Positions 1 through 64,000 of a DNA stretch of 64,000 nucleotides are shown one piece after another; the first letter of the stretch is position 1, and the number at the start of each line of letters is the position of its first letter. The translations under genes and the position numbers were made by a program. The notes below the pieces were generated by a model. It did not search any database and was not told where the DNA came from. It saw only the letters and a list, made by a program, of their open reading frames with translations. This stretch comes from a bacterium. Lineage in GTDB: Bacteria > Actinomycetota > Acidimicrobiia > Spongiisociales > JAHEDJ01. The stretch is from NCBI GenBank assembly GCA_024641325.1, contig JAHEDJ010000002.1, positions 74,365-138,364 on the forward strand, written 5' to 3'.

Positions 1-420
1 ATCGGTATAACTGCCGATTCGCCGTTGGAGGGGAAACTCGAGGATCTGGCTCTCAGCATTGGCGCTTGCCCTTTCAAGCTCGAAGACGGCCGGCGCCCGC
101 TCTATCACGCGGCCGCCGCCTGCGCGGCGAACTACGTGCTGACCGCGCTTGCGCTGGCAGAAGAACTGTTCGAAGCTGCCGGAGTGCCGTTTGGATTGGC
201 CCGGCCGCTGGTTTCCGAGGTAATCGCCAATGCGTTCGATGTGGGGCCCCGTGATGCACTGACGGGCCCTATTGCCAGGGGCGATTTGGGGACGGTGGCG
301 GCGCAGATAGCGGCTGTGGCAGAGGTCGATCCCGACCTGGCAGCCGACTTCAAGGCGTTCGGCCGCGCAACTGCGAGGCTGGCAGGCGCAGACGCTTCGA
401 TGCACGAGATGCTCCGATGA
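1..420 (+). CDS. C-terminal fragment of a Rossmann-like DUF2520 oxidoreductase-type protein, the usual panC-upstream gene in Actinobacteria; its N-terminus lies outside the window.
   Basis: ORF 25..420 runs to the left edge. It has the TGPIARGD-type motif and an Ala-rich C-terminus, and its stop overlaps the panC start (ATGA) as in the mycobacterial panC neighbourhood. Confidence 0.5.
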   Translation: MGITADSPLEGKLEDLALSIGACPFKLEDGRRPLYHAAAACAANYVLTALALAEELFEAAGVPFGLARPLVSEVIANAFDVGPRDALTGPIARGDLGTVAAQIAAVAEVDPDLAADFKAFGRATARLAGADASMHEMLR

Positions 421-1310
421 AGATCGTGCAACGTTTCGCTGAAGTGCGGGCTTCGACCGCCGGCAGGCTGGGGCTCGTTCCGACGATGGGGTTCCTGCAC
501 GAGGGACATCTGGCTCTGGTCGACGCGGCACGTCGCGACTGTGACACGGTGGTGATGAGCCTCTTCGTGAACCCACTCCAGTTCGATGAAACGCGCGACC
601 TCTCTCGTTATCCGCGTGACCTGGATCGGGACGCCGAACTGGCAGAGGGCCGAGGTGTCGACGTTCTCTTTGCTCCCGAGCTCGATGAGATGTACCCGCA
701 GGAACCGCTAACGAGAGTGACCGTTTCCGGGACTACAGACGAAATGGAAGGCGCTCACCGCCCGGGCCATTTCGACGGTGTGGCGACGGTTGTCGCCAAG
801 TTGTTCGTTGGGATTAGAGCCGATCGAGCCTATTTCGGCAGAAAGGATGCGCAGCAGTTGGCCACCGTTACCAGGATGGCAGCGGACCTTTCGATTCCCA
901 TCGAGGTGGTTCCGGTGTCGATCGTACGGGAGCAGGATGGATTGGCGCTGTCGAGTCGCAACGTGTTTCTCTCATTAGACGAGCGCCGCAGAGCTTTGGG
1001 TATCTCAACGGGACTGATGGCAGCAGCCGATGCGGCAGAAGGCGGAGAACGGGATGGGTTGCAGCTCGAATCCATCGTGCGAGCTCGTCTCGATGGGGTT
1101 CTCATCGACTACGTTGCTCTGGCCGGGGCTTTGTCCGCCAGGAGGGTCGACAACCTGGAGGAGGATGCCGTCCTGGCAGTGGCGGCGCGGGTCGGTGAGA
1201 CCCGACTCATCGACAACGTGTTTCTGACCGTTCGCGGCGACACCATCGTCGCCGACCGCGGAACCCGGCTCGACGAACCGAGCATTCTGTACGCCGCACA
1301 CCGCGACTAG
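417..1310 (+). CDS. panC: Pantoate--beta-alanine ligase (pantothenate synthetase).
   Basis: Carries the VPTMGFLHEGHLALV (HIGH-like) and SLFVNPLQF motifs at a length of 297 aa. Confidence 0.9.
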   Translation: MKIVQRFAEVRASTAGRLGLVPTMGFLHEGHLALVDAARRDCDTVVMSLFVNPLQFDETRDLSRYPRDLDRDAELAEGRGVDVLFAPELDEMYPQEPLTRVTVSGTTDEMEGAHRPGHFDGVATVVAKLFVGIRADRAYFGRKDAQQLATVTRMAADLSIPIEVVPVSIVREQDGLALSSRNVFLSLDERRRALGISTGLMAAADAAEGGERDGLQLESIVRARLDGVLIDYVALAGALSARRVDNLEEDAVLAVAARVGETRLIDNVFLTVRGDTIVADRGTRLDEPSILYAAHRD

Positions 1311-1329
1311 ACCAAGCGTGACGACGCTC

Positions 1330-1357
1330 TCGCGATTCGCAATTCGCGATTCGCAAC
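1330..1357. repeat. Tandem heptamer array TCGCGAT-TCGCAAT-TCGCGAT-TCGCAAC in the panC-lysS spacer.
   Basis: A direct read gives four tandem 7-mers. Related arrays occur at 19602-19622, 53604-53631 (opposite orientation) and 62621-62655. Confidence 0.8.
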
Positions 1358-1405
1358 CGGCAAGCCAACGCCCGCGACCAGCTCTGGAACTAAGGTCTGT
1401 TCCCC

Positions 1406-2977
1406 ATGACCGACGAAAATCCGTCAGACGAATCGCAGGACATCCCAGAAGACGCCGGCCTCGCCGCGCACCCGATCACGGCGCGCCGACTCGAGAAGCT
1501 CTCCGAGATCCGGGATGGAGGCGGTGAACCGTATGCCTACCGCTTTGACCGTACGGCAACGGCCGCCGATCTGCATGCGGAGTACGGCGACCTGCAACCG
1601 GGGGCCGAGACCGGCAGGATTGTCGCGGTCGCAGGCAGAGTGCTCAATGTGCGTAGCTTTGGGAAGCTCATGTTCCCGGTACTCCTTGATCAGACGGGAA
1701 GGATTCAGCTGTTCGTCGCCAGCAACACACTCGGAGCAGATGAGTTCGAGCGATTCGGCGGCGTTGATTCAGGAGATTGGGTGGGTGCCGAGGGCGAGAT
1801 AATCACCACCAAGAAGGGTGAGCTCAGCGTTCGCGTCCAGTCGTGGGTGTTGCTTTCGAAATCGCTCCGACCTTTGCCGGAGAAGTGGCACGGGCTCAAA
1901 GATGTCGAACGACGCTACCGCCAGCGATATCTAGATCTCATTGTGAGCGATGAGGCGCGCCGCATCGCAATGACCCGGTCGCGGATTCTTGCAGAGCTTC
2001 GCAAACAGTTCACCGACCGCGGCTACATCGAGGTGGAGACGCCGGTGCTTCAGTCACAAGCGGGCGGAGCCCTGGCGCGGCCGTTTGAGACCCATCACAA
2101 CGCGCTCGACATCGACATGTATCTGCGTATCGCGACCGAACTCCACCTCAAGCGGTTGGTAGTCGGAGGGATGGAGCGCGTGTTCGAACTGGGCCGGATC
2201 TTCCGCAACGAAGGGGTGGACACGACACACAACCCCGAGTTCACGACACTCGAGGCCTATGAGGCATTCGCCGATTACCGGGACATCATGGAGTTGGTGG
2301 AAGAGGTAGTGGCGGCAGTGGCCGAGGCTGCGACCGGATCGATGCAGATCGAATACGACGGTCGACCGATCGATTTCACGCCTCCCTACCGGCGGGCCAC
2401 CCTGCTCGACCTGCTATCTGAGGCGCTTGGGGAATCGGTGGGGTTCGACCTGTCGCTGACGGAAATGCGTGATCTGGCCCTTTCCAAGGGCATCACGCCT
2501 GATGCTGCCTGGGGCAAGGGCAAGCTGATCACCGAGTTGTACGAACACCTGGTTGAACCGAATCTGTGGGAACCCATCTTCGTGATCGATCATCCGAAAG
2601 AAACGTCGCCCCTTGCAAGAGTCCATCGCCGGGACTCGAACCTGACGGAGAGATTCGAGTTGTTCGCAGGAGGTATGGAGCTGTGCAACGCCTTTTCGGA
2701 ACTCATTGATCCACTCGATCAGCGAGAGCGCTTCGAGCAGCAGGCAAAGGCGAAGGCCGCCGGCGACGAGGAAGCCCACCCGATCGATGAGGACTTCATT
2801 CGCGCGCTCGAATACGGTATGCCTCCGACCGGTGGTCTCGGCATCGGCGTCGATCGTTTGGTCATGCTTTTAACGGGGCAATCGACGATCCGCGAAGTCC
2901 TGTTGTTCCCGCATCTGAAGCCGGAGACCAGCAACCGGCGGCCGCCGCCGGATCAGAGCTCAACGACGATCGGGTGA
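1406..2977 (+). CDS. lysS: Lysyl-tRNA synthetase, class II.
   Basis: Has the class II motifs FRNEGVDTTHNPEFTTLEAYEAF and GGLGIGVDRLVMLL with an N-terminal OB-fold region, and the panC-lysS order is conserved in Actinobacteria. Confidence 0.9.
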   Translation: MTDENPSDESQDIPEDAGLAAHPITARRLEKLSEIRDGGGEPYAYRFDRTATAADLHAEYGDLQPGAETGRIVAVAGRVLNVRSFGKLMFPVLLDQTGRIQLFVASNTLGADEFERFGGVDSGDWVGAEGEIITTKKGELSVRVQSWVLLSKSLRPLPEKWHGLKDVERRYRQRYLDLIVSDEARRIAMTRSRILAELRKQFTDRGYIEVETPVLQSQAGGALARPFETHHNALDIDMYLRIATELHLKRLVVGGMERVFELGRIFRNEGVDTTHNPEFTTLEAYEAFADYRDIMELVEEVVAAVAEAATGSMQIEYDGRPIDFTPPYRRATLLDLLSEALGESVGFDLSLTEMRDLALSKGITPDAAWGKGKLITELYEHLVEPNLWEPIFVIDHPKETSPLARVHRRDSNLTERFELFAGGMELCNAFSELIDPLDQRERFEQQAKAKAAGDEEAHPIDEDFIRALEYGMPPTGGLGIGVDRLVMLLTGQSTIREVLLFPHLKPETSNRRPPPDQSSTTIG

Positions 2978-3534
2978 TCCACGGTGGCTCGGCCCCTCAG
3001 CGACTCGATTTCTTCGAGAAGCGATCCGGCCTGACGGTTCTCGCCATTCTGTACCGCCACCAGCGTGAATACGGCTCTCAGGGTCAGGGATTCCAGATGT
3101 TCGGACTCCAGTCGGAGGATCGTGGCCAGGCGATCGAGAAGTGCCGTGACCCCCTCGACCTTGAACTCCCTCAGCACGGCTACATAAGTCAGGTGATCGA
3201 GATGGCCGATTTTGTCGACGCCTCTCAATGTTGCGCTCATCACGGCTTCGAGGTGCTTGTCCAGCCAGCGGTGGTCGTCATCGGCTGAGGTCGGCGGATC
3301 TGGGAGTCCCTCCACCTCGATGAGAAGAATCCCGAACTGGTCCTTTCGTCGGGAAAGCCAGTTCAAGGCCTCCTGGATTGCATCGAGTAGACCGTTCCGA
3401 TTGAGCGTGCCGGATGCAGGGTCGATCGGAGACAGTACGTCCAGTGCAAGCCTTAGGCGGCGGATCTCTTCATCACGTTCGAAGAGCGCCTTTTCGATGT
3501 CTTCGGGTTCGTCGTTGGTGGGGTCAATATCCAT
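2953..3534 (-). CDS. Degenerate GGDEF-domain protein whose GG(D/E)EF motif is replaced by HLDHLT while the RxxD I-site (RGVD) is retained; a likely c-di-GMP binding effector rather than a cyclase.
   Basis: The GGDEF fold signature is visible (LNRNGLLDAIQEAL; ILLIEVEGL in place of the IDLD metal site; RGVDKIGHLDHLTYVAVL in place of RxxD...GGDEF). The ORF track extends to 3708, but that N-terminal extension is Arg/Ser-rich low complexity, so the internal ATG at 3534 (MDIDPTNDEPED...) is preferred. Confidence 0.55.
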   Translation of the reverse strand: MDIDPTNDEPEDIEKALFERDEEIRRLRLALDVLSPIDPASGTLNRNGLLDAIQEALNWLSRRKDQFGILLIEVEGLPDPPTSADDDHRWLDKHLEAVMSATLRGVDKIGHLDHLTYVAVLREFKVEGVTALLDRLATILRLESEHLESLTLRAVFTLVAVQNGENRQAGSLLEEIESLRGRATVDHPIVVEL

Positions 3535-3990
3535 TGGCAAGTCGAGGATAGTGATCACCGGCCGAATTCGTGCCTTATCGATAGCGCAAGCTTGCCGACT
3601 GGAGAGTCGTGCGGGCTCTGAAACGCAGGTTGATGAGGCCGACGACCGAAATCCGTCCCTCCGGGAGACATCAATGAGGATTGCCGAACAATTTCTGTCC
3701 CGGTTCATGGAGCAGGCGACCCTTCAGGCGAAAAGCCGTACCGTTGGTGAACCGGATTGCGCTCCAGCGCCCGGCCCTGATGCCCTTCCACCTCGGGTCA
3801 ACTCTGCTCACTCGGCTGCGCCCGTCGCTGAGCTCCAGAGGCGCACCGCCGCCTATCAGGCGACCGTTGAGGTTCTGTCGAAGTCACTCCAGCCTTCGCT
3901 GGTCGACTTCCTGAGATAACCGACGGGCTTCGCTCGAGCGCATAGTCCGTTGCGCGGCTCGAGGGCGGTTCCTTCGGTGAGATACCGGCC

Positions 3991-4431
3991 CTAGCAGGCT
4001 GCAGCTCGTCCGAAGGCAAGATGGGCTGCTTCCAATCGTTCCCGCGCAAGCCCGACGATCGAAAGCCTCAAGGAATCCACTGAGCGAGTGATCTCGAGCA
4101 GTTCGTCGAGGTCGGCTCTGAGGGCGATTGCCTGCTCGGGGTCTGACCGCTGGATGATGGCGCGGAGCGAGAAGTCGTATTCGGGTTCACCCCACAGGTC
4201 TGCGATCCCGGCGACGACGACGGCTCGGAGCACTTCGTTAGTACCGAGCTGCCGTTCGAGCTTGGCGATCTGCCGGGCCGCCGAAACAAGTGCGAGGTCG
4301 CGTTCGGAAGCAATCAAGGCCGCCATTTCCCCGAGTCTTGCTTCGAGTTCCACTAGAAGCCGGCGTTCACGATTGAGTATCTCCAGCAGGGAGTCGATTC
4401 CGGGCTGCTGGATGAGATTCAGTTCGTTCAC
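3991..4431 (-). CDS. Coiled-coil protein, FlgN-like or anti-sigma-like, lying divergent from the sigma-28 family gene.
   Basis: Predicted all-helical with a heptad-like Leu/Glu/Arg pattern (LLEILNRERRLLVELEARLGEMAAL). A GAGGAG Shine-Dalgarno sits 9 nt upstream of the GTG at 4431; the track start at 4449 is also a GTG. Confidence 0.5.
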   Translation of the reverse strand: MNELNLIQQPGIDSLLEILNRERRLLVELEARLGEMAALIASERDLALVSAARQIAKLERQLGTNEVLRAVVVAGIADLWGEPEYDFSLRAIIQRSDPEQAIALRADLDELLEITRSVDSLRLSIVGLARERLEAAHLAFGRAAAC

Positions 4432-4653
4432 GCGCGATCTCCTCTTCACGGCTCTCGTCTGATGGTTCCCGTCGGCGGGTTCCCGCGTACTTCAAGCCAT
4501 CATTTCGAAGTCCGGGCAAGGTGCATCATGAGAAGTCAAATGGAGCCTGTGCGAATAGGGCTCAAGAGGACCCTCCCGGGGTGCCGATGACAAGTGAAGC
4601 GCTACCAAGTATTCGCAGTTGTCTCCGGAGACAAGTCGAACAGGGACTGGACA

Positions 4654-5484
4654 ATGGCCGCCTTGGATCGAAACCAGCTGGCAGTCGAGCACATCGATCT
4701 CGTAGGTCACATCGTGGCTGAGGTGTCGGTTCGCTACCCACGTCACGTCGACAGGAAAGAATTGTGGAATGCCGGCGCGCTCGGCCTCGTCGAGGCCTCG
4801 AGGCGCTTCAACATCGAGAGCGGAGTTCCATTCGCTCGATACGCCGCCATCCGGATTCGGGGGGCGATCATCGACTCGACGAGATCTCGCGATTGGGCGA
4901 CCCGGTCCGTACGCAGGAATCTTCGTGAGATCCAGCAAGCGACATCGGATCTCGAAGAACGAACCGGCCGCCGTCCTGATGATGATGACCTCGCCGGCGC
5001 GCTGGGCATCACCGTCGCAGAGCTCTTGGACAGGCAAGCGCAGGCGAGTTACAGCACTCTCCTGCACCTAGATCAAGATGACTCGGAAGAGGCGCCGCTT
5101 CGAGACCAGGTAGCCGAAGAGCGCCCGTCGGTTCTCCCCGAGGAAGCACTCGAGAATCGCGAACTTCTGGGTACCCTCAAGGCCGCGATCGGGTTCTTAG
5201 CGCCGGCTCAAGCCGAAGTGGTCAGCCGTTACTACCTGTACGGCGATCTCCTGCAGGATATTGCCGACGATCTAAAGGTGACTGAAGCCCGGGTCTCGCA
5301 GATCCGGGCTGAGGCGCTGGCATCCATGCGGTCGTATTTCGCAACTCTCTACGAGGGCCTGCCGGATGTCGACGATTCTGCACCGGGCAAACGTGCAAGA
5401 GCGGCCTACCTGTCGGTGCTGTCGGAGAACACCACGTGGCGCTCCCGGCTGGAGCAGGATGAGCTTCTAACCACAGGTCCCTAG
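4654..5484 (+). CDS. FliA/WhiG-family (sigma-28 type) RNA polymerase sigma factor.
   Basis: Region 2 reads LWNAGALGLVEASRRFNIESGVPFARYAAIRIRGAIIDSTRSRDW, region 3 reads SVRRNLREIQQATSDLEERTGRRP, and region 4 reads YYLYGDLLQDIADDLKVTEARVSQIRAEALASMR. The start is taken at the internal ATG 4654 (MAALDRNQ...); the upstream Met at 4594 is less likely. Confidence 0.8.
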   Translation: MAALDRNQLAVEHIDLVGHIVAEVSVRYPRHVDRKELWNAGALGLVEASRRFNIESGVPFARYAAIRIRGAIIDSTRSRDWATRSVRRNLREIQQATSDLEERTGRRPDDDDLAGALGITVAELLDRQAQASYSTLLHLDQDDSEEAPLRDQVAEERPSVLPEEALENRELLGTLKAAIGFLAPAQAEVVSRYYLYGDLLQDIADDLKVTEARVSQIRAEALASMRSYFATLYEGLPDVDDSAPGKRARAAYLSVLSENTTWRSRLEQDELLTTGP

Positions 5485-5543
5485 GACTCGTTCCTATGCC
5501 ATCGACGTTTGATGCTTCGGGCCTCTGGTTTGCGGCCTAATGC

Positions 5544-6947
5544 TCAAGGCTCCTGCGTCTTGAACCCGCGACGCTCGAGAGTTCCCCAAGTGTGGTCCCC
5601 ACGCAGAGCCGAGAAGAGTCCGCGAATTCGCCACCAGGTAGCAAGTTGTCGATAGCCCAGGTTCTCGATGAACGCAACCAGTATCAAGCGTCCGAGATCG
5701 CGCGGGCGTGAGTATCGCTGGAACGACAGTTCTTCTAGAGCAACTGCCGCGACCGACAGAGCTACTCCGGCCGCCACCGCGAGGCCGAGGAATGCCAAGA
5801 TGTACGACATTGGAGCGACCCCTGCAATCAGCGCCCACAGAAAGACGACGAAGCCGGATGCCTCGATGAGCGGTCCGATGACCTCGAAAATGCCGTAGTA
5901 GGTGAATCCAATGAGCGCAGGCGGTCCGTAGAGGGGGTTGCCGAACATTTGCCGGTGCCGCCACAGGGTTTGGACCAGGCCGCGTTGCCAGCGGTTTCGC
6001 TGTCTGCCAAGGCTCCCCAAATCCTCCGGTGCTTCGGTCCACGCAACGGGGTCGGGGATGAAGGCGACCCGGTAGTCGATATCGTTCTCCCGGCAATGGC
6101 GGTGGAGTCGGACCACCAGTTCCATGTCCTCCCCGACAGTGTCGGTGGCGAATCCGCCTACGTCGACAACTATGCCTCGTCTAAAGACACCGAAAGCGCC
6201 CGAAATGATCAATGTTGCCCGAAGGACATCCCATCCAACCCGAGCCGCGAGAAACGCCCTGAGATACTCGACGACCTGGAACCGAGCGACCATGTTCTTC
6301 GGCAACAGGACCTGACGGACGATACCTCCGTCGACTACGCAGCCGTTGGCGATGCGCACGATGCCGCCCGCCGCCACGGTGTCGCGGTTCTCCAGGAAAG
6401 GCCGAACGAGGCGCGGGAGGGCTTCAGGTTCGAGCAGCGTGTCGGCGTCCATTGCGCAAAACAGAGGTGTTCTTGCGTAATTGAGACCTGCATTCAAGCT
6501 GTCGGCCTTGCCCCCGTTTTCCTTGCTGACGACCCAGAGGTTTGGATGGCGAGCGGCCCGGTGAACAGTCCTGACGGGCGCGGTGTGCAAATTGGCGCTC
6601 GGTGCACGAGCGGCCGGTTTGAGCTGGAATGCCTCGATCAGGCTGCCGAGGGTTCCGTCCGTAGAACCATCGTCCACGACGACTATTTCGTAGTCGGAGT
6701 ACTGAAGGGTGAGCAGCGAACGAACCGACTCGACGATGCCGGCTTCCTCGTTGAAAGCCGGGACAACGAGGGTGATCGGGACACCTCCGGCTGCGTTCAC
6801 CAGGTCTCCTATGTGTAACGACTTCAGCCTCCCGACGTACTTCTTCAGATCGATGAAGGCCAGAACGCTCGTCGTCATGTAGACGAAGTTCATGGCGAGG
6901 AAATAGACCAGAATCACCAGGCTCACTACGTATACGAGAGTGATCAC
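5544..6947 (-). CDS. Processive family-2 glycosyltransferase of the PgaC/IcaA/NodC/HAS-like membrane synthase type.
   Basis: Has DDGSTDGT, DAD (AMDADT) and QRNRWQRG (QxxRW) motifs, with one N-terminal and several C-terminal transmembrane segments, and overlaps the upstream HEAT gene by 4 bp. Confidence 0.85.
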   Translation of the reverse strand: MITLVYVVSLVILVYFLAMNFVYMTTSVLAFIDLKKYVGRLKSLHIGDLVNAAGGVPITLVVPAFNEEAGIVESVRSLLTLQYSDYEIVVVDDGSTDGTLGSLIEAFQLKPAARAPSANLHTAPVRTVHRAARHPNLWVVSKENGGKADSLNAGLNYARTPLFCAMDADTLLEPEALPRLVRPFLENRDTVAAGGIVRIANGCVVDGGIVRQVLLPKNMVARFQVVEYLRAFLAARVGWDVLRATLIISGAFGVFRRGIVVDVGGFATDTVGEDMELVVRLHRHCRENDIDYRVAFIPDPVAWTEAPEDLGSLGRQRNRWQRGLVQTLWRHRQMFGNPLYGPPALIGFTYYGIFEVIGPLIEASGFVVFLWALIAGVAPMSYILAFLGLAVAAGVALSVAAVALEELSFQRYSRPRDLGRLILVAFIENLGYRQLATWWRIRGLFSALRGDHTWGTLERRGFKTQEP

Positions 6948-8011
6948 GTGACCCCCCCGGCAATCATTTCTTGTGCCAGCGTCGATTGCGGAAGTTCGCT
7001 CTGTGCTATCTCGTGTAGCCGCTCACGGCCACCTGCTTCGAGGAGCGCACGGGCTGCGTTGATTGCGACCCATGGGTCGGCGTCGAACATCCCCAGCTCG
7101 AGCACTTCGATGTCGGAGGCGTCGCCGATGGTGCCGAGGGCACTGAGGGCCAGCGCTCTGAGTGTGTGGTCGCGACCCGACGCGTAGGTGCGGACAATTG
7201 ATACGTGCTCCGGACCCCCCACCGTCCTGAGCAGCCGGAGCAGAGCGGCAGCCAGCTCCCGGTTCGGGCTGCCGGTCAGCACCTTGACCGCTATGTCCCC
7301 GGCCACCGGATCCGTTAGAAGGCCGAGGGCCTCTGCGGCAACCGCCCTATCGATCGGGTTGCCCTCGGTCAGGAGAAAGGATCGGAGCGCGGGTGCCACC
7401 TCGACTCCGAGTGAGGCGAGCATGCTGGCCAGAAAACGACTGTTCCATTCCGAGTAGCGGTGCAGGTTCGAGAGCACTCTGACGATGTATTCCGGGTGAT
7501 GGGACCCGGCGAGAGACCGTGCGGCCACCATCGAGACGAGCGGAGAAGGATCATCGAGTGCCCGGGCGATTCTGGCCCCGTGCTCATCGATGCCCAATGT
7601 GGCGAGCGTCTGCACGGCCAGCGCTCTCCGTGAGGCCGAGCGGGCCTGCAGGTCTCCGAGAATGCCGGGCAGGACTGGTGCGGCAATGTCGGTGATCGTG
7701 AGGTTGTCGTTGCCGACCAGCAATCTGGCGTATCGCACCAGGAAGCGGAGGAAGTGTCGGGAAGACCGGGGAGTGACCGTGTTGAGTAGGTCGGATATTG
7801 GGAGTGACCCGGCCATTACCTCCAGGAGCAAGGGCTCCCAGGTTGCCTCGTAACTCGAGTAGCGACGTGCCCGTATGACGTTCCGGAACCGCATCGCGAA
7901 GGCGGAAGCGGCGAGGTATGCGACTACTCCGACGATAACGAGGGTCGACCACAGGACGACGCCAATGAGTGCCTCCGAGGCCCATACGGACGAGGTGCCG
8001 CCAGACCACAT
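6944..8011 (-). CDS. Membrane-anchored HEAT (PBS-lyase type) repeat protein.
   Basis: An N-terminal transmembrane segment is followed by at least five HEAT-like repeats (…DPSPLVSMVAARSLAG…, …NPIDRAVAAEALGLL…, …DADPWVAINAARALLEAG…). It is translationally coupled to the GT2 gene and sits 8 nt after the receiver gene. Confidence 0.7.
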   Translation of the reverse strand: MWSGGTSSVWASEALIGVVLWSTLVIVGVVAYLAASAFAMRFRNVIRARRYSSYEATWEPLLLEVMAGSLPISDLLNTVTPRSSRHFLRFLVRYARLLVGNDNLTITDIAAPVLPGILGDLQARSASRRALAVQTLATLGIDEHGARIARALDDPSPLVSMVAARSLAGSHHPEYIVRVLSNLHRYSEWNSRFLASMLASLGVEVAPALRSFLLTEGNPIDRAVAAEALGLLTDPVAGDIAVKVLTGSPNRELAAALLRLLRTVGGPEHVSIVRTYASGRDHTLRALALSALGTIGDASDIEVLELGMFDADPWVAINAARALLEAGGRERLHEIAQSELPQSTLAQEMIAGGVT

Positions 8012-8019
8012 ACCGGCGG

Positions 8020-8424
8020 CTACCGGGCCAGCAGTCGTTGTACCCTGAGGGCGAGTTCCGTAGGCGAGAAGGGCTTCAGTATGTAGTCGTCGGCGCCACC
8101 CGAGAGTGCGCGAACAACGTCCTGTTCCGTTCCCATTCCCGTCAACATCACCACTGGAATGGGTGCCAGCCTGGGGTCCTCCTTCAGACGGCCGAGTAGT
8201 TCAAAGCCGTCCATGCGAGGCATCTTCACGTCGAGAATCGCCAGCGAAAAGGGTTCGGAATCTGGAGCTTGGGCAGATTCGAGGGCGCTTTGGCCGTCTT
8301 GGCAGTGGAACACTTCGTAGCCCTCGCGCTCGAGGCGGTGGACGATCAGCCTGGCGGTAAGAGCATCATCCTCGGCGAGGAGGATTCTTGGGCGCTGGTT
8401 GGCCGGATTGGCCTCAGAGTGCAC
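8020..8424 (-). CDS. Single-domain CheY-like response-regulator receiver.
   Basis: Has LLAEDD, the phospho-acceptor [11 protein letters not shown], and VVMLTGMG...DYILKPF at 134 aa, with no output domain. Confidence 0.85.
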
Positions 8425-8606
8425 TCAGTCACCTCTTCTTCGTGTGCATAGTCTCTAAGTGGCTTGTCTCCTCGATCATTCGGAGCCGGTCACCTAGCCA
8501 CATCGTAGAGGGCGAAACTGAGTTAGCGGCGGACCGTTCCATAGCCTCGGGCGGTCCACTCACTTCGTGGCGCATGGCCCATTGCACACGGCTCACAGTC
8601 CGTTTC

Positions 8607-9665
8607 TTACCCGCTCATCGCTCGCGCGACTTCAACGCGGTCGATGAGGTAGGTTCCGAGGGACTTCAGAACATCACGCGCGGGCGAATCGGGCAGTTCG
8701 GCGATCGAGTCTTCCGCTACGGCGATTCGACGGGCAGCTTCGTTGAGGGCACCTTCGACATACCCGCCGGCACGGACCAGGCCGATGACCTCGGCCACCG
8801 CCTCGGGAGAGTACGGGCGCGCCGCGGTGAGCAACTCGCCGATGCGGGTTCCCTCCGGGCCTCGCAGAGCTTCGAGAACTGGGAGAGTGAACTTGCCTTC
8901 TGAGATGTCGGATCCGGCCGGCTTCCCGAGAAACGCATCGGTCGCGACGAGATCGAGGGCGTCGTCGCTGATCTGGAAGACGATTCCCAGTTCCCAGGCC
9001 CAGCGGCTGACTCGTTCAACATTCTCATCGGATGCATCGGCAGCCATTGACCCCAGCCGGGCGGCCGTCTGGATCAGGCTGGCCGTCTTGCCTTCGATCA
9101 CCTTGAAGTACTCGTCGGTGCCGTGGTGAATGTCCCAGTCGAGTTGCAGCTCGCGCGTCTGACCTTCAACGAGTTCGGCGTAAGTTCTGGCCAGAATCTC
9201 GACGGATCGCTGACCGAGCGTTTTCGCCGCTACCTCCGATGCTCGTGCCATCAGGAAGTCGCCGGCCAGGATGGCCACCGTATTGCCCCAGTTCGTGTTG
9301 GCAGAGGCCGTACCGCGCCTGGTCGTCGCCTCATCGATCACATCATCGTGATAGAGGCTTCCGACGTGGATCAACTCGACGGCGACGGCTGCGTCGATTG
9401 ATCTTTGATCGTCGGCCGGTCCGAACTCGGCGGCCAGCTGAGCGAGGAGAGGCCTGAAGCGTTTTCCACCTGCGATCAGCAGGTGCTGAGCCGCCTTCGT
9501 GAGAAACTCATCCTCGGACTGCGATACATCCAGCAGACGCGCTTCGACACGATCGAGCCTTTGCCAGATCTGCGGCAGTGGGACGAGATCTTCGAGGGTT
9601 GGAGCGTCCAATGTGCGACCTTCTGAGGAGATGCGGGCGCATGGTAGTGCGCTGCAGAAGAACAA
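8607..9665 (-). CDS. Polyprenyl diphosphate synthase (trans-isoprenyl diphosphate synthase).
   Basis: Carries the two DDxxD motifs (LIHVGSLYHDDVID and FQISDDALD) and the GKPAGSDISEGK motif. Confidence 0.85.
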   Translation of the reverse strand: MFFCSALPCARISSEGRTLDAPTLEDLVPLPQIWQRLDRVEARLLDVSQSEDEFLTKAAQHLLIAGGKRFRPLLAQLAAEFGPADDQRSIDAAVAVELIHVGSLYHDDVIDEATTRRGTASANTNWGNTVAILAGDFLMARASEVAAKTLGQRSVEILARTYAELVEGQTRELQLDWDIHHGTDEYFKVIEGKTASLIQTAARLGSMAADASDENVERVSRWAWELGIVFQISDDALDLVATDAFLGKPAGSDISEGKFTLPVLEALRGPEGTRIGELLTAARPYSPEAVAEVIGLVRAGGYVEGALNEAARRIAVAEDSIAELPDSPARDVLKSLGTYLIDRVEVARAMSG

Positions 9666-9809
9666 GGTTTCCAGGCCCGATTACGCAGGTCGCCGGGATC
9701 CCTGCCGACTGGTGTATTGCACCCATCTGGATTGCCGGGGGGTAGCGTTATACTCACCTCCGCGGCCGATAGACGGCCCATTGAGGAATTGGCAGGAGGC
9801 CACTAGACC

Positions 9810-12305
9810 TTGTTCGAACGCTTCACAGACCGGGCTCGAAGAGTTGTTGTACTTGCTCAGGAGGAGGCGCGCCTTCTCAACCACAACTACATCGGCACCG
9901 AGCACATCCTCCTCGGGCTCATACATGAGGGCGAGGGTGTAGCTGCGCGCGGTCTGGAGAGCCTCGGCATCAACCTCGATTCGGTCCGGCAGCAGGTTGT
10001 CGAGATCATCGGTCAGGGCCAGCAGGCTCCGAGTGGACACATCCCGTTCACTCCTCGTGCCAAGAAGGTGCTGGAGCTGAGCCTGCGCGAAGCACTCCAG
10101 CTCGGTCACAACTACATCGGGACGGAGCACATTCTGCTCGGCCTCATCCGCGAAGGTGAGGGCGTTGCCGCCCAGGTGCTTCAAAAGCTCGGCGCCGATC
10201 TTCCGAAGGTCCGCCAGACCGTCATTCAGCTGTTGTCCGGAGTCCAGGGCGATGATCAGCCCTCGGTGTCTTCTTCTGCGAAAGGTCGGTCCGAGCAACC
10301 CTCGGGCGGGTCAACCATTCTCGACCAATTCGGTCGCAACCTCACACAATCTGCGCGTGAGCAGAAGCTCGATCCGGTCATCGGTCGTCAGACAGAAATC
10401 GACCGGGTCATGCAGATTCTTTCGCGGCGCACGAAGAACAACCCCGTCCTGATCGGTGAACCGGGGGTCGGCAAGACCGCCATTGTGGAGGGACTCGCCC
10501 AACGCATCGTTGCGAGCGACGTTCCCGATACGCTGACGAACAAGCAGCTCTATACCCTCGACCTGGGTTCGCTCGTGGCCGGCTCCCGCTACCGGGGGGA
10601 CTTCGAGGAGCGCCTGAAGAAGGTTCTGAAGGAGATCCGCACACGGGGCGATATCATTTTGTTCATCGATGAGATCCACACTCTCGTCGGTGCAGGAGCT
10701 GCGGAGGGCGCAATCGACGCGGCCAGTATTCTCAAGCCGATGCTGGCTCGGGGTGAGCTACAGACCGTCGGCGCCACCACACTCGAGGAGTATCGCAAAT
10801 ACCTCGAGAAAGACTCGGCCCTCGAGCGTCGCTTCCAGCCCATCCAGGTTGAAGAGCCGACTGTCGCCGAGAGCATTCAGATTCTGCAGGGCCTTCGCGA
10901 TCGATACGAGGCTCACCACAAAGTCCGTTTCACCGACCAGGCGCTCGTCAACGCCGCCAACCTCGCCGATCGCTACATCTCAGACCGTTTTCTACCGGAC
11001 AAGGCCATCGATCTGATCGATGAAGCGGGCAGCCGCATGCGCATCCGGCGGAAGGGTGGTATGCCGGAGCTGGAGGAGCTGGACGACCGAATCTTTGAGG
11101 TCAGAACCTCCAAACTGGAGGCCGTGCAGTCTCAGCAGTTCGAGCGAGCGGCGCAGCTGCGCGATCAGGAACGGAGCCTCACATCCGACCGAATGGCCAG
11201 AGAGCGTGAAGCAACGGAGTCTGGCATTCAGTCCACCTGGGTGATCGATGAAGAGGAAATCGCCGAAGTCCTGGCACAGTGGACCGGGATCCCGGTTCAT
11301 CGCCTGACCGAAGAGGAAACCGCCAGGCTCGTCCGAATGGAGGACGAACTCCACAAGCGGATCATCGGGCAACACGATGCGATCGCGGCGGTCAGCCGTG
11401 CGATCCGTCGGACCCGGGCCGGGCTCAAGGACCCCAAGCGTCCTGCCGGTTCGTTCATCTTCCTCGGACCATCTGGTGTTGGAAAGACCGAGACGGCCAA
11501 GGCGCTGGCCGAGTTCCTGTTCGGCGACGAGGCCGCGCTCATTCAGCTCGACATGTCCGAGTACATGGAAAAGCACACGGTGAGCCGCCTGGTTGGGTCT
11601 CCGCCCGGATACGTCGGTTACGACGAAGGCGGTCAGCTCACAGAAGCTGTGCGTCGCAAGCCGTTCTCCGTCGTCTTGTTCGACGAGATCGAGAAGGCAC
11701 ATCCCGACGTCTTCAATACGCTTCTCCAGATCCTCGAAGACGGCCGACTGACCGACGCGCAGGGCCGAACGGTCGACTTCAAGAACACGGTCATCATCAT
11801 GACTTCCAACCTCGGCACCTCCGAACTGCGCAAGAAGGCAGTCGGGTTCCACAAGGGCGATGAGGAAGTCACCTACGAGTACATGAAAGAACGGGTTACT
11901 GAAGCCCTGAAGAAGAACTTCCGCCCCGAATTCTTGAACAGGATCGATGAGGTCATCGTCTTCCACGAACTCCGCAAGGACGAGGTCAAGGAGATCGTCG
12001 ATCTCATGCTGGCCAGGGTGTACGACCAACTGCAGTCGCAGGGCCTCCAGTTGGCGCTGTCCGACGCCGCGAAGGGATACCTGGCCGACAGAGGGTACGA
12101 CCCCGAGTTGGGAGCGAGGCCGCTGCGCCGGGCGATCCAGCGCCGGCTCGAAGACGCTTTGTCCGAGAAGGTGTTGCTCGGAGAGTTCCGTGCCGGAACA
12201 ACTATCGTTGTGGATGTCGATCCGGAGACGAACGAACTCGTTTTCGAGGACGTTGAAGCCCCGGATCAGCCACCGGTAGAGATGGTCGACTCGCAGGACT
12301 CGTAG
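9810..12305 (+). CDS. clpC: ATP-dependent Clp protease ATP-binding subunit ClpC.
   Basis: The N-terminus [21 protein letters not shown] matches ClpC1, with duplicated Clp-N repeats, two AAA+ modules ([15 protein letters not shown] and [15 protein letters not shown]) and a TTG start with AGGAGG 10 nt upstream. Confidence 0.95.
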
Positions 12306-12393
12306 CCAATCAGGTCATAGGTTCTGCGTTCCAGGTCAAGAGCCTCGCCCCACGCTGGGTGCTGGTGACGTCGCTCACTACACTCCCGGGCCC

Positions 12394-13071
12394 ATGACCG
12401 CCCGCTCTCTCGAAGTCACCCGCGCCTACAAAATCCTGACGATCGTTGTCTCGGCATATATAGCTGCGCAGGTGCTGGCCGACGTCGCCAGCCTCAGGAT
12501 TGTTTCTGTCGGTGGGTTCTCGGTGGACGGCGGCACGCTGATCTATCCGTTCACTTTCACGATCCGCGATCTTGTGCACAAGATCGCAGGCAAGGAGATA
12601 GCTCGCCTCGTGATCTTTCTGGCCGCAGGGATCAATCTGGTCATGGCCGGAGTGTTCCGGCTCGTGGCTGCGCTTCCGGCCGATCTCGAGGTCGGAACCC
12701 AGACTGATTTCGGCGCCGTGCTGGCGCCGGTGTGGACCATCGTGGCGGCATCGATCATCGCTGAAGTCGTTTCCGAGCTCGTCGATACCGAGGTCTATCA
12801 GCGGTGGGTGCGGAGCTTCGGTGAGCGGTGGCAGTGGGGCCGGGTTCTGGCCTCGAATACGATTGCCGTGCCCATCGATTCGGCTCTTTTCGTTTGGCTG
12901 GCGTTCGGTGGGCTACTTCCGGGTTCAGAATCGCTGGCGACCGACGTTCTGGTCAGCATCTTCTGGGCCAATGTGCTGATCAAGGGAGCGGTTACTCTCA
13001 TCTCCATTCCGTGGATCTATCTGGTTCGAGTTTCTCCGATAACTGTGGCCGAAAGCGCTCAGCCGGATTGA
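12394..13071 (+). CDS. yhhQ: YhhQ/DUF165-family queuosine-precursor transporter.
   Basis: A multi-transmembrane protein with IYPFTFTIRDLVHK and the characteristic length of about 225 aa. Confidence 0.7.
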   Translation: MTARSLEVTRAYKILTIVVSAYIAAQVLADVASLRIVSVGGFSVDGGTLIYPFTFTIRDLVHKIAGKEIARLVIFLAAGINLVMAGVFRLVAALPADLEVGTQTDFGAVLAPVWTIVAASIIAEVVSELVDTEVYQRWVRSFGERWQWGRVLASNTIAVPIDSALFVWLAFGGLLPGSESLATDVLVSIFWANVLIKGAVTLISIPWIYLVRVSPITVAESAQPD

Positions 13072-13140
13072 GCGCTCCGCGGGACTGTAGAATGGCTGAG
13101 GTGGGCACAGTTCCCACGCAACATAAGAAAGGATTCGTAG

Positions 13141-14340
13141 ATGCATTCCAAGACTTGGACGCGTCTCTTGGCGCTCGTAGCGGTCTTCGCACTTGTGCTG
13201 GCCGCGTGCGGCGATTCAACTGAAGACACAACCGAGACGACGGCGGCGGATACGCCGGCGACGACGGCAGCACCCGATACCACCATGGCCGATACTCCGG
13301 ACACCACCATGGCCGATACTCCGGACACAACGGCGGCACCGATGGCTGATGCCGTGAAGACGTGTCTGGTGACCGACTTGGCCGGTGTGGACGACCGTAG
13401 CTTCAACGCCAGTGCCTGGCAGGGTGTTGAGGATGCGATGGATGCCGGCTACGCGACGGCCGACTCGACCTATCTGGAGTCGAGCGACGCCTCGGACTGG
13501 CAGCCGAATATCGACCAGTTCATTTCGCAAGGTTGCGAGCACATCGTCACGGTCGGTTTCGCGCTCGGTGAGGTGACGGCGATCAACGCTGCTGCCAATC
13601 CGGACATCATTTGGACCATGATCGACAATGTCCTGACGGATGCGAACTTCGCCCCGCTTGGCCTTGCCAACGTGCGCGAGCTTGTCTATCAGACCGACCA
13701 GGCTGCCTTCGCAGCGGGTTATCTGGCAGCCGGCATGTCACAAACCGGTGTCTTGTGCACCTACGGTGGCGGCAACTTCCCGACGGTGTCCATCTTCATG
13801 GACGGATTCACTCGTGGAGCTGCGCACTACAACGACGTCAAGAGCACGAATGTCAACGTCCTCGGATGGGATGTTGATGCCGCGGACGGTACGTTCACAG
13901 GTAGCTTCACGGACATGGGGCTCGCCCGCCAGACGGCAGAGTCAATGTTCCAAGAAGGCTGTGACATGATTATCCCGGTCGGCGGTGCCATCAACTTGCC
14001 TGCCGGCGATGCCATCAACGATCTCGGCCTCGATGCGGCCCTGATCGGCGTCGACGCCGATGCGTATTTCGCGATGGATACGCAGTATCAGCCGCTCTGG
14101 CTGACGACCGTTGAGAAGGCGATCGCTCCGTTCATCACGTTGTCGGTTCAGGAGCACACCGAGGGCACATGGACAAGCGGTGCCTTTGTCGGAGATCTCA
14201 GCAACGATGGAGTCGGGCTGTCCGATTACCACGACTGGGACTCGCGAGTCTCGCCTGAACTCAAGGCAGAGGTCGAGCAACTCCTGCAAGATATCAAAGA
14301 CGGCGTCATCAAAGCTGACTTCACGCCCGTCGGTTACTGA
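13141..14340 (+). CDS. BMP-family (PnrA/Med-like) ABC transporter substrate-binding lipoprotein, probably nucleoside-binding.
   Basis: Has a signal peptide with lipobox LAAC-G, a Thr/Asp/Pro-rich linker and the BMP fold motifs. A TAGAAT -10 lies at 13097-13102. Confidence 0.85.
   Translation: MHSKTWTRLLALVAVFALVLAACGDSTEDTTETTAADTPATTAAPDTTMADTPDTTMADTPDTTAAPMADAVKTCLVTDLAGVDDRSFNASAWQGVEDAMDAGYATADSTYLESSDASDWQPNIDQFISQGCEHIVTVGFALGEVTAINAAANPDIIWTMIDNVLTDANFAPLGLANVRELVYQTDQAAFAAGYLAAGMSQTGVLCTYGGGNFPTVSIFMDGFTRGAAHYNDVKSTNVNVLGWDVDAADGTFTGSFTDMGLARQTAESMFQEGCDMIIPVGGAINLPAGDAINDLGLDAALIGVDADAYFAMDTQYQPLWLTTVEKAIAPFITLSVQEHTEGTWTSGAFVGDLSNDGVGLSDYHDWDSRVSPELKAEVEQLLQDIKDGVIKADFTPVGY
13283..13336. 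repeat. Tandem 27-bp in-frame repeat (x2) encoding TTMADTPDT in the lipoprotein linker.
   Basis: Direct read: accaccatggccgatactccggacacc occurs twice. Confidence 0.8.
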
Positions 14341-14444
14341 GCCGAATAGGTATTCACAATTCGAATGGGACCCCCATGATGGGGGTCCCATTCCTCTAAG
14401 CGGGGTCGTCTCCGACGTTGTAGGGTTCTGGTTGAGCGACACTT

Positions 14445-15974
14445 GTGGAGGGTCGGTTGAGGCTCGAGCTGAAGGGCATCACTAAGCAGTTCCCGGGCGT
14501 ACTTGCCAACGACGACGTCCATCTGAGTGTCGGCGAGGGTGAGATCGTGGCTCTGCTCGGCGAGAACGGAGCAGGCAAGACCACTCTCATGAACATCCTC
14601 TACGGGCTCTACACGCCGACGTCCGGTGAGGTGCTCATCGACGACGAGCCGCTCGAACTCCACTCGCCGAGCGACGCCATCGCCGCCGGAATCGGCATGG
14701 TCCACCAGCACTTCATGCTCGTTCCGGTGTTCACGGTCGCTGAAAACGTGATTCTTGGTGACGAGCCTGCGAAGAGGGCCGGATGGCTGGATAAGCAGCG
14801 AGCGCGCAAGACGGTGCGTGATATCTCCAGCCGCTACAAGCTCGATGTCGATCCGGACGCGGTCATCGAGGATCTTCCGGTCGGCATTCAGCAACGGGTC
14901 GAGATCATCAAAGTGCTCGAACGCGAGGCGAGATTCGTTGTCTTCGACGAGCCGACGTCGGTGCTCACACCGACGGAGGTCGAGGGTTTCTTCAACATTG
15001 TGAACGGACTGAAGAACGACGGCAAGGGAATCATCTTCATCAGTCACAAACTGGGTGAGGCACTGGAGATCGCAGATCGCATAGTCATCATGCGCCGCGG
15101 TAGGACCGTTGCCGAGGTGCTGCCTGCTGACGTCGACGAGGAGAAGCTGGCGGAGCTGATGGTTGGGCGGCCTGTCGACCTCCGGGTACACAAGGAGGAG
15201 GCGACTCCGGGAGATGTCGTGCTCTCGGTTGAACACCTCGTTGTTCTCGACGATCGACATCAGCGCGCCGTCGATGGGCTCTCTCTTGAAGTCCGCGCCG
15301 GCGAGATTGTGGGAATTGCCGGCGTTCAGGGGAACGGGCAGACGGAACTCGTTGAATCGCTGACAGGAATGCGGCCATCCCTCGGCGGCATCGTGCGGCT
15401 CAACGGCGAAGACATCACGACCAACTCGCCTCGGTCGATCCACAAACGAAACGTCGCCCACGTTCCCGAGGACCGCCAGAAGAGCGGCCTGGTTCTGTCT
15501 TTCACGGTAACCGAGAACATCGTGCTGGACTCCTATTACGAGGCCCCCGTCTCACGGGGAATCCTGATGAACTGGAGCGCCGCCGAGGAGCGTGCTCTGC
15601 GACTGGTGGAGGAATACGACGTGCGAACGCCGAGTGTCGATGTCGCAGTTTCGACGCTTTCTGGCGGAAACCAGCAGAAAGTCATCGTCGCGCGGGAGTT
15701 CGACCGTGATGTCGCCCTGGTGATTGCGTCCCAGCCAACTCGCGGCATCGACGTCGGATCTATCGAATACATCCACTCTCGAATCGTCGAAGAGCGCGAC
15801 AACAACGCCGCGGTGCTCATAGTCTCTTCGGAACTGGATGAGATCACGGCCCTGTCCGATCGTATTCTGGTGATGTACGACGGAAAGATCGCAGGCGAGT
15901 TCGACCCGTCGGCCTCCACCACAGAGATTGGACTAGCAATGTTGGGCAGCCAGGGAGAGGCGGGTGCAATGTGA
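14445..15974 (+). CDS. ABC transporter ATP-binding protein with duplicated ABC domains, part of the BMP/nucleoside system.
   Basis: Has two Walker A sites (GENGAGKTT and the second half) plus LSGGNQQK signatures at 509 aa, with a GTG start. Confidence 0.9.
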   Translation: MEGRLRLELKGITKQFPGVLANDDVHLSVGEGEIVALLGENGAGKTTLMNILYGLYTPTSGEVLIDDEPLELHSPSDAIAAGIGMVHQHFMLVPVFTVAENVILGDEPAKRAGWLDKQRARKTVRDISSRYKLDVDPDAVIEDLPVGIQQRVEIIKVLEREARFVVFDEPTSVLTPTEVEGFFNIVNGLKNDGKGIIFISHKLGEALEIADRIVIMRRGRTVAEVLPADVDEEKLAELMVGRPVDLRVHKEEATPGDVVLSVEHLVVLDDRHQRAVDGLSLEVRAGEIVGIAGVQGNGQTELVESLTGMRPSLGGIVRLNGEDITTNSPRSIHKRNVAHVPEDRQKSGLVLSFTVTENIVLDSYYEAPVSRGILMNWSAAEERALRLVEEYDVRTPSVDVAVSTLSGGNQQKVIVAREFDRDVALVIASQPTRGIDVGSIEYIHSRIVEERDNNAAVLIVSSELDEITALSDRILVMYDGKIAGEFDPSASTTEIGLAMLGSQGEAGAM

Positions 15975-17179
15975 CCGACGGGGTAGCCCCACCCGGCAAC
16001 GAAAGGCCGGAAGGAGAACCGGGTTGGTACTCTCGAGTGACTGGTGTCGGGAGTTCGATCCGCCAGGCGACCGTTATCCCGGCGCTTGCGCTGGTCAGTG
16101 CCCTCATCATCGGGGCCTTCATCATCGCGGTCACCGACGTCGACACTATCCGTATTTGGGGGGATGATCCCGGCGAGGCTTTCCGGCTGACCTTCAGCGG
16201 GATTGCAGATGCATACAAGGCTCTGTTCGTTGGCTCGTTCGGATCCATCCGGGCGATAACCGAGACGCTCTACGCCGCCACCCCACTGATCTTCGCCGGA
16301 CTGGCGGTTGCCGTCGGCTTCCAGGCCGGTCTCTTCAATATTGGTGCCAACGGTCAGATGCACATCGGTGGTATGGCGGCGCTCTGGGTGGGGTTCAGTA
16401 TCTCAGTCCCTGCGTTCGTCCATATTCCAGTGGCGCTGATGGCTGCAATTGTGGCCGGGGCGATCTGGGGTGGCATCGCCGGGCTCCTCAAGGCGCGGAC
16501 CGGCGCGCATGAGGTCATCACGACCATAATGCTGAACTTCATCGCGCTGTACCTCGTCGACTACTGGCTGAAGTCGTCGGTGTTTCAGCAGCCGGGTCGA
16601 AACGACCCCATTTCCCAACCTGCGGCTGAATCGGCTCAGTTTCCGACGCTTATCGGGAACTACCGGTTGAATATCGGTTTCCTCCTTGCACTGGCTGCGG
16701 TTTGGTTCGTGTGGTGGCTGATGTATCGCTCGACGGTCGGTTATGAGTTCCGCGCCGTCGGTGCCAACCCCAGCGGAGGGAAGTACGCAGGGATGAGTGT
16801 CGCCTGGATCTACGTCTCAGTCATGGCCGTCTCCGGCGGGCTGGGCGGGCTGGCCGGCGCGAATCAGATTCTTGGCCTGGAGCCGTACCGCGGGCTGTCC
16901 AACTTCGCCGGCACGATCGGCTTCGATGCGATCGCACTGGCGCTACTCGGCCGATCGCATCCGATCGGAGTGCTGCTGGCGGGATTGCTCTTTGGTGCGC
17001 TTCGCTCCGGGGGCCGTGAGATGCAAGGCGCAGCAGGCATTCCCATCGATCTTGTATTGGTTGTGCAAGCACTGATCATTGTCTTCATCGCCGCGCCTGC
17101 GCTCGTGCGGGCGATCTACCGAATCAAGGCGCCCGATCAGGACGGCGGTACCACGGTTTCGACGGGGTGGGGCACATGA
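15971..17179 (+). CDS. ABC transporter permease (BMP-associated), first of two.
   Basis: A multi-transmembrane protein whose ATG overlaps the TGA of the ATPase gene. Confidence 0.85.
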   Translation: MTDGVAPPGNERPEGEPGWYSRVTGVGSSIRQATVIPALALVSALIIGAFIIAVTDVDTIRIWGDDPGEAFRLTFSGIADAYKALFVGSFGSIRAITETLYAATPLIFAGLAVAVGFQAGLFNIGANGQMHIGGMAALWVGFSISVPAFVHIPVALMAAIVAGAIWGGIAGLLKARTGAHEVITTIMLNFIALYLVDYWLKSSVFQQPGRNDPISQPAAESAQFPTLIGNYRLNIGFLLALAAVWFVWWLMYRSTVGYEFRAVGANPSGGKYAGMSVAWIYVSVMAVSGGLGGLAGANQILGLEPYRGLSNFAGTIGFDAIALALLGRSHPIGVLLAGLLFGALRSGGREMQGAAGIPIDLVLVVQALIIVFIAAPALVRAIYRIKAPDQDGGTTVSTGWGT

Positions 17180-18453
17180 CCGCCAACGCACCGACAGTGA
17201 CCGCGGAGGTCAAGACGCGCGCTACGCCCGAGGAACGACGGGCGACCGCGATCGGCGTGATCCTCGTGCTGCTCGGCGCGTTCGTGTTCTGGATATTCGG
17301 GCTCGGTGTCGAGTCCGGAGCTCGCTCCAACTTCAACCTCTCGTTGCCCGGCGAGCGATTCGAGAATCTCAGGTGGGAGGTCAGCTCCCAATGGCTGGCC
17401 TTCATCGTCGCGGCGACCCTGGCGTTCCTCGGTGGATTCGTGTTGCGCCGGTCTCAGGTCAAGCGAACCAACCTGGCTCTGGCTATCGGCCTCAGCCTCT
17501 TCGTGCTTGCTTTCCTCACCTGGGCGGCAGCCGATGGGTCATTCAGCCTGGTTGGCATGCTTCGTTCGTCGGTGCTGCTCTCGGTACCGGTTACCTTGGG
17601 AGCACTCAGCGGCTTGATGTGTGAGCGGGTCGCCGTTATCAACATAGCCATCGAGGGCCAGTTACTCACCGCCGCGTTCGTCGGCACGATCATGGGTTCA
17701 GCCTGGGGGATCTGGGCAGGTCTCATTGGGGCAATGCTCACCGGAGCCCTTCTAGGCGCGGTCCTCGCCGTGTTGGCGATTCGCTACCGGATAGACCAGA
17801 TCATCGCGGGAGTGGTCATCAACATCTTCGCCCTGGGGCTCACTTCGTTCCTTGCCCGGCGTGTCCTCTCCGAGGCTCAAGAACTGAATTCTCCCGGTCG
17901 CTTCCCTTCGATCAAGATCCCCGTTCTGGGCGACATACCGGTGGTCGGCTCGCTGCTCTTCAATCACAATATGTTCGTCTATGTGACCTTCCTGTTGGTG
18001 ATCGCCCTCCACTTCGGGTTGTTTTACACGCGGTGGGGCCTGCGATCGCGGTCGGTCGGCGAGCATCCCAAGGCTGCCGACACTGTAGGGATCGATGTGT
18101 ATCGCATCCGCTATCGCAATGTGATCTACGGAGGTTTGATCGCCGGCTTTGGCGGGGCGTTTCTCACACTGGCTCAGGTGTCGCGTTTTGAGGAGAACCT
18201 GACGGCGGGTATCGGATTCATCGGACTCGCCGCCATGATCTTCGGGCGGTGGATGCCGCTGGGAGCTCTCGGCGCAGGATTGGTGTTCGGGTTTGCCCGC
18301 GCCCTACAACAGAAGCTCGGGATCTTGGGAACACCAATTCCTTCGGAGTTCCTCTCGATGACGCCCTACATAGTCACGATCATCGTCGTCGCCGGAGTCG
18401 TCGGTAGGGCCCGCCCACCGGCAGCCGATGGCCAGCCTTATATCAAGGATTAG
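17167..18453 (+). CDS. ABC transporter permease (BMP-associated), second of two.
   Basis: A multi-transmembrane protein that overlaps the previous permease. Confidence 0.85.
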   Translation: MGHMTANAPTVTAEVKTRATPEERRATAIGVILVLLGAFVFWIFGLGVESGARSNFNLSLPGERFENLRWEVSSQWLAFIVAATLAFLGGFVLRRSQVKRTNLALAIGLSLFVLAFLTWAAADGSFSLVGMLRSSVLLSVPVTLGALSGLMCERVAVINIAIEGQLLTAAFVGTIMGSAWGIWAGLIGAMLTGALLGAVLAVLAIRYRIDQIIAGVVINIFALGLTSFLARRVLSEAQELNSPGRFPSIKIPVLGDIPVVGSLLFNHNMFVYVTFLLVIALHFGLFYTRWGLRSRSVGEHPKAADTVGIDVYRIRYRNVIYGGLIAGFGGAFLTLAQVSRFEENLTAGIGFIGLAAMIFGRWMPLGALGAGLVFGFARALQQKLGILGTPIPSEFLSMTPYIVTIIVVAGVVGRARPPAADGQPYIKD

Positions 18454-18508
18454 GGCCTGAAGGTCGCTCGTTCCCTTCACCTGGTGCCGTACCGTCAGGT
18501 CGCCGGAC

Positions 18509-19426
18509 TCAGCTACTGGGCTTGCCGTAGAACTCCAGCTCTGCCAGCGCCAGCTCCGAGAACGGTATTCCGACGTTTCCGGTGTCGGGGTCGGTATAGG
18601 CCTCGGCCGGATAGGTTCCGGTGACCCTTATGGTCAGCTCAGTTGTGGCGAGTGTCTGAATCCTCACCGACTGAGGCTGCGACCTGTCGTCCAATGTGAA
18701 GTTGAACGGCGAGGTGACATCGTCGGCGATGATCTCGAGGTCCTTGATCCGGTAGTTCCGCTTGAACTTCTCCTCATCGTTCACGTTCATGATGACGATC
18801 GTCTCGAGTTGGACGGGAGAACCGAAGGTGATGACGAACTCTGCGCCTTCGCCCTCCAGGCTCTTGTCGTTCCAGTAGGTCTCGACAGATTCATCCTTGA
18901 GGTTCTCGCACGGGAGGCTGGCGAATTCCGAGGAGCATGAGATCAGCAACACCGGCAGTTTCTGGGTGGCCGGAACGGTCGCAGGGGTGGCGACGGTACT
19001 AGAGGTATCGGTGGCAGCCGTGTCGTCTGGGGAATCCCCGGTGAGGGCGCCGAAGGCCCATGCAATGAGGAGAACTCCTGCCAGGACGGCGGTGATCATG
19101 ATTGCCGCGCGGACTCCGGCGGATACCTGTAGGAGCGGCTGCGGGGCAATCGGGAGTGGCCCCTGTGAGAGGCGAGCTCCGCACTCTTCGCAGTGCCGGT
19201 TCGTTTCCGGGTTGCCTGCCCCACACGACGGGCAGGTGACGGAGTCGTAAGGAATGGTGGCGACGCCAGAGCCGGCGTCTTCCAGATAATCGTCGGGCGG
19301 CGCGGTATCGAGATCGAACTGCTCGAACTCATCATCCGCCAGGGGGTCGACCCATTGACCGCATTGCGGACAGAACTGATCATCTGAGAAGTGGGTTCCA
19401 CAGTTAGTGCAGGTGTGTTCGCTCAA
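18509..19426 (-). CDS. Membrane protein with an N-terminal double zinc-ribbon, a transmembrane helix and a C-terminal F5/8-type C (discoidin-like) domain.
   Basis: Two CxxC...CxxC ribbons (CTNCG...CPQCG and CPSCG...CEECG), a hydrophobic helix AAIMITAVLAGVLLIAWAF, and then ETYWNDKS...GEGAEFVITF. It uses a TTG start with GAAGGAAGGA 7 nt upstream. Confidence 0.6.
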   Translation of the reverse strand: MSEHTCTNCGTHFSDDQFCPQCGQWVDPLADDEFEQFDLDTAPPDDYLEDAGSGVATIPYDSVTCPSCGAGNPETNRHCEECGARLSQGPLPIAPQPLLQVSAGVRAAIMITAVLAGVLLIAWAFGALTGDSPDDTAATDTSSTVATPATVPATQKLPVLLISCSSEFASLPCENLKDESVETYWNDKSLEGEGAEFVITFGSPVQLETIVIMNVNDEEKFKRNYRIKDLEIIADDVTSPFNFTLDDRSQPQSVRIQTLATTELTIRVTGTYPAEAYTDPDTGNVGIPFSELALAELEFYGKPSS

Positions 19427-19657
19427 CCAGAGTCCTTCCTTCGTGGGTTATTGTGCCACGCATCGATGGTGCTTTGGGCGATCAGGACCGCTGAAACATG
19501 GAGTCCGGGAGATTTTGTCGGTCTCCTGGTGTTGCTGATCGTCCTTCTTGCGGCTGGTTACTGGCTACGTCGGGCTCGCAACCACAGGGATTGAGCTCCT
19601 CTCGCGATTCGCAAACCGCGCTTCTTTCCTGTCACATGCCGCCGATAAGATCGCCGC

Positions 19658-20947
19658 ATGACTTTTCATTGCGGCGAATGTGGCTACCGATCAGGCAAGT
19701 GGATGGGGTTCTGCCCCCAGTGTCGATCGGACGCCGGTTTGGTCGAGGATGACCGGGCTCGAAATCCCCGACCCCTTCCGACTCCGGTCCCGCTTTCGGC
19801 TGCCGGCAACAAGAACGTAGTACGAGCGGCCGTTGGGATTGCCGAGATCGACAGGGTGCTCGGCGGCGGCCTGGTACCCGGCTCAGTTGTGCTCGTGGGC
19901 GGCGAGCCCGGTGTCGGCAAGTCGACCCTGCTCCTCCAGGTGGCCGGGAGTCTTGCGAGGGCAGGCAGAAAGGTGTTGGTCGCGACTGCCGAGGAGTCCG
20001 AGGATCAGGTGGGGCTGCGGGCCCGTCGGCTCGATGTGATCGACGATGATGTCTTCCTCCTCGCAGAGGAGGATGTTGATGCCGTCATTGCAGCTACCGA
20101 AGAGTTGCGTCCTGATGTACTGATAGTCGACTCGATTCAGGCTGTGAGTGTCGCCGAGGTCGGGAGCGGAGCGGGCTCTGTGGCTCAGGTTCGTGAATGC
20201 GGTGCTCGCCTCACGAGGTTCGCGAAGGAGGAGGACGTCGCGGTGATATTGGTTGGTCATGTCACCAAGGACGGTGGGATCGCCGGGCCCAAACTTCTCG
20301 AGCATATGGTTGACGTTGTGTTGTACCTCGAGGGGGAGTCCGACCGGGGTTTACGTACCCTACGCAGCCTCAAGAATCGATTCGGCGCCACCCACGTCGT
20401 TGGACTCTTCGAAATGGCGACGAGCGGCCTCACCGAGGTTGCTGATCCATCTGCGGTCTTCCTGGCAGGTTGGCGCCATGCCGTGGCGGGATCCGTGGTG
20501 GTGCCCGCAGTCCAGGGCCGCCGGCCGGTGCTGGTCGAAGTTCAGGCTCTCGTCGCCCCCACGAGGCTCGTCCAACCGCGCCGCAGCACACGCGGCTTGG
20601 AAGCCGCACGCCTTCACCAATTGCTCGCGGTCCTGGCCCGTCATGGAGGTGTCCCGTTCGACGATCGCGAGGTCTATGTCGGCCTCGTTGGTGGCCTGCG
20701 CGTAGTCGAGCCGGCGATCGACGTGCCGGTGGCTCTGGCGTTGGTTTCGTCGCTACTCGATGAGCCGCTCGGCAAGCTGGCCGCATGGGGTGAGGTTGGG
20801 CTTACCGGGGAAATCAGAGCGGTGCCTCACGAATCTCGACGCCGGGAGGAAGCCCAACGGTTGGGAGTTGAGCGCATCGTTTCTCCTTCCGACGTTGCCT
20901 CATTGTCGGAAGCGCTGGAGTGGGCAGGCCTGACTCCCGGTAGCTGA
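19658..20947 (+). CDS. radA: DNA repair protein RadA/Sms.
   Basis: Has an N-terminal C4 zinc finger, Walker A GEPGVGKST, the KNRFG motif and a Lon-like C-terminus. A TAAGAT -10 lies 6 nt before the ATG, so the transcript is probably leaderless. Confidence 0.9.
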   Translation: MTFHCGECGYRSGKWMGFCPQCRSDAGLVEDDRARNPRPLPTPVPLSAAGNKNVVRAAVGIAEIDRVLGGGLVPGSVVLVGGEPGVGKSTLLLQVAGSLARAGRKVLVATAEESEDQVGLRARRLDVIDDDVFLLAEEDVDAVIAATEELRPDVLIVDSIQAVSVAEVGSGAGSVAQVRECGARLTRFAKEEDVAVILVGHVTKDGGIAGPKLLEHMVDVVLYLEGESDRGLRTLRSLKNRFGATHVVGLFEMATSGLTEVADPSAVFLAGWRHAVAGSVVVPAVQGRRPVLVEVQALVAPTRLVQPRRSTRGLEAARLHQLLAVLARHGGVPFDDREVYVGLVGGLRVVEPAIDVPVALALVSSLLDEPLGKLAAWGEVGLTGEIRAVPHESRRREEAQRLGVERIVSPSDVASLSEALEWAGLTPGS

Positions 20948-20953
20948 TCGCGA

Positions 20954-20993
20954 GCTGCTACCTGCCACCTGCCACCTGTTACCTGCTACCTCC
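20954..20993. repeat. Tandem heptamer array (GCTGCTA CCTGCCA CCTGCCA CCTGTTA CCTGCTA CCTCC) in the radA-disA spacer.
   Basis: Direct read of five to six 7-mers with consensus CCTGCYA. Confidence 0.8.
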
Positions 20994-21021
20994 CCGGCAC
21001 GTGTAGTACCCTCTGCAGGAA

Positions 21022-22089
21022 ATGTCTGGCCCCGTCACTCTTCACCAGGTTCTCGAACGCTTGGCACCGGGAACTCCGCTTAGACAAGCCGTCGAGCGCA
21101 CCATCCAGCAGCGAAACGGCGCGCTCGTCATCCTCGGTTTCGATTCGACCGTCGAGGGACTCTGCAGTGGCGGTTTCGAACTCGCCAACTCTGTGTTCAC
21201 CCCTGCCAAGCTCGCCGAACTGGCGAAGATGGACGGGGCAATCGTGATGAACAACGCCGGCGATCAGATACTCCGCGCCAACGTGCACCTCTTGCCGGAT
21301 CCGAAATATGGTACGGATGAGACCGGCGCCCGCCATCGGACTGCCGAACGAACGGCCCAGCACACCGGCAAGCCGGTGCTCAGCGTGAGCGAGGACCGTC
21401 GTACAGCGACCCTGTTCATCGACGGAACGAAGCACGAACTTCTGAGCCCGACTCTGGTGGCCGCCAGTGTCAATCAATCCCTCCAGACTCTCGATCGCTT
21501 CCGGAGACGGCTAGACGACGCAGAAGAGATCCTCACTCGCTCGGAGATTGCGGATCTCGTCACGTTCCGCACGGTTCTCGCGGTGCTGCAGCGATCAGAG
21601 TTGGTCCGAAGGATCGGTCAGGAAATCAAGCAGGACGCGGTTGGCCTTGGCGAAGAGGGAAGTCTGATTTCCCTCCAGATCGCCGATCTGATTCATGGGG
21701 TCGACGAGCTTCGACAGCTCATTCTGGCGGACTATGTTCGCCCTAATCGTCGCAGTCGCGTTCAAGGAGCGCTAAGCGACCTCGAGGCTATCCCGACGGC
21801 AGATCTCACCAGCGCCGAAGCCGTGGCTCAGGCGCTCGGCCTTGATGAGCCGGATAACGAGGCGAAGGCCCGCGGGGTGCGGCTCTTGTCACAGGTTCCC
21901 AGGCTGCCCGACACCGTTCGGACGGCCATAGTCCGGCATTTCCGCAATCTCCAAGGGCTGCTCGCTGCTTCGGCGGCCGATCTCGAGCGAGTGGAAGGTG
22001 TGGGGGCCGCCCGCGCTGAACAGATTCGACAGTTCTTCGATCGGATGCAGGACCGAACACAGATGTGGCAGTCAACCTTCCCCGACTGA
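21022..22089 (+). CDS. disA: DNA integrity scanning protein DisA (diadenylate cyclase).
   Basis: Has DAC-domain motifs (DGAIVM, RHRTAERTAQHTG) and a C-terminal HhH, and follows radA as in Bacillus and Mycobacterium. Confidence 0.9.
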   Translation: MSGPVTLHQVLERLAPGTPLRQAVERTIQQRNGALVILGFDSTVEGLCSGGFELANSVFTPAKLAELAKMDGAIVMNNAGDQILRANVHLLPDPKYGTDETGARHRTAERTAQHTGKPVLSVSEDRRTATLFIDGTKHELLSPTLVAASVNQSLQTLDRFRRRLDDAEEILTRSEIADLVTFRTVLAVLQRSELVRRIGQEIKQDAVGLGEEGSLISLQIADLIHGVDELRQLILADYVRPNRRSRVQGALSDLEAIPTADLTSAEAVAQALGLDEPDNEAKARGVRLLSQVPRLPDTVRTAIVRHFRNLQGLLAASAADLERVEGVGAARAEQIRQFFDRMQDRTQMWQSTFPD

Positions 22090-22139
22090 CGGGCTGGGGC
22101 CGACGCGAGGTACACTGACTCGCCCCTACGAGAGTTTCC

Positions 22140-22997
22140 ATGGCCACGAAGAAAACCCCTGCAACTGAGAAGCCTGCCGCCAAGAAGGCTGCGGCGAAAA
22201 AGCCTGCTGCCAAGAAGACTGCCGCGGCAGCCAAGCCCGCTGCGTCCAAGAAGGCAGCCGTTGCCAAATCTGGTACTAAGGCGGCGGGAGTGAAGAAGCC
22301 TGCTGCTAAGAAGACTGCCGCGGCAGCCAAGCCCGCTGCGTCCGAGAAGGCAGCCGTTGCCAAATCTGGTACTAAGGCGGCGGCAGTGAAGAAGCCTGCT
22401 GCTAAGAAGACCGCGGCCGCTCCGACGGCTGCTGCCAAAAAGGCGGCCGGTGCTGAGGCTACCGGCAAGGCAGCAGCACCGCGACGTAAGAAGAAGACGT
22501 CGCCGTTCAGCGTGGGCGACAAGGTAGTTCATCCACATCATGGAGCCGCCGTGATTACGAAGAAGGTCAAGCAGGAAGTCGCCGGGGAGAAGCGGGACTA
22601 TTTCGTTCTCGCGATCGCTACCGACCAGCTCACCGTCTTTGTCCCTATCGACAACATCGAGGACACGATTCGGCCGGTCATCTCCAAAGCTGCGGCCAAG
22701 CGTGTCTTTCAGCTCTTCAAGGACGAACCACAGGAAGCCGGCAGCAACTGGTCGCGTTGGTACAAGGTCCTGAACGAGAAGATGACGAGCGGCGATATCT
22801 ACCAGGTTGCTGAAGTCGTCCGGGACCTGACGTTCGCTCAGCAGACCAAAGGCATCTCGCCCGCACTCAAGCGCATGTTGAGCAAGGCCCGTCTCACGCT
22901 CACCAGCGAACTCCAGTTTGCGCTGGCCATTGATGACGAAGAGGCGACCAAGAGGCTCGATCGAGCACTTCCCAAAGTAGAGACCGAAGAAAGTTAG
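22140..22997 (+). CDS. carD: CarD/CdnL-family RNAP-binding transcription regulator carrying an N-terminal histone-H1-like AKKA-repeat extension of about 125 aa.
   Basis: The CarD N-domain FSVGDKVVHPHHGAAVITKK...DYFVLAIATDQLTVFVPIDNIE is preceded by the lysine/alanine repeat AAKKPAAKKTAAAAKPA. Confidence 0.85.
   Translation: MATKKTPATEKPAAKKAAAKKPAAKKTAAAAKPAASKKAAVAKSGTKAAGVKKPAAKKTAAAAKPAASEKAAVAKSGTKAAAVKKPAAKKTAAAPTAAAKKAAGAEATGKAAAPRRKKKTSPFSVGDKVVHPHHGAAVITKKVKQEVAGEKRDYFVLAIATDQLTVFVPIDNIEDTIRPVISKAAAKRVFQLFKDEPQEAGSNWSRWYKVLNEKMTSGDIYQVAEVVRDLTFAQQTKGISPALKRMLSKARLTLTSELQFALAIDDEEATKRLDRALPKVETEES
22200..22391. repeat. 96-bp tandem direct repeat (x2, plus a 19-bp partial third copy) inside carD.
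   Basis: Units 22200-22295 and 22296-22391 differ at 3 of 96 positions; each encodes KPAAKKTAAAAKPAAS(K/E)KAAVAKSGTKAA(G/A)VK. Confidence 0.9.
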
Positions 22998-23008
22998 GGA
23001 GGACCGCT

Positions 23009-24073
23009 GTGGTCGTTGAGGCCGTTCGCCTGCTGATCACGTTGGTCCTGACCGCCGTCGGCTTCCAGCTCGGAGATGCCCTTTCCGACCGATATCCGGA
23101 GGTTATGGGGTTGTCCGATACAGCCTCCGTGGTCGGCGCAGTGCTGGGTGCCGGAGTGGGCTATGTCGGTGGCGGTATGTTCGGCCGTGCCTTTCGCACC
23201 CGTCTGGAGGTCGCGCCGGAGCGTTTGGTGGCACGAGTGTCGGGACCAAGCCTGTTTGCCGGCGCATTCGGGGTTGTAACCGGCTTGCTCGTGGGGATTG
23301 TCTTCTCGATTCCCGTCGTCCTGTTTCTTCCGCCGGCGATTGGCTGGCCGCTGGCGGCACTCGTCGTGTTGCTGCTCATCTTGATAGCAGTCCGGGTCTT
23401 CATGGCGCGCGCCGAGGATCTGCTCGCGGTAGCGGGTCTGCGCAGCCGGGGACCCTTGCGAGGCGTCAGTCTCGAGGAGGATGAGCGGGCACATCTAATC
23501 GACTCTTCTGCGGCCATCGACGGTCGCCTGCTTGCGCTCGTGCAAACCGGCCTGGTGGAAGGCAGATTGTGGGTCCCGGCCTTCGTCGTCGACGAGCTGC
23601 AGGGGCTCGCCGACGCTGGTGACGCTGGTCTCCGCAGGCGCGGGCGTCGGGGCCTCGAGGCACTCGAAGCGCTGCACGGCGCTACTTCCGAGTTCATGGT
23701 TCTCGAAGAGGCCGTGCCGGAGTTCGAGGATGTCGACGCCAAACTGCTCCAACTCGCTTCCCGGGCCGGCGCCCGCCTGGTCACGACCGACTACAACCTT
23801 TCCAAGGCGGCGGAACTGCGCGGCATAGTCGTTCTCAATCCGAGCGTTCTGGGGGAGAAGCTGAAGCCGATTGTGAGCACCGGGGAGACCCTCACTGTGA
23901 CCGTTTCCAAGCCCGGCAAGGGAGCCGGGCAGGGTGTCGCCTATCTGGACGACGGGACGATGGTGGTCGTGGAGGAGGCCGGCAAACTGGTGGGTCAGGA
24001 CATCGAGGTGGTCGTGACGAGTACTACCAGGACGGCTGTGGGCCGTATGTTGTTTGCCCGCCCCGCTTCATGA
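23009..24073 (+). CDS. PIN and TRAM domain membrane protein, YacL-like.
   Basis: N-terminal transmembrane helices are followed by a PIN-like domain and a C-terminal TRAM beta-barrel (GETLTVTVSKPGKGAGQGVAYLDDGTMVVV). Its position between disA/carD and ispD matches B. subtilis yacL. Confidence 0.7.
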   Translation: MVVEAVRLLITLVLTAVGFQLGDALSDRYPEVMGLSDTASVVGAVLGAGVGYVGGGMFGRAFRTRLEVAPERLVARVSGPSLFAGAFGVVTGLLVGIVFSIPVVLFLPPAIGWPLAALVVLLLILIAVRVFMARAEDLLAVAGLRSRGPLRGVSLEEDERAHLIDSSAAIDGRLLALVQTGLVEGRLWVPAFVVDELQGLADAGDAGLRRRGRRGLEALEALHGATSEFMVLEEAVPEFEDVDAKLLQLASRAGARLVTTDYNLSKAAELRGIVVLNPSVLGEKLKPIVSTGETLTVTVSKPGKGAGQGVAYLDDGTMVVVEEAGKLVGQDIEVVVTSTTRTAVGRMLFARPAS

Positions 24074-24675
24074 GTATCTCGGGCATCGTTGTTGCCGCAG
24101 GTTTAGGGCGTCGGTTCGGCGCCATGAAGCAACATGTAGAACTCGATGGTGTGCCTCTATGGCAATGGGCGCGGAGGGCGCTAATCGAGGGTGGCGTCGA
24201 CGAAGTCGTTGTCGTTGGTCCGGTCGAGGGTGGCATTGCCGGCGGGGAGCGCAGGCGTGACTCTGTTGCGGCCGGGCTTGGAGAGATATCCGATCAGGCC
24301 ACGTTCGTTCTCGTGCATGATGCGGCTCGGCCGCTTGCAAGCGCCGATCTGGTCGGTCGCGTCATCAAACGCCTGGAACAGGGAGATGTTGACGGCGTAG
24401 TTCCGGTTGTTCCCGTCCGGGACACGTTGAAGGAAGTTTCCGGGCAGGACATTGTCTGCACCGTTGATCGGCTGAACCTGGTCACGGCACAGACACCTCA
24501 AGGGTTCCGTGTCTCGACACTCGCTCGGGCGCATGCATCAATCACTGGAGATGCCAGCGACGATGCGTCGATGGTCGAGGCTGTCGGCGGCACCGTTGCC
24601 TGGGTGACCGGCCATCCGGGTAATTTGAAGCTGACTTATCCAGAGGACCTGAAGGTATTGGAGGCCCTGTTGTGA
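24070..24675 (+). CDS. ispD: 2-C-methyl-D-erythritol 4-phosphate cytidylyltransferase.
   Basis: Has VAAGLGRRFG and the VHDAARP motif. At 201 aa it is short for IspD, so the start is uncertain. Confidence 0.8.
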   Translation: MSISGIVVAAGLGRRFGAMKQHVELDGVPLWQWARRALIEGGVDEVVVVGPVEGGIAGGERRRDSVAAGLGEISDQATFVLVHDAARPLASADLVGRVIKRLEQGDVDGVVPVVPVRDTLKEVSGQDIVCTVDRLNLVTAQTPQGFRVSTLARAHASITGDASDDASMVEAVGGTVAWVTGHPGNLKLTYPEDLKVLEALL

Positions 24676-25151
24676 CCAGTGTCGGTTGGGGTTATGACGT
24701 TCATGCCTTTGGCGGGCTCGGACCACTGGTGCTGGCGGGTGTGATCATCGATCCAGATCGCGGATTGGCCGGGACATCTGATGCAGACGTGGTGGCGCAC
24801 GCCGTCTGTGATGCACTCCTCGGTGCGGCCGCCCTGGGTGATCTGGGTCAACTGTTCCCTTCTTCCGACCCTCGGTGGCTGGGTGCCGATTCGATGGCAT
24901 TGCTCGGCGATGTGGTCACTCGCTTCGTCGGCGCCGGGTTCGGCGTCTTGCATCTCGACGTGTCTGTGGTTGCAGAGCGGGTTCGAATCGCGCCGCACCG
25001 AACTGCCATGCGGGAGCGTCTGGCGGCGACGGTGGAGGTCGGAATCGAGAGAGTCTCTGTCAAAGCGACAACGACAGACGGCCTCGGTTTCGTCGGCCGT
25101 GACGAGGGATTGGCCGCCGTGGCGGTGGTGACCGCCTCTAGACCCGCCTAG
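24672..25151 (+). CDS. ispF: 2-C-methyl-D-erythritol 2,4-cyclodiphosphate synthase.
   Basis: Has GYDVHAF, SDADVVAHAVCDALLGA and the GDLG motif at 159 aa. Confidence 0.9.
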   Translation: MTSVGWGYDVHAFGGLGPLVLAGVIIDPDRGLAGTSDADVVAHAVCDALLGAAALGDLGQLFPSSDPRWLGADSMALLGDVVTRFVGAGFGVLHLDVSVVAERVRIAPHRTAMRERLAATVEVGIERVSVKATTTDGLGFVGRDEGLAAVAVVTASRPA

Positions 25152-25164
25152 CATCCGACCCCGC

Positions 25165-26565
25165 ATGCAGTTCTTCAACACACTCGGTCGGACCCTCGAA
25201 ACGTTCGTCCCGCGCGATCCGGGCAAGGTCTCGATGTATGTCTGCGGCCCCACCGTGCAATCGGAACCTCACCTGGGTCATGGACGCGCGGCTGTGGCGT
25301 TCGACGTGATTCGTCGTTACTTGCGGTGGCGAGGATTTGAGGTGACACATGTTCAAAACGTCACCGACATCGAAGACAAGATCATCGCCGCGGCAAACGA
25401 ACGTGGGATGCCGGTAGCCGACCTCGCCGCTGAGATGACCGCACGCTTTGATGCTGCCTATCGCAGCCTCGGGGTCGAACGACCCGATATCGAGCCCCGG
25501 GCAACAGAGCATATCGACCAGATGCTCGACCTCATCTCGACTCTCATCGAGCGCGGTCTGGCATATCCCGCCGGCGGGGACGTCTACTTCTCCGTTCGCT
25601 CCCTGCCTGGATACGGGAAGCTCTCTGGCAGGAACCTGGACGACCTCCTGGCAGGTGCGCGCGTCGCAGTGGGTGAGGACAAGAGAGACCCTCTCGACTT
25701 TGCCCTGTGGAAGGGAGCCAAAGAGGGAGAACCCCAGTGGGATTCTCCGTGGGGCCCCGGTCGACCCGGCTGGCATATCGAGTGCTCGGCAATGGCGGCT
25801 GAGTACCTGGGGGATGGCTTCGACATTCACGGCGGGGGAGTGGACCTTGTCTTCCCGCATCACGAGAACGAGATCGCCCAATCTGAGGGCGCAGGGGCTG
25901 CTTCCTTCGCTCGCTACTGGCTGCACAACGAGATGTTGAACCTGGGCGGAGAGAAGATGGCCAAGTCCACCGGTCACGTCATCGACCTCGCCACGGCCAT
26001 CCGTCGGTTCGGGGGGCCAACGGTGCGGCTCTTCTACCTGCGCGCTCACTATCGGTCGCCGCTCGAGTATTCGGAGCAACTACTCGATGACGCCGGAGCG
26101 TCGCTGGAGCGGTTGCAGGCCTTTCGCCGGCGTTCGGCCGCCGGCGAGTCTCCGGCGGACCCGGAGCTGATGGAACGGTTCACCATTGCCATGGACGATG
26201 ACTTCAACACGCCGGACGCCCTCGCCGTTGTCTTTGAGGCGGTGAAGGAAGGAAATCGCCGGCTCGACGAGGGCCTCGATGCCGGTCCGACGATCGCCGC
26301 GTTTTCCTCGATGATCGACGTCCTCGGCCTCGATCTGACGGAATCAGGTGGGGATGATTTGGGGACGCTGCTCGGCGTGATCGCCAGACGATTCGGTGTG
26401 ACGGGCCGGTCGATCGAAGACATCATGGCTGGTCTTCTGGCATTGCGAGCCCAGGCGAGAGGTGAGCGGGACTGGGTGACCTCCGATGGCATTCGGGACG
26501 AACTAGCCGGTATCGGAGTGATTGTGGAGGATGCGGTCGATGGTGCCCGCTGGCATCGGGGATAG
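25165..26565 (+). CDS. cysS: Cysteinyl-tRNA synthetase.
   Basis: Has CGPTV, HLGHGR (HIGH) and KMAKSTG (KMSKS) at 466 aa. Confidence 0.9.
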
Positions 26566-27262
26566 CGTCGAAGGCGTTCACGCGGTGCGGGCGGCGCTCG
26601 CAGCAGGGCGCGTTGACAAACTGCTGGTCGACCGGCGCCGTCGAGATGACGTCGACGACATGATCGGTACGTCGGGAGTCCCATTCGAGTTTGTCGACGA
26701 TATTCGGGCCCACGCGAGGACTGAGGTTCCGCAAGGGTTTGTGGCTCGATGCCGTCCGATCGCAACGGTCTCGCTGGAAGAGGCGATAGGGCTCACCGAT
26801 CCACCCGCTTTGATGGTGCTCGATCACGTGGAGGATCCACACAATCTCGGGGCTGTGGCGCGTTCGGCGCGCGCCGCCGGTGTACCTTCGATCGTTGTCG
26901 GTGGGCGGAGATCCGCACCTATCGGGGCGGTGGCGTTCAAGGCGGCCGCCGGTGCCCTGGAGCAAGTGCGAGTGTGCATCGTCAACTCGATCCCGGACGG
27001 GGTGGCCAGACTGAAGAGGGCGGGAGTGTGGACGGTTGGACTGTCTGCACACGCTTCAGACAGTCTCTTCGGCCTGCCGCTTCTCACCGAGCCCGTCGCC
27101 GTCATTGCCGGAGCTGAGGGCAAGGGCTTGAGCCGGCTCGTGGAAGAACGGGTCGACGTGCGGGCCTCGATTCCGATGACCTCCGGTGCCGAGAGCCTCA
27201 ACGTCTCGGTGGCATCCGCGTTGGCGATGTTTGAGATAGGCAGAGCGCGCGGAAATCTATGA
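26540..27262 (+). CDS. rlmB: SpoU/TrmH-family 23S rRNA 2'-O-methyltransferase, RlmB-like.
   Basis: Has an N-terminal substrate-binding region ([12 protein letters not shown]) and SPOUT motifs (LDHVEDPHNLGAVARSA, GAEGKGLS, ESLNVSVA). It overlaps the cysS end, and the track ATG at 26522 is an alternative start. Confidence 0.75.
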   Translation: MVPAGIGDSVEGVHAVRAALAAGRVDKLLVDRRRRDDVDDMIGTSGVPFEFVDDIRAHARTEVPQGFVARCRPIATVSLEEAIGLTDPPALMVLDHVEDPHNLGAVARSARAAGVPSIVVGGRRSAPIGAVAFKAAAGALEQVRVCIVNSIPDGVARLKRAGVWTVGLSAHASDSLFGLPLLTEPVAVIAGAEGKGLSRLVEERVDVRASIPMTSGAESLNVSVASALAMFEIGRARGNL

Positions 27263-27376
27263 CGTTATGCGAGTCAAGTACCGCAACTCTGTTCCGTTGC
27301 GAATCTGCACTTGCCATGGCTCCTAGCTTCAAACTCAACACTCATGACCGCGCAAATCATGGGGTTCGCCGTCCGA

Positions 27377-28015
27377 TCAGGTGGTCACATCCGGTGTCGG
27401 CAGTGGTTGTCGATGACTGGGCCCCAGCATCGCTTTGGCGAACTCGCCCCAAACTTGCGCCATCCCGTTGATGACGTGGAGTAGAACAAACCCGACCAGG
27501 ACGGCCAACACTGCCAGGATGATCGCCTCACCCAATGTGTCGATTACCCACACTTCGTCCATCCATTCACGGCCGTCCAGGAACCAGGACCGCTCGTAGA
27601 AGAATGGTGTGGCGATCAGAGCGAATACCGAGGCTGTAAAGGTGATCATCACAAAGGAAACGATCCCGAAGGCGAACTCGGTAAACAGGTAGAAAACCCG
27701 TTTCCATGTCTCCGAACTCGTCACCAGGGCCTTGACTTTGGGCCACAATCCACCGTTGACCTCCAGTCGATGGGATGGCGGCGTATCTTGGCCGAGGAGG
27801 AGGTTGGTGGTGGTTCGTTCGAATTCGCCCATGCCGTATGCGGCTGCCAGCACCCCCACCAGGATGGGCATTCCCAGCAAGGTGATGAACAATCCGAATC
27901 CCAGTGACAGGCCGGTCACGAGGAACACGAAATAGAATATCCCCAGCGGGAAGGTCAACAAAAGGTATCCGACGTTTTTCCACGTCTGTGGTTTGGCTAC
28001 GACATCAAAGAACAC
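27377..28015 (-). CDS. Four-transmembrane sensor-domain-like membrane protein (actinobacterial 'putative sensor' family).
   Basis: Has two transmembrane hairpins (LLTFPLGIFYFVFLVTGLSLGFGLFITLLGMPILVGVL and a second pair). Family assignment rests on pattern memory only. Confidence 0.45.
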   Translation of the reverse strand: MFFDVVAKPQTWKNVGYLLLTFPLGIFYFVFLVTGLSLGFGLFITLLGMPILVGVLAAAYGMGEFERTTTNLLLGQDTPPSHRLEVNGGLWPKVKALVTSSETWKRVFYLFTEFAFGIVSFVMITFTASVFALIATPFFYERSWFLDGREWMDEVWVIDTLGEAIILAVLAVLVGFVLLHVINGMAQVWGEFAKAMLGPSHRQPLPTPDVTT

Positions 28016-28174
28016 TGCGAACCTCCTCTCAGTGACCCTACGCCGAAATCGATTCGCCTGATTCGTACATGAGGGGCCGGCTGGTCGGCCGGCCGCACGT
28101 CCCTGGAGAGCATTACGGCCCTGTCGGTCGCACCGTCTGCCCTGATACCCTTATGGAACTCGGCTCGCCCGGCT

Positions 28175-28933
28175 TTGCCGATTCATCCTCCGTGGGATGA
28201 GGTGACGGAACTGCGGGAGCAGATTCCCGTGGCTTATCGAATTGAGGCGGTGCGGACCGTGTGCTTTTCCCCCGAGGCGGATCTCATCGCCGGAATCGTC
28301 ATCACCGCCATCGGTGTTGACACCCTTCGCAGCGTCGAGCATCCAGCCGAGCGACCGTTGGCTCTACTCCCCTTGATCTTCGGGGCTCATCAGCTGATTG
28401 AAACGGTCGTCTGGTGGGGGGTTGATGGCTGTGTCGGAGAAGGCGCCTCGCAGTGGTCCACCTGGCTCTATCTGGCCATCGCGTTCGGCCTGCTTCCCTG
28501 GTTCGTTCCATGGGCAGTGCAGCGGATCGAGCCGCGGCCCCGGAGAAGGTCACTGATGGTGCAACTGACAGTTCTCGGAGCGGCCGTCAGTGTGATCTTG
28601 ATGTGGGCTCTTTCCCTCGGGACTGTCGAAGTCGCCGATGCCGGATATCACCTCGATTACTCGGTTCCCATCTCGTACGGTGGCCTCGTCGTCGCGCTGT
28701 ACGTCGCCGCCACGTGCGGATCACTTCTCCTGTCTTCCGACCGGTATTTGGCGATCTACGGAGCAGGCAACCTCATGGTCGTTGCTGCACTTTCGGTTCT
28801 GCTCTATACGGGCGTCATATCGCTCTGGTGTGTATGGGCTGCGATCACCAGTGTGGCCATTGCGGTGCACCTGCGACGGACCGACTCACATCGAAATCGG
28901 CTTCGAGTGATCAGCGTAGGCCAAGGCGGATAG
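28175..28933 (+). CDS. Polytopic membrane protein of unknown function.
   Basis: A long ORF with about 6 hydrophobic helices and GC3-rich codon usage. Confidence 0.45.
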   Translation: MPIHPPWDEVTELREQIPVAYRIEAVRTVCFSPEADLIAGIVITAIGVDTLRSVEHPAERPLALLPLIFGAHQLIETVVWWGVDGCVGEGASQWSTWLYLAIAFGLLPWFVPWAVQRIEPRPRRRSLMVQLTVLGAAVSVILMWALSLGTVEVADAGYHLDYSVPISYGGLVVALYVAATCGSLLLSSDRYLAIYGAGNLMVVAALSVLLYTGVISLWCVWAAITSVAIAVHLRRTDSHRNRLRVISVGQGG

Positions 28934-28991
28934 GCCTCCCGCAAGCGATCGGGGGGTCTCTGTTGCCTTGACGGCGACGATTGAGAATCAC

Positions 28992-29384
28992 CTAGCCGGC
29001 AGCTGTGCGCTTCGTCGGTCGCGGTCGAGGGTGCTCGCAAAGCTCGTAGAAGTTGCCGTCGGGCGCCCTGAAGTAGAACCAGCCGTGCCCGTCCCTTCCC
29101 CGGTCGATGTCCGTTAGGCCATCGACTCCGGCTTTTTCGAGTTCGCGATGAGCGGCTTCGACATTGTCCACCCACAAACCGGCAACCGGACCCGTGTCGA
29201 GTTGGCCGTGTTCAATCGAGTCGGGATCGAAGAGCTCGAGGCGGTCTCCGTTCTCCGCGATGAGTTGTGTAAACCCCGGAACATTCACTCCGACCCGCAA
29301 TCCAAGGTGCTCGGCGAAGAATTCGGAGGTCGCCTGCCTGTTCCCGGTGGCCGAACCCACCCAGATAATCCCTTTGATTCGCAC
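28992..29384 (-). CDS. VOC (glyoxalase/bleomycin-resistance) family protein.
   Basis: Has a VOC beta-alpha-beta-beta-beta signature (IIWVGSATGNRQATSEFFAEHLG ... GWFYFRAPDGNFYEL). Confidence 0.65.
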   Translation of the reverse strand: MRIKGIIWVGSATGNRQATSEFFAEHLGLRVGVNVPGFTQLIAENGDRLELFDPDSIEHGQLDTGPVAGLWVDNVEAAHRELEKAGVDGLTDIDRGRDGHGWFYFRAPDGNFYELCEHPRPRPTKRTAAG

Positions 29385-29453
29385 GTGCCCTCCTCGGGTG
29401 GCGGCAGTTTACAGAGACCCGGTCGGCTAGATTCGATTCAAGGAGGGACCGAA

Positions 29454-30512
29454 ATGCCGATCGAATCACCGCAGGATCTTCGAGAACACATTGAACTCGC
29501 CATCAAGGTGGAGTTGGCGACCATTCCGCCCTACCTCTTCGCCATGTACTCGATCGAGGATCGAGACTCTGAACCGGCGCTCTTGATCAGGAGCATCGTG
29601 GCCGAGGAGATGCTGCACGCGGCGCTTGCCAGCAACCTGCTCCTTGCGGTTGGTGGGCGCCCCCGGTTCGATACAACCGCTCTTATGACGACCTATCCGG
29701 GCTTGCTGCCTCACCATGTACCGCCTCTCGAGCTTCGCCTCGCACCCCTCTCGCAGACGCTCATCCGCGACGTGTTCATGAAGATCGAACAGCCGGAAGA
29801 CCACGACGCGCCCGCCCAGCCGGACGTGTTTGAAAGCCTTGGCCAGTTCTATCACGCGCTGGAGCTCGGCATTGCCGACCTCTCAGAACGTTTCGACCTG
29901 TTTGGAGACCCGCAGACAAGTAGCCAACTCTCCGATCCGGCCTTCTATGCTCCGGTCGCCTTTGACGCCGACGACAGCGGCGGCCTGCTGCTCATTGACA
30001 GCCCCGAATCTGCCGAGGCTGCTATTGAGGTAATCGTGCATCAAGGAGAGGGTTTGAGTACCGAACGTTGGGCCGATCCCGGCCACCAAGAGCTCACCCA
30101 CTACGCCAAACTGCTGCAAATCGCCTCTGGCGTGAGCCCGCTCGGAAACGTGCTGGCGGTGAGACCGGACCAGCGCACTGCGGAATTGCCTGAGGTGCTG
30201 CAACCCGTGTCCAACGTGTTCAACGCCAGCTACCGCTACCTCTTCTTCGTCCTGGCCGACCTCTTCGGGCCTCTTGAAGACAAAGGCAGGACCGTAGATC
30301 GCCTGTATCAGCTCATGGTGGATGTAATGTCTGAACTCGCCCACTTCCTGGTGCGACAACCGATCGGCGGGGGCGAGTTCGCGGGACCCACGTTTGAGAT
30401 ATTCGAATTCGACTCAGAGGATCGCAAGGGCGAACTGGCCGGCCTCGCCGGACGAGTTGTCGAACTCCATCCAGATCTTGGCCACGTCGCTGAGACCATC
30501 GCATCCCTGTAG
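29454..30512 (+). CDS. Ferritin-like domain protein.
   Basis: The motif IELAIKVELATIPPYLFAMYSIE is typical of the ferritin-like family. The start was moved to the internal ATG 29454, which has a perfect AAGGAGG 6 nt upstream, because the track ORF start at 29148 lacks support. Confidence 0.65.
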   Translation: MPIESPQDLREHIELAIKVELATIPPYLFAMYSIEDRDSEPALLIRSIVAEEMLHAALASNLLLAVGGRPRFDTTALMTTYPGLLPHHVPPLELRLAPLSQTLIRDVFMKIEQPEDHDAPAQPDVFESLGQFYHALELGIADLSERFDLFGDPQTSSQLSDPAFYAPVAFDADDSGGLLLIDSPESAEAAIEVIVHQGEGLSTERWADPGHQELTHYAKLLQIASGVSPLGNVLAVRPDQRTAELPEVLQPVSNVFNASYRYLFFVLADLFGPLEDKGRTVDRLYQLMVDVMSELAHFLVRQPIGGGEFAGPTFEIFEFDSEDRKGELAGLAGRVVELHPDLGHVAETIASL

Positions 30513-30994
30513 CCGCTCCCCTGGGTGCCCCAATTCCGGTCAGGTCGGGGTGGGGTTGGTAGGTTCTAGTGGATGGCTTTGGAAGTATGTGAGATTCGGT
30601 GCTGGTGATTGGTGGTGTTCAAGCGGCTGCGTTCGGATGCGACAGCAGAGACCGGATCATTGCGGGAGGGTTCGAACCGGACCGTGCTGTGGATCGAATG
30701 GCAGATGGTGTCGTCATGATCACCTATCGCCGGTTCGGACGCCCAAATCCCGATACTGAAGGGCGGTGATGGTTACGAAACGTTTCCGTTGGAGCGAAGT
30801 CGAGAAGCCGGGCAAGTTCCATAAGAGGGCGTCCATGGCCTCCGTCGTTGTGACCATTCTTGGTCCCGTCGTGCTGCTGGCATCGGGCGTGCGAATGGCG
30901 TCCGTGGAGTATGCAACACGGTCGAATACGATGTTCTCGAACCCGTTTGTGACTACCTGGAGCGCCTCTTCGCCTAGCAGGTCGAAATCGACAG

Positions 30995-31372
30995 TTACAA
31001 GAAACTAGCGACCAGCAGCAACACAGCGGAGGCCGTCAAGAGCACAGGGCAGATCTTGAACCAGATCACGGCAGTCCGAGCACCAGTGACTGAGGTCAGA
31101 ACCGCCAGACCGAGGAGCAGGCCTGCCACGGCGCGGTAAACCCACGCTGCTACGGAGGTTCCGCTCCCTTCCAAAGTGGCCACCACCACGATTGCGGCCA
31201 GGCCCCACATCGTGAAAGCTTCTGCAAGCCACTCCTGGGTCAGAACGCGCCGATTGTCGGGCTCGATCGGAGCGAATCCGGCAATCACCTGTCGCGTCGG
31301 GATGGCATGGGCCACCCCCCAAAGGGCGACAAGCACGGCAGCTACGTAAGCAAGCACCGAAGCCATGCCCAC
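30995..31372 (-). CDS. Small three-to-four-transmembrane membrane protein.
   Basis: A hydrophobic 125-aa ORF. Confidence 0.4.
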   Translation of the reverse strand: MGMASVLAYVAAVLVALWGVAHAIPTRQVIAGFAPIEPDNRRVLTQEWLAEAFTMWGLAAIVVVATLEGSGTSVAAWVYRAVAGLLLGLAVLTSVTGARTAVIWFKICPVLLTASAVLLLVASFL

Positions 31373-31580
31373 ATGTTGCCACTATCGCGGGACGCTGAGA
31401 AATCAGCGTTCGCGCCGGTCAGCACAGACTCAGGCCGCCGGGTCGGGAACGAGGTCGACGACCCGGGACGCAACATCGAGTTCTCGTCAACCGCAAAACG
31501 GTCTAACGGGGAGGTTCTTTCCCGGGTGCCGCCGCAAAGGCTCCCATCCGGTCACCCTGGTGGAACCGTACAAGTTGCAT

Positions 31581-33527
31581 ATGCTCACCACCTATCCCAA
31601 TGAAGTTGCAGGAGCAACAGCCACGCTGGCGCCATTGTCCGGTGGTGCCGGAGTGCTAGAAGGTTTGCGGGCGCTTCCACGCATCGTCGAGTTCGCACGG
31701 CGGCACGCTTTCCCCGATGAGATCGCCGGCACACTTGTCGACGTTGCCGAGGGCCACGCCGAAGACCCTCTGGCTGCCTACGTTGCGCTTCAAGCTGCAT
31801 CCCGGGTTCCGTCGAAGATCGTGGACCAGGCTTTGTCGCGATTCATCAAGAGCGATCATTCCGGCTTGCGAGAGCATTCCGCGTGGGCGTTGAGCCGCCG
31901 TCGTCCCATGCCCTCTGCCGTCCCGGACCTCGTCGACATGGCTGATGCCGGCGGATTCGGCCGGATGATGGCGGAATTGACTTTGGAGAACTGGCTGCAG
32001 CTCGATCCCTCATTGCCGCTGCCGCCTTCCGTGGACGGCTCGCCGCTCGGCGCTCGCCTGCGGTGGCTGGCTTCGACACCTGAGCCCCCGCGTCCGGGCA
32101 CTCGGCGATCGGCAGGGTTGCGGATCGCCCAAGTGCTCATGCAGGGAAGAGTCGATAGCCGTCTTACCTCGGCCGGGTCCGGAGACGGAGGCGGTCTGGC
32201 GACCTTGCAGGTAGGTCTTACCGGGGCATTGGCCGACCATGATGCAGTAGCCGACACCTACCTCATCACCCGGCGGTTGCCCGCCGGTGAGGGCGTATTC
32301 CATCTGGAGAGGGAGCGTATTGGGCAGCATGGGACACTTGCCCGGCTCGACTTCGGGCCGCCCCGATATCTCGCGACATCCGAGATGTGGCCCTGGCGGG
32401 CGGACCTCGAACGCTCCATCCGCCGTCTGCTGATCTCCGAAGGCCCTTTTGATGCACTCCACCTCCGCTTCGCCGACGCCGGTACGTTCGCAGCGGCCCG
32501 GGTCGGCCGGGCTCTGGGTATCCCCATCTACTTCACCCTCGCTCCCGACCCCCACTCAGTCGTTGCGGCCGACGAGGCGTCGGGCCGACTGAGCCGAGCC
32601 AACTTCGCGGCTGCCGATCTGGAGCATCACTACGTGTTCAGGACCTGGTTGATCGAATGGATGCTCGAGCATGCCAGGCGACTGGCCCTCATCCCTCGAC
32701 CGGATCACACCAGACAACTTCTGGATCTGGTCGGCGTCGACATCACGGCCGATCCCGGCCGATTCCAGTCGATAGCGGAAGGAGTCGACTTCGGGGTGAC
32801 CGAGCGCGCGGCGCGACAGGTGCAGACGGCTCAGGACGGAGTTCCGCGGCAGGGGATATTGTCGGACCTCAAGGACGCCATCGATCGGCTTCCGTCAGAC
32901 AGACGCGGACTGCCGCTCATCGTCACAGCCGGGCGGCTGCATCCCGTCAAGGGAATGCACCGGCTGGTGGAGGCCTGGTTGACCGATCCGGCAATGCAGG
33001 AATCGTTCAACTTGGCCGTCATCGGCGGCAACCTGGTCGAACCCAGCAACGAGGAGAGGCGAATTCTGGACGCGTTGGAGGCGCTGCTCGGTGACCGCCG
33101 GGTCGAAGATGTAGGTCTCTTGATGCTCGGCAATCGAACGCACGAAGAGGTGGCGATCCTGCTGGCCGCCTCCGTCGTTGGAGTGCCCGGACTCGTTGCA
33201 CCGAATGGGATCTACGCCTGCGCGAGCGACAAGGAGGAGTTCGGACTGGCCATCCTGGAGGCTCTGGCTGCAGGCCTACCCGTAGTTGCTCCCAGGGTGG
33301 GCGGTCCGGCTACCTACCTGGATCACGGCTTCACCGGGCATCTAACCGACACTCGCTCCGTTCCGGATCTGCAACAAGCACTGCATTGGGCTCGTGAGGT
33401 CCGGTTCTCCGAGATTCGGGCCGATGCCGGCCGCCGGCTCGTCAAGACGGGCTACAGCCTCGCGGCCATGGCTGATGAGCTGGTCGACTTCTATCAGGCC
33501 GATGATCTGGAGGAGGCGGCCGGGTGA
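31581..33527 (+). CDS. HEAT-repeat N-domain fused to a GT4 (GT-B, RfaG-like) glycosyltransferase.
   Basis: HEAT-like repeats near the N-terminus (DPLAAYVALQAASRVPSK, REHSAWALSRRRP) are followed by a C-terminal GT4 signature EEFGLAILEALAAGLPVVAPRVGGP. The start is taken at ATG 31581; the track start at 31365 overlaps the upstream minus-strand gene. Confidence 0.65.
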   Translation: MLTTYPNEVAGATATLAPLSGGAGVLEGLRALPRIVEFARRHAFPDEIAGTLVDVAEGHAEDPLAAYVALQAASRVPSKIVDQALSRFIKSDHSGLREHSAWALSRRRPMPSAVPDLVDMADAGGFGRMMAELTLENWLQLDPSLPLPPSVDGSPLGARLRWLASTPEPPRPGTRRSAGLRIAQVLMQGRVDSRLTSAGSGDGGGLATLQVGLTGALADHDAVADTYLITRRLPAGEGVFHLERERIGQHGTLARLDFGPPRYLATSEMWPWRADLERSIRRLLISEGPFDALHLRFADAGTFAAARVGRALGIPIYFTLAPDPHSVVAADEASGRLSRANFAAADLEHHYVFRTWLIEWMLEHARRLALIPRPDHTRQLLDLVGVDITADPGRFQSIAEGVDFGVTERAARQVQTAQDGVPRQGILSDLKDAIDRLPSDRRGLPLIVTAGRLHPVKGMHRLVEAWLTDPAMQESFNLAVIGGNLVEPSNEERRILDALEALLGDRRVEDVGLLMLGNRTHEEVAILLAASVVGVPGLVAPNGIYACASDKEEFGLAILEALAAGLPVVAPRVGGPATYLDHGFTGHLTDTRSVPDLQQALHWAREVRFSEIRADAGRRLVKTGYSLAAMADELVDFYQADDLEEAAG

Positions 33528-34819
33528 CCGCGGCGCTCATCATCAGTCCCGACTATGCCTCCCACTACTTTCCTCTTGCCACTCTTGGGAAAGCGCTTAC
33601 CGGGCGGGGATACCAGGTTACGGTCGCGACCGGTCCCACTCTCGAACCGAATGTGGTGGCGGACGGATTCGGATACTGCCGGCTGGTGCTGGGTCCGGGG
33701 AGCAATCCCGGTCTTATCACCGAAGATGACCAACCGCCGGGTGAAGACCAAAATCTGGCTGGCTTCTTCGAGGCAAGCCGGCGGGGCATGGTCCCGACCC
33801 TTCTGTATCAGGCCCGTCACCGTCTCAACGATTTGCTTTGGCAACCCGATCAGGTGATAAGCCGCCTCGGCGAAATAATTGGCCGATTGAAGCCTTCCGT
33901 CGTCATTTGCGACCAGCTCTCCTTCAACGCCACCGCCGCCCTGCGAGCCCTGGAACAGCCTTATGTGGGTTTTCTGCCCGGCCACCCTTCTGCGGTTGCG
34001 ACAGACGTTCCATATGGGTATCCGCCCCGCCATCCTGTCCGACTTGCCGCCGCTAGTTGGGAGCTCGCCGAGCTTCACGAGGTCTGCCGCGGGGTTGCCG
34101 AGCAGTTCACCGTCCGGTTCAACGAGGCGGTGGCGCGATTCAATCCGAACGTGGACGGCGTCGAAGATGCGTTCGCCACAACGTCGGGACTGCTGACCCT
34201 CGTGAACTACCCGGGCGTGCTCGGTCGGTCTTACCGGTTGCCGGCCGATTGTCGCTTCATCGGTTCGGCCGTTCGACCGGTCGAGCTGTCGGCGCGGCTG
34301 CGAGAAGGGATCATTACTCGGGCGCGGACACGGATCTATGTTTCCCTCGGGAGCTTCTTCTCGACGCGTCGCGAGATACTGCAGAAGCTGGTGGATGCGT
34401 TCCGGCAGCTCCCGGTTGATCTGATACTCGCCACAGGAGTAACCCTCCCAAGTGAACTGAACTCGCTCCCCGAGTCGTGGATCGTCGAACCGTACCTACC
34501 TCAACCAGCTCTGCTTCCTCATTGCGACCTGGTAGTGACCCACGGTGGAAACAACACCGTGACCGAGGCCCTCACGGCCGGTAGACCCTTGCTGGTTGGA
34601 CCGCTTTCCACAGATCAGTTCGCCGGAGCCGCCGACCTCGAGCAAGCCGGCTTCGGCCTGGTGTTCGACCCCAATCACGATGACCCGGGTACCATTTCCG
34701 ACCTCGCCGAGCGGGTGCTGGGAGGTTCAGCAGTCGATGAGGCGAGGCGCCTCGGCAACGAGTTGCGGGCGAATCCAGGCCCGGAACTGGCAGCAGATCT
34801 CATCACGCCGTTAGGGTGA
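33524..34819 (+). CDS. GT1-family (UDP-glycosyltransferase/MGT-like) glycosyltransferase.
   Basis: Has the UGT signature HGGNNTVTEALTAGRPLLVGPLSTDQ at 431 aa and overlaps the previous gene by 4 bp. Confidence 0.75.
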   Translation: MTAALIISPDYASHYFPLATLGKALTGRGYQVTVATGPTLEPNVVADGFGYCRLVLGPGSNPGLITEDDQPPGEDQNLAGFFEASRRGMVPTLLYQARHRLNDLLWQPDQVISRLGEIIGRLKPSVVICDQLSFNATAALRALEQPYVGFLPGHPSAVATDVPYGYPPRHPVRLAAASWELAELHEVCRGVAEQFTVRFNEAVARFNPNVDGVEDAFATTSGLLTLVNYPGVLGRSYRLPADCRFIGSAVRPVELSARLREGIITRARTRIYVSLGSFFSTRREILQKLVDAFRQLPVDLILATGVTLPSELNSLPESWIVEPYLPQPALLPHCDLVVTHGGNNTVTEALTAGRPLLVGPLSTDQFAGAADLEQAGFGLVFDPNHDDPGTISDLAERVLGGSAVDEARRLGNELRANPGPELAADLITPLG

Positions 34820-34832
34820 TGGTCACAGCAAG

Positions 34833-34855
34833 AAACCCCTGTTCGACAGGGGTTT
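34833..34855. terminator. Bidirectional stem-loop AAACCCCTG-TTCGA-CAGGGGTTT between the GT1 gene and tRNA-Thr.
   Basis: A perfect 9-bp stem read directly. No strong U-tract follows, which is common in high-GC genomes. Confidence 0.5.
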
Positions 34856-34859
34856 CCTA

Positions 34860-34935
34860 TGGAGCCGGGTATCGGAATCGAACCGATGACCACTTCTTTA
34901 CAAGAGAAGAGCTCTACCGACTGAGCTAACCCGGC
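34860..34935 (-). tRNA. tRNA-Thr(TGT): tRNA-Thr (anticodon TGT) with CCA encoded.
   Basis: Manual cloverleaf: acceptor GCCGGGT/ACCCGGC, D-arm GCTC-AGTCGGTA-GAGC, anticodon arm CTTCT-CTTGTAA-AGAAG, T-arm ATCGG-TTCGATT-CCGAT. Confidence 0.85.
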
Positions 34936-35028
34936 GATGGCGGACAGAATAGCGCCGTCCGGCGAGGAGCCGATATTAGGTGAAATACCCCGGTTTTCAT
35001 GGCTCCTTCGATAGCCTCATGAACAGAC

Positions 35029-35277
35029 GTGGCCTTTTCCCAACGCGACCAGTCGGTCCTCGACTTCGAACGCTCCTGGTGGTTGATTCCGGGGCCGAAA
35101 GATCGCGCCATCAGAGAGCACCTGGGAATGAGTGCGACTCAGTACTACCGAACATTGAAGCGCCTGGCAGACGATCCCGCCGCGGTGCAGTACGATCCAT
35201 TGACGGTTCGACGACTCCAACGGTCGGCCAGTAAGAAGAATGTGCGGGTATTGGCCGCGGAAGGAGAAGACGTCTAG
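35029..35277 (+). CDS. DUF3263-family small protein.
   Basis: An 82-aa ORF with the conserved LSxRDxxxLxFE...WW core typical of actinobacterial DUF3263. Confidence 0.55.
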   Translation: MAFSQRDQSVLDFERSWWLIPGPKDRAIREHLGMSATQYYRTLKRLADDPAAVQYDPLTVRRLQRSASKKNVRVLAAEGEDV

Positions 35278-35862
35278 ATGGGCAGGCATGCTTCGCCCGG
35301 CTACGGGCGATTCACGCGGGAGCTCTCATCGTTCGCGGTGAGGCTATTCCTTGTCGCGATCGTCTTCTTCGGGGCGATCTGGTTCCTGGTCACCGTTGTT
35401 CCAGACTGGCTGGGCAACGGCGGCGATGAAGAGATCGCACAGGCGACGGTCGATCAAACTACGTCTACAACTGACGAGACGATCTCTTCAGTTCTCGACT
35501 CCTCCATCACTTCCCCGATCAGCAGTGTGCCTACCACTACCTCTTCGACTCCAGAGACTACGACAACGGTGCCCTCTGAACGTTCGCCGGCCGACGTCGT
35601 GGTTCTGGTACTCAACTCGACGAGCAGGAGCGGATTAGCGGCGTCGGCGACCGCGTTGTTGGCCGATCTCGGCTATCAGACCCTCGAACCCGGCAACGCG
35701 ACCACTGTGTTGAACGATTCAGAGATCCACTATGCATCGGGGTTCGCGCTGGAGGCATTCGCAGTGGCGGCGCAGTTCCCGGACGGCGTGGTATCGCCGG
35801 ACCCGGAAACTGATCTCGCCGCCGATATCGTGGTCATCCTCGGGACGAGCTACGTTCCGTGA
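35278..35862 (+). CDS. LytR_C domain membrane-anchored protein.
   Basis: An N-terminal transmembrane segment and Ser/Thr-rich linker precede a C-terminal VVLVLNSTSRSGLAASATALLADLGY (LytR C-terminal domain). Confidence 0.65.
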   Translation: MGRHASPGYGRFTRELSSFAVRLFLVAIVFFGAIWFLVTVVPDWLGNGGDEEIAQATVDQTTSTTDETISSVLDSSITSPISSVPTTTSSTPETTTTVPSERSPADVVVLVLNSTSRSGLAASATALLADLGYQTLEPGNATTVLNDSEIHYASGFALEAFAVAAQFPDGVVSPDPETDLAADIVVILGTSYVP

Positions 35863-36734
35863 CCGGGCAAACGGGCAGACGGTTCTCGAGCGTCTGGCCG
35901 ATCTGGGCCTGGATCATGGTCGCCTTCGGGTTCGTAGTGACCGGGATCGGCGTATTCGGCGGAGTATTCGCCCGATCGTTGGTGCTCGACCTCATCTCGT
36001 TCTGGCCGGGTCTGATCCTCGTGATGCTCGTCGCAGCAGCTTTGTATCCATTTCATCGAGGGGAATGGACCCGGTTGGCGGCCGTCGTGCCGCTGCTCAT
36101 CCTGTCGTGGCTCGGATCCACGATCGCCCTTCATTTGGCCGAATGGAGCGTGCTTCCTTCGGCGGCTGCCGACTTCGCGGGCCCTTCGGCCGATGGTATT
36201 GAGCAGGCGAGCCTGACCATCGTCACCGGTGGCGACCTGTCTATTGGCTTTTCTGGAGCAGCTTCGTTGTATGAAGTGAAGACGGTGCGGCGAGGGGGTT
36301 CTGTACCCGCAGCACGGAGCTTCGAGCGGATCGACGGCCGGTCGGCGCAAGTGGTGATCGATCAGCGCCCGCCGGACACCTGGTTCCTCACCCGGGGGTG
36401 GCGTGTGGTGCTGAACGACGATGCATCCTGGAGTCTCGACCTGAATGCGGCTGCCATCGCAGCCGACTTCAGCGGAGGTGGTTTGTCGTCCCTACGATTA
36501 GTCGGAACGGGTGATGTCCACCTCTCGGAGCCGTCGGGAGACGTACAGGTGGTCGTTGATGGCCGGTTCGGGCTGAGTCTTCCGGCAGGGGTGGCGATGG
36601 TGGTGACCGGGGATGACGTTTCCGTGCCTGCCGGTTGGACCGGCGCCGATGGCGAGTGGCAGTCGCCGGGAGCCGGGGAGGGATACATGGTTACGGTAAC
36701 GAGTGGAGCCTCATTGGTGGTCAAAGACGCATGA
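35859..36734 (+). CDS. Membrane protein with a C-terminal beta-rich LiaF/DUF4097-like domain.
   Basis: Four N-terminal transmembrane segments are followed by a repetitive beta segment (VVLNDDASWSLDLNAAAIAADFSGGGLSSLRLVGTGDVHLS...). Confidence 0.45.
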   Translation: MTGQTGRRFSSVWPIWAWIMVAFGFVVTGIGVFGGVFARSLVLDLISFWPGLILVMLVAAALYPFHRGEWTRLAAVVPLLILSWLGSTIALHLAEWSVLPSAAADFAGPSADGIEQASLTIVTGGDLSIGFSGAASLYEVKTVRRGGSVPAARSFERIDGRSAQVVIDQRPPDTWFLTRGWRVVLNDDASWSLDLNAAAIAADFSGGGLSSLRLVGTGDVHLSEPSGDVQVVVDGRFGLSLPAGVAMVVTGDDVSVPAGWTGADGEWQSPGAGEGYMVTVTSGASLVVKDA

Positions 36735-37972
36735 CGGTACCAACGCCCTATGAGCGCATCCGCAAGGTGGGTGTCACGATCTGGACGGCCATCGGCGGAT
36801 TCGCCCTCCTAGGCCTCGTCACCTGGACTCTCATTCAGATGCACGTCATCTGGTCCCCGGTTGTGTTCGCCATCGCCATCGTTTATGTGCTCAATCCGCT
36901 GGTCAATCGTCTCGAGTCTCGCCACATCCACCGGTTGTTCGGTTCGTGTCTGTCCTATCTGATCCTCGTTTCGGTGTTGACCGCGATAGGTTTCCTGGTG
37001 GTCCCGATAATCCGCACTCAGGCGGTAGCCCTCGCCGAAGAAATGCCGGTGATCATCGATCGAATCGCGGAAGCTGCGCAGGATCTCGGCGATCGTTTCA
37101 ACGTCACCATTGAAATGCCCGGATTCGACGCGGTCAGTGACTGGTTCTCACAGACTGAGAATCAACAGCGTTTGACCGACGTGGCTTCCGGGGTTTTCGA
37201 TGTTGCAGCAACCGTCGTAGAAGCGGTCCTTCTGTTCTTGCTGGCTCCCGTGCTGGCTTTCTACATGCTCGTAGACGCACCTGCCACGCGAAGAGTTGCG
37301 CGCAGCCTGGTGCCGGAGGACCTGCGTGACGAGGTCATGCACGTATCCGGCCTCGTCGGAAGGGCTCTCGGCGGCTTCGTGCGTGGGCAGTTGCTCGTTG
37401 CGCTGATCGTAGGAGTGCTGACGAGCCTCGCTCTGTGGATAATCGGCCTGCCCTTGTGGTTGATCATCGGAGCGATCGCCGGCCTCCTCAACCTCGTTCC
37501 CTTTGTCGGTCCCACCTCCGGCGGAGTCCTGGCCGTGGCGGTATCACTGGTTCTCGGCGACTGGCGTATGGCTCTCTGGGCTGCGGTAGCAATGATCATC
37601 GTGCAGCAGATCGACAACCATCTCATCAGCCCGATCATTCTGCGGGCGACCGTCAAGCTGCATCCGGTAATAATCATCCTGGCTCTGCTGGTCGGGGGCT
37701 CGCTCGCAGGGTTGCTCGGTGTGCTGGTCGCCGTCCCGACGGCCGCGATTGCCAAGATCATCGTTGCGCACATGTGGCGTACCCGCGTCCTCGGCCAGTC
37801 GTGGGATGAGGCAACAGAGGCGGTCCTGTATGAATACGATCCTCCATCGGCCGAGAATCTCCTGAGTCGATTCCAACTGATCCGCGACCTGCAGGTGTCA
37901 AAGGGCGACGTCTCGCACCAACCGCACGGGGTACCGGACGACTCGAGGGACGATCTCGAATCAGAGGAGTGA
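36731..37972 (+). CDS. AI-2E family transporter (PerM/YdiK-like).
   Basis: A multi-transmembrane protein with the LLNLVPFVGP motif. The start is taken at ATG 36731, which overlaps the previous stop. Confidence 0.8.
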   Translation: MTVPTPYERIRKVGVTIWTAIGGFALLGLVTWTLIQMHVIWSPVVFAIAIVYVLNPLVNRLESRHIHRLFGSCLSYLILVSVLTAIGFLVVPIIRTQAVALAEEMPVIIDRIAEAAQDLGDRFNVTIEMPGFDAVSDWFSQTENQQRLTDVASGVFDVAATVVEAVLLFLLAPVLAFYMLVDAPATRRVARSLVPEDLRDEVMHVSGLVGRALGGFVRGQLLVALIVGVLTSLALWIIGLPLWLIIGAIAGLLNLVPFVGPTSGGVLAVAVSLVLGDWRMALWAAVAMIIVQQIDNHLISPIILRATVKLHPVIIILALLVGGSLAGLLGVLVAVPTAAIAKIIVAHMWRTRVLGQSWDEATEAVLYEYDPPSAENLLSRFQLIRDLQVSKGDVSHQPHGVPDDSRDDLESEE

Positions 37973-38098
37973 TCGGCAAGAGGCTGGCCCGCCGGTGGTT
38001 CCGGCGCCAAGAACACGCGCCGGAAAGCAACCTTTTTGGACCTGTCGCCTGAGGACCTTGGCCAGCGGCCTTCGGCCGGCGGCCCGCCGAAAGCCGAC

Positions 38099-38821
38099 CT
38101 ACTCCATCTCGCCGAGATAGGCGTCCGACAGCTTGGGATGCTCGAGGAGGTTGGCGGCGGTGTCTTCGAGGACGATCGAACCGGTCTGAAGAACGTATCC
38201 GCGGTCGGCGATCGAGAGGGCCATATGTGCGTTCTGTTCGACCACGAAGATCGTTGTTCCCTGCGAGTTGATTTCCTGGATGGTCTCGAAGACCTGCTCC
38301 ACGAGAATAGGGGCAAGCCCCATCGACGGTTCGTCCAACAGGAGCACCTTGGGTCGGGCGGTCAGCGCCCGACCTATAGCCAGCATCTGTTGCTCGCCAC
38401 CAGAGAGCGTTCCCGCACGCTGACGAATTCGCTCCTTGAGCCGCGGGAAGAGAGAGAAGACTCTCTCGATATCTTCCTGGATCTCGGCCTTGTCGTCGCG
38501 CAGATTGGCGCCGATCTCGAGATTCTCCTTGACCGACATCTTGCCGAACAAACGGCGATTCTCCGGAACCATCGTCAAGCCACGGCTGACGATTTCGGGG
38601 GTGGTCAAACCTTCGATTCGCTCACCGTCGAAGACGATCTCGCCAGCGTTCGCCCTCGTCATCCCAAGGATGGTACGAAGTGTGGTTGATTTGCCGGCGG
38701 CGTTGGAACCAAGCAGGCAGACGATCTCGCCCTCGTTCACATCGATGGAGATGTCGTCGAGCGCCCGCACCGGTCCGTAGGAAGCGCTGACATGGCGGAG
38801 GCTGAGGATTGCGTCGCTCAT
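38099..38821 (-). CDS. livF: Branched-chain amino-acid ABC transporter ATP-binding protein, LivF-like.
   Basis: Has GSNAAGKSTTL and LSGGEQQM at 240 aa. Confidence 0.9.
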   Translation of the reverse strand: MSDAILSLRHVSASYGPVRALDDISIDVNEGEIVCLLGSNAAGKSTTLRTILGMTRANAGEIVFDGERIEGLTTPEIVSRGLTMVPENRRLFGKMSVKENLEIGANLRDDKAEIQEDIERVFSLFPRLKERIRQRAGTLSGGEQQMLAIGRALTARPKVLLLDEPSMGLAPILVEQVFETIQEINSQGTTIFVVEQNAHMALSIADRGYVLQTGSIVLEDTAANLLEHPKLSDAYLGEME

Positions 38822-39606
38822 TGCTGCTCTTCCGATCCGGCCTTGCCGAGGTAGGCGGCTATGACCTGAGGGTCGGCTGCGACCTCGTCGTAGCTGCCTT
38901 CCGCGATCTTTTTTCCGTAGTCGAGAGCGACGACTCGATCAGACACTCCCTTGATGACGGGCATGTCGTGCTCGATGAGAACGATCGCGTATCCCTTCTC
39001 ATCCCTGAGCCGGCCGATCAACTCGATCAACCCTTCCTTCTCTGCCGGGTTCATGCCGGCAGCCGGTTCGTCGAGGAGAAGGAGTTGCGGTTCGGTAGCC
39101 ATTGCCCGTGCGATTTCGAGGCGCCGGCGGTCGGCGTAGGCGAGTTCGGAGGCGAGGGAGTTGATCCGCGGAGTCAACCGCTCACCGAAGAAGGACAGAG
39201 ACTCGATGGCGGAAGTGTGAACCTTCTGTTCTTCATTCACTGTACGGCGGGTGTTGAACAGCGCTCCATAGATACCGGCCTTGGTTCGGGTGTGCTGGCC
39301 GACCATCGCATTCTCGAGGACGGTCATAGCCGCAAAGAGGCGTACCGATTGGAATGTGCGAGAGATGCCGACCCTGGTGATCTGGTTCGGCTTGAGTCCG
39401 ACGAGGTTATGTCCATCGAAGTTGATCTTGCCTGCATCCGGCGAATAGAAGCCGGTGACGATGTTGAACAGCGTTGTCTTACCGGCGCCATTGGGTCCAA
39501 TAACTCCGACGATCTCGCCGGGATCCGCGAAGAAATCGACGCTATCAACTGCCTGCACGCCCCCAAAACGCTTTGAAACGCCCTCGAGCTCGAGGAGGTG
39601 GCTCAT
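38818..39606 (-). CDS. livG: Branched-chain amino-acid ABC transporter ATP-binding protein, LivG-like.
   Basis: Has GPNGAGKTTLFN and the LIEHDM signature at 262 aa. Confidence 0.9.
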   Translation of the reverse strand: MSHLLELEGVSKRFGGVQAVDSVDFFADPGEIVGVIGPNGAGKTTLFNIVTGFYSPDAGKINFDGHNLVGLKPNQITRVGISRTFQSVRLFAAMTVLENAMVGQHTRTKAGIYGALFNTRRTVNEEQKVHTSAIESLSFFGERLTPRINSLASELAYADRRRLEIARAMATEPQLLLLDEPAAGMNPAEKEGLIELIGRLRDEKGYAIVLIEHDMPVIKGVSDRVVALDYGKKIAEGSYDEVAADPQVIAAYLGKAGSEEQQ

Positions 39607-41300
39607 GATGGCCCCTCTTTCGTGAGGTCCACGGCGGCGAGATCTTGCCCTTCGTGAAGCTCGCGCTGACGGCGCTTGTTCGGCAAGAGGCCTTCCGGCC
39701 GGAAGATCATGATTGCGATGAGGATGGCACCGTAGATCAGCAGGCGGAACTCACCGAACTCGCGCAGCAGTTCGGGCAATCCGACCAGGGCGGCGGCACC
39801 GACGATGACGCCCGGAATCGATCCGATCCCGCCGAGAATGATGACTGCCAGCACGTTAATCGATACCTGGAGCCCGAAGCTGTTGGGGAAGATCGAACCG
39901 ATCTTGGCCGCGAAGAAGACTCCACCCAGACTGCCAACGCCCGCACCCATGGCGAAAGCGAGGAGCTTGTAGCGAACCACACTGATTCCCATCGCCTCGG
40001 CTACGTCTTCGTCCTCACGCATGGCTGCCCAGGCACGCCCAACGCGTGAATCGACGAGCCGGTAGGAGATGTAGGCCGCGATGAGGCTGAAGGCGAGGAT
40101 CAGGTAGTAAATGTGCTGTGGGTTGCGCAGATCGAATGAACTGGGCGGCGCCGCCGGGACTCTGGTCAGACCTTGCGCTCCACCGAGATAGGGAGACAGC
40201 CAATCGGATAGAACCAGCGTCCGAATGATTTCACCGAAACCAAGTGTCACGATCGCCAGATAGTCGCCGCGCAGCCGGAGAACAGGGGCGCCGATGGCCG
40301 CGCCGATCACCACGGCGATGATGACAACGAACGGAAGCGCAACCCAGAGGTTCGTGAAGCCGGCCTCAGCGAACTGTTGCCCTTCCTCGGTTACCAGGAA
40401 AGAGGCAGGCGACGTGAAGATTGCCGCGGCGTAGGCGCCGACTGCGAAGAACGCAACATAGCCAAGGTCGAGGAGTCCGGCATAGCCGACGACGATGTTG
40501 AGGCCCAGACCGAGCAACACATAGAGACCGACGGTTCCGAGCACATCACTGACAAACGGTCCAACGATCCAGGGGAGAGCGACCAGAGCCACGATGGCGG
40601 CCATCAACGATGCCCGACCCCAAGTGCGACGGGTTGCCTCCGGCATCTGGGCGGCGGCCTCCCGGCGCGTATCAGCGCGGCTCATCCACCACCAACGAAG
40701 GCCGAACGCAAGGGCGAGGACGATGATTGTTCCGGCGATCGTGAGGCCGCCGAGTTCGTAGAGCCAACCGGTCGGAATCTGCAGGTTGCCGAGGGTGACT
40801 CGCAGAATGGGTTCGCCGAGGCTCATGAGCAGTGTGATGCCGATCGCGAATACCACCGCCGACCGGAGGTGGTATTCGAGTCCTACCAGGACGCCGGAAA
40901 CGGCCCCAACTGCAGTCGACGCGACGACCATCATGAAGGCACCGACAACCGGATTGAGGCCGAACTCGAGGGTCTCCAACAACCCGGGAGTGATACTGAC
41001 AAACATGCCGCGCACGTCGAGCCCGGCGTTGATCAAACCTTCAAACCCCATGGTCACGATTGCGACGAAGGCACCGGAGATGAAGCCGACGGCGACGCCG
41101 GTCAGGAGTGATGAATCACTCTTGCGAGCGGCCGTGTAGGAGGTGATCGCAAAGGCAACCAGCATCAGGACGACGCCGAGCCCGACTAAACCGGTGATGA
41201 CGTTGCGGTCCTGGAAACGTTCGACCATGCCGATCGCAGACAGGTAGACGACGACGATACCGCCGACAAAACCGGGTTTGAGTGCGGATCGCAAATTCAT
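39603..41300 (-). CDS. livM: Branched-chain amino-acid ABC permease, LivM-like, with an extended N-terminal transmembrane domain.
   Basis: A polytopic 565-aa protein in operon position. Confidence 0.8.
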   Translation of the reverse strand: MNLRSALKPGFVGGIVVVYLSAIGMVERFQDRNVITGLVGLGVVLMLVAFAITSYTAARKSDSSLLTGVAVGFISGAFVAIVTMGFEGLINAGLDVRGMFVSITPGLLETLEFGLNPVVGAFMMVVASTAVGAVSGVLVGLEYHLRSAVVFAIGITLLMSLGEPILRVTLGNLQIPTGWLYELGGLTIAGTIIVLALAFGLRWWWMSRADTRREAAAQMPEATRRTWGRASLMAAIVALVALPWIVGPFVSDVLGTVGLYVLLGLGLNIVVGYAGLLDLGYVAFFAVGAYAAAIFTSPASFLVTEEGQQFAEAGFTNLWVALPFVVIIAVVIGAAIGAPVLRLRGDYLAIVTLGFGEIIRTLVLSDWLSPYLGGAQGLTRVPAAPPSSFDLRNPQHIYYLILAFSLIAAYISYRLVDSRVGRAWAAMREDEDVAEAMGISVVRYKLLAFAMGAGVGSLGGVFFAAKIGSIFPNSFGLQVSINVLAVIILGGIGSIPGVIVGAAALVGLPELLREFGEFRLLIYGAILIAIMIFRPEGLLPNKRRQRELHEGQDLAAVDLTKEGPS

Positions 41301-42391
41301 GCGCGCTTCTCCTCGGATGCTCCGAGGAAGCCGCCGGGCAGGAAGATCAATACGAGTACGAGGATTCCGAAGGCGATGACCGGCTGAAGTTGGTTCGGTG
41401 AGGGGACCTCGGCGCCGGTGAGGAAGAGGTTCGGCCCTACCGCCTCGAGAATTCCGAGGATCAGGCCGCCCATGGCCGCTCCGGTGATGCTTCCGATACC
41501 GCCCAGCACCGCTGCAGTGAAGGCCTTGATACCCGGCAGAAAGCCCATGGTGAAAATCACTTGATTGAAGAGGAAAACGTAGAGGATGCCTGCCGCCCCG
41601 GCCAGCGCACCTCCGATCGCGAAGGTAGCAACGATTGTCCGGTCGACGTTGATGCCCATCAGGGAAGCAATCTCACGATCTTCGCCGACTGCCCGCATCG
41701 ACCGACCGGTCTTGGTTCGTGCCACGAAGAGGTAGAGCAGGAACCAGAGGAACAGGGCGGCCACGATGACTATTGCCTGTGTCTTGAGCATCTGGATGCC
41801 AAAGATCGTCCACTTGCCCTGGAGGATCTCAATCGTGGGGTATGCACGGACGTTGGCGCCGTAGAAACCGCGGAAGGTGTATTGCAGGAAGAACGAGGCG
41901 CCGATGGCCGTGATGAGCGGCACGAGGCGCGGTGCGCCGCGGAGCGGCCGATAGGCGAGTCGCTCGAGAAGCACGGCGATGAAGACTGAGACGGCCATCG
42001 AGACCAGCAGCAAGATGGCAATCGACAACAGGGGGTTGGAGTTCAGAAAGCCGTTGCCCGCAAAGGCGACTGCTACGAAATACGCCGTGTAGACGCCGGC
42101 CATGAACACTTCGCCGTGTGCGAAGTTGATCATGAAGAGGATGCCGTAGACGAGGGTGTACCCGATGGCGATCAGGGCATAGACGCTGCCGCGGGCTAGG
42201 CCGTTGATGAACAGCGACTGCCAGTCTTCTGCAGTGAAGACCCCGGTTCGAAGAGTTGCGGTGCTTCCGGCCACCACCCCATAGATGATCGACACGCTCA
42301 GGACGATCAGGATTATCCGACGCATCGGGATGCGTTCGAATCGAAGCCTGCGGCTCGACTGTTCGGCGGGGGCGGGGGCGGGGGCGCTCAT
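41297..42391 (-). CDS. livH: Branched-chain amino-acid ABC permease, LivH-like.
   Basis: A polytopic permease. ATG 42391 (MSAPAPAPAE...) is preferred over the track start at 42445, because 42445 falls inside the upstream stem-loop region. Confidence 0.8.
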   Translation of the reverse strand: MSAPAPAPAEQSSRRLRFERIPMRRIILIVLSVSIIYGVVAGSTATLRTGVFTAEDWQSLFINGLARGSVYALIAIGYTLVYGILFMINFAHGEVFMAGVYTAYFVAVAFAGNGFLNSNPLLSIAILLLVSMAVSVFIAVLLERLAYRPLRGAPRLVPLITAIGASFFLQYTFRGFYGANVRAYPTIEILQGKWTIFGIQMLKTQAIVIVAALFLWFLLYLFVARTKTGRSMRAVGEDREIASLMGINVDRTIVATFAIGGALAGAAGILYVFLFNQVIFTMGFLPGIKAFTAAVLGGIGSITGAAMGGLILGILEAVGPNLFLTGAEVPSPNQLQPVIAFGILVLVLIFLPGGFLGASEEKRA

Positions 42392-42408
42392 GTGTTTCTG
42401 TGTGTGAG

Positions 42409-42438
42409 GAGGGGGGAAGCTGAGCAGCTTCCCCCCTC
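42409..42438. promoter_or_regulatory. Intercistronic perfect palindrome GAGGGGGGAAGC-TGAGCA-GCTTCCCCCCTC between the binding-protein gene and livH.
   Basis: A 12-bp perfect GC stem with a 6-nt loop read directly. It lies 18 nt upstream of the livH ATG on the mRNA strand and is a likely attenuator or partial terminator that sets binding-protein to permease stoichiometry. Confidence 0.6.
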
Positions 42439-42451
42439 TGGTCACATCGTC

Positions 42452-43780
42452 TTAGCTATCGAGGCTCGCGACTTCGCTGTAGACCGGGTTGGCGCTGTCG
42501 TAGTTACCGCCAACGACCTGGTACACGGCGATGGTGGCAGTCGACTGACAGTCACCGAGGTCGTTGCAGTTCAGCGTGCCGGTGATGCCCTGAACGCCGG
42601 ACGTGGCGAACAGTGCGTCCTTCAGCGCCGTCCTCGGGATGAACAGCGTCCCATCCTCGTCGATCGCTACCTCTTTGATGGCATCGAAGAGCATGTTGGC
42701 TGCGTCGTAGGAATGCGCGTGGAAGGCCGCGGCCGGCTCACCGCCCCACAACTCCTGGTAGGCGGTCTTGAACTCGCCCTCGTAGAAGTCCTGGTCGCCG
42801 GTGAAGGCAGACAGGTCCGGTCCCGACAGGTAGACGCCTTCAACAGCCTCGCCTGCGGCTGCGACGTAGTCGGCCGACAGCATGCCGTCGGATCCGATCA
42901 GTGTCGTGTCGGCCAGGCCGTCGGTCTGACGTGCCTGCTGTGTGATCAGGCCACCTTCGGCAGCGAAGATCGGGAAGTAGAGCACGTCCGGGCTGTCTGC
43001 GCCGATGGAAGTCAGCACCGACGTGAAGTCGGTCTCTTGGACCTGGATGGCTTCACGGACGGTGATCGTGCCGCCGAGGGACTCAAACGTGTCTGCAAAC
43101 ACGGCCTGGAGGCCGTCTGCGTAAGGGCTGCCATCGTGGATGGTTGCTGCGGTGCGGGCTCCGAGTTCGTTGTAGGCGAACTTGGCAACCGCGGCACCCT
43201 GCAACTTGTCGTTGTGGGCGGTACGCAGATAGAAGGCCTGGTGTTCCTCGGGCGTTGTCAGCGCCGGACCGGTGTTGGACGGCGAGATGATCGCGATGCC
43301 CTTGTCGCTGAGGATTGTGTCGGCAACGCCGAGCGCGGCGCTCGAACAACTCGTACCGATGACACCAACGGTACTGGGGTCTGCGGCGAGCGCCTGAGCG
43401 CCTGCCTGGCCGCCTTCGGCCGAGCAGCCATCATCTTGATGGTTGAAAGCGATCGCGTGGCCGAGGAGTTCGCCGTTGGTTCCGTCGAATGTTCCGTCGA
43501 GGTGATCTGCTGCCATGACGACGCCGTTCTGGCTGTCCTGGCCGAGGCTGGCGTTAGGGCCGGAAATGACGAGCAGTGTGCCGATCGTGATGGCCTCACC
43601 GTCTCCCACCTCCACGCAGCCGAATGGGTCGGCATCGCAAGCTGCTGCAGCTCCGCCGTCGCCACCGTCTCCGGTGTCGGCCGTGGTCGTGTCCGTGCTG
43701 TCGCCGCCGCAAGCGGCGACTATGAGCGCGAAAACCATGAGCAGCAGAACGAGCTTCCCTAAGGATGAGTAGTTCCGCAT
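42452..43780 (-). CDS. Branched-chain amino-acid ABC transporter substrate-binding lipoprotein, LivJ/K-like.
   Basis: Has a signal peptide with lipobox IVAAC-GG and the type-I periplasmic-binding fold at 442 aa. Confidence 0.85.
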   Translation of the reverse strand: MRNYSSLGKLVLLLMVFALIVAACGGDSTDTTTADTGDGGDGGAAAACDADPFGCVEVGDGEAITIGTLLVISGPNASLGQDSQNGVVMAADHLDGTFDGTNGELLGHAIAFNHQDDGCSAEGGQAGAQALAADPSTVGVIGTSCSSAALGVADTILSDKGIAIISPSNTGPALTTPEEHQAFYLRTAHNDKLQGAAVAKFAYNELGARTAATIHDGSPYADGLQAVFADTFESLGGTITVREAIQVQETDFTSVLTSIGADSPDVLYFPIFAAEGGLITQQARQTDGLADTTLIGSDGMLSADYVAAAGEAVEGVYLSGPDLSAFTGDQDFYEGEFKTAYQELWGGEPAAAFHAHSYDAANMLFDAIKEVAIDEDGTLFIPRTALKDALFATSGVQGITGTLNCNDLGDCQSTATIAVYQVVGGNYDSANPVYSEVASLDS

Positions 43781-43955
43781 TTAGTTTCCTCCTTGAGTAC
43801 CGACGAGCGGTACCGTTTCTTCCCTTTGAACCTGCCGAAGGCAGGATGTGAGGGGGAAGTTTAGGCACGTTGCAGCAAGGGTGACGGAGGGATCGGCCAA
43901 TCAGTGAGATTTCTTGGGCTTGCTGTACTCTGTCTCGACCGACCTAAGGAGTGTC

Positions 43956-44666
43956 GTGACCGAAGAGATAGCCGCTGTGGACGCCTATCAGCGTTCCGTA
44001 AGCGCCGTCGTCTTGGGTGTCGACGAGGGTGGTGTGGTTCTCGACCGCACTGTGTTCTACCCGCGCGGCGGCGGACAGCCGGGTGACACCGGATTCCTGC
44101 GCGTGGGTGGAACCGAAGTGCGCGTAATCGACACCTTCAAACGGGGCGGAGAGCTCTGGCATCGGATCGATGGAGGGAACCTCGAGGCGGGTATGAGCGT
44201 TGTGGCGGTGATCGACTGGGAACGGCGGCACATTCTGATGAGAACCCACACGGCGCTGCATGCGCTATCGGCGGTCATCTGGAGAGACTTCGATGCCAAG
44301 GTGACGGGCGGGAACATGGAGCCGGGTTCGGCCCGAATGGATTTCGAGCTCGATTCGATATCGGTGGACTTCGGCCGAGAAGTTGAGCGGGTCCTCAATG
44401 AGGAGCTCGCCGGGGATCTCCCGGTGTTCGTGCACTTCCTTGCCAGAGAAGAAGCGCTTGCCGACCCGGATCTAATCCGAACGAAGGTGAACTTGCTGCC
44501 TGAGTTCCTCGATCCCATTCGCGTCATCGAGATCCAGGGCCTCGACAAGCAGGCCGACGGCGGGACTCATGTTCGATCGACCGCCGAGGTCGGCCGAGTT
44601 TCGGTGACCAAGACGGAGAGCAAGGGCAAGGCAAACAAGCGAATCCGGATCGAGCTGGCCGGCTGA
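43956..44666 (+). CDS. AlaX-like alanyl-tRNA editing domain protein (Ser-tRNA(Ala) deacylase family).
   Basis: Has the HTALHAL (HxxxH) and DGGTHV zinc-binding motifs of the AlaRS editing domain. The start is taken at GTG 43956, which has AAGGAG 4 nt upstream. Confidence 0.7.
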   Translation: MTEEIAAVDAYQRSVSAVVLGVDEGGVVLDRTVFYPRGGGQPGDTGFLRVGGTEVRVIDTFKRGGELWHRIDGGNLEAGMSVVAVIDWERRHILMRTHTALHALSAVIWRDFDAKVTGGNMEPGSARMDFELDSISVDFGREVERVLNEELAGDLPVFVHFLAREEALADPDLIRTKVNLLPEFLDPIRVIEIQGLDKQADGGTHVRSTAEVGRVSVTKTESKGKANKRIRIELAG

Positions 44667-45635
44667 ATGCTCGATTTCATTCTCGGCCTCTACTTCGCCG
44701 GATTGTTCGTTCGAGGTTGGCTCCGTGGCTTCGTCAAGGAAGCTCTCGACCTTGCAGGGATGCTCATCGGCCTGGCGCTCGCCTTTCGATTGAGTGGACC
44801 GGCGGGCTCGGCCGTTGAGGCAATAACGGGGGTGAGCGACCCGACCGCCCCGCTGCTGGGAGGCGTCATCATCTTCCTGGTGGTCGGTCTGGGTGTCACC
44901 ATCGCCGCCCACTTCTTGAACAAGGTGGCCAGGTTGCCGGGTCTCAATCTGAGCAACCGGTTGTTCGGCGGGGTGATGGCTTTGAGTTGGGCGCTGTTTC
45001 TCGCCACGCTGATCTTGTCGCTGGTTCGGGTACTGCCCCTTTCGGAGTCGATGCAAGATTCAATCGAGGGATCTGCCGTTGCCTCGACTCTCACCGACCC
45101 AGGTTTCGTTACGCACCAGGCGTTTTCTGCCATCTCCGGTGATGACATCATCTCGAATCTCTTGAGCCTTCAGGAAGTACTTGGCGAGAGATCGGTCATC
45201 TTGGATGAGGATGATCGGATCGAGTTCGAGGCGGTTCCGGTCGACGAACTGGAGGAGGCGCCGGATGCCGCGCAGGAGATTTTCGAGATGTTGAACCTCG
45301 CCAGAATCGAGGAAGATCAGGCTCCGTTAGCCTTCTCCGATGGCCTGGCGAGTGTTGCCCTCGGCCATGCTCGGGCTATGTATGCCCAGGGCTATTTCTC
45401 TCATGTATCTCCTGCGACCGGGAGCGTTGCCGACCGGGTCGACGCTGCCCAGATCCCGTACAGACTCGTTGGTGAGAATCTCGCCCTGGCCGTTACGCCG
45501 TCTCAGGTACACGACGGTTTGATGAACAGCCCCGGCCATCGTGAGAACATTCTCCGACCGGAGTTCCGCCGGGTCGGGATCGCGGCGATCAAGGGACCAT
45601 TGGGGTATATGGTTGTTCAGGTCTTCAGCGGGTAG
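44667..45635 (+). CDS. Fusion of an N-terminal CvpA-like membrane domain and a C-terminal CAP/SCP (PR-1-like) domain.
   Basis: Four N-terminal transmembrane segments (CvpA-like) are followed by CAP motifs GHARAMYAQGYFSHVSP, GENLA and HDGLMNSPGHRENIL. Confidence 0.65.
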   Translation: MLDFILGLYFAGLFVRGWLRGFVKEALDLAGMLIGLALAFRLSGPAGSAVEAITGVSDPTAPLLGGVIIFLVVGLGVTIAAHFLNKVARLPGLNLSNRLFGGVMALSWALFLATLILSLVRVLPLSESMQDSIEGSAVASTLTDPGFVTHQAFSAISGDDIISNLLSLQEVLGERSVILDEDDRIEFEAVPVDELEEAPDAAQEIFEMLNLARIEEDQAPLAFSDGLASVALGHARAMYAQGYFSHVSPATGSVADRVDAAQIPYRLVGENLALAVTPSQVHDGLMNSPGHRENILRPEFRRVGIAAIKGPLGYMVVQVFSG

Positions 45636-45700
45636 CGCTATTGCGCCACCCGCAGCCCCGTTGGCCGTTAGCCGTAACCCTGATTCGCTACGCTCCTCCC

Positions 45701-46459
45701 ATGCCCCTCTCTGACGTCGCGCAAGCCCTTTTCGTTGAGTTCACTTCTGTGTATAGACCAACGATGGAGGAACGTCTCGGAGCCGGTGGGTTCGTGTTGT
45801 CGACCGAAGTCGACCTGGCGATCAGTAACGGTGAGCAATGGCTACGCAGGCAGTTGGCCGAGCTACTAGAGCAACCTTTCGCGAAGCAGCAGCGGAGTCC
45901 GCTCGAACTCTTCCAGGCCGCGGCCCGCTTTCCGACCGAGGCGCTGAGTGCGGCAGGAGCGCCGCCGGTGATCAGAGATCACGCCGCATCTGCCGCTTTG
46001 CCGGGTGATGTGTACGGACTGGCACCCGCCTCATCGCAGGAACTCACATCCGAAGCCTGGCGAGCTCATCTCGCCTGGGGTGCGAGCAAAGCTCAGGCGA
46101 TGGCCCACCGGGTGCGGCGGCCGCTGGCCGGTGTGTACAGCCGAAATCTGATGGACCGTTCGAGGATCGAGTTGGAACTGCACGCAGCCGGGTTCGACGT
46201 CTTTCTACTTCGAAACCTCGACCTGGTCCGTAAAGCAATGGCGGGAAAGAAGCCGTCTGTTGCCTTCGTTGACCTCGAGAGCCCCGACGTCGACGAGGTC
46301 GTGCTTGTACTTACCGGTGCCGGCATCCGAGTCGTCGCATACGGTCCCCATGTAGACGACCTGGGCCTCCAACGGGCCCTCACTCTTGGTGCGGCCGATG
46401 CGGTGCCGCGGGCACGGTTCTTCGGGCGGGTGCAGGAGTACCTACCCCAGATCGTGTGA
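45701..46459 (+). CDS. Hypothetical protein.
   Basis: An ORF with GC3 bias whose C-terminal third looks faintly receiver-like (SVAFVDLESPDVDEVVLVLTGAG). The start is uncertain, since the track gives 45641. Confidence 0.35.
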   Translation: MPLSDVAQALFVEFTSVYRPTMEERLGAGGFVLSTEVDLAISNGEQWLRRQLAELLEQPFAKQQRSPLELFQAAARFPTEALSAAGAPPVIRDHAASAALPGDVYGLAPASSQELTSEAWRAHLAWGASKAQAMAHRVRRPLAGVYSRNLMDRSRIELELHAAGFDVFLLRNLDLVRKAMAGKKPSVAFVDLESPDVDEVVLVLTGAGIRVVAYGPHVDDLGLQRALTLGAADAVPRARFFGRVQEYLPQIV

Positions 46460-47353
46460 CAGGGCCGGTGGGCGAACCGACCCTTTCCAAGTTACGAACG
46501 CGATGCCGCTGAGGATCAGTGCCACGCCAATTCCCTGCGTCGGAGAGATTGCTTCACCGAGAAGGGTGGTGCCCCAGACGAGTCCAAGCACTGGTTGCAG
46601 GAGGATGAGGAACGATCCGGCGAGCGCAGGCAGGAGAGGAAGAGTCGACCCAATGAGCAGCCAGCCGACTGCCTGCACCATGAACGCCATGAGCAGCAGC
46701 CATCCGTGCGACGGCCAGGAGGGGACGAGGTCGAAGCCGGAGTCGAACATGCCGAGAACGAGTGCCCCGGCGGCGGTTCCGTAGGTTGCATCGAGCAGTG
46801 GCCCGGCAGGCGGTGCTGGTGTCGAGTTCGCGGATCTGAACATCAAGATAAAGCCGGCGTAGGCCATTGCCGCGCCTACTCCGAGAGCGACGCCGAGGCC
46901 GGGCTGCGCCCCGTAGGTGTCGACTCTGCCAAAACCCGAGAGGAAGGCTGCGCCCATCAGTACTGTGGGAAGGGCGATGAACGCCGCCCGGCTCGGTCGA
47001 TCTCGATACACCACAAAGGCTGCAAATGCCACGAATAGCACCTGGAGATTTGCCAGAACCAGGCCGAGCGCCGCACCGATTGCATCGATCGCGGCGTGAA
47101 AAAGCATCAGGTCGACCGACAACATGAGGCCGGCTCCGATGGCCATCGCTCTCTCCCGTGTGGAGCGGCGGTCTCGCGACCGATTGGGGCGCCAAATCAG
47201 AACGAGCATGGGAATCGCGTAGAGAGCCCTGAAGAAAGTCACCGTGTTGGGCGACGCGTCGGACAATTTCACGAGAGTGGACGAGAAGGAGATGAACGCG
47301 ACACCGACCGCGCCGCGCAGGTAGATGCTCGTCGGGGTTCTGTCGGGCGGCAC
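46442..47353 (-). CDS. EamA/DMT-family transporter.
   Basis: Ten transmembrane segments with a duplicated EamA pattern at 303 aa. Confidence 0.7.
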   Translation of the reverse strand: MPPDRTPTSIYLRGAVGVAFISFSSTLVKLSDASPNTVTFFRALYAIPMLVLIWRPNRSRDRRSTRERAMAIGAGLMLSVDLMLFHAAIDAIGAALGLVLANLQVLFVAFAAFVVYRDRPSRAAFIALPTVLMGAAFLSGFGRVDTYGAQPGLGVALGVGAAMAYAGFILMFRSANSTPAPPAGPLLDATYGTAAGALVLGMFDSGFDLVPSWPSHGWLLLMAFMVQAVGWLLIGSTLPLLPALAGSFLILLQPVLGLVWGTTLLGEAISPTQGIGVALILSGIAFVTWKGSVRPPALSHDLG

Positions 47354-47354
47354 G

Positions 47355-48764
47355 TCAGATGGCGGCCGTTAGAGCATCGAGAGAAGACTGGATGGCATCG
47401 CCGAAGTAGCGAAGATCGGGGACAAGATCCCGATCGGCATTTAAACCCCATGTCAGCGTGCCGTCGTAGCTGAATTGCGCCATCCCGAGTCCGTGTTGAG
47501 CCCAAAGGGGTACCAAAGGAATCTGGAGCCTCATCCGAGATCCGAGGAGGAACAGCGGAAACTGTGGTCCCGGAACGTTGGTGATTGTCATATTGAACGG
47601 CCTGATCGTTCCGGCTGCCAGCCTTGCCCCCATCGAAACGAGCGTGCTCGGTGCCCCGGCACTGAGTTGCACGAGCGTAGAGGCTCCGAGCGCCTGGTCG
47701 CTTTCCTTGAGTGCCTTGGTCTCCTGCTGGACTCGCCTCAGGCGCTCGAGCGGGTCCGGCTCGTCGAGGGGGAGCGACATGAGCCACATCGCAACCTGGT
47801 TGCCGAGTTGACCGCGCTGATCGGCAGAGCGAACGCTGACCGGTGCCATGATGCGGTAGTCGATATCATCAACGGGGAAATCCCTGCGTTCGATCAAGTA
47901 CTGCCTGATAGCACCGGTCGCGACGGCCAGAACGGTGTCGTTGACGGTTCCGCCGAGAGCGTTCTTGACTGCCTTGATTTGACCGAGGTCGGTCACCTGC
48001 CAATCGACTCGCCGGTTCGGGCTCATCTGTTGATTGAGGGGAGTTTCCGAAGCCGAGCTGAGCCAGCCAGAACCCAACGATTGTGTCATCGCTCGCAATC
48101 GCCTCCCCGCCTCTCCGGTGAGCCGCTGTGCGTCCTTCGTGAACCGTCCGAGGTCCTTGACCAGGTCGATCGAAGCCCGGAGGCGTCTTCCTGCCTCGCC
48201 GGCAACGAGTTCGGCACCCGAGGGAATGGGGCGCGGCACCCACAACGGCGACTCTTCGATGTCGTCAGAAGGGATGACGTTGAACATCACCGCCATGAGG
48301 TCTACACCTGCGATGCCGTCGATCATGCAGTGGTGGACCTTGGCGACGACGGCGAGCCTATCGTCTTCGAGGCCCTCGATTATCGATAGCTCCCACAGCG
48401 GTTTGGCCCTGTCGAGGTTTCGAGAGGCCATGTGGCCGACCAGTTCTTGCAGTTGTTGGTCTGTACCGGGTTTCGGCAGGCTGGAGTGACGGACGTGGAA
48501 AGACAGATCGAATTCAGGGTCATCTACCCAGACCGGGTGTCTTTCGAACGGAACCCAGGCGAGCTTCTGACGATATCTGGGTACGAATTGCAGCTTCGAT
48601 TCAACGAAGGCACGGATCCGATCAATGGCGATTCCACCGTCGGCGCCGCGCAAGGGTCCCGCTTCGAAGATGCCGATTGCCGCGACGTGCATGTGAAGAT
48701 CGGGTGTCTCGAGAGCCAGAAACGATGTATCCAACGCTGAGAGACGTTCGTAGCCGGCGGCCAT
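47355..48764 (-). CDS. Wax ester synthase/diacylglycerol acyltransferase (WS/DGAT).
   Basis: Has the HHCMIDGIAG (HHxxxDG) catalytic motif at 469 aa. Confidence 0.85.
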   Translation of the reverse strand: MAAGYERLSALDTSFLALETPDLHMHVAAIGIFEAGPLRGADGGIAIDRIRAFVESKLQFVPRYRQKLAWVPFERHPVWVDDPEFDLSFHVRHSSLPKPGTDQQLQELVGHMASRNLDRAKPLWELSIIEGLEDDRLAVVAKVHHCMIDGIAGVDLMAVMFNVIPSDDIEESPLWVPRPIPSGAELVAGEAGRRLRASIDLVKDLGRFTKDAQRLTGEAGRRLRAMTQSLGSGWLSSASETPLNQQMSPNRRVDWQVTDLGQIKAVKNALGGTVNDTVLAVATGAIRQYLIERRDFPVDDIDYRIMAPVSVRSADQRGQLGNQVAMWLMSLPLDEPDPLERLRRVQQETKALKESDQALGASTLVQLSAGAPSTLVSMGARLAAGTIRPFNMTITNVPGPQFPLFLLGSRMRLQIPLVPLWAQHGLGMAQFSYDGTLTWGLNADRDLVPDLRYFGDAIQSSLDALTAAI

Positions 48765-48781
48765 GGAGGTCTTCCTTTCGG

Positions 48782-48854
48782 CGCCCGCGGCAGGAATCGA
48801 ACCTGCGACCTACTGCTTAGGAGGCAGTTGCTCTATCCCCTGAGCTACGCGGGC
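48782..48854 (-). tRNA. tRNA-Arg(CCT): tRNA-Arg (anticodon CCT) without encoded CCA.
   Basis: Manual cloverleaf: acceptor GCCCGCG/CGCGGGC, D-arm GCTC-AGGGGATA-GAGC, anticodon arm ACTGC-CTCCTAA-GCAGT, T-arm GCAGG-TTCGATT-CCTGC. Confidence 0.85.
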
Positions 48855-48972
48855 GGTTGGTTGCAAGCGTACTAGGAGGACCCGCAGTTGACAGCGCCGT
48901 GGATTGGAGAGCCGTTGCTTTGGCGGGTCGGGTAAAGCGAACCGAGACCAACTATCGCGCTTTATATTCTCG

Positions 48973-51543
48973 TCAGCCTGTGCGAAGTTGCCGGACAGTG
49001 TTCGAGTACTCCAGTGGTTCGATCATCCGTCTCGGCGCCATCTCGATGGCCTCGTCGATCGACACGGCGGGAGACAGGTAGAACCCCTGGACGTGTCTGC
49101 ATCCGAGTTCTCTCAGCCTCGTGAGCTGTTCACGGGTCTCGACGCCTTCGACGATCGAGCCCAAGCCCAGAGAGTTACCGATGGTCAAGACGGTGCGAAC
49201 CAGTGAGGTCTCTCCCTTTCCGAGTTTCTCTACGAATGAACGGTCGATCTTCACGATATCCAGCGGCAGCCGATCGAGATAACTCAAGGAGGAGTAACCC
49301 GTTCCGAAGTCATCGATGGCGAGATGGATTCCCAGCGACTTCAACTGCTCCAACTTCTGCACCGCGGTGTGCATGACTACGTTCTCGGTGATTTCAAGAG
49401 TGAGGTGATCGGCCGCGAGGCCGCTATCGGCCAGCGCGTGGCGAACTTCGTCGACGATGTCACGTTCGCTGAGTTGCTTTGGAGAGATGTTGACGGCTAC
49501 ACCGGTCGCAGAGCCCGGGTTTGCGAGCTGCCATTTCCTCGCGTCTGTGCATGCCTTTTCGAGGGCCCACCGGCCGAGGCGAACGATGAGCCCCGATTCC
49601 TCGGCATAGGGTATGAACTCGTTCGGTTGGATGGTTCCCAATGCCGGATGGTTCCATCGCATGAGCGCTTCGAAACGCGTGATGGCTCCAGTGGTGGTAT
49701 CGACGATCGGTTGGTAATGCAGCTCCAGTTGGTTCAACTGGAGGGCAGATTGCAGTGACGTCCGGAGCTCGAGAGTCTTAGTCACCTCGTCATGCATTGC
49801 GTCTTCATACTGCCGATAGGTTCCCTTGCCCTGGTGCTTGGCCGCGTACATCGCCGCGTCTGCGTTGCTGAGTAGCTCTCCCGGACCGTCGTCGGGGGTC
49901 GAGAGGGCAATGCCGATGCTGGCCCGGCTCAGGATCTGGTGGCCATCGATGAGGAATGGAAGTTCCAAGGAGTCGATCATGCGGGAGGCAAGTCCGACAG
50001 GAGCGGTGGTGTCTCGTGTTGAAGGGATCAGGATGGCGAACTCGTCACCTCCGATACGGGCAATTGTGTCGTCGCTGCGACACTCGCCTTGCAGTCGCTC
50101 CGCTACGCCGATGAGTAGCTGGTCACCTGCGGCGTGCCCGAGACCGTCGTTGACGCTCTTGAAATCGTCAAGGTCGAGGAACATGACGGCGGCCGAGGCG
50201 CCTTCCTCGAGGTTGCTCAAGGCGTCATTCACACGGGCGGTGAAATTCGCTCGATTGGCGAGGCCGGTCAAGGAGTCATGGAGTGCCTGGTACTTCAGTT
50301 CTTCTTTCAAGATGGTCAAGCTGGCGAGTGAGTCGACGAGTTTGCCGTTTTCCAGCGAGACGGCGACCTGTCGGGCAAAGGTTTCGAGGAGTTTGATGTC
50401 GCGGGGTTTGTAAGAGCTCACATCGTCGAGCTTGTTCGCCACGAGAAGGATGCCTCCGACCGCCTCATCGACGAAAAGCGGTGTGGCGATGCCTTCCCGG
50501 ATGGACGGGCAGTCGCCCATCCGCGTGAACGCCTCATCGTCCTTGTCGAACAACCTGCTGGCACGGGTCGATGCGATCTCATGCCAGACAGGACGTTCGT
50601 GATCGAGCGGAATCAACTTCATCTGGAGTTCCCCGTCGGCCGGCCCGACTCGGGTCCGGTATGCGGCATTGTGGGAGTCGTCGATGAACAGAGTTATCTC
50701 CGCGAACTCCGCAGCAAACATCGCGCGTGCCCGGTCGGCTGCTACCAGCATCGCTTGTTCGATTTCGGGCGTCTGGTGCAGGACTCTCGTCGCGTCGTAG
50801 AGAGACTCGAGGCGTGTGCGTTGTTCGCGCTGGCTCATATAGGCCCGGTAGGAAAGGAAGAGAATGGCAGGCGGTATCATCGCCAGGAAGGCCATCCCTG
50901 GTGCCAATTGGGTCATGGTGACGGCGATCAACGCCAGACTCGAACTCATCAGTGTGGCAAGTGTGCTCAGCCCGATGACTTCGCTGAGCCCGGGCCTGCG
51001 GAAAGACCCGGAAACCAGGAAGATGGCCAGGTTGACGAGGAACATTGCCGTGGTGAGCGCGGCCAGAGCTGCAATGAGCGCTCCTGCCCATCCCGCAATT
51101 CCCAGCGGCTCCCCGAGCCGCGCGATGCTCCGGAACACCACGATGGCCATCCCGAACACAAGTGTGAATTGAGAGACGTTGAAGAGGAGTTTCAAAAGGG
51201 GTTGGCGGCGGTGGATGCTCAGCACGAGCGTCGAGCCGATCAGGACCGAAAGCATCATGTGAGCCGGAGCGAAGAAGAAGAGGCCGAAGATCAGCGGGAT
51301 TTCGCTCATCGAGAAAGAATGAGCGTCGCGTTTCCCGCGGAAATGGACGACCGTGATCTCGCTCAAATATACGGCCGGGATCAAGACCCACCATGGCACG
51401 CTGGGCGCACCCGGCATGACCGCCCAGTCGGAAACGATCATGGCGATCAGCAGGGCGGCAGCTGCGATGGCGGCCGTGAGGAAGAGAACACGTGTCGATC
51501 CGGACCTACGGGTCGATTTGGTGGGGGCTGGTCGTGTCTTCAT
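48973..51543 (-). CDS. Membrane sensor with GAF, GGDEF and EAL domains (diguanylate cyclase/phosphodiesterase).
   Basis: Has an N-terminal polytopic domain, an intact GGDEF (RIGGDEFAIL) and EAL motifs (EALMRW, DDFGTGYSSLSYL). Confidence 0.9.
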   Translation of the reverse strand: MKTRPAPTKSTRRSGSTRVLFLTAAIAAAALLIAMIVSDWAVMPGAPSVPWWVLIPAVYLSEITVVHFRGKRDAHSFSMSEIPLIFGLFFFAPAHMMLSVLIGSTLVLSIHRRQPLLKLLFNVSQFTLVFGMAIVVFRSIARLGEPLGIAGWAGALIAALAALTTAMFLVNLAIFLVSGSFRRPGLSEVIGLSTLATLMSSSLALIAVTMTQLAPGMAFLAMIPPAILFLSYRAYMSQREQRTRLESLYDATRVLHQTPEIEQAMLVAADRARAMFAAEFAEITLFIDDSHNAAYRTRVGPADGELQMKLIPLDHERPVWHEIASTRASRLFDKDDEAFTRMGDCPSIREGIATPLFVDEAVGGILLVANKLDDVSSYKPRDIKLLETFARQVAVSLENGKLVDSLASLTILKEELKYQALHDSLTGLANRANFTARVNDALSNLEEGASAAVMFLDLDDFKSVNDGLGHAAGDQLLIGVAERLQGECRSDDTIARIGGDEFAILIPSTRDTTAPVGLASRMIDSLELPFLIDGHQILSRASIGIALSTPDDGPGELLSNADAAMYAAKHQGKGTYRQYEDAMHDEVTKTLELRTSLQSALQLNQLELHYQPIVDTTTGAITRFEALMRWNHPALGTIQPNEFIPYAEESGLIVRLGRWALEKACTDARKWQLANPGSATGVAVNISPKQLSERDIVDEVRHALADSGLAADHLTLEITENVVMHTAVQKLEQLKSLGIHLAIDDFGTGYSSLSYLDRLPLDIVKIDRSFVEKLGKGETSLVRTVLTIGNSLGLGSIVEGVETREQLTRLRELGCRHVQGFYLSPAVSIDEAIEMAPRRMIEPLEYSNTVRQLRTG

Positions 51544-51555
51544 GGTGACCGCTTC

Positions 51556-53385
51556 TTATCGATCGAGCCAGAGGTTGCCGGACCAGCTGAGGCCGCTCCA
51601 CGATAGGCCCGACCACGACAAGCCGTTCCACCCGTTGGCCCACTCGCCAGTCGACCAGCTGAGGCCACTCCATGAGAGACCGGACCAACTGAGTCCCGAC
51701 CAGCTGAGGCCGCTCCACGAGAGACCCGACCAACTGAGTCCCGACCAATCGGCTCCGGCCCAGTCATTGCCGTTCCAGCTTCCGCCGGACCAGCTGAGGC
51801 CGCTCCACGAGAGACCCGACCACGACAGGCCGTTCCACTCCATACCGAAGATGTCCTGTTCGCCGGTGAGTTCCACCCCGTCGATAGTGACGTGTGAATC
51901 GCCCCTGGCCAGCTCCAGGGAGCCGGTGCCGGTAGACGGTATCCAACTCTGACTCGCTTTGTTAGTCCTGGGTGTTCTCGTCGACGAGGCCCTCTTGAGG
52001 TTAAGGACACCGCCGCCCTGGCATTCGCTCGACACGCCGCGGATCGAAGAGGATCCCGCCACCAGGAGATTCTTCACCTGATCCGGAGTCAGCTCGGGGC
52101 GTTCCTCGATCAGCAAAGCGACGCCGCCCGACACAACCGCGGCAGCCTGAGATGTTCCGCTGCCGCGGAAGAACCGGAAACCTGCAACGGCCTCGGGATG
52201 TGCCTGATCGATAAACGATCCGTAGTCGCGCAAGCTTACGATTGATCGGCCGGGGGCCACCACATCCGTCGTCCTGTTGCCCGTACCGCAGTTGGAGAAG
52301 CTGGGTATCACATCGTCTCGAGGCGTTGCCGTGCCCATGGGATCGACCGCACCGACCGCAATCACAAAGGGGTCGTAGGCCGGATTGCGGACCGGATAGG
52401 AGTTGCCGTCGTTTCCGGTGGCGGCGATTACGACGATGCCGTGGTTCCAGGCCGCCTCGACCGCGTATGCCAGAGGGTCGATGGTGTAGGACTGATTTCC
52501 AGTTGTACCGAACGAGAGGTTGAGGACCCGGATGTTCAGACCGTTGTCGTTGCGATGCTGGACTACCCAGTCGATGCCTGCGATCACCTGGGAAACATCC
52601 ACGGCACCGTTTGAGGCGGCGACCTTGACGTTGACGATGCGGGCGTCGGGCGCCATGCCGAGGAAGAAGTACTGACCGTCGCTGCCGGTGATCGAGGAGG
52701 GAGCTAACTCGTCACGCCCGGCGATGATGCCGGCCATGTGGGTGCCGTGGCCGTATCCGTCCAGGTATCGCATCGACTCGTTCTGTGAATCGAACGACAG
52801 ATCCGGACCGTTGACGACCTTTGCGGGATTCATCAGCCCGTATACCGGAGCTACTCCAGAGTCGATGATTGCGACATCGATCCCGGCTCCGGTATAACCC
52901 TGATCCCACATCCAAGTCGCCATGGTGATCTCGTTTGTCACTTCATACATCGTTCCGTCGCCGACGGGAGGAGCCTCTGAACTCCAGCCACTGTCGACCG
53001 TCTTGAGTTCTGCACTTGCTTCTCCCGTCAGATATCCGGAGTCGCCGGCCAGGCTGGCCAGGGTTACGGGGTAATCCGGGGTCACGGCGGTAACGTCGGG
53101 GTGCAATCTGACGGTGACGAGTTCATTGGCAGGAATCCGTGCCGCGAATCCATCGAAGATGCCGAACTCGTGGGTGATCGTTCCACCCAGCGTTTCGACG
53201 AGGGCCTGGACGGCACCGTTCGATCCGGCGTCTTCGAGGACGATGACTGAGATTATCTCGGAGGCGGCAGGAGGGGAGGCTGCCGCGGCTGGCGCGACGA
53301 TGAGGCTCAGAACAATCAGGAGAATGGCCATCCTCCGGGATTTGCCACCGTCCCAACTCAATCCGATATGCATCATTCCGTCCAT
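51556..53385 (-). CDS. Secreted S8 (subtilisin-like) serine peptidase with a C-terminal Trp-x4 pentapeptide repeat array.
   Basis: Catalytic triad contexts are DSGV, HGTHMAG and GTSQAAA, with a signal peptide and an AGGAG SD 6 nt before the ATG at 53385. The C-terminal 100 aa is a repeat of the form (WSGLS)n. Confidence 0.85.
   Translation of the reverse strand: MDGMMHIGLSWDGGKSRRMAILLIVLSLIVAPAAAASPPAASEIISVIVLEDAGSNGAVQALVETLGGTITHEFGIFDGFAARIPANELVTVRLHPDVTAVTPDYPVTLASLAGDSGYLTGEASAELKTVDSGWSSEAPPVGDGTMYEVTNEITMATWMWDQGYTGAGIDVAIIDSGVAPVYGLMNPAKVVNGPDLSFDSQNESMRYLDGYGHGTHMAGIIAGRDELAPSSITGSDGQYFFLGMAPDARIVNVKVAASNGAVDVSQVIAGIDWVVQHRNDNGLNIRVLNLSFGTTGNQSYTIDPLAYAVEAAWNHGIVVIAATGNDGNSYPVRNPAYDPFVIAVGAVDPMGTATPRDDVIPSFSNCGTGNRTTDVVAPGRSIVSLRDYGSFIDQAHPEAVAGFRFFRGSGTSQAAAVVSGGVALLIEERPELTPDQVKNLLVAGSSSIRGVSSECQGGGVLNLKRASSTRTPRTNKASQSWIPSTGTGSLELARGDSHVTIDGVELTGEQDIFGMEWNGLSWSGLSWSGLSWSGGSWNGNDWAGADWSGLSWSGLSWSGLSWSGLSWSGLSWSGLSWSTGEWANGWNGLSWSGLSWSGLSWSGNLWLDR
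51570..51850. repeat. About 19 tandem 15-bp coding repeats (consensus ccagctgaggccgct in plus orientation) encoding WSGLS pentapeptides.
   Basis: Direct read of the periodic DNA and protein (W every fifth residue). Confidence 0.85.
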
Positions 53386-53758
53386 TGCGGCTCCTGGTTC
53401 CTGTCTTTGTATGGGAGGTATCGACCAAAGGAACCGAGAACTTGGGAACCGTTTGCCAGACGCTCGAGGTAACTAGTTATTTGCCGTCGCCCGGTTTGGC
53501 GATTTGCGAGTGGTATACCCCATCCGTTTTCGCCGGCAGGCGGAAGCATCCAACCCACTGGAATCATCGCTGCGCCGGGGTGGCGTGGCGCAGAGACCGA
53601 TCCGCTTCGAATTGCGAATCGCGAATCGGGTTTCTCCCCTTCCGATTCCGGTTGCCGGCGACCACCTCGCGCCGAAGGCATTAGGGGAGATGTATCCACG
53701 AGAAAGCCGAACCGGAAGCCCGGTTCGGCTTTCACTGGACAACTCTGTCGGTCTGGGA

Positions 53759-54007
53759 CTACGACCAGGACACTCCTCTCATGGAGTACGAACCCGACGG
53801 ATAGATCGGGTAACCACCGGATCCGGTCGGATAGCCCCAGGCGACGACGGCAGTGTCACCGTCCGCCAGCTCCAGGGAATCTGCGGCCTGAGCGTTCGGC
53901 AAGAAGCTGACCACCAGCAGCACCGCCATGGCGACGGCAACGAGGAGGATGGCGATTCGTTTGGACCTACTGTCGTCCCAGGCGATTCCTAAGTTCGGAC
54001 TTTGCAT
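53759..54007 (-). CDS. Small secreted peptide precursor (83 aa) whose leader is paralogous to that of the subtilase.
   Basis: The start at 54007 has a GGGAGAG SD 5 nt upstream. The N-terminus LGIAWDDSRSKRIAILL parallels the subtilase IGLSWDGGKSRRMAILL, with a predicted cleavage after AQA. The mature roughly 45-aa Gly/Tyr/Pro/Ser-rich peptide ends in SWS. Confidence 0.45.
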   Translation of the reverse strand: MQSPNLGIAWDDSRSKRIAILLVAVAMAVLLVVSFLPNAQAADSLELADGDTAVVAWGYPTGSGGYPIYPSGSYSMRGVSWS

Positions 54008-54141
54008 TTGCTCTCCCAGTCTTCGCTTCTGGACTTCATCGGCGCTCATCTCGGGAACTTGGGGACTGTTTCAAGGACGTTCCGAGTAACTAGTCCTTGT
54101 TGGCGGTAGGGGGCGAGCTGCAACGACGCTACGCTGAACTC

Positions 54142-55206
54142 ATGGCAGCTGAAGAAGAACGTATTGCCCTGTTCCTGGACTACGAGAACCTGGCGATTGG
54201 AGCGCGTGACAACCTCGGGGTCACCTTCGACTTGAAGCCGATTGCCGATGCTCTTGCCGAACGCGGCAGAGTGATCGTGCGGAAGGCTTACGGCGATTGG
54301 TCGATGTTCGACGAGGATCGCCGGATGCTCACCCGGAACCACGTGGAACTGATCGAGATCCCCCAGCGGATGGGTGCCTCACGCAAGAACGCGGCCGATA
54401 TCAAGATGGCCGTTGATGCGCTTGAACTCGCTTTCGAGCGCGACTATCTCACAACATTTGTCATCGGCACGGGTGACAGCGATTTCACACCCCTGGTTCA
54501 CAAACTTCGAGAGTTGAACCGGAAGGTGATAGGGGTCGGCATCAAGGACTCGACGAGTGCGCTGCTGCCCCCCGCCTGCGACGAATTCCTGTTCTATGAA
54601 CGACTCGAGGGGGTGGAGGTGCCCGCCGGCGCGCGGCCGGGAGCCCAGCGGCCCCATCGCCGGACGAGCGATCAGCAGGAAGAGCCGAAAATCGAAGTTG
54701 AGGTCAAGGGCCTCGACGACCTCGACAAGCTGGTCACCCAGACACTCTCTGGCCTCCAGCGCTCCGCTCCGGGCGCCGTCCTTGCCTCCTCCCTCAAGCG
54801 GGCATTGATCCGGAAGGATCCGACCTTCAGTGAGGCCGACTTCGGCTTCCGGGCGTTCGGAGAGCTCCTGAGGCATATGGAGAAGCGGAAGGTTGTCGCA
54901 CTGAGCGAAGGTAGCGCAAAGGGTGATCCAGTCGTAGATTTCCGCTCAGGTGACAGCGGTGAAGATGAGGCATTCTCGCTCTTGCTGTCGGTTGTGGCGG
55001 GTTTGGAGACGGCAGACGGTCCACCTGCTCTATCCGGTCTGAAGAACCAGTTGCGAAAGCAGGATTCGAAGTTCACCGAGAAACGGTATGGATTCGGGGG
55101 ATTCCTGCAGTTCTGCAAGGCGGCGCAAGCCCGGGGCCTCATCGAACTCGAGTGGAACGACGCTGCAGACGACTACCTGGTGAGGGTCGCTCTACCGGAT
55201 CGGTAG
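54142..55206 (+). CDS. NYN-domain ribonuclease-like protein with two C-terminal OST-HTH/LOTUS domains.
   Basis: The NYN motif is IALFLDYENL...RKAYGDW...GTGDSDF, followed by two LOTUS-like modules (LKRALIRKDPTFSEADFGFRAFGELL and LKNQLRKQDSKFTEKRYGFGGFLQFCK). Confidence 0.7.
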   Translation: MAAEEERIALFLDYENLAIGARDNLGVTFDLKPIADALAERGRVIVRKAYGDWSMFDEDRRMLTRNHVELIEIPQRMGASRKNAADIKMAVDALELAFERDYLTTFVIGTGDSDFTPLVHKLRELNRKVIGVGIKDSTSALLPPACDEFLFYERLEGVEVPAGARPGAQRPHRRTSDQQEEPKIEVEVKGLDDLDKLVTQTLSGLQRSAPGAVLASSLKRALIRKDPTFSEADFGFRAFGELLRHMEKRKVVALSEGSAKGDPVVDFRSGDSGEDEAFSLLLSVVAGLETADGPPALSGLKNQLRKQDSKFTEKRYGFGGFLQFCKAAQARGLIELEWNDAADDYLVRVALPDR

Positions 55207-55283
55207 CTGCCGGGGGCCGGACAACCGGCCGCGACCAAGGCGTAGACTGAGGACTCTTCGCCTCGAATCCTCAGGAGGTCATT

Positions 55284-56678
55284 GTGGAACAACGCCGTCG
55301 CAGCTGGGCAGAGCCCTACAAGATCAAGATGGTTGAACCCATCAAGATGACCACCCGAGAGCATCGCGAGAAGGCGATCGCGGAGGCCGGATACAACAGC
55401 TTCCTGCTCCGCTCTGAGGACGTCTATATCGATCTGCTGACAGACTCGGGCACTTCAGCGATGTCCGACTATCAGTGGGCGGGTCTGATGCTCGGCGATG
55501 AGTCGTACGCCGGTTCGAAGAGCTTCTACAACCTGGTCGATGCCGTGCAAGAGGTGTACGGCTATCCCGAGTTGATCCCGACGCACCAGGGCCGTGGTGC
55601 CGAGCACATTCTGAGCCAGCTCATGATCAAGCCGGGCGATTACGTGCCCGGCAACATGTACTTCACGACAACTCGTTTCCACCAGGAGTATGCCGGTGGG
55701 GTATTCGTCGACGTGATCATCGATGAGGCTCATATGCCGTCGGTCGAGCACCCGTTCAAAGGCAACGTCGATCTGGGCAAGCTCCAGAAACTGATCGATG
55801 AAGTGGGCGCCGACAAGATCCCCTACATCTCGGTTGAGACGAACGTCAACATGGCCGGCGGTCAGCCGCTATCCATGGCCAACCTCAAGGCGACCTATGA
55901 ACTGTGCAAAAAGCACGGTATCCCTGTGATGCTCGATGCCACGCGTGCGGTTGAGAACGCCTACTTCATCCAGCAGCGTGAAGGCGGCTATGAGGACAAG
56001 TCCGTCAGAGAGATCATGCTCGAGATCTGTTCCTATTCAGATGGCGCAACCGTGTCGTCCAAAAAGGACAACCTCGTCAACATCGGCGGATTCCTGGCAG
56101 TGCGCGACCCGGAGCTGGCCACGCGGGCCCGTGCCATGCTCGTTCAGTTTGAAGGTCTGCATACCTACGGGGGAATGGCAGGCCGTGATATGGAAGCGCT
56201 TGCCCGCGGTATCCACGAGATGGTTGAAACCGATGATCACGCAAGGGCGCGAGTAGGTCAGGTCGAATACCTCGGGAACTCGCTGCTGAAGGCCGGTATC
56301 CCGATCGTCATGCCTGTCGGTGGCCACGGGATCTTCATGGACGCGGCTGCGATCCTGCCGCACCTTTCGCAGGACCAGTTCCCGGCCCAAGCGTTGACTG
56401 CGGCGCTGTACGTCGACTCGGGTGTACGCGGGATGGAGCGCGGAATTGTTTCCGCCGGGCGGGATCCGAAAACCGGCGACCATCGTTACCCGAAACTCGA
56501 ACTCGTGCGGATGGCCATTCCCCGCCGGGTCTATACACAGGCGCACATGGACGTCACCGCCGAGTCGGTCATCGAGGTCTTTGAGAACCGGGAAAGCGTC
56601 GGCGGTTTGAAGTTCACCTATGAACCGCCGGAACTCCGCTTCTTCCAGGCCCGCTTCGAAGAAGTAGCGAGTCGCTAG
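55284..56678 (+). CDS. Beta-eliminating lyase of the tryptophanase/tyrosine phenol-lyase family; tryptophanase is most likely.
   Basis: Strongly resembles TnaA along its whole length (FLLRSEDVYIDLLTDSGT, IPTHQGRGAEHIL, SKKDNLVNIGGFLA with the PLP-lysine context). Confidence 0.8.
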   Translation: MEQRRRSWAEPYKIKMVEPIKMTTREHREKAIAEAGYNSFLLRSEDVYIDLLTDSGTSAMSDYQWAGLMLGDESYAGSKSFYNLVDAVQEVYGYPELIPTHQGRGAEHILSQLMIKPGDYVPGNMYFTTTRFHQEYAGGVFVDVIIDEAHMPSVEHPFKGNVDLGKLQKLIDEVGADKIPYISVETNVNMAGGQPLSMANLKATYELCKKHGIPVMLDATRAVENAYFIQQREGGYEDKSVREIMLEICSYSDGATVSSKKDNLVNIGGFLAVRDPELATRARAMLVQFEGLHTYGGMAGRDMEALARGIHEMVETDDHARARVGQVEYLGNSLLKAGIPIVMPVGGHGIFMDAAAILPHLSQDQFPAQALTAALYVDSGVRGMERGIVSAGRDPKTGDHRYPKLELVRMAIPRRVYTQAHMDVTAESVIEVFENRESVGGLKFTYEPPELRFFQARFEEVASR

Positions 56679-56726
56679 TCGCGGGTCGCGGGTAAAACTC
56701 GCGACCCGGAACTCGTGACCCGCGAC
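56679..56726. terminator. GC-rich nested stem-loop between the convergent lyase gene and gdhA.
   Basis: GTCGCGGG...CCCGCGAC forms an 8-bp outer stem with an inner stem GGGTCGCG/CGCGACCC. Confidence 0.55.
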
Positions 56727-56730
56727 TCTT

Positions 56731-58086
56731 CTACGGCCAGATGCCTCGTTCCATTAGCGTTTTGACACACCGTCCCACGGCCACGACATAGGCGGCCGTG
56801 CGAATGGTCGGCGCGTCCAGGGGCGATTCATCTGGGTGATCGACGGCCCACTCCGCTCGATAGTGGTCTATCGCATCGACCAGAGCGGCCCTGGAAGTCA
56901 CTACGACGTTGGTCGCTCGATACATCTTCTTCTTGAGCTTCTCCTGAACCTCGTGTTCCTCCCATTGCTGGTTCTGGAGATTCTGTACCCACTCGTAGTA
57001 GCTGACCACGACGCCGCCGGCGTTTGCCAGGATGTCGGGAAGCACGATGATGCCGTTGTCGTGAAGGATGACATCGGCTTCAGGAGTCGTCGGACCGTTG
57101 GCGGCTTCGACCACCAACCTCGCTTGGACCCGACCGGCATTGCTCTCGACAATCTGGTTCTCCATCGCGGCCGGTATCAGGATGTCGCAAGGCACTTCGA
57201 GTACTTCCCTGGGTGCCAGTGCCTTCGTGCTCGGGAAATCCACGACTGATCCTGTTGCATCCTTGTGATCCGCGACCCGTTTCACGTCGAGTCCGCCCGG
57301 CTCGAAGATCCCGCCCTGAGAGTCGCTGACTGCCACGATTCGGGCGCCCGCGTCGTCGTAGAGCCTGGCAGCCCATCGGCCGGCGTTTCCGAAACCCTGG
57401 ATGGCGACATCAGCCCCCTTGAGCGAGGTCAAGCCGGGGAGGCCGCCCAGCTCGAGGAAGTGCTCGGTCACATACAGACTGCCCATGGCGGTGGCGCTAT
57501 CGCGCCCGAGCGATCCTCCGAGGTCCACCGGCTTACCTGTGACCACCGGAAAGCAGTTCTCGCCGGGATGCATCATCGAATAGGTATCGAATACCCATGC
57601 CATCGTTTGCTGGTCCGTATATAGGTCCGGGGCCGGTATATCCGTATGAGGTCCTATGTTGTCGCCCAGAGCAGAGATGTACCTGCGCGTGACCCGGGCT
57701 TTCTCACCCTCCGAAAGCAGGCGGGCATCGCAGGCGACTCCACCCTTTGCCCCGCCAAACGGCACATCGACCAGGGCGCACTTCCACGTCATCCACGCCG
57801 CCAGGGCACGGACTTCTTCTTCGTTGACCGTCGGATGAAACCGGAAGCCTCCCTTGCCGGGACCGCGGGCGTTTGAGTGCAAAACGCGATACCCACGGAA
57901 CATCTCGACACATCCGTCATCCATGCGCACCGGTAGGGATACCCTGACTACCTGTTCGGGTTCGAACAGCCACTCGCGCATGCCCGTGCATTCCTTGAAC
58001 TGATCGAGGAATGGAACAGCCTGGTTGAACTGGTGGTTGGCTACACGGAGCGGATTCAGCTCTCCTTCGGTGATCACCGCAGTCAT
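56731..58086 (-). CDS. gdhA: Glutamate dehydrogenase (Glu/Leu/Phe/Val dehydrogenase family).
   Basis: Has KGGFRFHP, the catalytic-Lys motif FGGAKGGV and a Rossmann GFGNAG at 451 aa. Confidence 0.8.
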   Translation of the reverse strand: MTAVITEGELNPLRVANHQFNQAVPFLDQFKECTGMREWLFEPEQVVRVSLPVRMDDGCVEMFRGYRVLHSNARGPGKGGFRFHPTVNEEEVRALAAWMTWKCALVDVPFGGAKGGVACDARLLSEGEKARVTRRYISALGDNIGPHTDIPAPDLYTDQQTMAWVFDTYSMMHPGENCFPVVTGKPVDLGGSLGRDSATAMGSLYVTEHFLELGGLPGLTSLKGADVAIQGFGNAGRWAARLYDDAGARIVAVSDSQGGIFEPGGLDVKRVADHKDATGSVVDFPSTKALAPREVLEVPCDILIPAAMENQIVESNAGRVQARLVVEAANGPTTPEADVILHDNGIIVLPDILANAGGVVVSYYEWVQNLQNQQWEEHEVQEKLKKKMYRATNVVVTSRAALVDAIDHYRAEWAVDHPDESPLDAPTIRTAAYVVAVGRCVKTLMERGIWP

Positions 58087-58210
58087 CCTTTCCGGAATGG
58101 ACGCCGCTCACCGGCCCCCACTCTTTTCATGGTCCTCCCGGTCGCCTCGTGTCCCAAGGGGCCGAATGGCCTTGGACTTGAGACACCCGGCCCTCAGCCA
58201 TACTGGGGTG

Positions 58211-58624
58211 ATGCAAAAGATTGCCTCAGCAATTCATGACGAAGGCATCGCCTTCAACGTTCGAACCCGCTCCGGTCATGACATTCGAGTCGAGGGCTCG
58301 GATGCCGAGGTGCAGTCGGGACCGGGGCCCATGGAGTTGCTTCTCGTCGGTTTGGCTACCTGCAGCAGTACCAATGTTGTAGAGATGCTGACGAAGATGC
58401 GACAGCCGTTCATGTCGCTCGAGGTGGACGTCTCGGGCGAGAGGGCTCCGGATCCGCCGCGGATTTGGACGGACATCGCACTGCACTATCGGATAGTGGG
58501 CAACGTCGACCCGCGCCGGTTGGAACGAGCGATCTGGCTGAGCGACAACAAGATTTGCTCGGCATACACCATGCTGTCCGCGGTTGCGAACATCCAAAGC
58601 ACCTATGAGATAAGCCCTGAGTGA
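58211..58624 (+). CDS. OsmC/Ohr-family peroxiredoxin-like protein.
   Basis: Has the OsmC fold motifs (LLLVGLATCSSTNV, ICSAYTML). The start was moved to the internal ATG 58211. Confidence 0.65.
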   Translation: MQKIASAIHDEGIAFNVRTRSGHDIRVEGSDAEVQSGPGPMELLLVGLATCSSTNVVEMLTKMRQPFMSLEVDVSGERAPDPPRIWTDIALHYRIVGNVDPRRLERAIWLSDNKICSAYTMLSAVANIQSTYEISPE

Positions 58625-58643
58625 TACGCCGAGGGATCTTCGC

Positions 58644-59534
58644 TCAGCTCGAGATGTAGCTCACCCGATCCCGGCCCATCCGGTCCCAGAGGGCCACGCC
58701 GGTCACGGCTGCCCACACGGGGGAGAGCGCCACGATTCCCGCTCCTCCCGCCATGGCGAAGGCAAGGAGACCCGTGCCCAGCGCGCCCATCCGGGCGCTC
58801 TGCAGGCGCCCGACCTCCAGGAGGGTGTTGGTGTGATCGGCGCGGGTAGCGGGTTCGTAGATCCGGAGGCTGAGCCCGGCGAAGAGGCCGACGCCCAGGA
58901 TCATGATCGCTCCCAGTGTCGGGAGCTGCCAGCTAGTGGGCAGGCCGGTTACCACGGCGCCTGCGGTCGCTGAAGCGGCAACCAGGAAGGCGCCGATGAG
59001 TTGGAACCTCGGCGCAGGCGTAGGCAGCCGGTGGTCTCTGGCAACGGCGAACGCAAGTGCCAGGCCGGCTGCCCAACCGGCGGTCGAAGTTCCGCCAGCG
59101 TAGGCGACGCCGACCAGCGCAAGCACGTCGAAGAGGGTAGGGGGCAGGCCCGTGGATCGGTGAAGTACCCGGCTCGTCACGAGTGCCAGAGTCACCGGGA
59201 GCAGGAGGGCCTCTCCGAAGAAGGCGATCGTGGCTCCGGCGAAGATGCCGCTCAGCGCTGCCGAGTTCGGGCGATCTGGGTCGAGTTCCCGCGCGACTGC
59301 CCAACCGAGGAATGATCCGACACCCGCGTTGAATGCGTACCCGAGCGCGCCTTTCGTGTCGAGGTTGACGGCGAGCGCGAGTGCCCCCGAGGCGATAGAG
59401 ATCAGAAGCGCTTTTCGATGCGACGGCAAACGCGGGTCGATGGCTCGTGCAAGCGTGGTCAGACGAAGCGCGGACCGACCGGAGTCTGCGGCGGGTTGCG
59501 AATTCTCGAGGTCGTTTTCCATGTCATCGTTCAT
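58644..59534 (-). CDS. Polytopic membrane protein of unknown function.
   Basis: A 296-aa ORF with about 8 hydrophobic helices. Confidence 0.45.
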   Translation of the reverse strand: MNDDMENDLENSQPAADSGRSALRLTTLARAIDPRLPSHRKALLISIASGALALAVNLDTKGALGYAFNAGVGSFLGWAVARELDPDRPNSAALSGIFAGATIAFFGEALLLPVTLALVTSRVLHRSTGLPPTLFDVLALVGVAYAGGTSTAGWAAGLALAFAVARDHRLPTPAPRFQLIGAFLVAASATAGAVVTGLPTSWQLPTLGAIMILGVGLFAGLSLRIYEPATRADHTNTLLEVGRLQSARMGALGTGLLAFAMAGGAGIVALSPVWAAVTGVALWDRMGRDRVSYISS

Positions 59535-59889
59535 ACGTCGCGCCCCCGCCTGCCGGATGTCACCCCGGCGGGCGGTGCCGTCGTGGCGTTCTCAAAGGTA
59601 GTACAGCCACCAGTTCGTCGTGGCGACCCGGGATGGGTTCACGGCCGACGTCTCTGCGAGCGGTCTCGTGATCCCACTTCTCATACATTTCCCAGCACGA
59701 TTCAGAGCAGAACTCTGATGCTTCGTCACGTTTGCCTCCGTCCCACAGACAACGCGTGTACGAGGCCCGCAGCCAGGGCGGGTCCCACACCGGGTGATAA
59801 GCCCGATCGGGGAAGCTCACGTCGGTCATCAACTACCAGTCTGCCCCAACGAGAGGAAAATCCCTAGCGCTCTCCCTGAACTGAAGGGA

Positions 59890-60354
59890 TCAAGCAGTCC
59901 GGTGGAGTTCTGCTTCGAGATGAAACTGGAATGGCTGGCCGACGGCCTCCATATCAAGGCGATAGCGCAGGCCGTTGCCCGTCGTCTCGAGTCTCCGTCC
60001 AACGGTCACGATCTGTTTGGCGGTCGGAGTAAGGAGCACTCCGGTGCTCTTGAGGTCAATAGTTGAACCGTCGAGACTGCCAACGTGGACCTCGGCGATG
60101 CCGCTCGGCTGGGCAAGGACGAGTTCGACCCCGGCATCGCCCATTCGGAAATAGCCCGCCTCCGTATGCAGCGGAGCGCCACCCGGCCGTCGCCAGGTTC
60201 TCTGGTGATAGAACAGAAACGGCTTGCCCACATGGTTGATGCTGATCTCCTCGTCGTACTCGAACGGATCAATCGTTGGGTACTCGCCGCGACCCTTCCC
60301 GTTCCAGGTTCCCAACAGGAATGCAAGTGGTTGAATGTCGGGATGCATGTCCAC
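59890..60354 (-). CDS. Nitrobindin/THAP4-like heme-binding beta-barrel protein (DUF1794).
   Basis: Has LLGTWNGKGRGEYPTIDPFEY and the conserved His context at 154 aa. Confidence 0.7.
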   Translation of the reverse strand: MDMHPDIQPLAFLLGTWNGKGRGEYPTIDPFEYDEEISINHVGKPFLFYHQRTWRRPGGAPLHTEAGYFRMGDAGVELVLAQPSGIAEVHVGSLDGSTIDLKSTGVLLTPTAKQIVTVGRRLETTGNGLRYRLDMEAVGQPFQFHLEAELHRTA

Positions 60355-60433
60355 CGTTGTGCCTCCTCTTTCGGGATTGGAGTTCTGAGGCTAGGGCATT
60401 CGATACGCCTATTCGGTTGGGCGTAGTGCGGTT

Positions 60434-62524
60434 GTGCCTACTCTGTCCTCGATGTTCGACCGGATAACGCAAGCCTTCAGCGCCTCTCGTCGTGCGGCCG
60501 GTGAAACCGGCGATACCGCCTGGACGTTGGCGCTCGCCGCTCTCGTGGGTGTCGGCGTCGGCGGTGCTGCAGTTCTCTTGATTGCCGCGGTTGAGCTAAT
60601 CGCCGACGTCTTCTCCGAAGCGGGGGAAATGTCGGGCATTGGTGACTGGATGGTCTTCATTTCTCTTCCCTTCGGATTCTTAGGTGCCTGGTGGGTTGCA
60701 AAACACTTCGCTCCTGAGGTCGAGGGCGATGGCGTCCCCGAAGCAGCCGAGGGCCTGGCCTTGCATGGTGGATATCTGGGGAGTAGATCGGTGCCCTTCA
60801 AGATCATCGCAACTGCCCTGACGCTCGGAGGGGGAGGGTCCGCGGGCAGGGAAGGCCCTGTGGTGCAGATCGGGGCGGCGGTCGGCTCGTTCGTTTCACG
60901 AAAGGCCCGTCTCGGTGAGGATCAGATCAGGAGCATGGTGGCTGCCGGCGCAGGTGCTGCGATCGGCGCGAGTTTCAATGCTCCGATCGCCGGGATGTTG
61001 TTCGCTATGGAGGTCATTCTTCGCAGCTTCGCCGCCCGACATCTGAGCTCGGTCGTGGTCGCTTCTGTCGCCGCTGCCGTGACGACCGAGGGGTTGTCCA
61101 ACACCTTTGGTTTGGACGAGGTGCTGCTGGTGGCTTTCCCATTCGGGATGGAAGATTCCCGGGAATTCTTCCTGTATCTGCTGCTTGGTCTGGTCGTAGT
61201 CGTAGTGGCCTGGGCATTTCTGCGGTCGCTCGACATCATGGAGACGGTGGCGGCTCGTTTACCGGGGCCGACATGGCTTCGGCCGGTGCTGTTTGGACTC
61301 GTCGTTGCCCTGATCGGTTTCTTCGAGCCGCAGGTGCTGGGAACCGGCCAGGAATTCACTCGCCAAACGCTTCAGCTGGTCTCGGAGGGCGATGACGTTT
61401 GGTGGGCGCTGCTGTTGCTGGTTCTCCTCAAGCTGGTCGCCACCTCGGTGACTCTTTCGTCGCGCGGTTCCGGCGGCGCCTTTATGCCTTCGCTGTTCCT
61501 CGGTGCAGCGCTGGGGGCAGCATTCGGGGAGTTTCTCGCTCCGCACTGGACGATCTCTGTGCTGGCGCCCGGCGCTTTCGCCATCGTCGGGATGGCCGCC
61601 ATGTTCGCGGCCGTTGCCCGCGCCCCCTTGACAGCCATCCTGATCGTGTACGAAATCATCGGCCGCGACTATGCGCTGATTCTTCCCTTGATGCTGGCGG
61701 CGGCCATAGCGACGACGCTTACGGAACTCATCCATCCGGAAAGCGTCTACACCATGCCACTCAGGCGTCGCGGCATAGTGTTGACCAGCGTCGGCGAAGT
61801 CGATCTCCTGGACACGATTTCTGTTGGCGAGGTCATGTCTGCCAGCGCTGCGTTCGCGGAACCGGCTATGACGCTGCTCGAGGTGCAGCAGTTGTTGGAT
61901 CGCAACCGGCATCATGGTGTGGCAGTGCTTCATGAAGATCGTCTCGTCGGCTTGATCACAGTTAGCGACATCATGCGCGCCGGAGGGGCACGTGACGACC
62001 TCACCGTCTCGCAAGCAATGACTGCCAGACCCATAACCGTTCAACCATCGACACCGGTGTCTGCCGCCCTCGAGCGCATGGCGGCACTGGGAATCGGCCG
62101 GATGCCGGTCGTGGCCGATGACGATCCGGGACGTCTCGTTGGAATGTTCCGCCGTGAGGACGCGGTGCGGTCTTATCACTATGCACTCGCTACCACTACC
62201 GGACGAAGGCTCGATCGTCAACGAATGGCGACCCGAACAGACCCCGGCACCAGGTTCTTCGACTTCCGTGTGCCGCCCGGCTCTTTTGCAGACGGGCGCC
62301 CGCTTCGCGAGATCGCCTGGCCGGAAGGGTGCACCATCGTCTCGGTTCGGCGTCACACAGAAGTCACCGTGCCAACGGGAGACACGCATTTACGTGCCGG
62401 TGACGTGGTGACCGCTTTCGGTACGACCCGCGGGCAGAATCGGATGATTGAACGGCTGAACGCTACGGGCGATGAGCCGACGGCAGAAATCCAGCTAGAG
62501 GACCGCATCGAAGACGAGCAGTGA
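60434..62524 (+). CDS. ClC-family chloride channel/antiporter with C-terminal CBS pair and TrkA-C domain.
   Basis: Has the selectivity motifs GREGPVVQIG and GSGGAFMPSLFLGAALG, followed by two CBS modules and a C-terminal RCK_C-like VVTAFG segment. Confidence 0.85.
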   Translation: MPTLSSMFDRITQAFSASRRAAGETGDTAWTLALAALVGVGVGGAAVLLIAAVELIADVFSEAGEMSGIGDWMVFISLPFGFLGAWWVAKHFAPEVEGDGVPEAAEGLALHGGYLGSRSVPFKIIATALTLGGGGSAGREGPVVQIGAAVGSFVSRKARLGEDQIRSMVAAGAGAAIGASFNAPIAGMLFAMEVILRSFAARHLSSVVVASVAAAVTTEGLSNTFGLDEVLLVAFPFGMEDSREFFLYLLLGLVVVVVAWAFLRSLDIMETVAARLPGPTWLRPVLFGLVVALIGFFEPQVLGTGQEFTRQTLQLVSEGDDVWWALLLLVLLKLVATSVTLSSRGSGGAFMPSLFLGAALGAAFGEFLAPHWTISVLAPGAFAIVGMAAMFAAVARAPLTAILIVYEIIGRDYALILPLMLAAAIATTLTELIHPESVYTMPLRRRGIVLTSVGEVDLLDTISVGEVMSASAAFAEPAMTLLEVQQLLDRNRHHGVAVLHEDRLVGLITVSDIMRAGGARDDLTVSQAMTARPITVQPSTPVSAALERMAALGIGRMPVVADDDPGRLVGMFRREDAVRSYHYALATTTGRRLDRQRMATRTDPGTRFFDFRVPPGSFADGRPLREIAWPEGCTIVSVRRHTEVTVPTGDTHLRAGDVVTAFGTTRGQNRMIERLNATGDEPTAEIQLEDRIEDEQ

Positions 62525-62720
62525 GCGATGAGCAAGAATGCCCCCGGCCATTGGCCGCCGGCCGGCTGTGACGGCAGTCGTCACGGTTTCGCGCAGACGA
62601 TTCTCGCGCGACAGTCGGATTTCGCGCTTTCGACTTCGCAGTTCGCGATTGTCGTATTCAATGCGGGTGTTGATCGCCGATACATATCCGAAGGTTCGCA
62701 GGCCAGAGGCCAATGGCCCC

Positions 62721-63197
62721 TCAGAGATACACCCCGGGGTAGTCTTCGTTTTCCTCTGTTGCCGGCAGGGCGGGAGGTTTCTGCATCTGCTGGAGTTGTG
62801 CCCGTGTGGCCAGTTGCTGGCTGAACAGCGACGCCTGGATGCCATGGAACAAGCCTTCGAGCCAGCCGATTAGCTGTGCCTGAGCGATGCGTAGCTCAGA
62901 CTCGCTCGGGGTGTCGTTGGTGATGGGAACGAAGATGTCGTTGAACTCCTCGCGGAGATCTTCCGATAGGACGCCCTCGAGTTCGGCCAATGTGCGCTTG
63001 TGAACGTCCAGCAAGCGACGCCTGCCTGCTTCGTCGATCGGCGCTTGTCGCACTTCATCGAGCATCGCTCTGGTCATCGAGGCAAGCCTGATCAGTTTCG
63101 TCGGATGGGTGACGAAACTCTCTTCGCCGTTGGTGCCGGTCGATTGGGGGGTTTCGACGACCTCGGGATGAAGCGGTTCTCCGTGTTCGGTGGGCAT
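62721..63197 (-). CDS. bpa: Bacterial proteasome activator Bpa (PafE).
   Basis: Closely matches the mycobacterial Bpa core ELRIAQAQL(I/V)GWLEGLFHGIQ(A/T)(S/A)LF(S/A)QQ(L/M)A(T/A)RAQLQQM. The C-terminus is GVYL where GQYL is canonical. Confidence 0.8.
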   Translation of the reverse strand: MPTEHGEPLHPEVVETPQSTGTNGEESFVTHPTKLIRLASMTRAMLDEVRQAPIDEAGRRRLLDVHKRTLAELEGVLSEDLREEFNDIFVPITNDTPSESELRIAQAQLIGWLEGLFHGIQASLFSQQLATRAQLQQMQKPPALPATEENEDYPGVYL

Positions 63198-63360
63198 CGT
63201 CCTCCTTGGATGCTGCTGCTTCGAAGCTTAGAGGCGTCCATGGCCTCGCAGACTGTGCATCGCAGAGAAGACCCGCCTCCCACGAAAGGGAAGGCCGGCT
63301 CCATGGATGTTCGTTGCATTTCGCCTATGTTTGTGTCTCGACAAACGGAGGGGACCTACC

Positions 63361-63990
63361 TTGTTGACGATCGTGCGCCGAATACTCGCCTTCTGGCGAC
63401 CGCATCGCTGGCTCGGCGCCGGTCTGATTGCGACCATGCTCCTCAAGGCGCTGTTCACCGTGGTCTTGGCGCTCAGCATCAAGGTAATCATCGACGGTGT
63501 CCTCGCGGATGGCCCGGATACGTCGCCGGGTTCCATCCTGGTTCTACTCGTCGTGGGATTCCTCGTCTCGGCGTCGGCCGGGATTGCCAACGGCTATCTG
63601 GCCGCGAGGGCAGGAGCCGAGATCCTGGCCGACGTGCGGCTTTCGTTGTTTGATCGGCTCCAGGAGCTATCTATCGGGTTCCATAGGAAATCGCAAACGG
63701 GTGACCTCCTCGCCCGCTTCGCCACCGATGTCGCGCAACTCTCGAACGGCGTGATTCGGCAACCACTTGTCGGTATGACGAGCTTCGCGGCCGTCCTCTT
63801 CTATGTGCCGGTCATGATGTTGCTGGAACCTCGGCTGGCGACTCCGGCGGTCCTGATGATGCCCATTGTCGTCTACCTCGTCAATCGGCTGGCACCGGAC
63901 GCGGATCAGGCACTTGACGAAGAGAAGCGACAGATCGCCGCCGTCCTCAGCAGCGTGTCGGAGAATCTTCGGGCTCAGCCGATCGTGCGC
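63361..63990 (+). CDS. N-terminal transmembrane domain of an ABC exporter (MsbA-like type I), running off the right edge.
   Basis: The open frame reaches the window end with an ABC-exporter N-terminus ILAFWRPHRWLGAGL. A TTG start at 63361 has GGAGGGG 7 nt upstream; an in-frame ATG at 63307 is an alternative. Confidence 0.65.
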
Positions 63991-64000
63991 GCTTTCGGGT

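Follow-up and report, generated by a model that had tools for sequence, protein, structure and literature searches.

A sigma-28 gene retained with degenerate GGDEF and FlgN-family genes in the remnant of an Acidimicrobiia flagellar cluster

The sigma-28 gene of the window, the whole 64-kb stretch of DNA that was analysed, lies in the remnant of an Acidimicrobiia flagellar cluster. Gene order places this remnant between lysS and clpC and indicates that the structural genes were deleted in the window lineage. The explanation that we prefer as a whole, with a probability of roughly 70%, is a flagellar remnant in which the sigma factor is combined with a GGDEF-like protein as c-di-GMP input and with FlgN2 as an accessory. 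This arrangement is not a switch of the RsiG type, where a coiled-coil anti-sigma factor is armed by c-di-GMP. The locus provides candidates for the regulator of flagellar-type sigma factors in actinobacteria. The three open reading frames combined by the first-pass annotation, 4654-5484(+), 3991-4431(-) and 2953-3534(-), are all present. The features of the locus are as follows:

2953..3534, minus strand: degenerate GGDEF protein, 193 aa, N-terminal coiled-coil stalk then GGDEF fold (PDB alignments, AF2/Foldseek)
3573..3602, plus strand: sigma-28 class-III-type promoter CCTTAT-N15-GCCGACTGG, PWM 22.5, 72 nt upstream of the FlgL relic
3674..3919, plus strand: FlgL C-terminal relic ORF, 81 aa (C-terminal FlgL match by BLASTP)
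3991..4431, minus strand: FlgN2, FlgN-family paralogue, 146 aa, GTG start (Pfam, AF2, NJ tree)
4468..4497, minus strand: sigma-28 class-III-type promoter GCTTGA-N15-GCCGACGGG, PWM 14.2, p = 0.005, 36 nt upstream of flgN2
4561..4590, plus strand: promoter-like element CTCAAG … GCCGATGA (phylogenetic footprint upstream of the sigma gene)
4654..5484, plus strand: FliA/WhiG1-type sigma-28, 276 aa, ~45-aa C-terminal extension (Sigma70 r2/r3/r4, TIGR02479, PDB matches)
5544..8424, minus strand: REC-HEAT-GT2 (PgaC-like) operon (Pfam, NCBIfam)

The comparative survey covered 80 genome loci. Synteny with annotated clusters shows that, in flagellated Acidimicrobiia, the flagellar cluster occupies the same lysS-to-clpC site as the window module. 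Its order is flbD, the degenerate-GGDEF gene, flgN1-flgK-flgL-fliW-csrA, flgN2, fliA, HDOD genes and then flhA, flhB, fliRQPON and motBA, with flgN2 divergent from fliA. The window clade (the window, L005, L013, L001 and L004; n = 5) keeps of this cluster only the GGDEF-like gene, a C-terminal relic of FlgL, FlgN2 and fliA, and the flgN1, flgK, fliW, csrA, flbD and HDOD genes are missing from its locus. The co-occurrence of sigma, FlgN2 and GGDEF-like genes in related genomes, suggested earlier as a check, is borne out. The earlier statement that the window holds no flagellar genes stands only for structural genes, none of which was found within the 64 kb.

Flagellar loss is frequent in the Acidimicrobiia, where 41-91% of the species carry flagellar clusters (PMC10746217). 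The organism might instead still be flagellated, with its structural genes relocated and this locus as just the regulatory part of a flagellar regulon that has been split. Flagellar gene order does vary among relatives (in L008, for example, fliC is divergent from the sigma gene), and the window represents 64 kb of a contig that is 166 kb long. This reading is nevertheless improbable, given the loss of flgN1, flgK, fliW, csrA, flbD and the HDOD genes from the locus, the lack of a structural gene in 64 kb and, in 5/5 clade members, a truncated FlgL without flagellin-N domain at the ancestral position.

The FlgL relic, which was missed in the first-pass annotation, gave no match in a Pfam search. 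Its resemblance to FlgL is confined to the last ~30 residues (…YQATVEVLSKSLQPSLVDFLR), which match the C-terminal ends of the L009 and L011 FlgL proteins (BLASTP E 1e-6 and 7e-7). The counterparts in L001 and L004 are 265-272 aa long, with an alignment to FlgL that spans ~230 aa (E 6e-13 to 2e-16). Within the clade, the fragment shortens from 272 through 81 to 32 aa. The C-terminal motif and the stop codon are kept in all five members. Over the last 30 codons, pN/pS is 0.11 between L001 and L004 and ~1, from few sites, between the window and L005, where the relic looks neutral. Because the relic lies on the opposite strand between flgN2 and the GGDEF-like gene, these two do not form one operon.

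The assignment of the sigma factor to the sigma-28 family is corroborated by profile and PDB matches. Sigma70 r2, r3 and r4 domains were detected by profile search; the top NCBIfam match is TIGR02479 FliA_WhiG (E 1.4e-49, 168.9 bits, below the 189.6 cut-off), and in the PDB, S. venezuelae WhiG (4.6e-33) ranks first, followed by E. coli FliA (1.6e-31). The protein is 59-65% identical to the sigmas within the flagellar clusters of L008, L009, L011 and L015, and its C-terminal extension of ~45 aa is visible in the family alignment. A pN/pS of 0.10-0.16 indicates that the gene is under purifying selection.

The WhiG-RsiG-(c-di-GMP)2 switch of Streptomyces and Rubrobacter (PMC7005675, PMC8325347) likewise has a sigma-28 kept after flagellar loss, a helical protein encoded near it and, possibly in the window too, a c-di-GMP input. 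The analogy drawn at first with this switch fails at the level of residues. In the PDB alignment, the c-di-GMP-contact positions WhiG K57, G61 and R62 are G, A and E in the window sigma, and the RsiG-contact positions T235, L236, Y239, E240 and L242 are S, R, L, Y and D (residues from PMC12871210). None of the eight contacts is kept, and these substitutions assign the window sigma to the WhiG1/FliA type, whose members do not bind RsiG. Among actinobacterial sigma-28 factors, the WhiG1 clade is linked to flagella, and no anti-sigma factor has been assigned to it (Denis et al. 2026 preprint, PMC12871210). The window sigma resembles this clade in its association with flagella in relatives, in the lack of c-di-GMP/RsiG contact residues and in promoter type, the target consensus CTTA-N16-GCCGAC fitting the reported CTCA-N16-17-GCCGAACT (PMC12871210). 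Unlike the clade as described, the window sigma has been maintained with no flagellar cluster beside it and together with two conserved partner genes. That study, of 673 reference genomes, makes no mention of Acidimicrobiia, FlgN or GGDEF partners (PMC12871210).

The helical protein had been described as FlgN-like or anti-sigma-like, and the first of these descriptions is the one that holds: it belongs to the FlgN family as a divergent member. Its own Pfam FlgN match is weak (E 1.2e-4, 23 bits, cut-off 30.5); 8/8 family members and 53/61 remote homologues match FlgN, the best at 2.7e-22. The AF2 model (pLDDT 85.6) superposes best on P. aeruginosa FlgN (2fup; TM 0.62/0.72, rmsd 2.7 Å), and RsiG is absent among its top 50 structural matches. 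In the NJ tree, built like our other trees without support values, the protein falls in the fliA-adjacent FlgN2 clade, apart from the flgK-adjacent FlgN1 clade. FlgN2 is the divergent neighbour of fliA across the Acidimicrobiia and also in Nitriliruptoria/Egibacter loci. With a pN/pS of 0.24-0.50, it appears to be under purifying selection, more weakly than the sigma and GGDEF-like genes.

The E(x)3S(x)2R(x)3Q(x)3D motif of RsiG is absent from every frame of the 64-kb window. The helical protein, already noted to lack an exact copy, has fewer than three of the five fixed residues, and neither the single sequence nor a profile matched RsiG chains in the PDB. The role of an RsiG-like anti-sigma is not supported, given the protein's FlgN family and fold, the missing motif and its home within flagellar clusters in relatives; the last, an FlgN-family protein in such a cluster, had been named from the outset as evidence against the proposal. 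It remains that WhiG is the top PDB match of the sigma, that the helical gene adjoins it divergently, that the I-site of the GGDEF-like protein is intact and that the clade members share the triad. Still, several lineages retain the sigma without the helical protein, and a WhiG-type sigma held by an RsiG-like protein, with the degenerate GGDEF sensing c-di-GMP as third partner, is very improbable and largely refuted already. Any c-di-GMP site here would be the GGDEF I-site and not a coiled-coil motif, and likeness to RsiG is lacking in sequence and fold, as are the conserved sigma contacts.

FlgN is a chaperone specific for FlgK and FlgL, and in Salmonella it regulates the translation of FlgM (PMC4054197). 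The window system shares with the FliA/FlgM/FlgN checkpoint of Salmonella and Bacillus a sigma-28 with an FlgN-family helical neighbour, class-III promoters of the TTAA/TAAA-N15-GCCGA type, FlgL as a client of FlgN and, in relatives, a setting of these genes within a complete flagellar cluster. It differs in four respects: FlgM is absent, none having been found among the small ORFs of the flagellar clusters and its absence from the Acidimicrobiia having been reported (PMC10746217); there are two FlgN paralogues, the fliA-adjacent one being retained in the window; the locus has no structural genes and its FlgL is cut to the C-terminal helix; and a degenerate GGDEF protein belongs to the Acidimicrobiia cluster.

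FlgN2 could replace FlgM in FlgM-less Actinomycetota as a direct sigma partner, either anti-sigma or sigma chaperone, titrated by the FlgL C-terminal peptide in a partner switch descended from the FlgN-FlgK/L-FlgM loop. The age and distinctness of the paralogue beside fliA, the usual class-III promoter of flgN2, its retention alongside the FlgL fragment, the absence of FlgM, the lack of an assigned anti-sigma factor for the WhiG1 clade and the control of FlgM by FlgN in Salmonella are all consistent with this. However, FlgN2 was lost and the sigma kept in the reduced lineages L014, L019, L030, L034, L035 and L040, and FlgN2 is less constrained (pN/pS up to 0.5). No member of the FlgN family is known to bind a sigma factor. 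We consider such a role unlikely.

The prediction of a catalytically dead GGDEF domain with intact I-site is upheld. DHLTY stands in place of GG(D/E)EF and the RxxD I-site (RGVD) is intact. A Pfam search gave no match; weak PDB sequence matches to GGDEF domains align RGVD to the I-site RxxD and DHLTY to GGEEF. The AF2 model (pLDDT 76) reaches a Foldseek probability of 1.0 to PleD, WspR, SiaD and DgcB. All of 33/33 homologues have the R and D of RxxD, and all have a degenerate active site. Orthologues lie inside the flagellar clusters of L009 (E 3e-25) and L011 (E 8e-22), and pN/pS values of 0.17-0.21 point to purifying selection on the gene.

PelD, PopA, YdaK and PssE are degenerate-GGDEF receptors that bind c-di-GMP at the I-site. 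CbrR of Campylobacter is another (PMC8779298). The window protein shares with this group the GGDEF fold, the destroyed GG(D/E)EF and the RxxD conserved five residues upstream, and with CbrR the association with flagellar genes. Unlike these five receptors, it is a stand-alone coiled-coil stalk with GGDEF, without REC, GAF or membrane domain. It is moreover too divergent for Pfam PF00990 and is tied genomically to a sigma-28 gene. Binding of c-di-GMP by this protein is predicted and somewhat favoured; an action on the sigma pathway is a more tentative prediction, at slightly less than even odds.

The sigma and GGDEF-like genes are both kept in every reduced locus with enough flanking sequence. 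In the sigma tree, reduced loci fall at about five separate positions scattered among flagellated lineages, and the reductions were apparently independent; a locus counts as reduced when its MAG contig has no flagellar gene at 10 kb or less from the sigma, so that such genes may be present in other parts of these genomes. As the loss of intervening genes itself juxtaposes the two genes, their retention counts as evidence and their adjacency does not. Joint retention under purifying selection makes a c-di-GMP input via the degenerate GGDEF plausible. It also argues against plain decay, in which the sigma would have been kept for newly acquired, unrelated targets, while each of the other three (GGDEF-like gene, FlgN2 and FlgL fragment) would be a separate leftover or serve some unrelated function. 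The shrinking FlgL fragment, neutral-looking in the window subclade, the dispensability of FlgN2 in other lineages and the lack of a sigma-28 promoter before the GGDEF-like gene would fit decay. The class-III promoters, conserved where the surrounding intergenic DNA has diverged, would not, and we regard this reading as doubtful.

These promoters were scored with a class-III PWM built from 25 flgN1 and fliC promoters of flagellated relatives, which independently recovers 12/14 flbD promoters. Its two best matches in the 64 kb, both intergenic, precede the FlgL relic and flgN2. The first, once the promoter of flgN1-flgK-flgL, has the window maximum of both strands (22.5); L005, L013 and L004 retain it, as does L001 with a G-to-T substitution in its -10 box. 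The second is conserved in all four other clade members, and 15/27 flgN2 genes in other loci have a PWM site at p <= 0.01. No class-III promoter was found for the GGDEF-like gene in the window, and only 4/39 homologues have one. The PWM scan found no sigma-28 targets outside the locus in the 64 kb.

The -10-like motif GCCGATGA, previously noted as compatible with autoregulation, is present at 4583-4590, 64 nt before the sigma ATG. Alone it is at chance level: 58 octamers in the window are at most one mismatch from GCCGATAA, and GCCGATGA itself occurs 12 times. It is conserved in orthologous intergenic regions, including those of relatives with otherwise diverged intergenic DNA, and the element (4561..4590) is preceded by a decayed inverted-repeat half. 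However, its spacer exceeds that of the clade's class-III promoters by 2 nt and its PWM score is -0.1 (p = 0.08), which makes autoregulation by FliA only possible.

In the preferred explanation, the sigma factor would still be active, freed from flagellar assembly, with a regulon mostly beyond the 64-kb window. For the degenerate GGDEF protein, the probable role is that of a dimeric c-di-GMP receptor with the I-site as ligand site; it would pass the c-di-GMP level into the sigma-28 pathway through contact with the sigma or one of its partners. FlgN chaperones bind the C-terminal helix of FlgL, and FlgN2 has probably kept this ability, as an accessory of the circuit that is probably not essential.

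The REC-HEAT-GT2 operon fills the place of the relatives' HDOD and flagellar export genes and was found only in the window clade. The PWM gave no class-III promoter upstream of it, and Pfam and NCBIfam searches gave no PilZ or other c-di-GMP module within it; no feature supports its earlier description as a c-di-GMP-type EPS operon. The GAF-GGDEF-EAL protein at 48973-51543, proposed as an active enzyme, does have intact motifs.

The left part of the window centres on the site between lysS and clpC, into which an island of flagellar relics is inserted; the housekeeping synteny around it is otherwise conserved. The genes are ordered as follows.

Genes at the lysS-to-clpC site of the window
417-1310, + strand: panC, left end of the window
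1406-2977, + strand: lysS, left end of the window
2953-3534, - strand: GGDEF-like gene, 193 aa, degenerate GGDEF domain
3674-3919, + strand: FlgL relic ORF, 81 aa, with a Shine-Dalgarno-like GGGAG
3991-4431, - strand: flgN2, 146 aa, FlgN family
4654-5484, + strand: sigma gene, FliA/WhiG-type sigma-28
5544-6947, - strand: GT2 gene, PgaC/IcaA-like
6944-8011, - strand: HEAT-repeat gene, between the GT2 and REC genes
8020-8424, - strand: stand-alone REC gene, 134 aa
Beyond the REC gene, right side of the locus: a polyprenyl synthase gene, then clpC

The G+C content of the window is ~61%, and homologues of the locus proteins are nearly confined to Acidimicrobiia and unclassified actinobacterial MAGs. 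The lysS and GGDEF-like genes are convergent, with a tail-to-tail overlap of 25 nt (2953-2977). Elsewhere the genes of the window are housekeeping ones, among them nucleoside ABC and Liv transporters and the classic actinobacterial radA-disA-carD-ispD-cysS-rlmB block, in which the c-di-AMP synthase DisA is encoded at 21022-22089. The first-pass annotation had reported no flagellar genes. This holds for structural genes, as no flagellar or pilus structural gene is found in the 64-kb window, but the FlgL relic ORF (3674-3919) had been overlooked.

The same site was surveyed in 80 species-level genome loci carrying this sigma factor (designated by L-numbers). In L009, L011 and L015, whose sigmas are 64-65% identical to that of the window, a flagellar cluster follows panC-lysS. 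Its left part consists of flbD(-), a 186-189-aa gene(-), flgN-flgK-flgL-fliW-csrA(+), a 149-186-aa gene(-) and the sigma gene(+). Past the sigma gene, HDOD genes and, further on, flhA, flhB, fliR, fliQ, fliP, fliO, fliN, fliL, motB and motA are found. The GGDEF-like gene of the window has its orthologue in the 186-189-aa gene (E 3e-25 and 8e-22), and the gene divergent from sigma encodes a second FlgN-family member, with a weak Pfam FlgN match. Two elements of these clusters have no counterpart here. The flbD gene, which lies between lysS and the GGDEF-like gene in flagellated relatives, is cleanly gone from the window. The one or two HDOD genes directly 3' of fliA in flagellated Acidimicrobiia (L009 10931-12664, L011 11462-12265, L015 10919-11719) are gone from the window clade.

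The surveyed loci range from full clusters through successive stages of decay at the lysS-to-clpC site. A locus was called reduced when no flagellar gene lies within 10 kb (<=10 kb) of the sigma gene, all relatives being known from MAG contigs.

Decay states at the lysS-to-clpC site
L036: GGDEF-like, flgN1 csrA, flgN2, sigma
L043: GGDEF-like, csrA, flgN, sigma
L030, L034: GGDEF-like, csrA, sigma
L014, L019, L025, L035, L040, L079: GGDEF-like, sigma
Window clade (window, L005, L013, L001 = L017, L004): GGDEF-like, FlgL relic, flgN2, sigma, GT2-HEAT-REC

In a neighbour-joining tree of the sigmas, which carries no support values, the reduced loci are scattered among flagellated lineages, at about five distinct places. 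This repeated flagellar loss provides a natural deletion series, showing what stays with the sigma factor. The GGDEF-like gene is kept in every reduced locus with enough upstream sequence. It is always retained with sigma after reduction, and FlgN2, csrA or the FlgL tail are retained sometimes; the triad proposed by the first-pass annotation recurs in related genomes, and FlgN2 is absent from several reduced loci. Flagella are considered ancestral and frequently lost in the phylum, and 41-91% of the species in the basal classes, including Acidimicrobiia, have flagellar clusters (PMC10746217). The comparison shows that the locus is a decayed flagellar cluster, with its sigma-28 module orphaned by flagellar loss.

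The sigma factor itself was correctly placed in the sigma-28 family from the outset. Sigma-70 regions 2, 3 and 4 (PF04542, PF04539 and PF04545) score above their cut-offs, and the best family match is TIGR02479 FliA_WhiG (E 1.4e-49; 168.9 bits, below the trusted cut-off of 189.6). In the PDB it matches S. venezuelae WhiG best (4.6e-33), followed by E. coli FliA (1.6e-31). Conservation is well above that of the neighbours, with 916 matches at E <= 1e-20, the best 120 of which are 60-100% identical. Actinobacterial sigma-28 factors form two clades with diagnostic residues, the flagellum-linked WhiG1, which does not bind RsiG, and WhiG2, under the control of RsiG and c-di-GMP (PMC12871210, a 2026 preprint). 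In an alignment to 6pfv, the c-di-GMP-contacting positions K57, G61 and R62 of WhiG are replaced by G, A and E, and the RsiG-contacting positions T235, L236, Y239, E240 and L242 by S, R, L, Y and D; none of the listed contact residues is conserved. Sigmas that are 59-65% identical are encoded within the flagellar clusters of L008, L009, L011 and L015. Because the WhiG2 contact residues are absent and its orthologues stand in a flagellar context, the window sigma is, by sequence, of the WhiG1/FliA type and not an RsiG-binding WhiG2.

The protein extends ~45 residues past region 4.2 (5350-5484), and in close relatives a PGKRARAAY…W(R)xR motif is conserved in this stretch. A similar tail of ~60 aa occurs in nearly all surveyed actinobacterial FliA-type sigma loci where it was measurable. 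Being nearly universal, it does not distinguish loci that have the GGDEF-like gene or FlgN2 from those that do not.

The divergent helical protein had been described as FlgN-like or as an RsiG-like anti-sigma. Only the first description stands. Its match to Pfam FlgN (PF05130) has an E-value of 1.2e-4 and 23 bits, below the cut-off of 30.5; all eight close family members (8/8) match the same model. An exhaustive search with the profile of this 8-member family yielded 332 relatives, and 53 of 61 sampled remote homologues match Pfam FlgN, the best at 2.7e-22. The structure that its AF2 model (pLDDT 85.6) fits best is P. aeruginosa FlgN, 2fup (probability 1.0, TM 0.62/0.72, rmsd 2.7 Å over 118 columns), with Foldseek E-values that are non-significant for every helical bundle. 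A neighbour-joining tree of 69 FlgN-family ORFs from the surveyed loci separates a flgK-adjacent clade (FlgN1) from a fliA-adjacent clade (FlgN2); the tree is without support values, but its two clades correspond to where the genes lie. The window protein groups with FlgN2, together with the other members of its clade, the flgK-adjacent gene of the relatives being the other paralogue, FlgN1. Profile scores of 51.7 against 46.7 are undecisive on this question; tree and gene position settle it as FlgN2.

The reading as RsiG, a coiled-coil partner that would hold sigma in a c-di-GMP-dependent manner, is excluded by sequence search, motif scan, fold search and the known taxonomic range of single-motif RsiGs. 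The RsiG motif E(x)3S(x)2R(x)3Q(x)3D has zero matches in the six-frame translation of the 64 kb, and FlgN2 contains no site with even three of its five fixed residues. Against the RsiG chains in the PDB (6pfj, 6pfv, 7lq2-4), neither the single sequence nor the profile of FlgN2 gave a match at E <= 10, and these chains are absent from the top 50 Foldseek matches of its model. RsiGs with a single motif are on record from Rubrobacteria and Thermoleophilia only (PMC8325347). Pfam FlgM likewise matches neither the relic ORF of the window nor any 75-121-aa ORF in clusters L008, L009, L011 and L015.

In the window, flgN2 is convergent with the relic of the FlgL C-terminus. This 81-aa ORF (3674-3919), on the opposite strand, separates flgN2 from the GGDEF-like gene, and these two are therefore not co-transcribed. 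It has no Pfam match, Flagellin_N and Flagellin_C included. Its last ~30 residues (…AELQRRTAAYQATVEVLSKSLQPSLVDFLR) match the FlgL C-terminus of related genomes (E ~1e-6), and the QPSLxDFL(R/K)-stop ending is kept in all five window-clade members (5/5). The counterpart in L001/L004 is 265-272 aa long and aligns to FlgL over ~230 residues, without the flagellin-N terminus; that of L013 has only 32 aa. The ORF is what remains of a FlgL gene undergoing stepwise truncation, a relic and not a functional FlgL. Since FlgN is a chaperone specific for FlgK and FlgL (PMC4054197), FlgN2 has probably kept the ability to bind the C-terminal helix of FlgL. Its loss from several lineages suggests that FlgN2 is an accessory part.

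The 193-aa GGDEF-like protein has no Pfam match, PF00990 included. It aligns weakly to GGDEF domains in the PDB, with RGVD on the I-site RxxD (RDTD in 5llw), five residues upstream of the former GG(D/E)EF, and DHLTY on GGEEF. Foldseek matched its AF2 model (pLDDT 76) to the GGDEF domains of PleD, WspR, SiaD, DgcB and FimX (probability 1.0, E down to 3e-8), among them the coiled-coil-plus-GGDEF proteins SiaD, DgcB and a GCN4-WspR fusion. Fold, DHLTY and RGVD thereby bear out the initial description of a GGDEF protein with a destroyed catalytic motif and an intact RxxD. With its GG(D/E)EF motif replaced by DHLTY and degenerate in all 33 homologues, the protein is, by its motif, not a cyclase. 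The former GG(D/E)EF has the form D(D/E/H)xT(F/Y) in 33/33 homologues, and the R and D of RxxD are invariant across the same 33, flagellated species among them, which argues that the family is ancestrally non-catalytic with a preserved I-site. The c-di-GMP receptors PelD, PopA, YdaK and CbrR serve as models for such a degenerate GGDEF domain. By analogy, the protein is a putative c-di-GMP receptor acting via its I-site. CbrR is itself a flagellar regulator (PMC8779298).

An active GGDEF-EAL enzyme had also been predicted elsewhere in the window. The GAF-GGDEF-EAL protein at 48973-51543(-) indeed has an intact I-site (RSDD) and intact GGDEF, EAL, DDFGTG and EGVE motifs, with which it could plausibly supply or remove c-di-GMP in this organism.

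Selection on the retained genes was estimated as pN/pS (Nei-Gojobori) in the closest pairs, since pS is saturated for distant ones.

pN/pS of genes at the locus, in the order window-L005 and L001-L004
lysS: 0.07-0.10
Sigma: 0.16 and 0.10
GGDEF-like: 0.17 and 0.21
GT2: 0.21 and 0.14
FlgN2: 0.50 and 0.24
FlgL relic, last 30 codons: ~1.0 and 0.11

By these ratios, selection clearly preserves the sigma and the GGDEF-like protein, and FlgN2 less strongly. The FlgL tail is preserved in the L001/L004 branch and perhaps drifting in the branch of the window.

Promoters recognised by the sigma were sought with a position weight matrix (PWM) trained on the flgN1-operon and fliC promoters of flagellated relatives (25 in all), which replaced a loose sigma-28 regular expression giving many intragenic matches. 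The fixed-spacing consensus, cCTTAA-N15-GCCGAC(A/T)GG, is found before flgN1, fliC and flbD and fits the actinobacterial WhiG1 consensus CTCA-N16-17-GCCGAACT (PMC12871210). Outside the training set, the PWM recovers 12/14 flbD, 15/27 flgN2 and 7/12 HDOD promoters (p <= 0.01 against 5000 random 116-nt windows). Its two best sites in the window are class-III (sigma-28-type) promoters.

3573-3602, + strand: class-III promoter, PWM 22.5, top score in the 64 kb on both strands and equal to the best training sites, 72 nt upstream of the FlgL relic
4468-4497, - strand: class-III promoter, PWM 14.2, second score, 36 nt upstream of flgN2

Both are conserved in the clade, and the intergenic DNA around them is not. 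The third match (14.1) lies within a coding region, and the scan of both strands of the 64 kb gave no site before the GGDEF-like gene or the GAF-GGDEF-EAL gene. Given the strong constraint and the conserved target promoters, the sigma would still be active, with its main regulon outside the window.

Several other elements were considered. ATCGATAA on the - strand at ~3577 was rejected as a -10 box of the GGDEF-like gene, as it is the -35 part (CCTTATCGAT) of the 3573-3602(+) promoter. The sole exact GCCGATAA of the window (19620-19649, 9 nt before the radA start, with a poor -35 and a PWM score of 10.0) is probably a chance match. Between 2900 and 5600, sigma-70 promoters and intrinsic terminators do not rise above shuffle expectation. 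In flagellated relatives (L009, L015, L023, L024, L027 and others), the class-III promoter of flgN1-flgK-flgL ends 6-10 nt before the start codon, implying leaderless or nearly leaderless mRNAs.

Autoregulation of sigma, proposed from GCCGATGA (4583-4590), is possible. The motif belongs to a conserved footprint, CTCAAG…GCCGATGA, that reaches distant relatives, but the octamer by itself is no better than chance, with 58 near-matches across the window, and the element scores only p = 0.08 with the PWM owing to a spacer that exceeds the class-III length by 2 nt. In many Acidimicrobiia, an inverted repeat, GACTATT-N5-6-AATAGTC, abuts the CTCAAG box of the sigma promoter (seen in L014, L018, L028, L029, L053 and L081), of which the window keeps one half-site (GCGAATAGGG, 4551-4560). 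The repeat is probably the operator of a dimeric fliA regulator.

The locus bears on what regulates FlgM-less actinobacterial sigma-28 factors. FlgM is absent from Acidimicrobiia (PMC10746217) and missing from almost all actinobacterial clusters, for which reason the anti-sigma of WhiG1 is unknown (PMC12871210). Two previously undescribed candidate regulators lie beside fliA across Acidimicrobiia, FlgN2 and the Pfam-invisible, I-site-only GGDEF protein. As the sole partner kept with sigma in all reduced lineages, the latter may act in the pathway of the sigma, at somewhat less than even odds; a direct anti-sigma role is unlikely. The proposal that c-di-GMP enters the circuit via the degenerate GGDEF protein survives the loss of the RsiG-like reading and gains comparative support.

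A more far-reaching joint reading, to which, with all its parts, we assign a probability of about 0.15, is as follows. A WhiG1-type sigma-28 of FlgM-less Actinomycetota would be controlled post-translationally by proteins of adjacent genes. One partner would be the GGDEF protein, as a dimeric, c-di-GMP-dependent anti-sigma or sigma co-factor; the other would be FlgN2, its availability set by the FlgL C-terminal helix. In the window lineage, this control module would have been stripped of the flagellum and re-used for a non-flagellar regulon. If the parts are instead unconnected leftovers, the locus represents ordinary gene-cluster decay. In Streptomyces, WhiG is a flagellar sigma freed for other use. 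The locus may offer a snapshot of how this comes about, and post-translational control by the two adjacent-gene proteins, if true, would add a second, independent way of placing a sigma-28 under c-di-GMP control, besides RsiG-WhiG.

On the other side of sigma, the site of the flagellar export genes is occupied by the GT2-HEAT-REC operon, which is restricted to the window clade among the surveyed loci. It encodes a REC protein, a membrane-anchored HEAT-repeat protein and a PgaC-like GT2 (5544-8424, -), with overlapping stop and start codons. It had been annotated as a probable c-di-GMP-type EPS synthase operon. This could not be upheld, as the GT2 has no recognisable c-di-GMP-binding module: PilZ, GIL and GGDEF domains are absent from it and from its HEAT-repeat and stand-alone REC partners. 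Its match to the PgaC/IcaA model is partial (130.8 bits against a cut-off of 422.3), and the PWM finds no sigma-28 promoter before the operon. Nothing ties the operon to c-di-GMP or to the sigma. In four reduced loci (L014, at 7854-9179, and L030, L034 and L043, downstream of sigma), the gene convergent with sigma codes for 441 aa, which include two REC stretches and a region that weakly resembles GGDEF_2; its equivalent in the window is the bare 134-aa REC.

Follow-up and report, generated by a model that had tools for sequence, protein, structure and literature searches.

A conserved receiver, HEAT-repeat and GT2 synthase gene trio as a candidate synthase-dependent polysaccharide system

Introduction

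Three adjoining genes in an Acidimicrobiia-like genome encode a response-regulator receiver, a membrane-anchored HEAT-repeat protein and a family 2 glycosyltransferase (GT2), and they raise the question of whether a polysaccharide synthase can operate with a phospho-receiver and a HEAT scaffold as its partners. Synthase-dependent exopolysaccharide systems, among them those for cellulose, PNAG, alginate and Pel, are central to biofilm biology. The Bcs, Pga, Alg, Pel and Nfr systems are gated by c-di-GMP, and we know of no well-studied system for cellulose, PNAG, alginate or Pel that is not. No publication on a module combining this receiver (hereafter REC*), HEAT protein and GT2 was found in the literature.

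The locus was annotated within a window of 64,000 nucleotides, which is the whole stretch of DNA analysed here. Our reading, to which we assign a probability of roughly 55%, is that the three proteins form one membrane machine, an uncharacterised type of synthase-dependent polysaccharide system with the HEAT protein as co-subunit or adaptor and a synthase switched by the phosphorylated receiver.

Gene organization and conservation

All three genes lie on the minus strand. The stand-alone receiver (8424..8020, GTG start) has 134 aa, the single-pass membrane HEAT-repeat protein (8011..6944, ATG start) has 355 aa and the GT2 synthase (6947..5544, GTG start) has 467 aa. The tight coupling reported in a preliminary description of this DNA was reproduced exactly by the open reading frames: in the sequence, the TAG of the receiver gene is followed by 8 nt (ccgccggt) and the ATG of the HEAT gene, and the HEAT stop and the GT2 start share a GTGA, giving a 4-bp overlap. 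Where genes were called independently, on public contigs with identical proteins, the lengths are again 134, 355 and 467 aa. Among 74 loci, 52 have a GT2-frame start codon that shares 4 nt with the HEAT stop and 70 have one no more than about 10 nt away from it, and we propose that the two proteins are co-translated. Upstream of the receiver start, a gap of 182 nt (8425..8606, minus strand) reaches to a polyprenyl synthase gene (9665..8607). A Shine-Dalgarno-like GAGGTG lies 7 nt ahead of the receiver GTG, and the gap can only be presumed to hold the promoter of the three-gene operon since no match to the sigma-70 consensus was found in it.

Relatives of the GT2 were found in at least 588 species genomes, with carriers in Acidimicrobiia, Gemmatimonadota, Neomarinimicrobiota, Rhodothermota/Bacteroidota and Sericytochromatia. 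At 71 of 75 loci, from at least eight phyla, the gene immediately upstream of the GT2 gene is the HEAT gene, and a receiver abuts the latter in 64 of 71. A reverse search seeded on the HEAT protein gave a GT2 downstream at 52 of 53 loci and a receiver upstream at 60 of 61. These figures place the arrangement far beyond chance, and they contradict the possibility, raised with the preliminary description, that the trio is not conserved elsewhere. The system belongs mainly to Gemmatimonadota and the FCB-group phyla and is not specific to Actinomycetota; the window host is an Acidimicrobiia-like metagenome-assembled genome.

The HEAT family, with members of about 355 aa sharing 35-100% identity across phyla, comprises about 1,177 representatives (50% identity clusters) at E<=1e-30. 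Orthologous receivers at other loci score 100-206 bits against the window receiver (120-144 in the loci itemised singly), compared with only about 17-67 bits for other receivers in the same loci. In other phyla REC* adjoins the HEAT gene, in some cases as a protein of its own and in others at the C-terminal end of REC-X-REC* proteins. It is not strictly obligatory, since five loci (L063, L066, L069, L083 and L084) have no adjacent receiver and the layout in Sericytochromatia is rearranged. Pairwise distances are correlated within the trio (GT-HEAT, r=0.90; GT-REC*, 0.76; HEAT-REC*, 0.74; Mantel p=0.001 each), and shared phylogeny alone could be the source of these correlations.

The synthase and its relatives

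Pfam assigns the GT2 to Glyco_tranf_2_3, Glycos_transf_2 and Glyco_trans_2_3 (E 1e-18 to 1e-26). From its N terminus the protein runs through a transmembrane (TM) helix, a GT-A domain and an interface helix bearing QRxRW to TM and interface helices in the C-terminal part, and it ends in an invariant WGxxxRxGF tail. The motifs D93/D97 (DDGSTD), D167-A-D169, G272-E-D-M-E276 and Q316-R-N-R-W320 are invariant in 75 homologues, as are the individual residues E273, D274, R317, W454, G455, R459 and G461. It therefore carries the catalytic motifs of the BcsA/HAS/CHS/PgaC superfamily, namely the Asp motifs, a (T/G)ED-type base and Q(Q/R)xRW on an interface helix, together with the overall fold of a catalytic domain set on TM and interface helices. 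In the AlphaFold model (pLDDT 86) the QRxRW motif falls within helix 310-330 and the C-terminal tail has low pLDDT. Only about three TM helices plus interface helices are modelled, fewer than in HAS or BcsA, and the GT2 may therefore form no channel alone. The top Foldseek matches in the PDB were hyaluronan synthases (E 1e-15, TM 0.54-0.68), BcsA and chitin synthases. Enzymes of the DPM type gave only partial matches, and the grouping with DPM/DPG synthases that had been considered as an alternative is not seen: the model lies closest to the synthases of hyaluronan, cellulose and chitin.

The preliminary description had called the enzyme PgaC/IcaA/HAS-type, which holds at the level of fold but not of family membership. 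Its best NCBIfam match is indeed PgaC/IcaA (TIGR03937), with 130.8 bits in two stretches against a cut-off of 422.3, and because of this shortfall the GT2 is, as judged from its sequence, a subfamily distinct from PgaC/IcaA. Identity to E. coli PgaC is 26% over 312 aa, and family-specific insertions set the trio GT2 apart from PgaC at about 105-135 and 195-215. The two systems nevertheless share a GT2 with DxD, catalytic E/D, QxxRW and flanking TM helices, a C-terminal W...(D/E)R.G tail, a co-transcribed membrane partner (small in PgaCD/IcaAD and required by the synthase) and, in diderms, a TPR and beta-barrel porin encoded alongside, as in E. coli pgaABCD. Unlike PgaCD/IcaAD, the trio has neither PgaD/IcaD nor the PgaB/IcaB deacetylase; its partner is a 355-aa HEAT solenoid instead of a small two-TM protein, and the adjacent regulator is a phospho-receiver, whereas PgaCD is controlled by c-di-GMP at the PgaC-PgaD interface.

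Class I HAS (Chlorella virus HAS and Xenopus HAS1) are the best structural match of the model (TM up to 0.68 over about 470 columns), although sequence identity is only 13-15%, the GT2 has GEDME where HAS has GDDR, and its TM helices are fewer. These HAS are single-polypeptide synthase-translocases that, unlike the trio, need no protein partner and have no receiver. The HAS gating loop (WGTRG or WGTSGRK/R) is essential and contacts UDP (PMC11750622). The GT2 has a similar Trp-Gly...Arg element, but its WG...R..GF lies in a free C-terminal tail, whereas the HAS element is a loop between the interface helix and a further TM helix.

Over the part from the catalytic domain to the TM helices, the TED/QxxRW region of BcsA is the best PDB sequence match (E 1e-8). 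BcsA-BcsB also resembles the system in having a processive GT2, a partner anchored by a single TM helix, a regulated gating loop and a TPR and barrel porin (BcsC). In contrast to Bcs, which responds to c-di-GMP through PilZ, the window system has no FFCGS-type motifs, and no PilZ or BcsB family match was found in the GT2, the HEAT protein or the neighbours, so that it does not belong to the BcsA type. The E. coli NfrB-NfrA-YbcH system resembles the diderm versions in its inner-membrane GT2, outer-membrane TPR/barrel protein and local signalling input. However, the alignment of NfrB with the GT2 is confined to the N-terminal nucleotide-binding part (27% over 148 aa, E 0.002), NfrB ends in a C-terminal c-di-GMP-binding domain, and Nfr has no HEAT partner or receiver.

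The HEAT-repeat protein and the receiver

The N-terminally anchored HEAT-repeat protein was recovered as described, with Pfam HEAT_2 (E 1.1e-14) placed after an N-terminal TM helix. The AlphaFold2 model (pLDDT 93.4) has a helix at 10-66 followed by a helical solenoid of about 18 helices in hairpins, the tandem arrangement that defines HEAT/ARM alpha-solenoids. Foldseek returned only generic solenoids (alphaRep, importin-alpha, PP2A-A, CpcE/F). The model suggests a layout of roughly an N-out TM helix, a long juxtamembrane helix and about nine cytoplasmic HEAT-like hairpins, a topology based on the positive cluster RFRNVIRARR after the TM helix and on homologues with a signal peptide and an SH3_3 extension before it. 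The sole apparent REC-HEAT fusion (L071) was discounted as topologically implausible.

The receiver is likewise stand-alone as described: Response_reg (E 2.7e-27) covers residues 14-128 of 134, with no output or other domain, and the closest NCBIfam matches are PhoB-type receivers. It is a CheY-like single-domain response regulator with a receiver sequence of the OmpR/PhoB type, and it has the features that define the single-domain group. The residues for phosphorylation are present (acidic pocket D19/D20, phospho-acceptor D65, T95 and K117), and orthologues keep D65 in 58 of 59 cases, K117 in 59 of 59 and T/S95 in 59 of 59.

Neighbouring genes

Both the sigma-28 and the degenerate GGDEF neighbours of the preliminary description are real. 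The latter is a stand-alone protein of about 195 aa (3540..2953, minus strand) to which Pfam gave no match; an iterated jackhmmer profile seeded on a bona fide GGDEF domain recovered it in round 2 (E 4e-6), with a final E of 6e-25. Its I-site (RGVD) is intact and its GGDEF motif has become DHLTY, which makes it a candidate c-di-GMP receptor with a tentative link to the trio. The gene is also kept in a syntenic relative (L004, at 12220-12807). Synteny with L004 is also the only basis on which ClpC was identified at 9810..12305.

The FliA/WhiG-like sigma factor gene (4594..5484, plus strand) is convergent with the GT2 gene, and its product scores 168.9 bits against a cut-off of 189.6 for TIGR02479. 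On identical contigs it is called as 276 aa, for which the calculated start is near 4654. Among loci with annotated neighbours, a sigma factor gene follows the GT2 gene only in the close relatives L004 and L005 and in the identical contigs L089-L091, and the neighbour clusters that recurred at the surveyed loci included no such sigma family. The gene adjoins the conserved module without being part of it.

The absence of the usual partners was upheld for the window, where Pfam searches of the trio and of the ORFs tested at 25..5484 and 8607..17179 detected no PilZ, PgaD/IcaD, BcsB, deacetylase or porin. A deacetylase or PgaD-like ORF turned up neither near the trio in the window nor in the neighbour clusters that recurred at the surveyed loci. 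The claim does not extend to the porin in diderm relatives: at about 29 loci, from phyla that we take to be diderm, a gene for a TPR and YaiO-like beta-barrel protein (PF19413, E 2e-20) lies beside the GT2 gene, usually directly downstream, and two ORFs (L046 and P0051) are GT2-barrel fusions. This gene is not at the window locus, whose host is presumed to be monoderm. The set that characterises a synthase-dependent exopolysaccharide system, a synthase with an accessory subunit and in diderms a TPR/barrel exporter, is found here, the HEAT partner accompanying the GT2 everywhere.

Signalling genes are also associated with the module. Fusion of the receiver to REC/GGDEF/Hpt modules, with hybrid kinases next door, is seen in many lineages, and in other phyla genes for hybrid kinases, Hpt and REC-GGDEF-REC* proteins adjoin the trio. 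No histidine kinase was found within the 64-kb window, which does encode a GAF-GGDEF-EAL protein.

Discussion

Under the main reading, the GT2 would be a processive synthase, and probably also a translocase, that, at the cytoplasmic face, builds a chain presumably from a UDP-sugar and passes it through its own TM/interface-helix region, as HAS, BcsA and PgaC do. The TPR/beta-barrel genes of the diderm relatives lend indirect support to polymerisation and translocation. The single TM helix would anchor the HEAT protein beside the GT2 and hold the cytoplasmic solenoid next to the catalytic domain, making it an obligate co-subunit or adaptor akin to PgaD, IcaD or the BcsB anchor, yet offering a large surface for protein binding. 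Residue D65 of the receiver would be phosphorylated by a kinase encoded elsewhere in the genome, and the phosphorylated receiver would dock on the HEAT solenoid, the GT domain or both, turning synthesis on. Its most likely target would be the flexible, invariant WGxxxRxGF tail at the C terminus of the synthase, similar to the gating loop with which HAS coordinate the nucleotide. A phosphorylation-dependent contact between receiver and enzyme would be in keeping with their gene adjacency and co-inheritance.

The only comparable wiring of a receiver that switches an enzyme found in the literature is that of Myxococcus xanthus, where the single-domain response regulator EpsW, when phosphorylated, directly binds and activates the EPS glycosyltransferase EpsZ post-translationally (PMC12802240). 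Unlike the GT2, EpsZ works in a Wzx/Wzy pathway, as a monotopic phosphoglycosyl transferase. That system has no HEAT adaptor, and its two genes do not form a translationally coupled operon core.

The preliminary description had proposed control by phosphorylation and a scaffold, to which c-di-GMP might add a further input. At the level of sequence this idea fits, because the receiver has a canonical, conserved sequence, genes for GGDEF proteins, Hpt and hybrid kinases occur repeatedly beside the trio, and a degenerate GGDEF protein with an intact I-site is encoded nearby. In many lineages a receiver-fused GGDEF domain would supply the additional c-di-GMP layer, and in the window the degenerate GGDEF protein may do so. 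If c-di-GMP were instead the true allosteric switch, its receptor would be either the HEAT protein or the interface of GT2 and HEAT, in the manner of the PgaC-PgaD interface, and the receiver would do no more than regulate a diguanylate cyclase or take up phosphate as a sink. The gating of known systems by c-di-GMP, the two GGDEF-containing proteins of the window and the fusion of GGDEF to REC*, with intact RxxD and GGEEF motifs in Neomarinimicrobiota, speak for such a switch. However, the conserved core is REC*-HEAT-GT2: GGDEF was detected in only 17 of 65 REC-adjacent proteins and is missing from the window receiver, both A-site and I-site are degenerate in Gemmatimonadota and Longimicrobiales, and REC* keeps all its phosphorylation residues even where it stands alone. 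In addition, Pfam detected no PilZ, MshEN or other known c-di-GMP-binding domain in the HEAT protein or the GT2. We regard c-di-GMP as an unlikely primary switch.

A purely structural HEAT protein, stabilising the channel or the assembly like PgaD, IcaD or the BcsB anchor while the receiver acts on the GT2 or elsewhere without any REC-to-HEAT step, would explain why HEAT and GT2 are coupled more tightly than receiver and HEAT (the 4-nt overlap in 52 of 74 loci; r of 0.90 against 0.74) and why HEAT is retained at loci without an adjacent receiver. Its TM helix could also complement the few of the GT2. Yet about 290 residues of conserved cytoplasmic solenoid far exceed the needs of a membrane anchor, and the receiver abuts HEAT in 64 of 71 and 60 of 61 loci, which leaves this explanation with a small share of the probability. 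A synthase that secretes no exopolysaccharide but yields a NodC-like short oligosaccharide, or a glycoconjugate of the membrane or cell wall, in envelope remodelling, is the least credible explanation: the GT2 has only about three predicted TM helices, shares its motifs with NodC-type enzymes (NCBIfam NodC, E 1.7e-7) and has no export or modification genes among the trio and tested ORFs of the window by Pfam, but its whole-length structural matches are translocating synthases, and the TPR and beta-barrel gene directly after the GT2 gene in many diderm relatives, as in Pga, Bcs and Nfr, and the GT2-barrel fusions point to secretion.

Beyond the membrane machine switched by a phosphorylated receiver, a stronger form can be put forward tentatively, as a possibility with clearly less than even prospects. 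REC*-HEAT-GT2, with the TPR/YaiO barrel in diderms, may be a distinct and widespread class in which a phosphorelay gates the synthase directly without need of c-di-GMP, the membrane-tethered HEAT protein reading the phosphorylated receiver and releasing or positioning the WGxxxRxGF tail over the active site.

The module is common in abundant, little-studied environmental phyla (Gemmatimonadota, Marinimicrobia, Acidimicrobiia and Rhodothermota), and a carrier in culture, Gracilimonas sp. Q87, makes experiments feasible. If confirmed, the trio would define a family with a phospho-receiver and a HEAT-repeat co-subunit as conserved synthase partners, the latter a new type of synthase accessory subunit. 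It would also offer a directly testable case of kinase-to-enzyme control of polymer secretion and a handle on matrix production by soil and ocean bacteria.

Organisation and conservation of the three-gene core

The three genes of the trio all lie on the minus strand and are closely packed, with a receiver gene (8424..8020, 134 aa, GTG start) followed by a HEAT-repeat gene (8011..6944, 355 aa, ATG start) and a GT2 synthase gene (6947..5544, 467 aa, GTG start). In the raw sequence, 8 nt separate the TAG stop of the receiver gene from the ATG of the HEAT gene, and a GTGA common to the HEAT stop and the GT2 start gives a 4-bp overlap. The positions, gap and overlap reported in the preliminary description all agree with this, and the gene calls for identical proteins on public contigs give the same three lengths. 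A scan of positions 5300-8800 found no promoter-like sites, and terminator-like sites in the same interval were no more than expected by chance.

Thousands of relatives of the GT2 exist at about 60% identity, and a scan using one genome per species found GT2 relatives in at least 588 genomes, of which the best 80 were taken as a locus survey and scored with family HMMs. The hosts of these best 80 loci include Acidimicrobiia and other Actinomycetota, Gemmatimonadota including Longimicrobiales, Neomarinimicrobiota, Rhodothermales, Salinibacter, Balneolaceae, Gracilimonas and other Bacteroidota, as well as Sericytochromatia, Elusimicrobia, Lentisphaeria and Myxococcales. A HEAT-family gene was found directly upstream of the GT2 on the same strand in 71 of the 75 evaluable loci, and in 64 of 71 loci a receiver domain ends no more than 200 nt from the start of the HEAT gene. 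At the junction, 70 of 74 loci have a GT2-frame start codon no more than about 10 nt away from the HEAT stop, and in 52 of the 74 the two overlap by 4 nt. In the reverse test, with HEAT-family genes on metagenome contigs as the starting point, the GT2 was immediately downstream in 52 of 53 cases and a receiver upstream in 60 of 61. Conservation of the trio elsewhere, on which the earlier proposal of an unusual synthase operon depended, was thus borne out in both directions. Pairwise distances between the three proteins are also correlated (GT2-HEAT r = 0.90, GT2-receiver 0.76, HEAT-receiver 0.74; Mantel p = 0.001 each). This correlation shows inheritance as a unit, with the proviso that shared phylogeny could contribute to it.

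A different layout was observed in Sericytochromatia (L041, L049 and L055), where the HEAT protein is longer (about 500 aa) and encoded divergently from the GT2, and where the opposite strand carries, downstream, a receiver fused to a degenerate GGDEF domain that has kept its I-site.

The GT2 synthase

The GT2 matches the Pfam families Glyco_tranf_2_3, Glycos_transf_2 and Glyco_trans_2_3. Its structural model (pLDDT 86) runs from an N-terminal transmembrane helix through a GT-A domain and a QRNRW interface helix to a C-terminal part of transmembrane and amphipathic helices that ends in a disordered tail. The top structural matches are the hyaluronan synthases (HAS) of Chlorella virus and Xenopus (TM-score at most 0.68), with further matches to BcsA and chitin synthases; protein and profile searches of PDB sequences with the GT2 found no close solved relative. 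The preliminary assignment as PgaC/IcaA/HAS-type therefore holds for the fold but not for membership of the PgaC/IcaA family, which is the nearest curated sequence family and is matched at only 130.8 bits against a cut-off of 422 (26% identity to E. coli PgaC). A relationship to E. coli NfrB was rejected, since the alignment is confined to the N-terminal nucleotide-binding part.

The catalytic motifs DDGSxD, DAD, GEDME and QRxRW are invariant in 75 GT2 homologues, as is the C-terminal element W454-G455-x3-R459-x-G461, and F462 is invariant in a 14-sequence alignment (A1). This element resembles the gating loop of hyaluronan synthases (WGTRG or WGTSGRK/R), an essential loop that enters the active site and makes contact with UDP (PMC11750622), although the element of the window GT2 is a free C-terminal tail. 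One homologue with 60% identity to the GT2 (P0102, 804 aa) has phage-integrase domains annotated in the same protein and is possibly a gene-call fusion at a mobile-element junction.

As the preliminary description had stated, the usual synthase partners are absent; Pfam found no PilZ, PgaD/IcaD, BcsB, deacetylase or porin in the trio or in the neighbouring ORFs tested. In its mode of operation the system would resemble Pga, Bcs and Nfr, yet it falls outside all three, as the GT2 is below the PgaC threshold, the trio has neither the PgaD and PgaB of the Pga system nor the PilZ and BcsB of the Bcs system, and the match to NfrB is N-terminal only.

The receiver and the possible role of c-di-GMP

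The first gene encodes a bare receiver domain (Pfam Response_reg, E 2.7e-27) of the OmpR/PhoB receiver type, in which the phosphorylation residues are complete (D19/D20, D65, T95 and K117) and conserved in 58-59 of 59 orthologues. Judged by similarity scores, the receiver beside the HEAT gene is a specific orthologue and not just any receiver: these domains (here REC*) match the window receiver at 100-206 bits (120-144 in the itemised loci), compared to about 17-67 bits for the other receivers of those loci. REC* is found as a gene of its own or as the C-terminal part of REC-X-REC* proteins, in which X is GGDEF in 17 of 65 proteins and Hpt in 5. In the closest relatives (L004 6099-6923 and L005 412-1368), where the GT2 is 82% identical to that of the window, the receiver gene encodes 274-318 aa and carries an N-terminal extension with a GGDEF-like remnant, and because of these longer forms the 134-aa receiver of the window resembles a REC-X-REC*-type protein that has been trimmed.

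In a Salinivenus MAG (L071 6469-7983), receiver and HEAT share one 504-aa reading frame. We rejected this as a true "Rosetta stone" fusion, as a REC-TM-HEAT order conflicts with the N-out topology of the HEAT protein described below, and the single frame probably reflects read-through, loss of a stop codon or faulty assembly.

One rival to regulation by phosphorylation is that c-di-GMP is the true effector of the synthase. The GGDEF domain of REC-X-REC* proteins is intact in Neomarinimicrobiota (RxxD plus GGEEF), degenerate with the I-site kept in Sericytochromatia, and degenerate without an I-site in Gemmatimonadota and Longimicrobiales. In the window, a degenerate GGDEF protein of about 195 aa that stands alone (3540..2953, minus strand) was detected by profile iteration seeded with a bona fide GGDEF domain; it keeps the I-site RGVD, reads DHLTY at the GGDEF position, has a conserved counterpart in the syntenic relative L004 (12220-12807), and is a candidate c-di-GMP receptor. 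Just one canonical protein of c-di-GMP turnover was detected in the 64 kb, an 856-aa GAF-GGDEF-EAL protein (51543..48973, minus strand) with RxxD and GGDEF intact, and it shows that the organism uses c-di-GMP. On the other side stand the PilZ-less synthase and the complete phosphorylation residues of the receiver. Three hybrid kinases of related loci, searched against the 64 kb, picked out no histidine kinase, nor was a second receiver detected there, and the window receiver is therefore an orphan within this stretch.

The degenerate GGDEF protein and the sigma factor had both been noted beside the trio, and both are present. The latter is a FliA/WhiG-like protein (4594..5484, plus strand) that scores just below the family cut-off and is convergent to the GT2 gene. 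Among loci with annotated neighbours, it follows the GT2 only in L004, L005 and identical contigs, which places it outside the conserved module. Between these two genes, and divergent from the sigma gene, lies a helical protein of 146-152 aa (3991-4449, minus strand) with a weak Pfam match to FlgN. This ORF (4449..3991, 152 aa) was considered as an RsiG-like anti-sigma factor and rejected, since its translation, read by eye, lacks the RsiG-type c-di-GMP motif E-x3-S-x2-R-x3-Q-x3-D. Pfam gave nothing even at E<=1 for the ORFs at 2953-3708 (minus), 3212-3919 (plus) and 4088-4462 (plus); the first is a false negative for the degenerate GGDEF protein, and the second, an overlapping ORF of low complexity, is probably spurious. 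The flanks are housekeeping genes, namely polyprenyl synthase (9665..8607), ClpC (9810..12305, identified from L004 synteny), LysS (1406..2977) and pantoate ligase. Elsewhere in the window are a wax-ester synthase/DGAT (47355-48764, minus strand, 469 aa) and a protein of 720 aa whose C-terminal part is a GT4 domain (31365-33527, plus strand).

The HEAT protein

The second protein carries HEAT_2 repeats (Pfam, E 1.1e-14) and belongs to a family of about 1,177 representatives at 50% identity (E<=1e-30). Its AlphaFold2 model is confident (pLDDT 93.4), with one long helix (residues 10-66) comprising a transmembrane segment and a juxtamembrane helix, followed by about nine helical hairpins. The run of arginines after the transmembrane segment, together with homologues in which a signal peptide and an SH3 domain, the latter periplasmic, precede the transmembrane helix, points to an N-out, C-in topology, and the solenoid is therefore cytoplasmic.

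A Foldseek search with the model returned generic solenoids only (alphaRep, importin-alpha, PP2A-A and CpcE/F). In two family members the transmembrane helix is preceded by an extension, which in P0216 begins with a hydrophobic stretch like a signal peptide and includes a bacterial SH3_3 domain, and in P0211 is shorter and has no Pfam domain; these extensions suggest that some versions bind or sense a partner or signal beyond the membrane. A second rival holds that the HEAT protein is a purely structural subunit.

Accessory genes in related loci

Hybrid histidine kinases, Hpt proteins and extra receivers adjoin the core in Gemmatimonadota, Longimicrobiales and Neomarinimicrobiota (Pfam). In about 29 loci, from phyla generally taken as diderm, a gene encoding TPR repeats and a YaiO-like beta-barrel (PF19413) adjoins the GT2, usually directly downstream (L012, L015, L017, L023, L026, L030, L032, L033, L036, L051, L056, L064, L067, L073 and L077), and other Gemmatimonadota loci have large TPR proteins. 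Synthase-dependent exopolysaccharide systems are characteristically laid out as a synthase paired with a TPR/barrel exporter. The window host, which is near Acidimicrobiia MAGs and presumably monoderm, has only the three-gene core at this locus, and the rival that its GT2 product is not secreted is set against this layout in the relatives.

GT2 and barrel share a single ORF in L046 (7992-10484) and P0051 (720 aa), which is odd in that an enzyme of the inner membrane is joined to a barrel of the outer one; it may be a frameshift or a real fusion. In E. coli K-12 (L088, 380069-384616), the outer-membrane barrel gene yaiO lies beside the GT2 gene yaiP (YaiP is 23% identical to the window GT2), with an IS2-disrupted acyltransferase, yaiX, and a deacetylase-like yaiS; together these genes resemble a cryptic polysaccharide cluster using the same barrel family.

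Proposed mechanism and significance

The best-supported reading is that the trio forms a single membrane machine. The GT2 would polymerise, and probably also translocate, a polysaccharide, while the HEAT protein, made in fixed proportion to the GT2 and anchored beside it, would act as both co-subunit and adaptor, on which assembly the phosphorylated receiver would dock to switch synthesis on. The controlled element is suggested to be the invariant, flexible WGxxxRxGF tail of the GT2, because extended peptides are the typical ligands of HEAT and ARM solenoids and because the loop that corresponds to it is essential in HAS and is the regulated gate of BcsA. There is a precedent in Myxococcus, where the phosphorylated single-domain regulator EpsW activates the exopolysaccharide glycosyltransferase EpsZ by direct binding (PMC12802240), although in a different pathway and without a HEAT partner. 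Several observations point against the single-machine model, namely that no kinase is nearby, a few loci have no adjacent receiver, the layout is rearranged in Sericytochromatia and the transmembrane helices of the GT2 are apparently few.

No description of a receiver-HEAT-GT2 system was found in the full-text literature searched, which takes in part of the subscription journals. We regard the trio as a synthase-dependent polysaccharide system whose conserved accessory pair is new and whose input is two-component, its function, polymer and mechanism being predicted. The system is widespread, is open to experiment in the cultured carrier Gracilimonas sp. Q87 (L077), and would widen a picture of synthase regulation that centres on c-di-GMP.

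Follow-up and report, generated by a model that had tools for sequence, protein, structure and literature searches.

The window analysed here, a 64-kb stretch of a metagenome-assembled contig, carries the housekeeping carD gene, in single-copy position, of an Acidimicrobiia bacterium (Table 1), and the predicted product of this gene is identical to an NCBI protein (P0001). The gene is embedded in the cluster clpC...radA-disA-carD-PIN/TRAM-ispD-ispF-cysS-SpoU methyltransferase, with only 50 nt between the end of disA and ATG 22140, and this synteny is common to three relatives (contigs L018-L020) as well as to the mycobacterial order carD-ispD-ispF-cysS. The actinobacterial carD neighbourhood, with radA/disA preceding carD-ispD-ispF-cysS, is present here. 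Rfam identified two tRNAs only in the whole window, neither of them near carD, and rpoB is absent from the 64 kb. No carG-like gene adjoins carD, whose immediate neighbours are disA and the gene for a PIN/TRAM membrane protein.

Table 1. Features of the carD locus, in window coordinates.
Feature	Position	Strand	Evidence
radA and disA, conserved upstream neighbours	19658..22089	+	Pfam; order same in L018-L020
-10-like hexamer TACACT, 22 nt upstream of the ATG	22112..22117	+	conservation among relatives only
carD gene, 285 aa plus stop	22140..22997	+	ORF list; ATG start
N-terminal K/A/P-rich tail, residues 1-122	22140..22505	+	composition; AlphaFold2; dN/dS against L018
Short 15/30-bp periodic KKPAAKK-type repeats, seeding the larger duplication	22170..22226	+	Tandem Repeats Finder rows, period 15 and 30
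96-bp repeat unit 1 (KPAAKKTAAAAKPAASKKAAVAKSGTKAAGVK)	22200..22295	+	Tandem Repeats Finder; unit comparison
96-bp repeat unit 2, differing from unit 1 at 3 sites	22296..22391	+	unit comparison
Partial third copy, first 20 nt identical to unit 2	22392..22411	+	Tandem Repeats Finder; unit comparison
Tudor-like RNAP-interaction domain (RID), residues 123-181	22506..22682	+	Pfam PF02559, E 6.8e-16
CarD C-terminal helical DNA-fork-binding domain (CarD_C), residues 188-274	22701..22961	+	Pfam PF21095, E 1.7e-25
W204 codon, equivalent of the M. tuberculosis W85 minor-groove wedge	22749..22751	+	alignment to M. tuberculosis CarD
PIN/TRAM membrane protein, ispD, ispF and cysS, conserved downstream neighbours	23009..26565	+	Pfam; called genes of L018-L020

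The initial annotation had placed the beginning of the CarD core at about residue 120, and both the Pfam match and the alignment to Mycobacterium tuberculosis CarD start at residue 123. The match to the CarD_TRCF_RID family (PF02559) reaches 58.5 bits (cut-off 23), and residues 3-158 of M. tuberculosis CarD align to residues 123-277 of the window protein (E 5e-34, ~45% identity). AlphaFold2 models the core with a pLDDT of ~90 and predicts the β strands of the RID, and a Foldseek comparison with the RNAP-bound CarD structures 6edt_M and 8hvr_H gives a TM score of 0.80 with an rmsd of 3.0-3.1 Å. Together these matches confirm, as a prediction from sequence, a complete CarD/CdnL core of the stand-alone CarD_CdnL_TRCF type in residues 123-277. 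The equivalents of M. tuberculosis W85, K90 and K125, the roles of which have been described (PMC4381055, PMC10232725, PMC4593161), are conserved as W204 (the wedge), K209 and K244 (the basic patch), and a tryptophan occupies the W204 position in 119 of 120 close and 121 of 122 distant homologues. In M. tuberculosis CarD, R25 pairs with E138 of the β subunit through a salt bridge, and the corresponding residue in the window protein is Q145; glutamine is found at this position in 88 of 120 close homologues, as opposed to arginine or lysine in 86 of 120 distant representatives, a basic residue at this position being frequent in the CarD family and not strictly defining. R47 was also considered as a marker of RID integrity and was dropped, since the position is unconserved anywhere in the CarD family. 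By homology, residues 123-285 should act like mycobacterial CarD: the Tudor-like RID would dock on the β1-lobe of RNA polymerase and W204 would wedge into the minor groove, slowing bubble collapse and stabilising the open promoter complex.

The 122 residues ahead of this core have a composition of quite another kind, with 32 lysines, 49 alanines, 10 prolines, 11 threonines, three glutamates and no aspartate, giving a net charge of +31 and a pI of 11.1. AlphaFold2 assigns the tail a pLDDT of ~50 and no secondary structure, and it is therefore predicted to be disordered. The AKKA motif is rare in it (two occurrences), AAKK occurs six times and PAAKK four. Profile searches with the window CarD returned 24.4 bits for NCBIfam NF038053, against a cut-off of 80, and no Pfam HC2 match at E<=0.01; precomputed PF07382 matches exist in some CarD homologues. 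The resemblance of the tail to histone H1 is compositional only. When all six frames of the 64 kb were scanned, no second K/A-rich tract came up, so that locally the tail is specific to this gene, although what holds for the window need not hold genome-wide.

Within the tail, Tandem Repeats Finder gives 2.2 copies of a 96-bp period across 22196-22411 (96% matches, score 404), an exact repeat number that could reflect assembly of the metagenomic contig, as well as nested periodicities of 15, 30 and 33 bp at 22168-22226. The two full units differ at exactly three of 96 positions (96.9% identity), namely 22211 (C/T, synonymous), 22248 (A/G, K to E) and 22288 (G/C, G to A), which together with the 20-nt third copy agrees with the earlier description of two units about 97% identical plus a partial third. 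That description had also proposed that the repeat expanded recently, through slippage or recombination. Recent expansion, through slippage or through unequal recombination, is borne out by the absence of the duplication from the closest relatives, at ~90% nucleotide identity, and by the short direct repeat AAGCCTGCTGCYAAGAAGAC, a 20-nt motif present at 22200, 22296 and 22392, which brackets it. The 96-bp duplication is thus shown to be one recent in-frame tandem event in this genome.

Whether the tail belongs to the protein at all depends on where translation starts. Conceivably it lies outside, with initiation at GTG 22512, 22386 or 22290 and an upstream K/A frame that is untranslated or separately translated and stays open through G+C-rich composition. 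Long open frames are common in G+C-rich DNA, and two antisense ORFs of 237-238 aa do overlap the tail region; there is, moreover, no strong Shine-Dalgarno sequence before ATG 22140, and a generic scan of 21900-23100 for terminators and for sigma-70 promoters with both hexamers returned nothing. Against this, the upstream start is conserved: MATKK opens 53 of 120 homologues and an MA.K-like sequence 88 of 120, with tails ranging from 5 to 207 aa, the short-tail forms reading MATKKAPFAVKDKVVHPHHGAA. In the window, as in relatives L001, L003-L012 and L018, a -10-like element (TACACT, TACAAT, TACTAT or TAGACT) precedes the MA(T)KK start codon by 7-35 nt, a spacing that often fits a leaderless or near-leaderless mRNA. 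Substitutions in alignable, non-repetitive tail codons, compared with L018 at ~90% identity, show a synonymous excess that fits the carD frame, with four differences in codons 1-14, all of them synonymous (dN/dS 0), and 13 synonymously changed codons against eight amino-acid changes in the last 38 tail codons (dN/dS 0.125). Tail indels among L018, L019 and L020, of 36 and 6 bp, are all multiples of three, and the reading frame is always kept in the tails, the sole exception being a single frameshift in a nanopore MAG (L002). Initiation at GTG 22512 would also cost the protein F123 and S124, first-strand residues that are aligned with F3 and K4 of M. tuberculosis CarD, and the short distance from disA to ATG 22140 argues in the same direction. 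An internal methionine just upstream of the CarD domain, the case in which the initial annotation would have had to be abandoned, does not exist: the tail contains no in-frame ATG, the GTG candidates are unsupported and it is the upstream ATG that is conserved as the start. A tail outside the protein is already largely refuted by the MATKK conservation, the -10-like element and the dN/dS values, and we regard it as extremely improbable. The tail is instead shown, on comparative sequence evidence, to be translated from the conserved MATKK start, and the earlier reading of a CarD core behind a translated H1-like tail is supported by the same conserved start, promoter-like element, purifying selection and in-frame indels.

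N-terminal tails of this kind occur on more than 100 Acidimicrobiia CarD protein clusters, some members of which are auto-named 'histone H1-like repetitive region-containing protein' by the NCBI pipeline. The N-terminal H1-like tail, described in the initial annotation as a different architecture, is not a one-off. N-terminal CarD tails are confined to this Acidimicrobiia clade, while more distant CarDs carry comparable tails C-terminally: four proteins with a core identity of 41-49% (P0142, P0154, P0158 and P0164) share with the window protein a CarD core and a K/A/P-rich basic tail, which in their case is C-terminal and 59-131 aa long. This suggests that K/A/P tails have been gained independently on either end of CarD. 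One further protein, P0121, has a tandem tail-CarD-linker-CarD arrangement of 641 aa.

Within the clade the length of the tail is strikingly variable. The variation between strains anticipated in the initial annotation is seen directly in the L018 and L019 contigs, which are 99.97% identical over 6 kb of flanking sequence and differ in the tail by a 36-bp in-frame indel. Among CarDs whose cores are 100% identical, the tail measures 116, 128 or 143 aa, and where two cores share at least 97% identity, the tails are of unequal length in 84% of the pairs. These comparisons show that the tail evolves as tandem stretches are duplicated and deleted in frame between short direct repeats, by replication slippage or unequal recombination, so that its length varies from species to species and even among near-identical strains.

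Such lability raises the possibility that the tail is a near-neutral low-complexity expansion, in which a slippage-prone basic seed (MATKK...KK) grows and collapses randomly while CarD function stays the same either way. The range of tail lengths in close homologues and the polymorphism of near-identical strains are what would be expected, repeat units vary by lineage (KKPAA, KKPAV, KSESKPAAAKSSRPA or SSAKS), and some species of the same clade have only 5-8 residues before the domain. Tails of just 5-14 residues in sister lineages, the cores of which are 75-84% identical, imply that CarD in the clade can do without a long tail, which counts against the reading preferred below. In the K/A/P-type tails, however, to which the majority of the set belongs, hardly any acidic residues occur (a D+E fraction usually <=0.05) and lysine stays at ~0.2-0.37 despite different, independently expanded units. 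The dN/dS of 0.125 on non-repetitive tail codons, the conservation of both the N-terminal MATKK and the RRKKK-SPF junction among relatives, and a frame lost only in the nanopore MAG also speak against neutrality, and we consider near-neutral expansion unlikely.

The charge of +31, the predicted disorder and precedent from other systems suggest instead that the tail is probably a non-specific DNA tether, the role already predicted for it in the initial annotation. By analogy with the AKKA/PAKKA tails of HupB, HbhA and histone H1, it would bind nucleic acid of any sequence by electrostatic attraction; HbhA requires its C-terminal AKKA domain for sequence-independent DNA binding, this domain also suffices for it, and the HupB tail behaves likewise (PMC10665949). 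Binding of this kind would keep CarD concentrated on the nucleoid and would add promoter-adjacent DNA contacts, since the RID lies close to the upstream portion of the bubble, and both effects would raise the effective affinity of CarD for initiation complexes. Polycationic disordered tails bind any polyanion, so a functional tail might have a main partner other than promoter DNA, through binding of RNA or polyphosphate, through condensates, or as a Lys/Thr-rich platform on which modification or proteolysis would control the amount of CarD. The H1-like AlgP of Pseudomonas is associated with polyphosphate granules (PMC9239181), the disordered N-terminal region of M. tuberculosis sigma-A is phosphorylated and functionally important (PMC10011835), and many homologous tails are rich in threonine or serine, with threonine fractions of up to 0.29. 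But CarD is an RNAP-bound promoter factor, for which DNA is the nearest polyanion; in the one CarD with an H1-like domain to have been studied, that of Anaeromyxobacter dehalogenans, this domain is what binds DNA (PMC9304148); and a search of the tail for kinase and protease motifs found none that is specific (S/TPxK sites, for example, are absent). A main partner other than promoter DNA appears very unlikely to us. Going beyond the DNA tether, the housekeeping CarD of the clade might be a hybrid between an initiation factor and a nucleoid-associated protein, the length of its rapidly mutating tail acting as an evolutionary tuning knob for the hold of CarD and RNA polymerase on DNA and hence, between strains, for global open-complex stability, rRNA output and growth rate; the tail may then compensate for a RID-β contact weakened by the change from R25 to Q, and P0121 would represent the extreme. 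This is a speculation that we hold to be quite unlikely. The reading as a whole, of a housekeeping CarD with a translated, disordered and polycationic N-terminal tail that would bind DNA and that evolves by in-frame duplication and deletion, we consider likely.

In mycobacteria CarD is essential and regulates transcription initiation globally, and work on it has dealt almost exclusively with a two-domain protein of 160 residues, with one structural census explicitly restricting CarD homologues to 120-200 aa. An actinobacterial class in which CarD has a hypervariable polycationic tail offers a natural experiment on the non-specific DNA tethering of an RNAP-bound factor, and tailed CarDs also bear on the speed at which disordered regions evolve in core transcription proteins. 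The fusion of a CarD module to an H1-like region, previously described only in myxobacteria, appears to have arisen independently at the opposite terminus, and no account of a CarD with an H1-like N-terminus turned up in a literature search. If the tail alters open-complex kinetics, its length would provide a simple handle for dissecting CarD recruitment in vitro.

The CarD/CdnL proteins of M. tuberculosis, Streptomyces and Thermus are ~160-aa binders of the RNAP β1-lobe that stabilise the open complex; in contrast to them, the window protein has a 122-residue polycationic disordered extension before the RID. With M. tuberculosis CarD it shares the two domains, the W85/K90/K125 equivalents and the carD-ispD-ispF-cysS order next to radA/disA, and it differs in having Q145 at the R25 position and a PIN/TRAM membrane-protein gene between carD and ispD. 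Myxococcus xanthus CarD likewise joins an RNAP-binding CarD module to a basic, disordered, eukaryote-like DNA-binding region, but there this is a C-terminal HMGA-like domain with AT-hooks, in another lineage and with another partner set. The window CarD contains no AT-hook (RGRP) motif and ends 8 residues past CarD_C, leaving no C-terminal HMGA-like or H1-like domain of the myxobacterial kind. In M. tuberculosis sigma-A, the long disordered N-terminal extension combines basic with acidic residues, unlike the tail described here, and we know of no repeat-length polymorphism reported for it. What the two have in common is that each is a long disordered N-terminal extension on an actinobacterial initiation protein, the sigma-A extension being unseen in structures and functionally important (PMC10011835).

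The AT-hook CarD of Myxococcus, with which the initial annotation compared the tail, gives way to a closer precedent in the CarD proteins of A. dehalogenans and Vulgatibacter incomptus, in which the CarD module is combined with a K/A/P-rich H1-like region that lacks AT-hooks (PMC9304148). In these proteins the H1-like region is C-terminal, the partner CarG, with which CarD works, is encoded adjacently and a separate essential CdnL coexists, whereas the tail of the window protein is N-terminal and lies on the housekeeping CdnL-type orthologue itself. The AKKA/PAKKA tails of mycobacterial HupB and HbhA, as well as those of further nucleic-acid-binding proteins of actinobacteria, share its K/A/P repeat chemistry and confer sequence-independent DNA binding (PMC10665949), but they are C-terminal and belong to nucleoid-associated proteins, while the tail of the window CarD is carried by an RNAP-bound initiation factor.

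The window protein belongs to the CarD/CdnL family, and from residue 123 onward it is a complete CarD core. Pfam places CarD_TRCF_RID, the Tudor-like RNAP-interaction domain (RID), at residues 123-181 and CarD_C at residues 188-274, while residues 3-158 of M. tuberculosis (Mtb) CarD match residues 123-277 (E 5e-34), in keeping with the initial annotation, which had the canonical domain beginning around residue 120. The AlphaFold2 model, made from 66 homologues, has a pLDDT of about 90 for residues 121-280 and a TM score of 0.80 against RNAP-bound CarD (6edt_M and 8hvr_H). Of the residues that define CarD promoter activity (PMC4381055, PMC10232725, PMC4593161), W204 aligns with the Mtb minor-groove wedge W85, K209 with K90 and K244 with K125. 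Mtb R25, which forms a salt bridge to E138 of RNAP beta and whose replacement in R25E lessens RNAP binding, is represented by Q145 (codon 22572-22574). Among close homologues 88 of 120 have Q at this position, whereas 86 of 120 distant representatives have R or K; the glutamine is a clade-wide feature, short-tail members included, from which we draw no strong conclusion, and rpoB lies outside the window.

Features of the carD region (positions in the window)
Feature	Position	Strand	Remark
-10-like hexamer TACACT	22112-22117	+	upstream of ATG, conserved in relatives
carD ORF	22140-22997	+	ATG start, 285 aa
Repeat unit 1	22200-22295	+	direct unit comparison
Repeat unit 2	22296-22391	+	3 positions differ from unit 1
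PIN + TRAM membrane protein (YacL-like)	23009-24073	+	354 aa; between carD and ispD

The gene order, clpC (9810-12305) ... radA, disA, carD, PIN/TRAM membrane protein, ispD, ispF, cysS and SpoU-type methyltransferase, is identical in three close relatives, and because this is the conserved actinobacterial neighbourhood the window carD is the housekeeping orthologue. Given the position of the PIN/TRAM gene, the stop of which overlaps the ispD start, the cluster merges the actinobacterial carD-ispD-ispF arrangement with the Bacillus-type order, disA-yacL-ispD-ispF. Divergent from and upstream of radA is a gene (18509-19426, minus strand) whose 305-aa product has zinc ribbons at the N-terminus and a NADase_transloc (F5/8 type C-like) domain at the C-terminus; it occupies the same place in the three closest relatives, L018-L020. 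Two tRNA genes (34863-34935 and 48782-48854, both minus strand) are the window's only Rfam matches.

The 122 residues preceding the core comprise 32 K, 2 R, 49 A, 10 P, 11 T, 3 E and no D, giving a net charge of +31 and a pI of 11.1; the core is neutral. AlphaFold2 assigns this tail a pLDDT of about 50 and no secondary structure. Its likeness to histone H1 is one of composition and does not reflect homology: the H1-like NCBIfam model scores 24 bits, with a cut-off of 80. No further K/A-rich tract occurs in any frame of the 64-kb window.

The N-terminal tail that the initial annotation attributed to CarD is translated in the same ORF, as four independent lines of support indicate. Firstly, the start MATKK is present in 53 of the 120 best homologues, and an MA.K-like start in 88, at any tail length (5-207 aa); the shortest-tail homologues read MATKKAPFAVKDKVVHPHHGAA, the same start fused straight to the domain. 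Secondly, a -10-like hexamer (TACACT, TACAAT, TACTAT or TAGACT) lies 7-35 nt 5' of the ATG in the window and at twelve related loci, so near the ATG at several of these that the carD mRNA there must be leaderless or nearly so. Thirdly, comparison with L018 (about 90% nucleotide identity) gives a dN/dS of 0 for 14 codons of the N-terminal part of the tail (4 nucleotide differences, all synonymous) and 0.125 for its last 38 codons before the core (13 codons with synonymous changes, 8 amino-acid changes), alongside 0.042 for 163 core codons (41 and 7) and 0.038 for 355 codons of disA; the tail codons are under purifying selection in the carD frame. Lastly, tail indels among strains, of 36 and 6 bp, are in-frame. 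Together these essentially refute an untranslated tail, which we regard as extremely improbable. An internal Met start was rejected since the tail contains no in-frame ATG, as was a start at GTG 22512, which would delete residues aligned to the first strand of Mtb CarD. At one related locus (L002; MAG CAVPPF010000003.1, ~2540-3000) the MATKK...K/A-rich tail and the core are in different frames; the MAG is nanopore-based and one indel restores the frame, so that a single indel error of long-read assembly is the simplest explanation, with a genuine frameshifted allele as the alternative.

Within the tail, Tandem Repeats Finder picks up a 96-bp period at 22196-22411 (2.2 copies, 96% matches, score 404), with 15/30/33-bp periodicities within and ahead of it. 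The two units, previously described as about 97% identical, measure 96.9%, differing at 22211 (C/T, synonymous), 22248 (A/G, K->E) and 22288 (G/C, G->A), and the partial third copy also noted there is an exact 20-nt match to the unit start (22392-22411). This 20-nt motif, AAGCCTGCTGCYAAGAAGAC, coding KPAAKKT, stands at 22200, 22296 and 22392, the layout expected of duplication between short direct repeats, and would fit slippage or unequal recombination. Two antisense ORFs of 237-238 aa cross the tail-coding region (21806-22541, minus strand); their translations are low-complexity (A/L/G/F-rich and R/L/S/G-rich), and they were rejected as genes, being by-products of the stop-poor repeat composition.

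The duplication is missing from L018-L020, which upholds the proposal of recent expansion. The predicted strain-to-strain length variation is likewise observed: L018 and L019, with flanks 99.97% identical over 6 kb, have tails differing by a 36-bp in-frame indel, and L020, at 99% identity, shows a 6-bp tail difference. Tails of 116, 128 and 143 aa occur on proteins with 100% identical 160-residue cores, a statistic inflated by 90%-identity clustering, which splits proteins precisely by tail difference. Related species (one genome per species) have tails of about 8, 20, 73 and 178 aa, and the repeat units vary by lineage (KKPAA, KKPAV, KSESKPAAAKSSRPA, SSAKS), so the expansions are independent. 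Near-neutral low-complexity expansion would fit such extreme length variability, but it poorly matches both the tail dN/dS of 0.125 and the fact that units expanded independently constantly lack acidic residues, and we consider it unlikely.

A search of 5.8 billion proteins, whose query favoured tails, gave 1,707 homologues, nearly all of the best 120 being CarDs of Acidimicrobiia type that bear N-terminal K/A/P/T/S tails (median about 109 aa); some are already named 'histone H1-like repetitive region-containing protein' by NCBI. When 1.84 billion 50%-identity representatives were searched without this bias, using just the core as query, N-terminal K/A/P tails proved confined to the closest clusters (P0121, P0124-P0127 and P0132; 61-77% identity); the close clusters P0122 and P0123 have 5-6 residues ahead of the domain, and N-terminal extensions beyond about 52% identity are not K/A-rich. 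At 41-49% core identity, P0142, P0154, P0158 and P0164 have C-terminal K/A/P-rich basic tails of 59-131 aa, which suggests that H1-like tails were gained independently on either end of CarD. Related Acidimicrobiia also contain tandem CarD-CarD fusions, P0121 (641 aa) and P0008, P0011, P0015 and P0024 (334-371 aa), in which the canonical unit comes second, after a more divergent first one (AHPRHGTAV, DSDWRVWYK) and a K/A/P/R linker of about 25-50 aa; P0121, which stands for a cluster of 10 members on contigs as long as 2.77 Mb, is headed by a 287-aa K/A/P tail. A CarD bearing two RIDs and two Trp wedges is odd, and we found no description of one.

The established features are thus those of the CarD core, a translated, disordered N-terminal polycation and rapid in-frame repeat turnover. 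The tail would bind DNA electrostatically and without sequence preference, since HupB and HbhA bind DNA through their K/A/P (AKKA/PAKKA) tails (PMC10665949) and the CarD proteins of A. dehalogenans and V. incomptus do so through an H1-like domain (PMC9304148). It may thereby raise the local CarD concentration on the nucleoid and add contacts flanking the promoter, so that open-complex stabilisation would be reached at lower CarD concentration. A strictly required role is disfavoured, sister lineages having almost no tail, and service to another polyanion or to regulation (RNA, polyphosphate, condensates, a modification platform) seems quite improbable.

A 2010 census described actinobacterial CdnL of 137-301 aa without an identifiable DNA-binding domain (PMC2919716), a 2015 census restricted CarD homologues to 120-200 aa, and we found no description of an N-terminal H1-like CarD in the literature searched. 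The claim of a distinct architecture holds in that the N-terminal placement is unlike known CarD fusions, but the arrangement is no one-off, being widespread in Acidimicrobiia among the best 120 homologues. The window protein is not of the myxobacterial CarD-CarG type, because its basic region is at the opposite terminus and carG is absent. The nearest precedent for a CarD module with an H1-like region comes from Anaeromyxobacter and Vulgatibacter, whose CarD is a specialised paralogue with that region at the C-terminus, whereas here it is N-terminal and on the housekeeping orthologue. Since actinobacterial nucleic-acid-binding proteins commonly carry K/A/P tails, a tailed CarD is unsurprising in principle; it is nonetheless real, widespread within one class and mechanistically suggestive.
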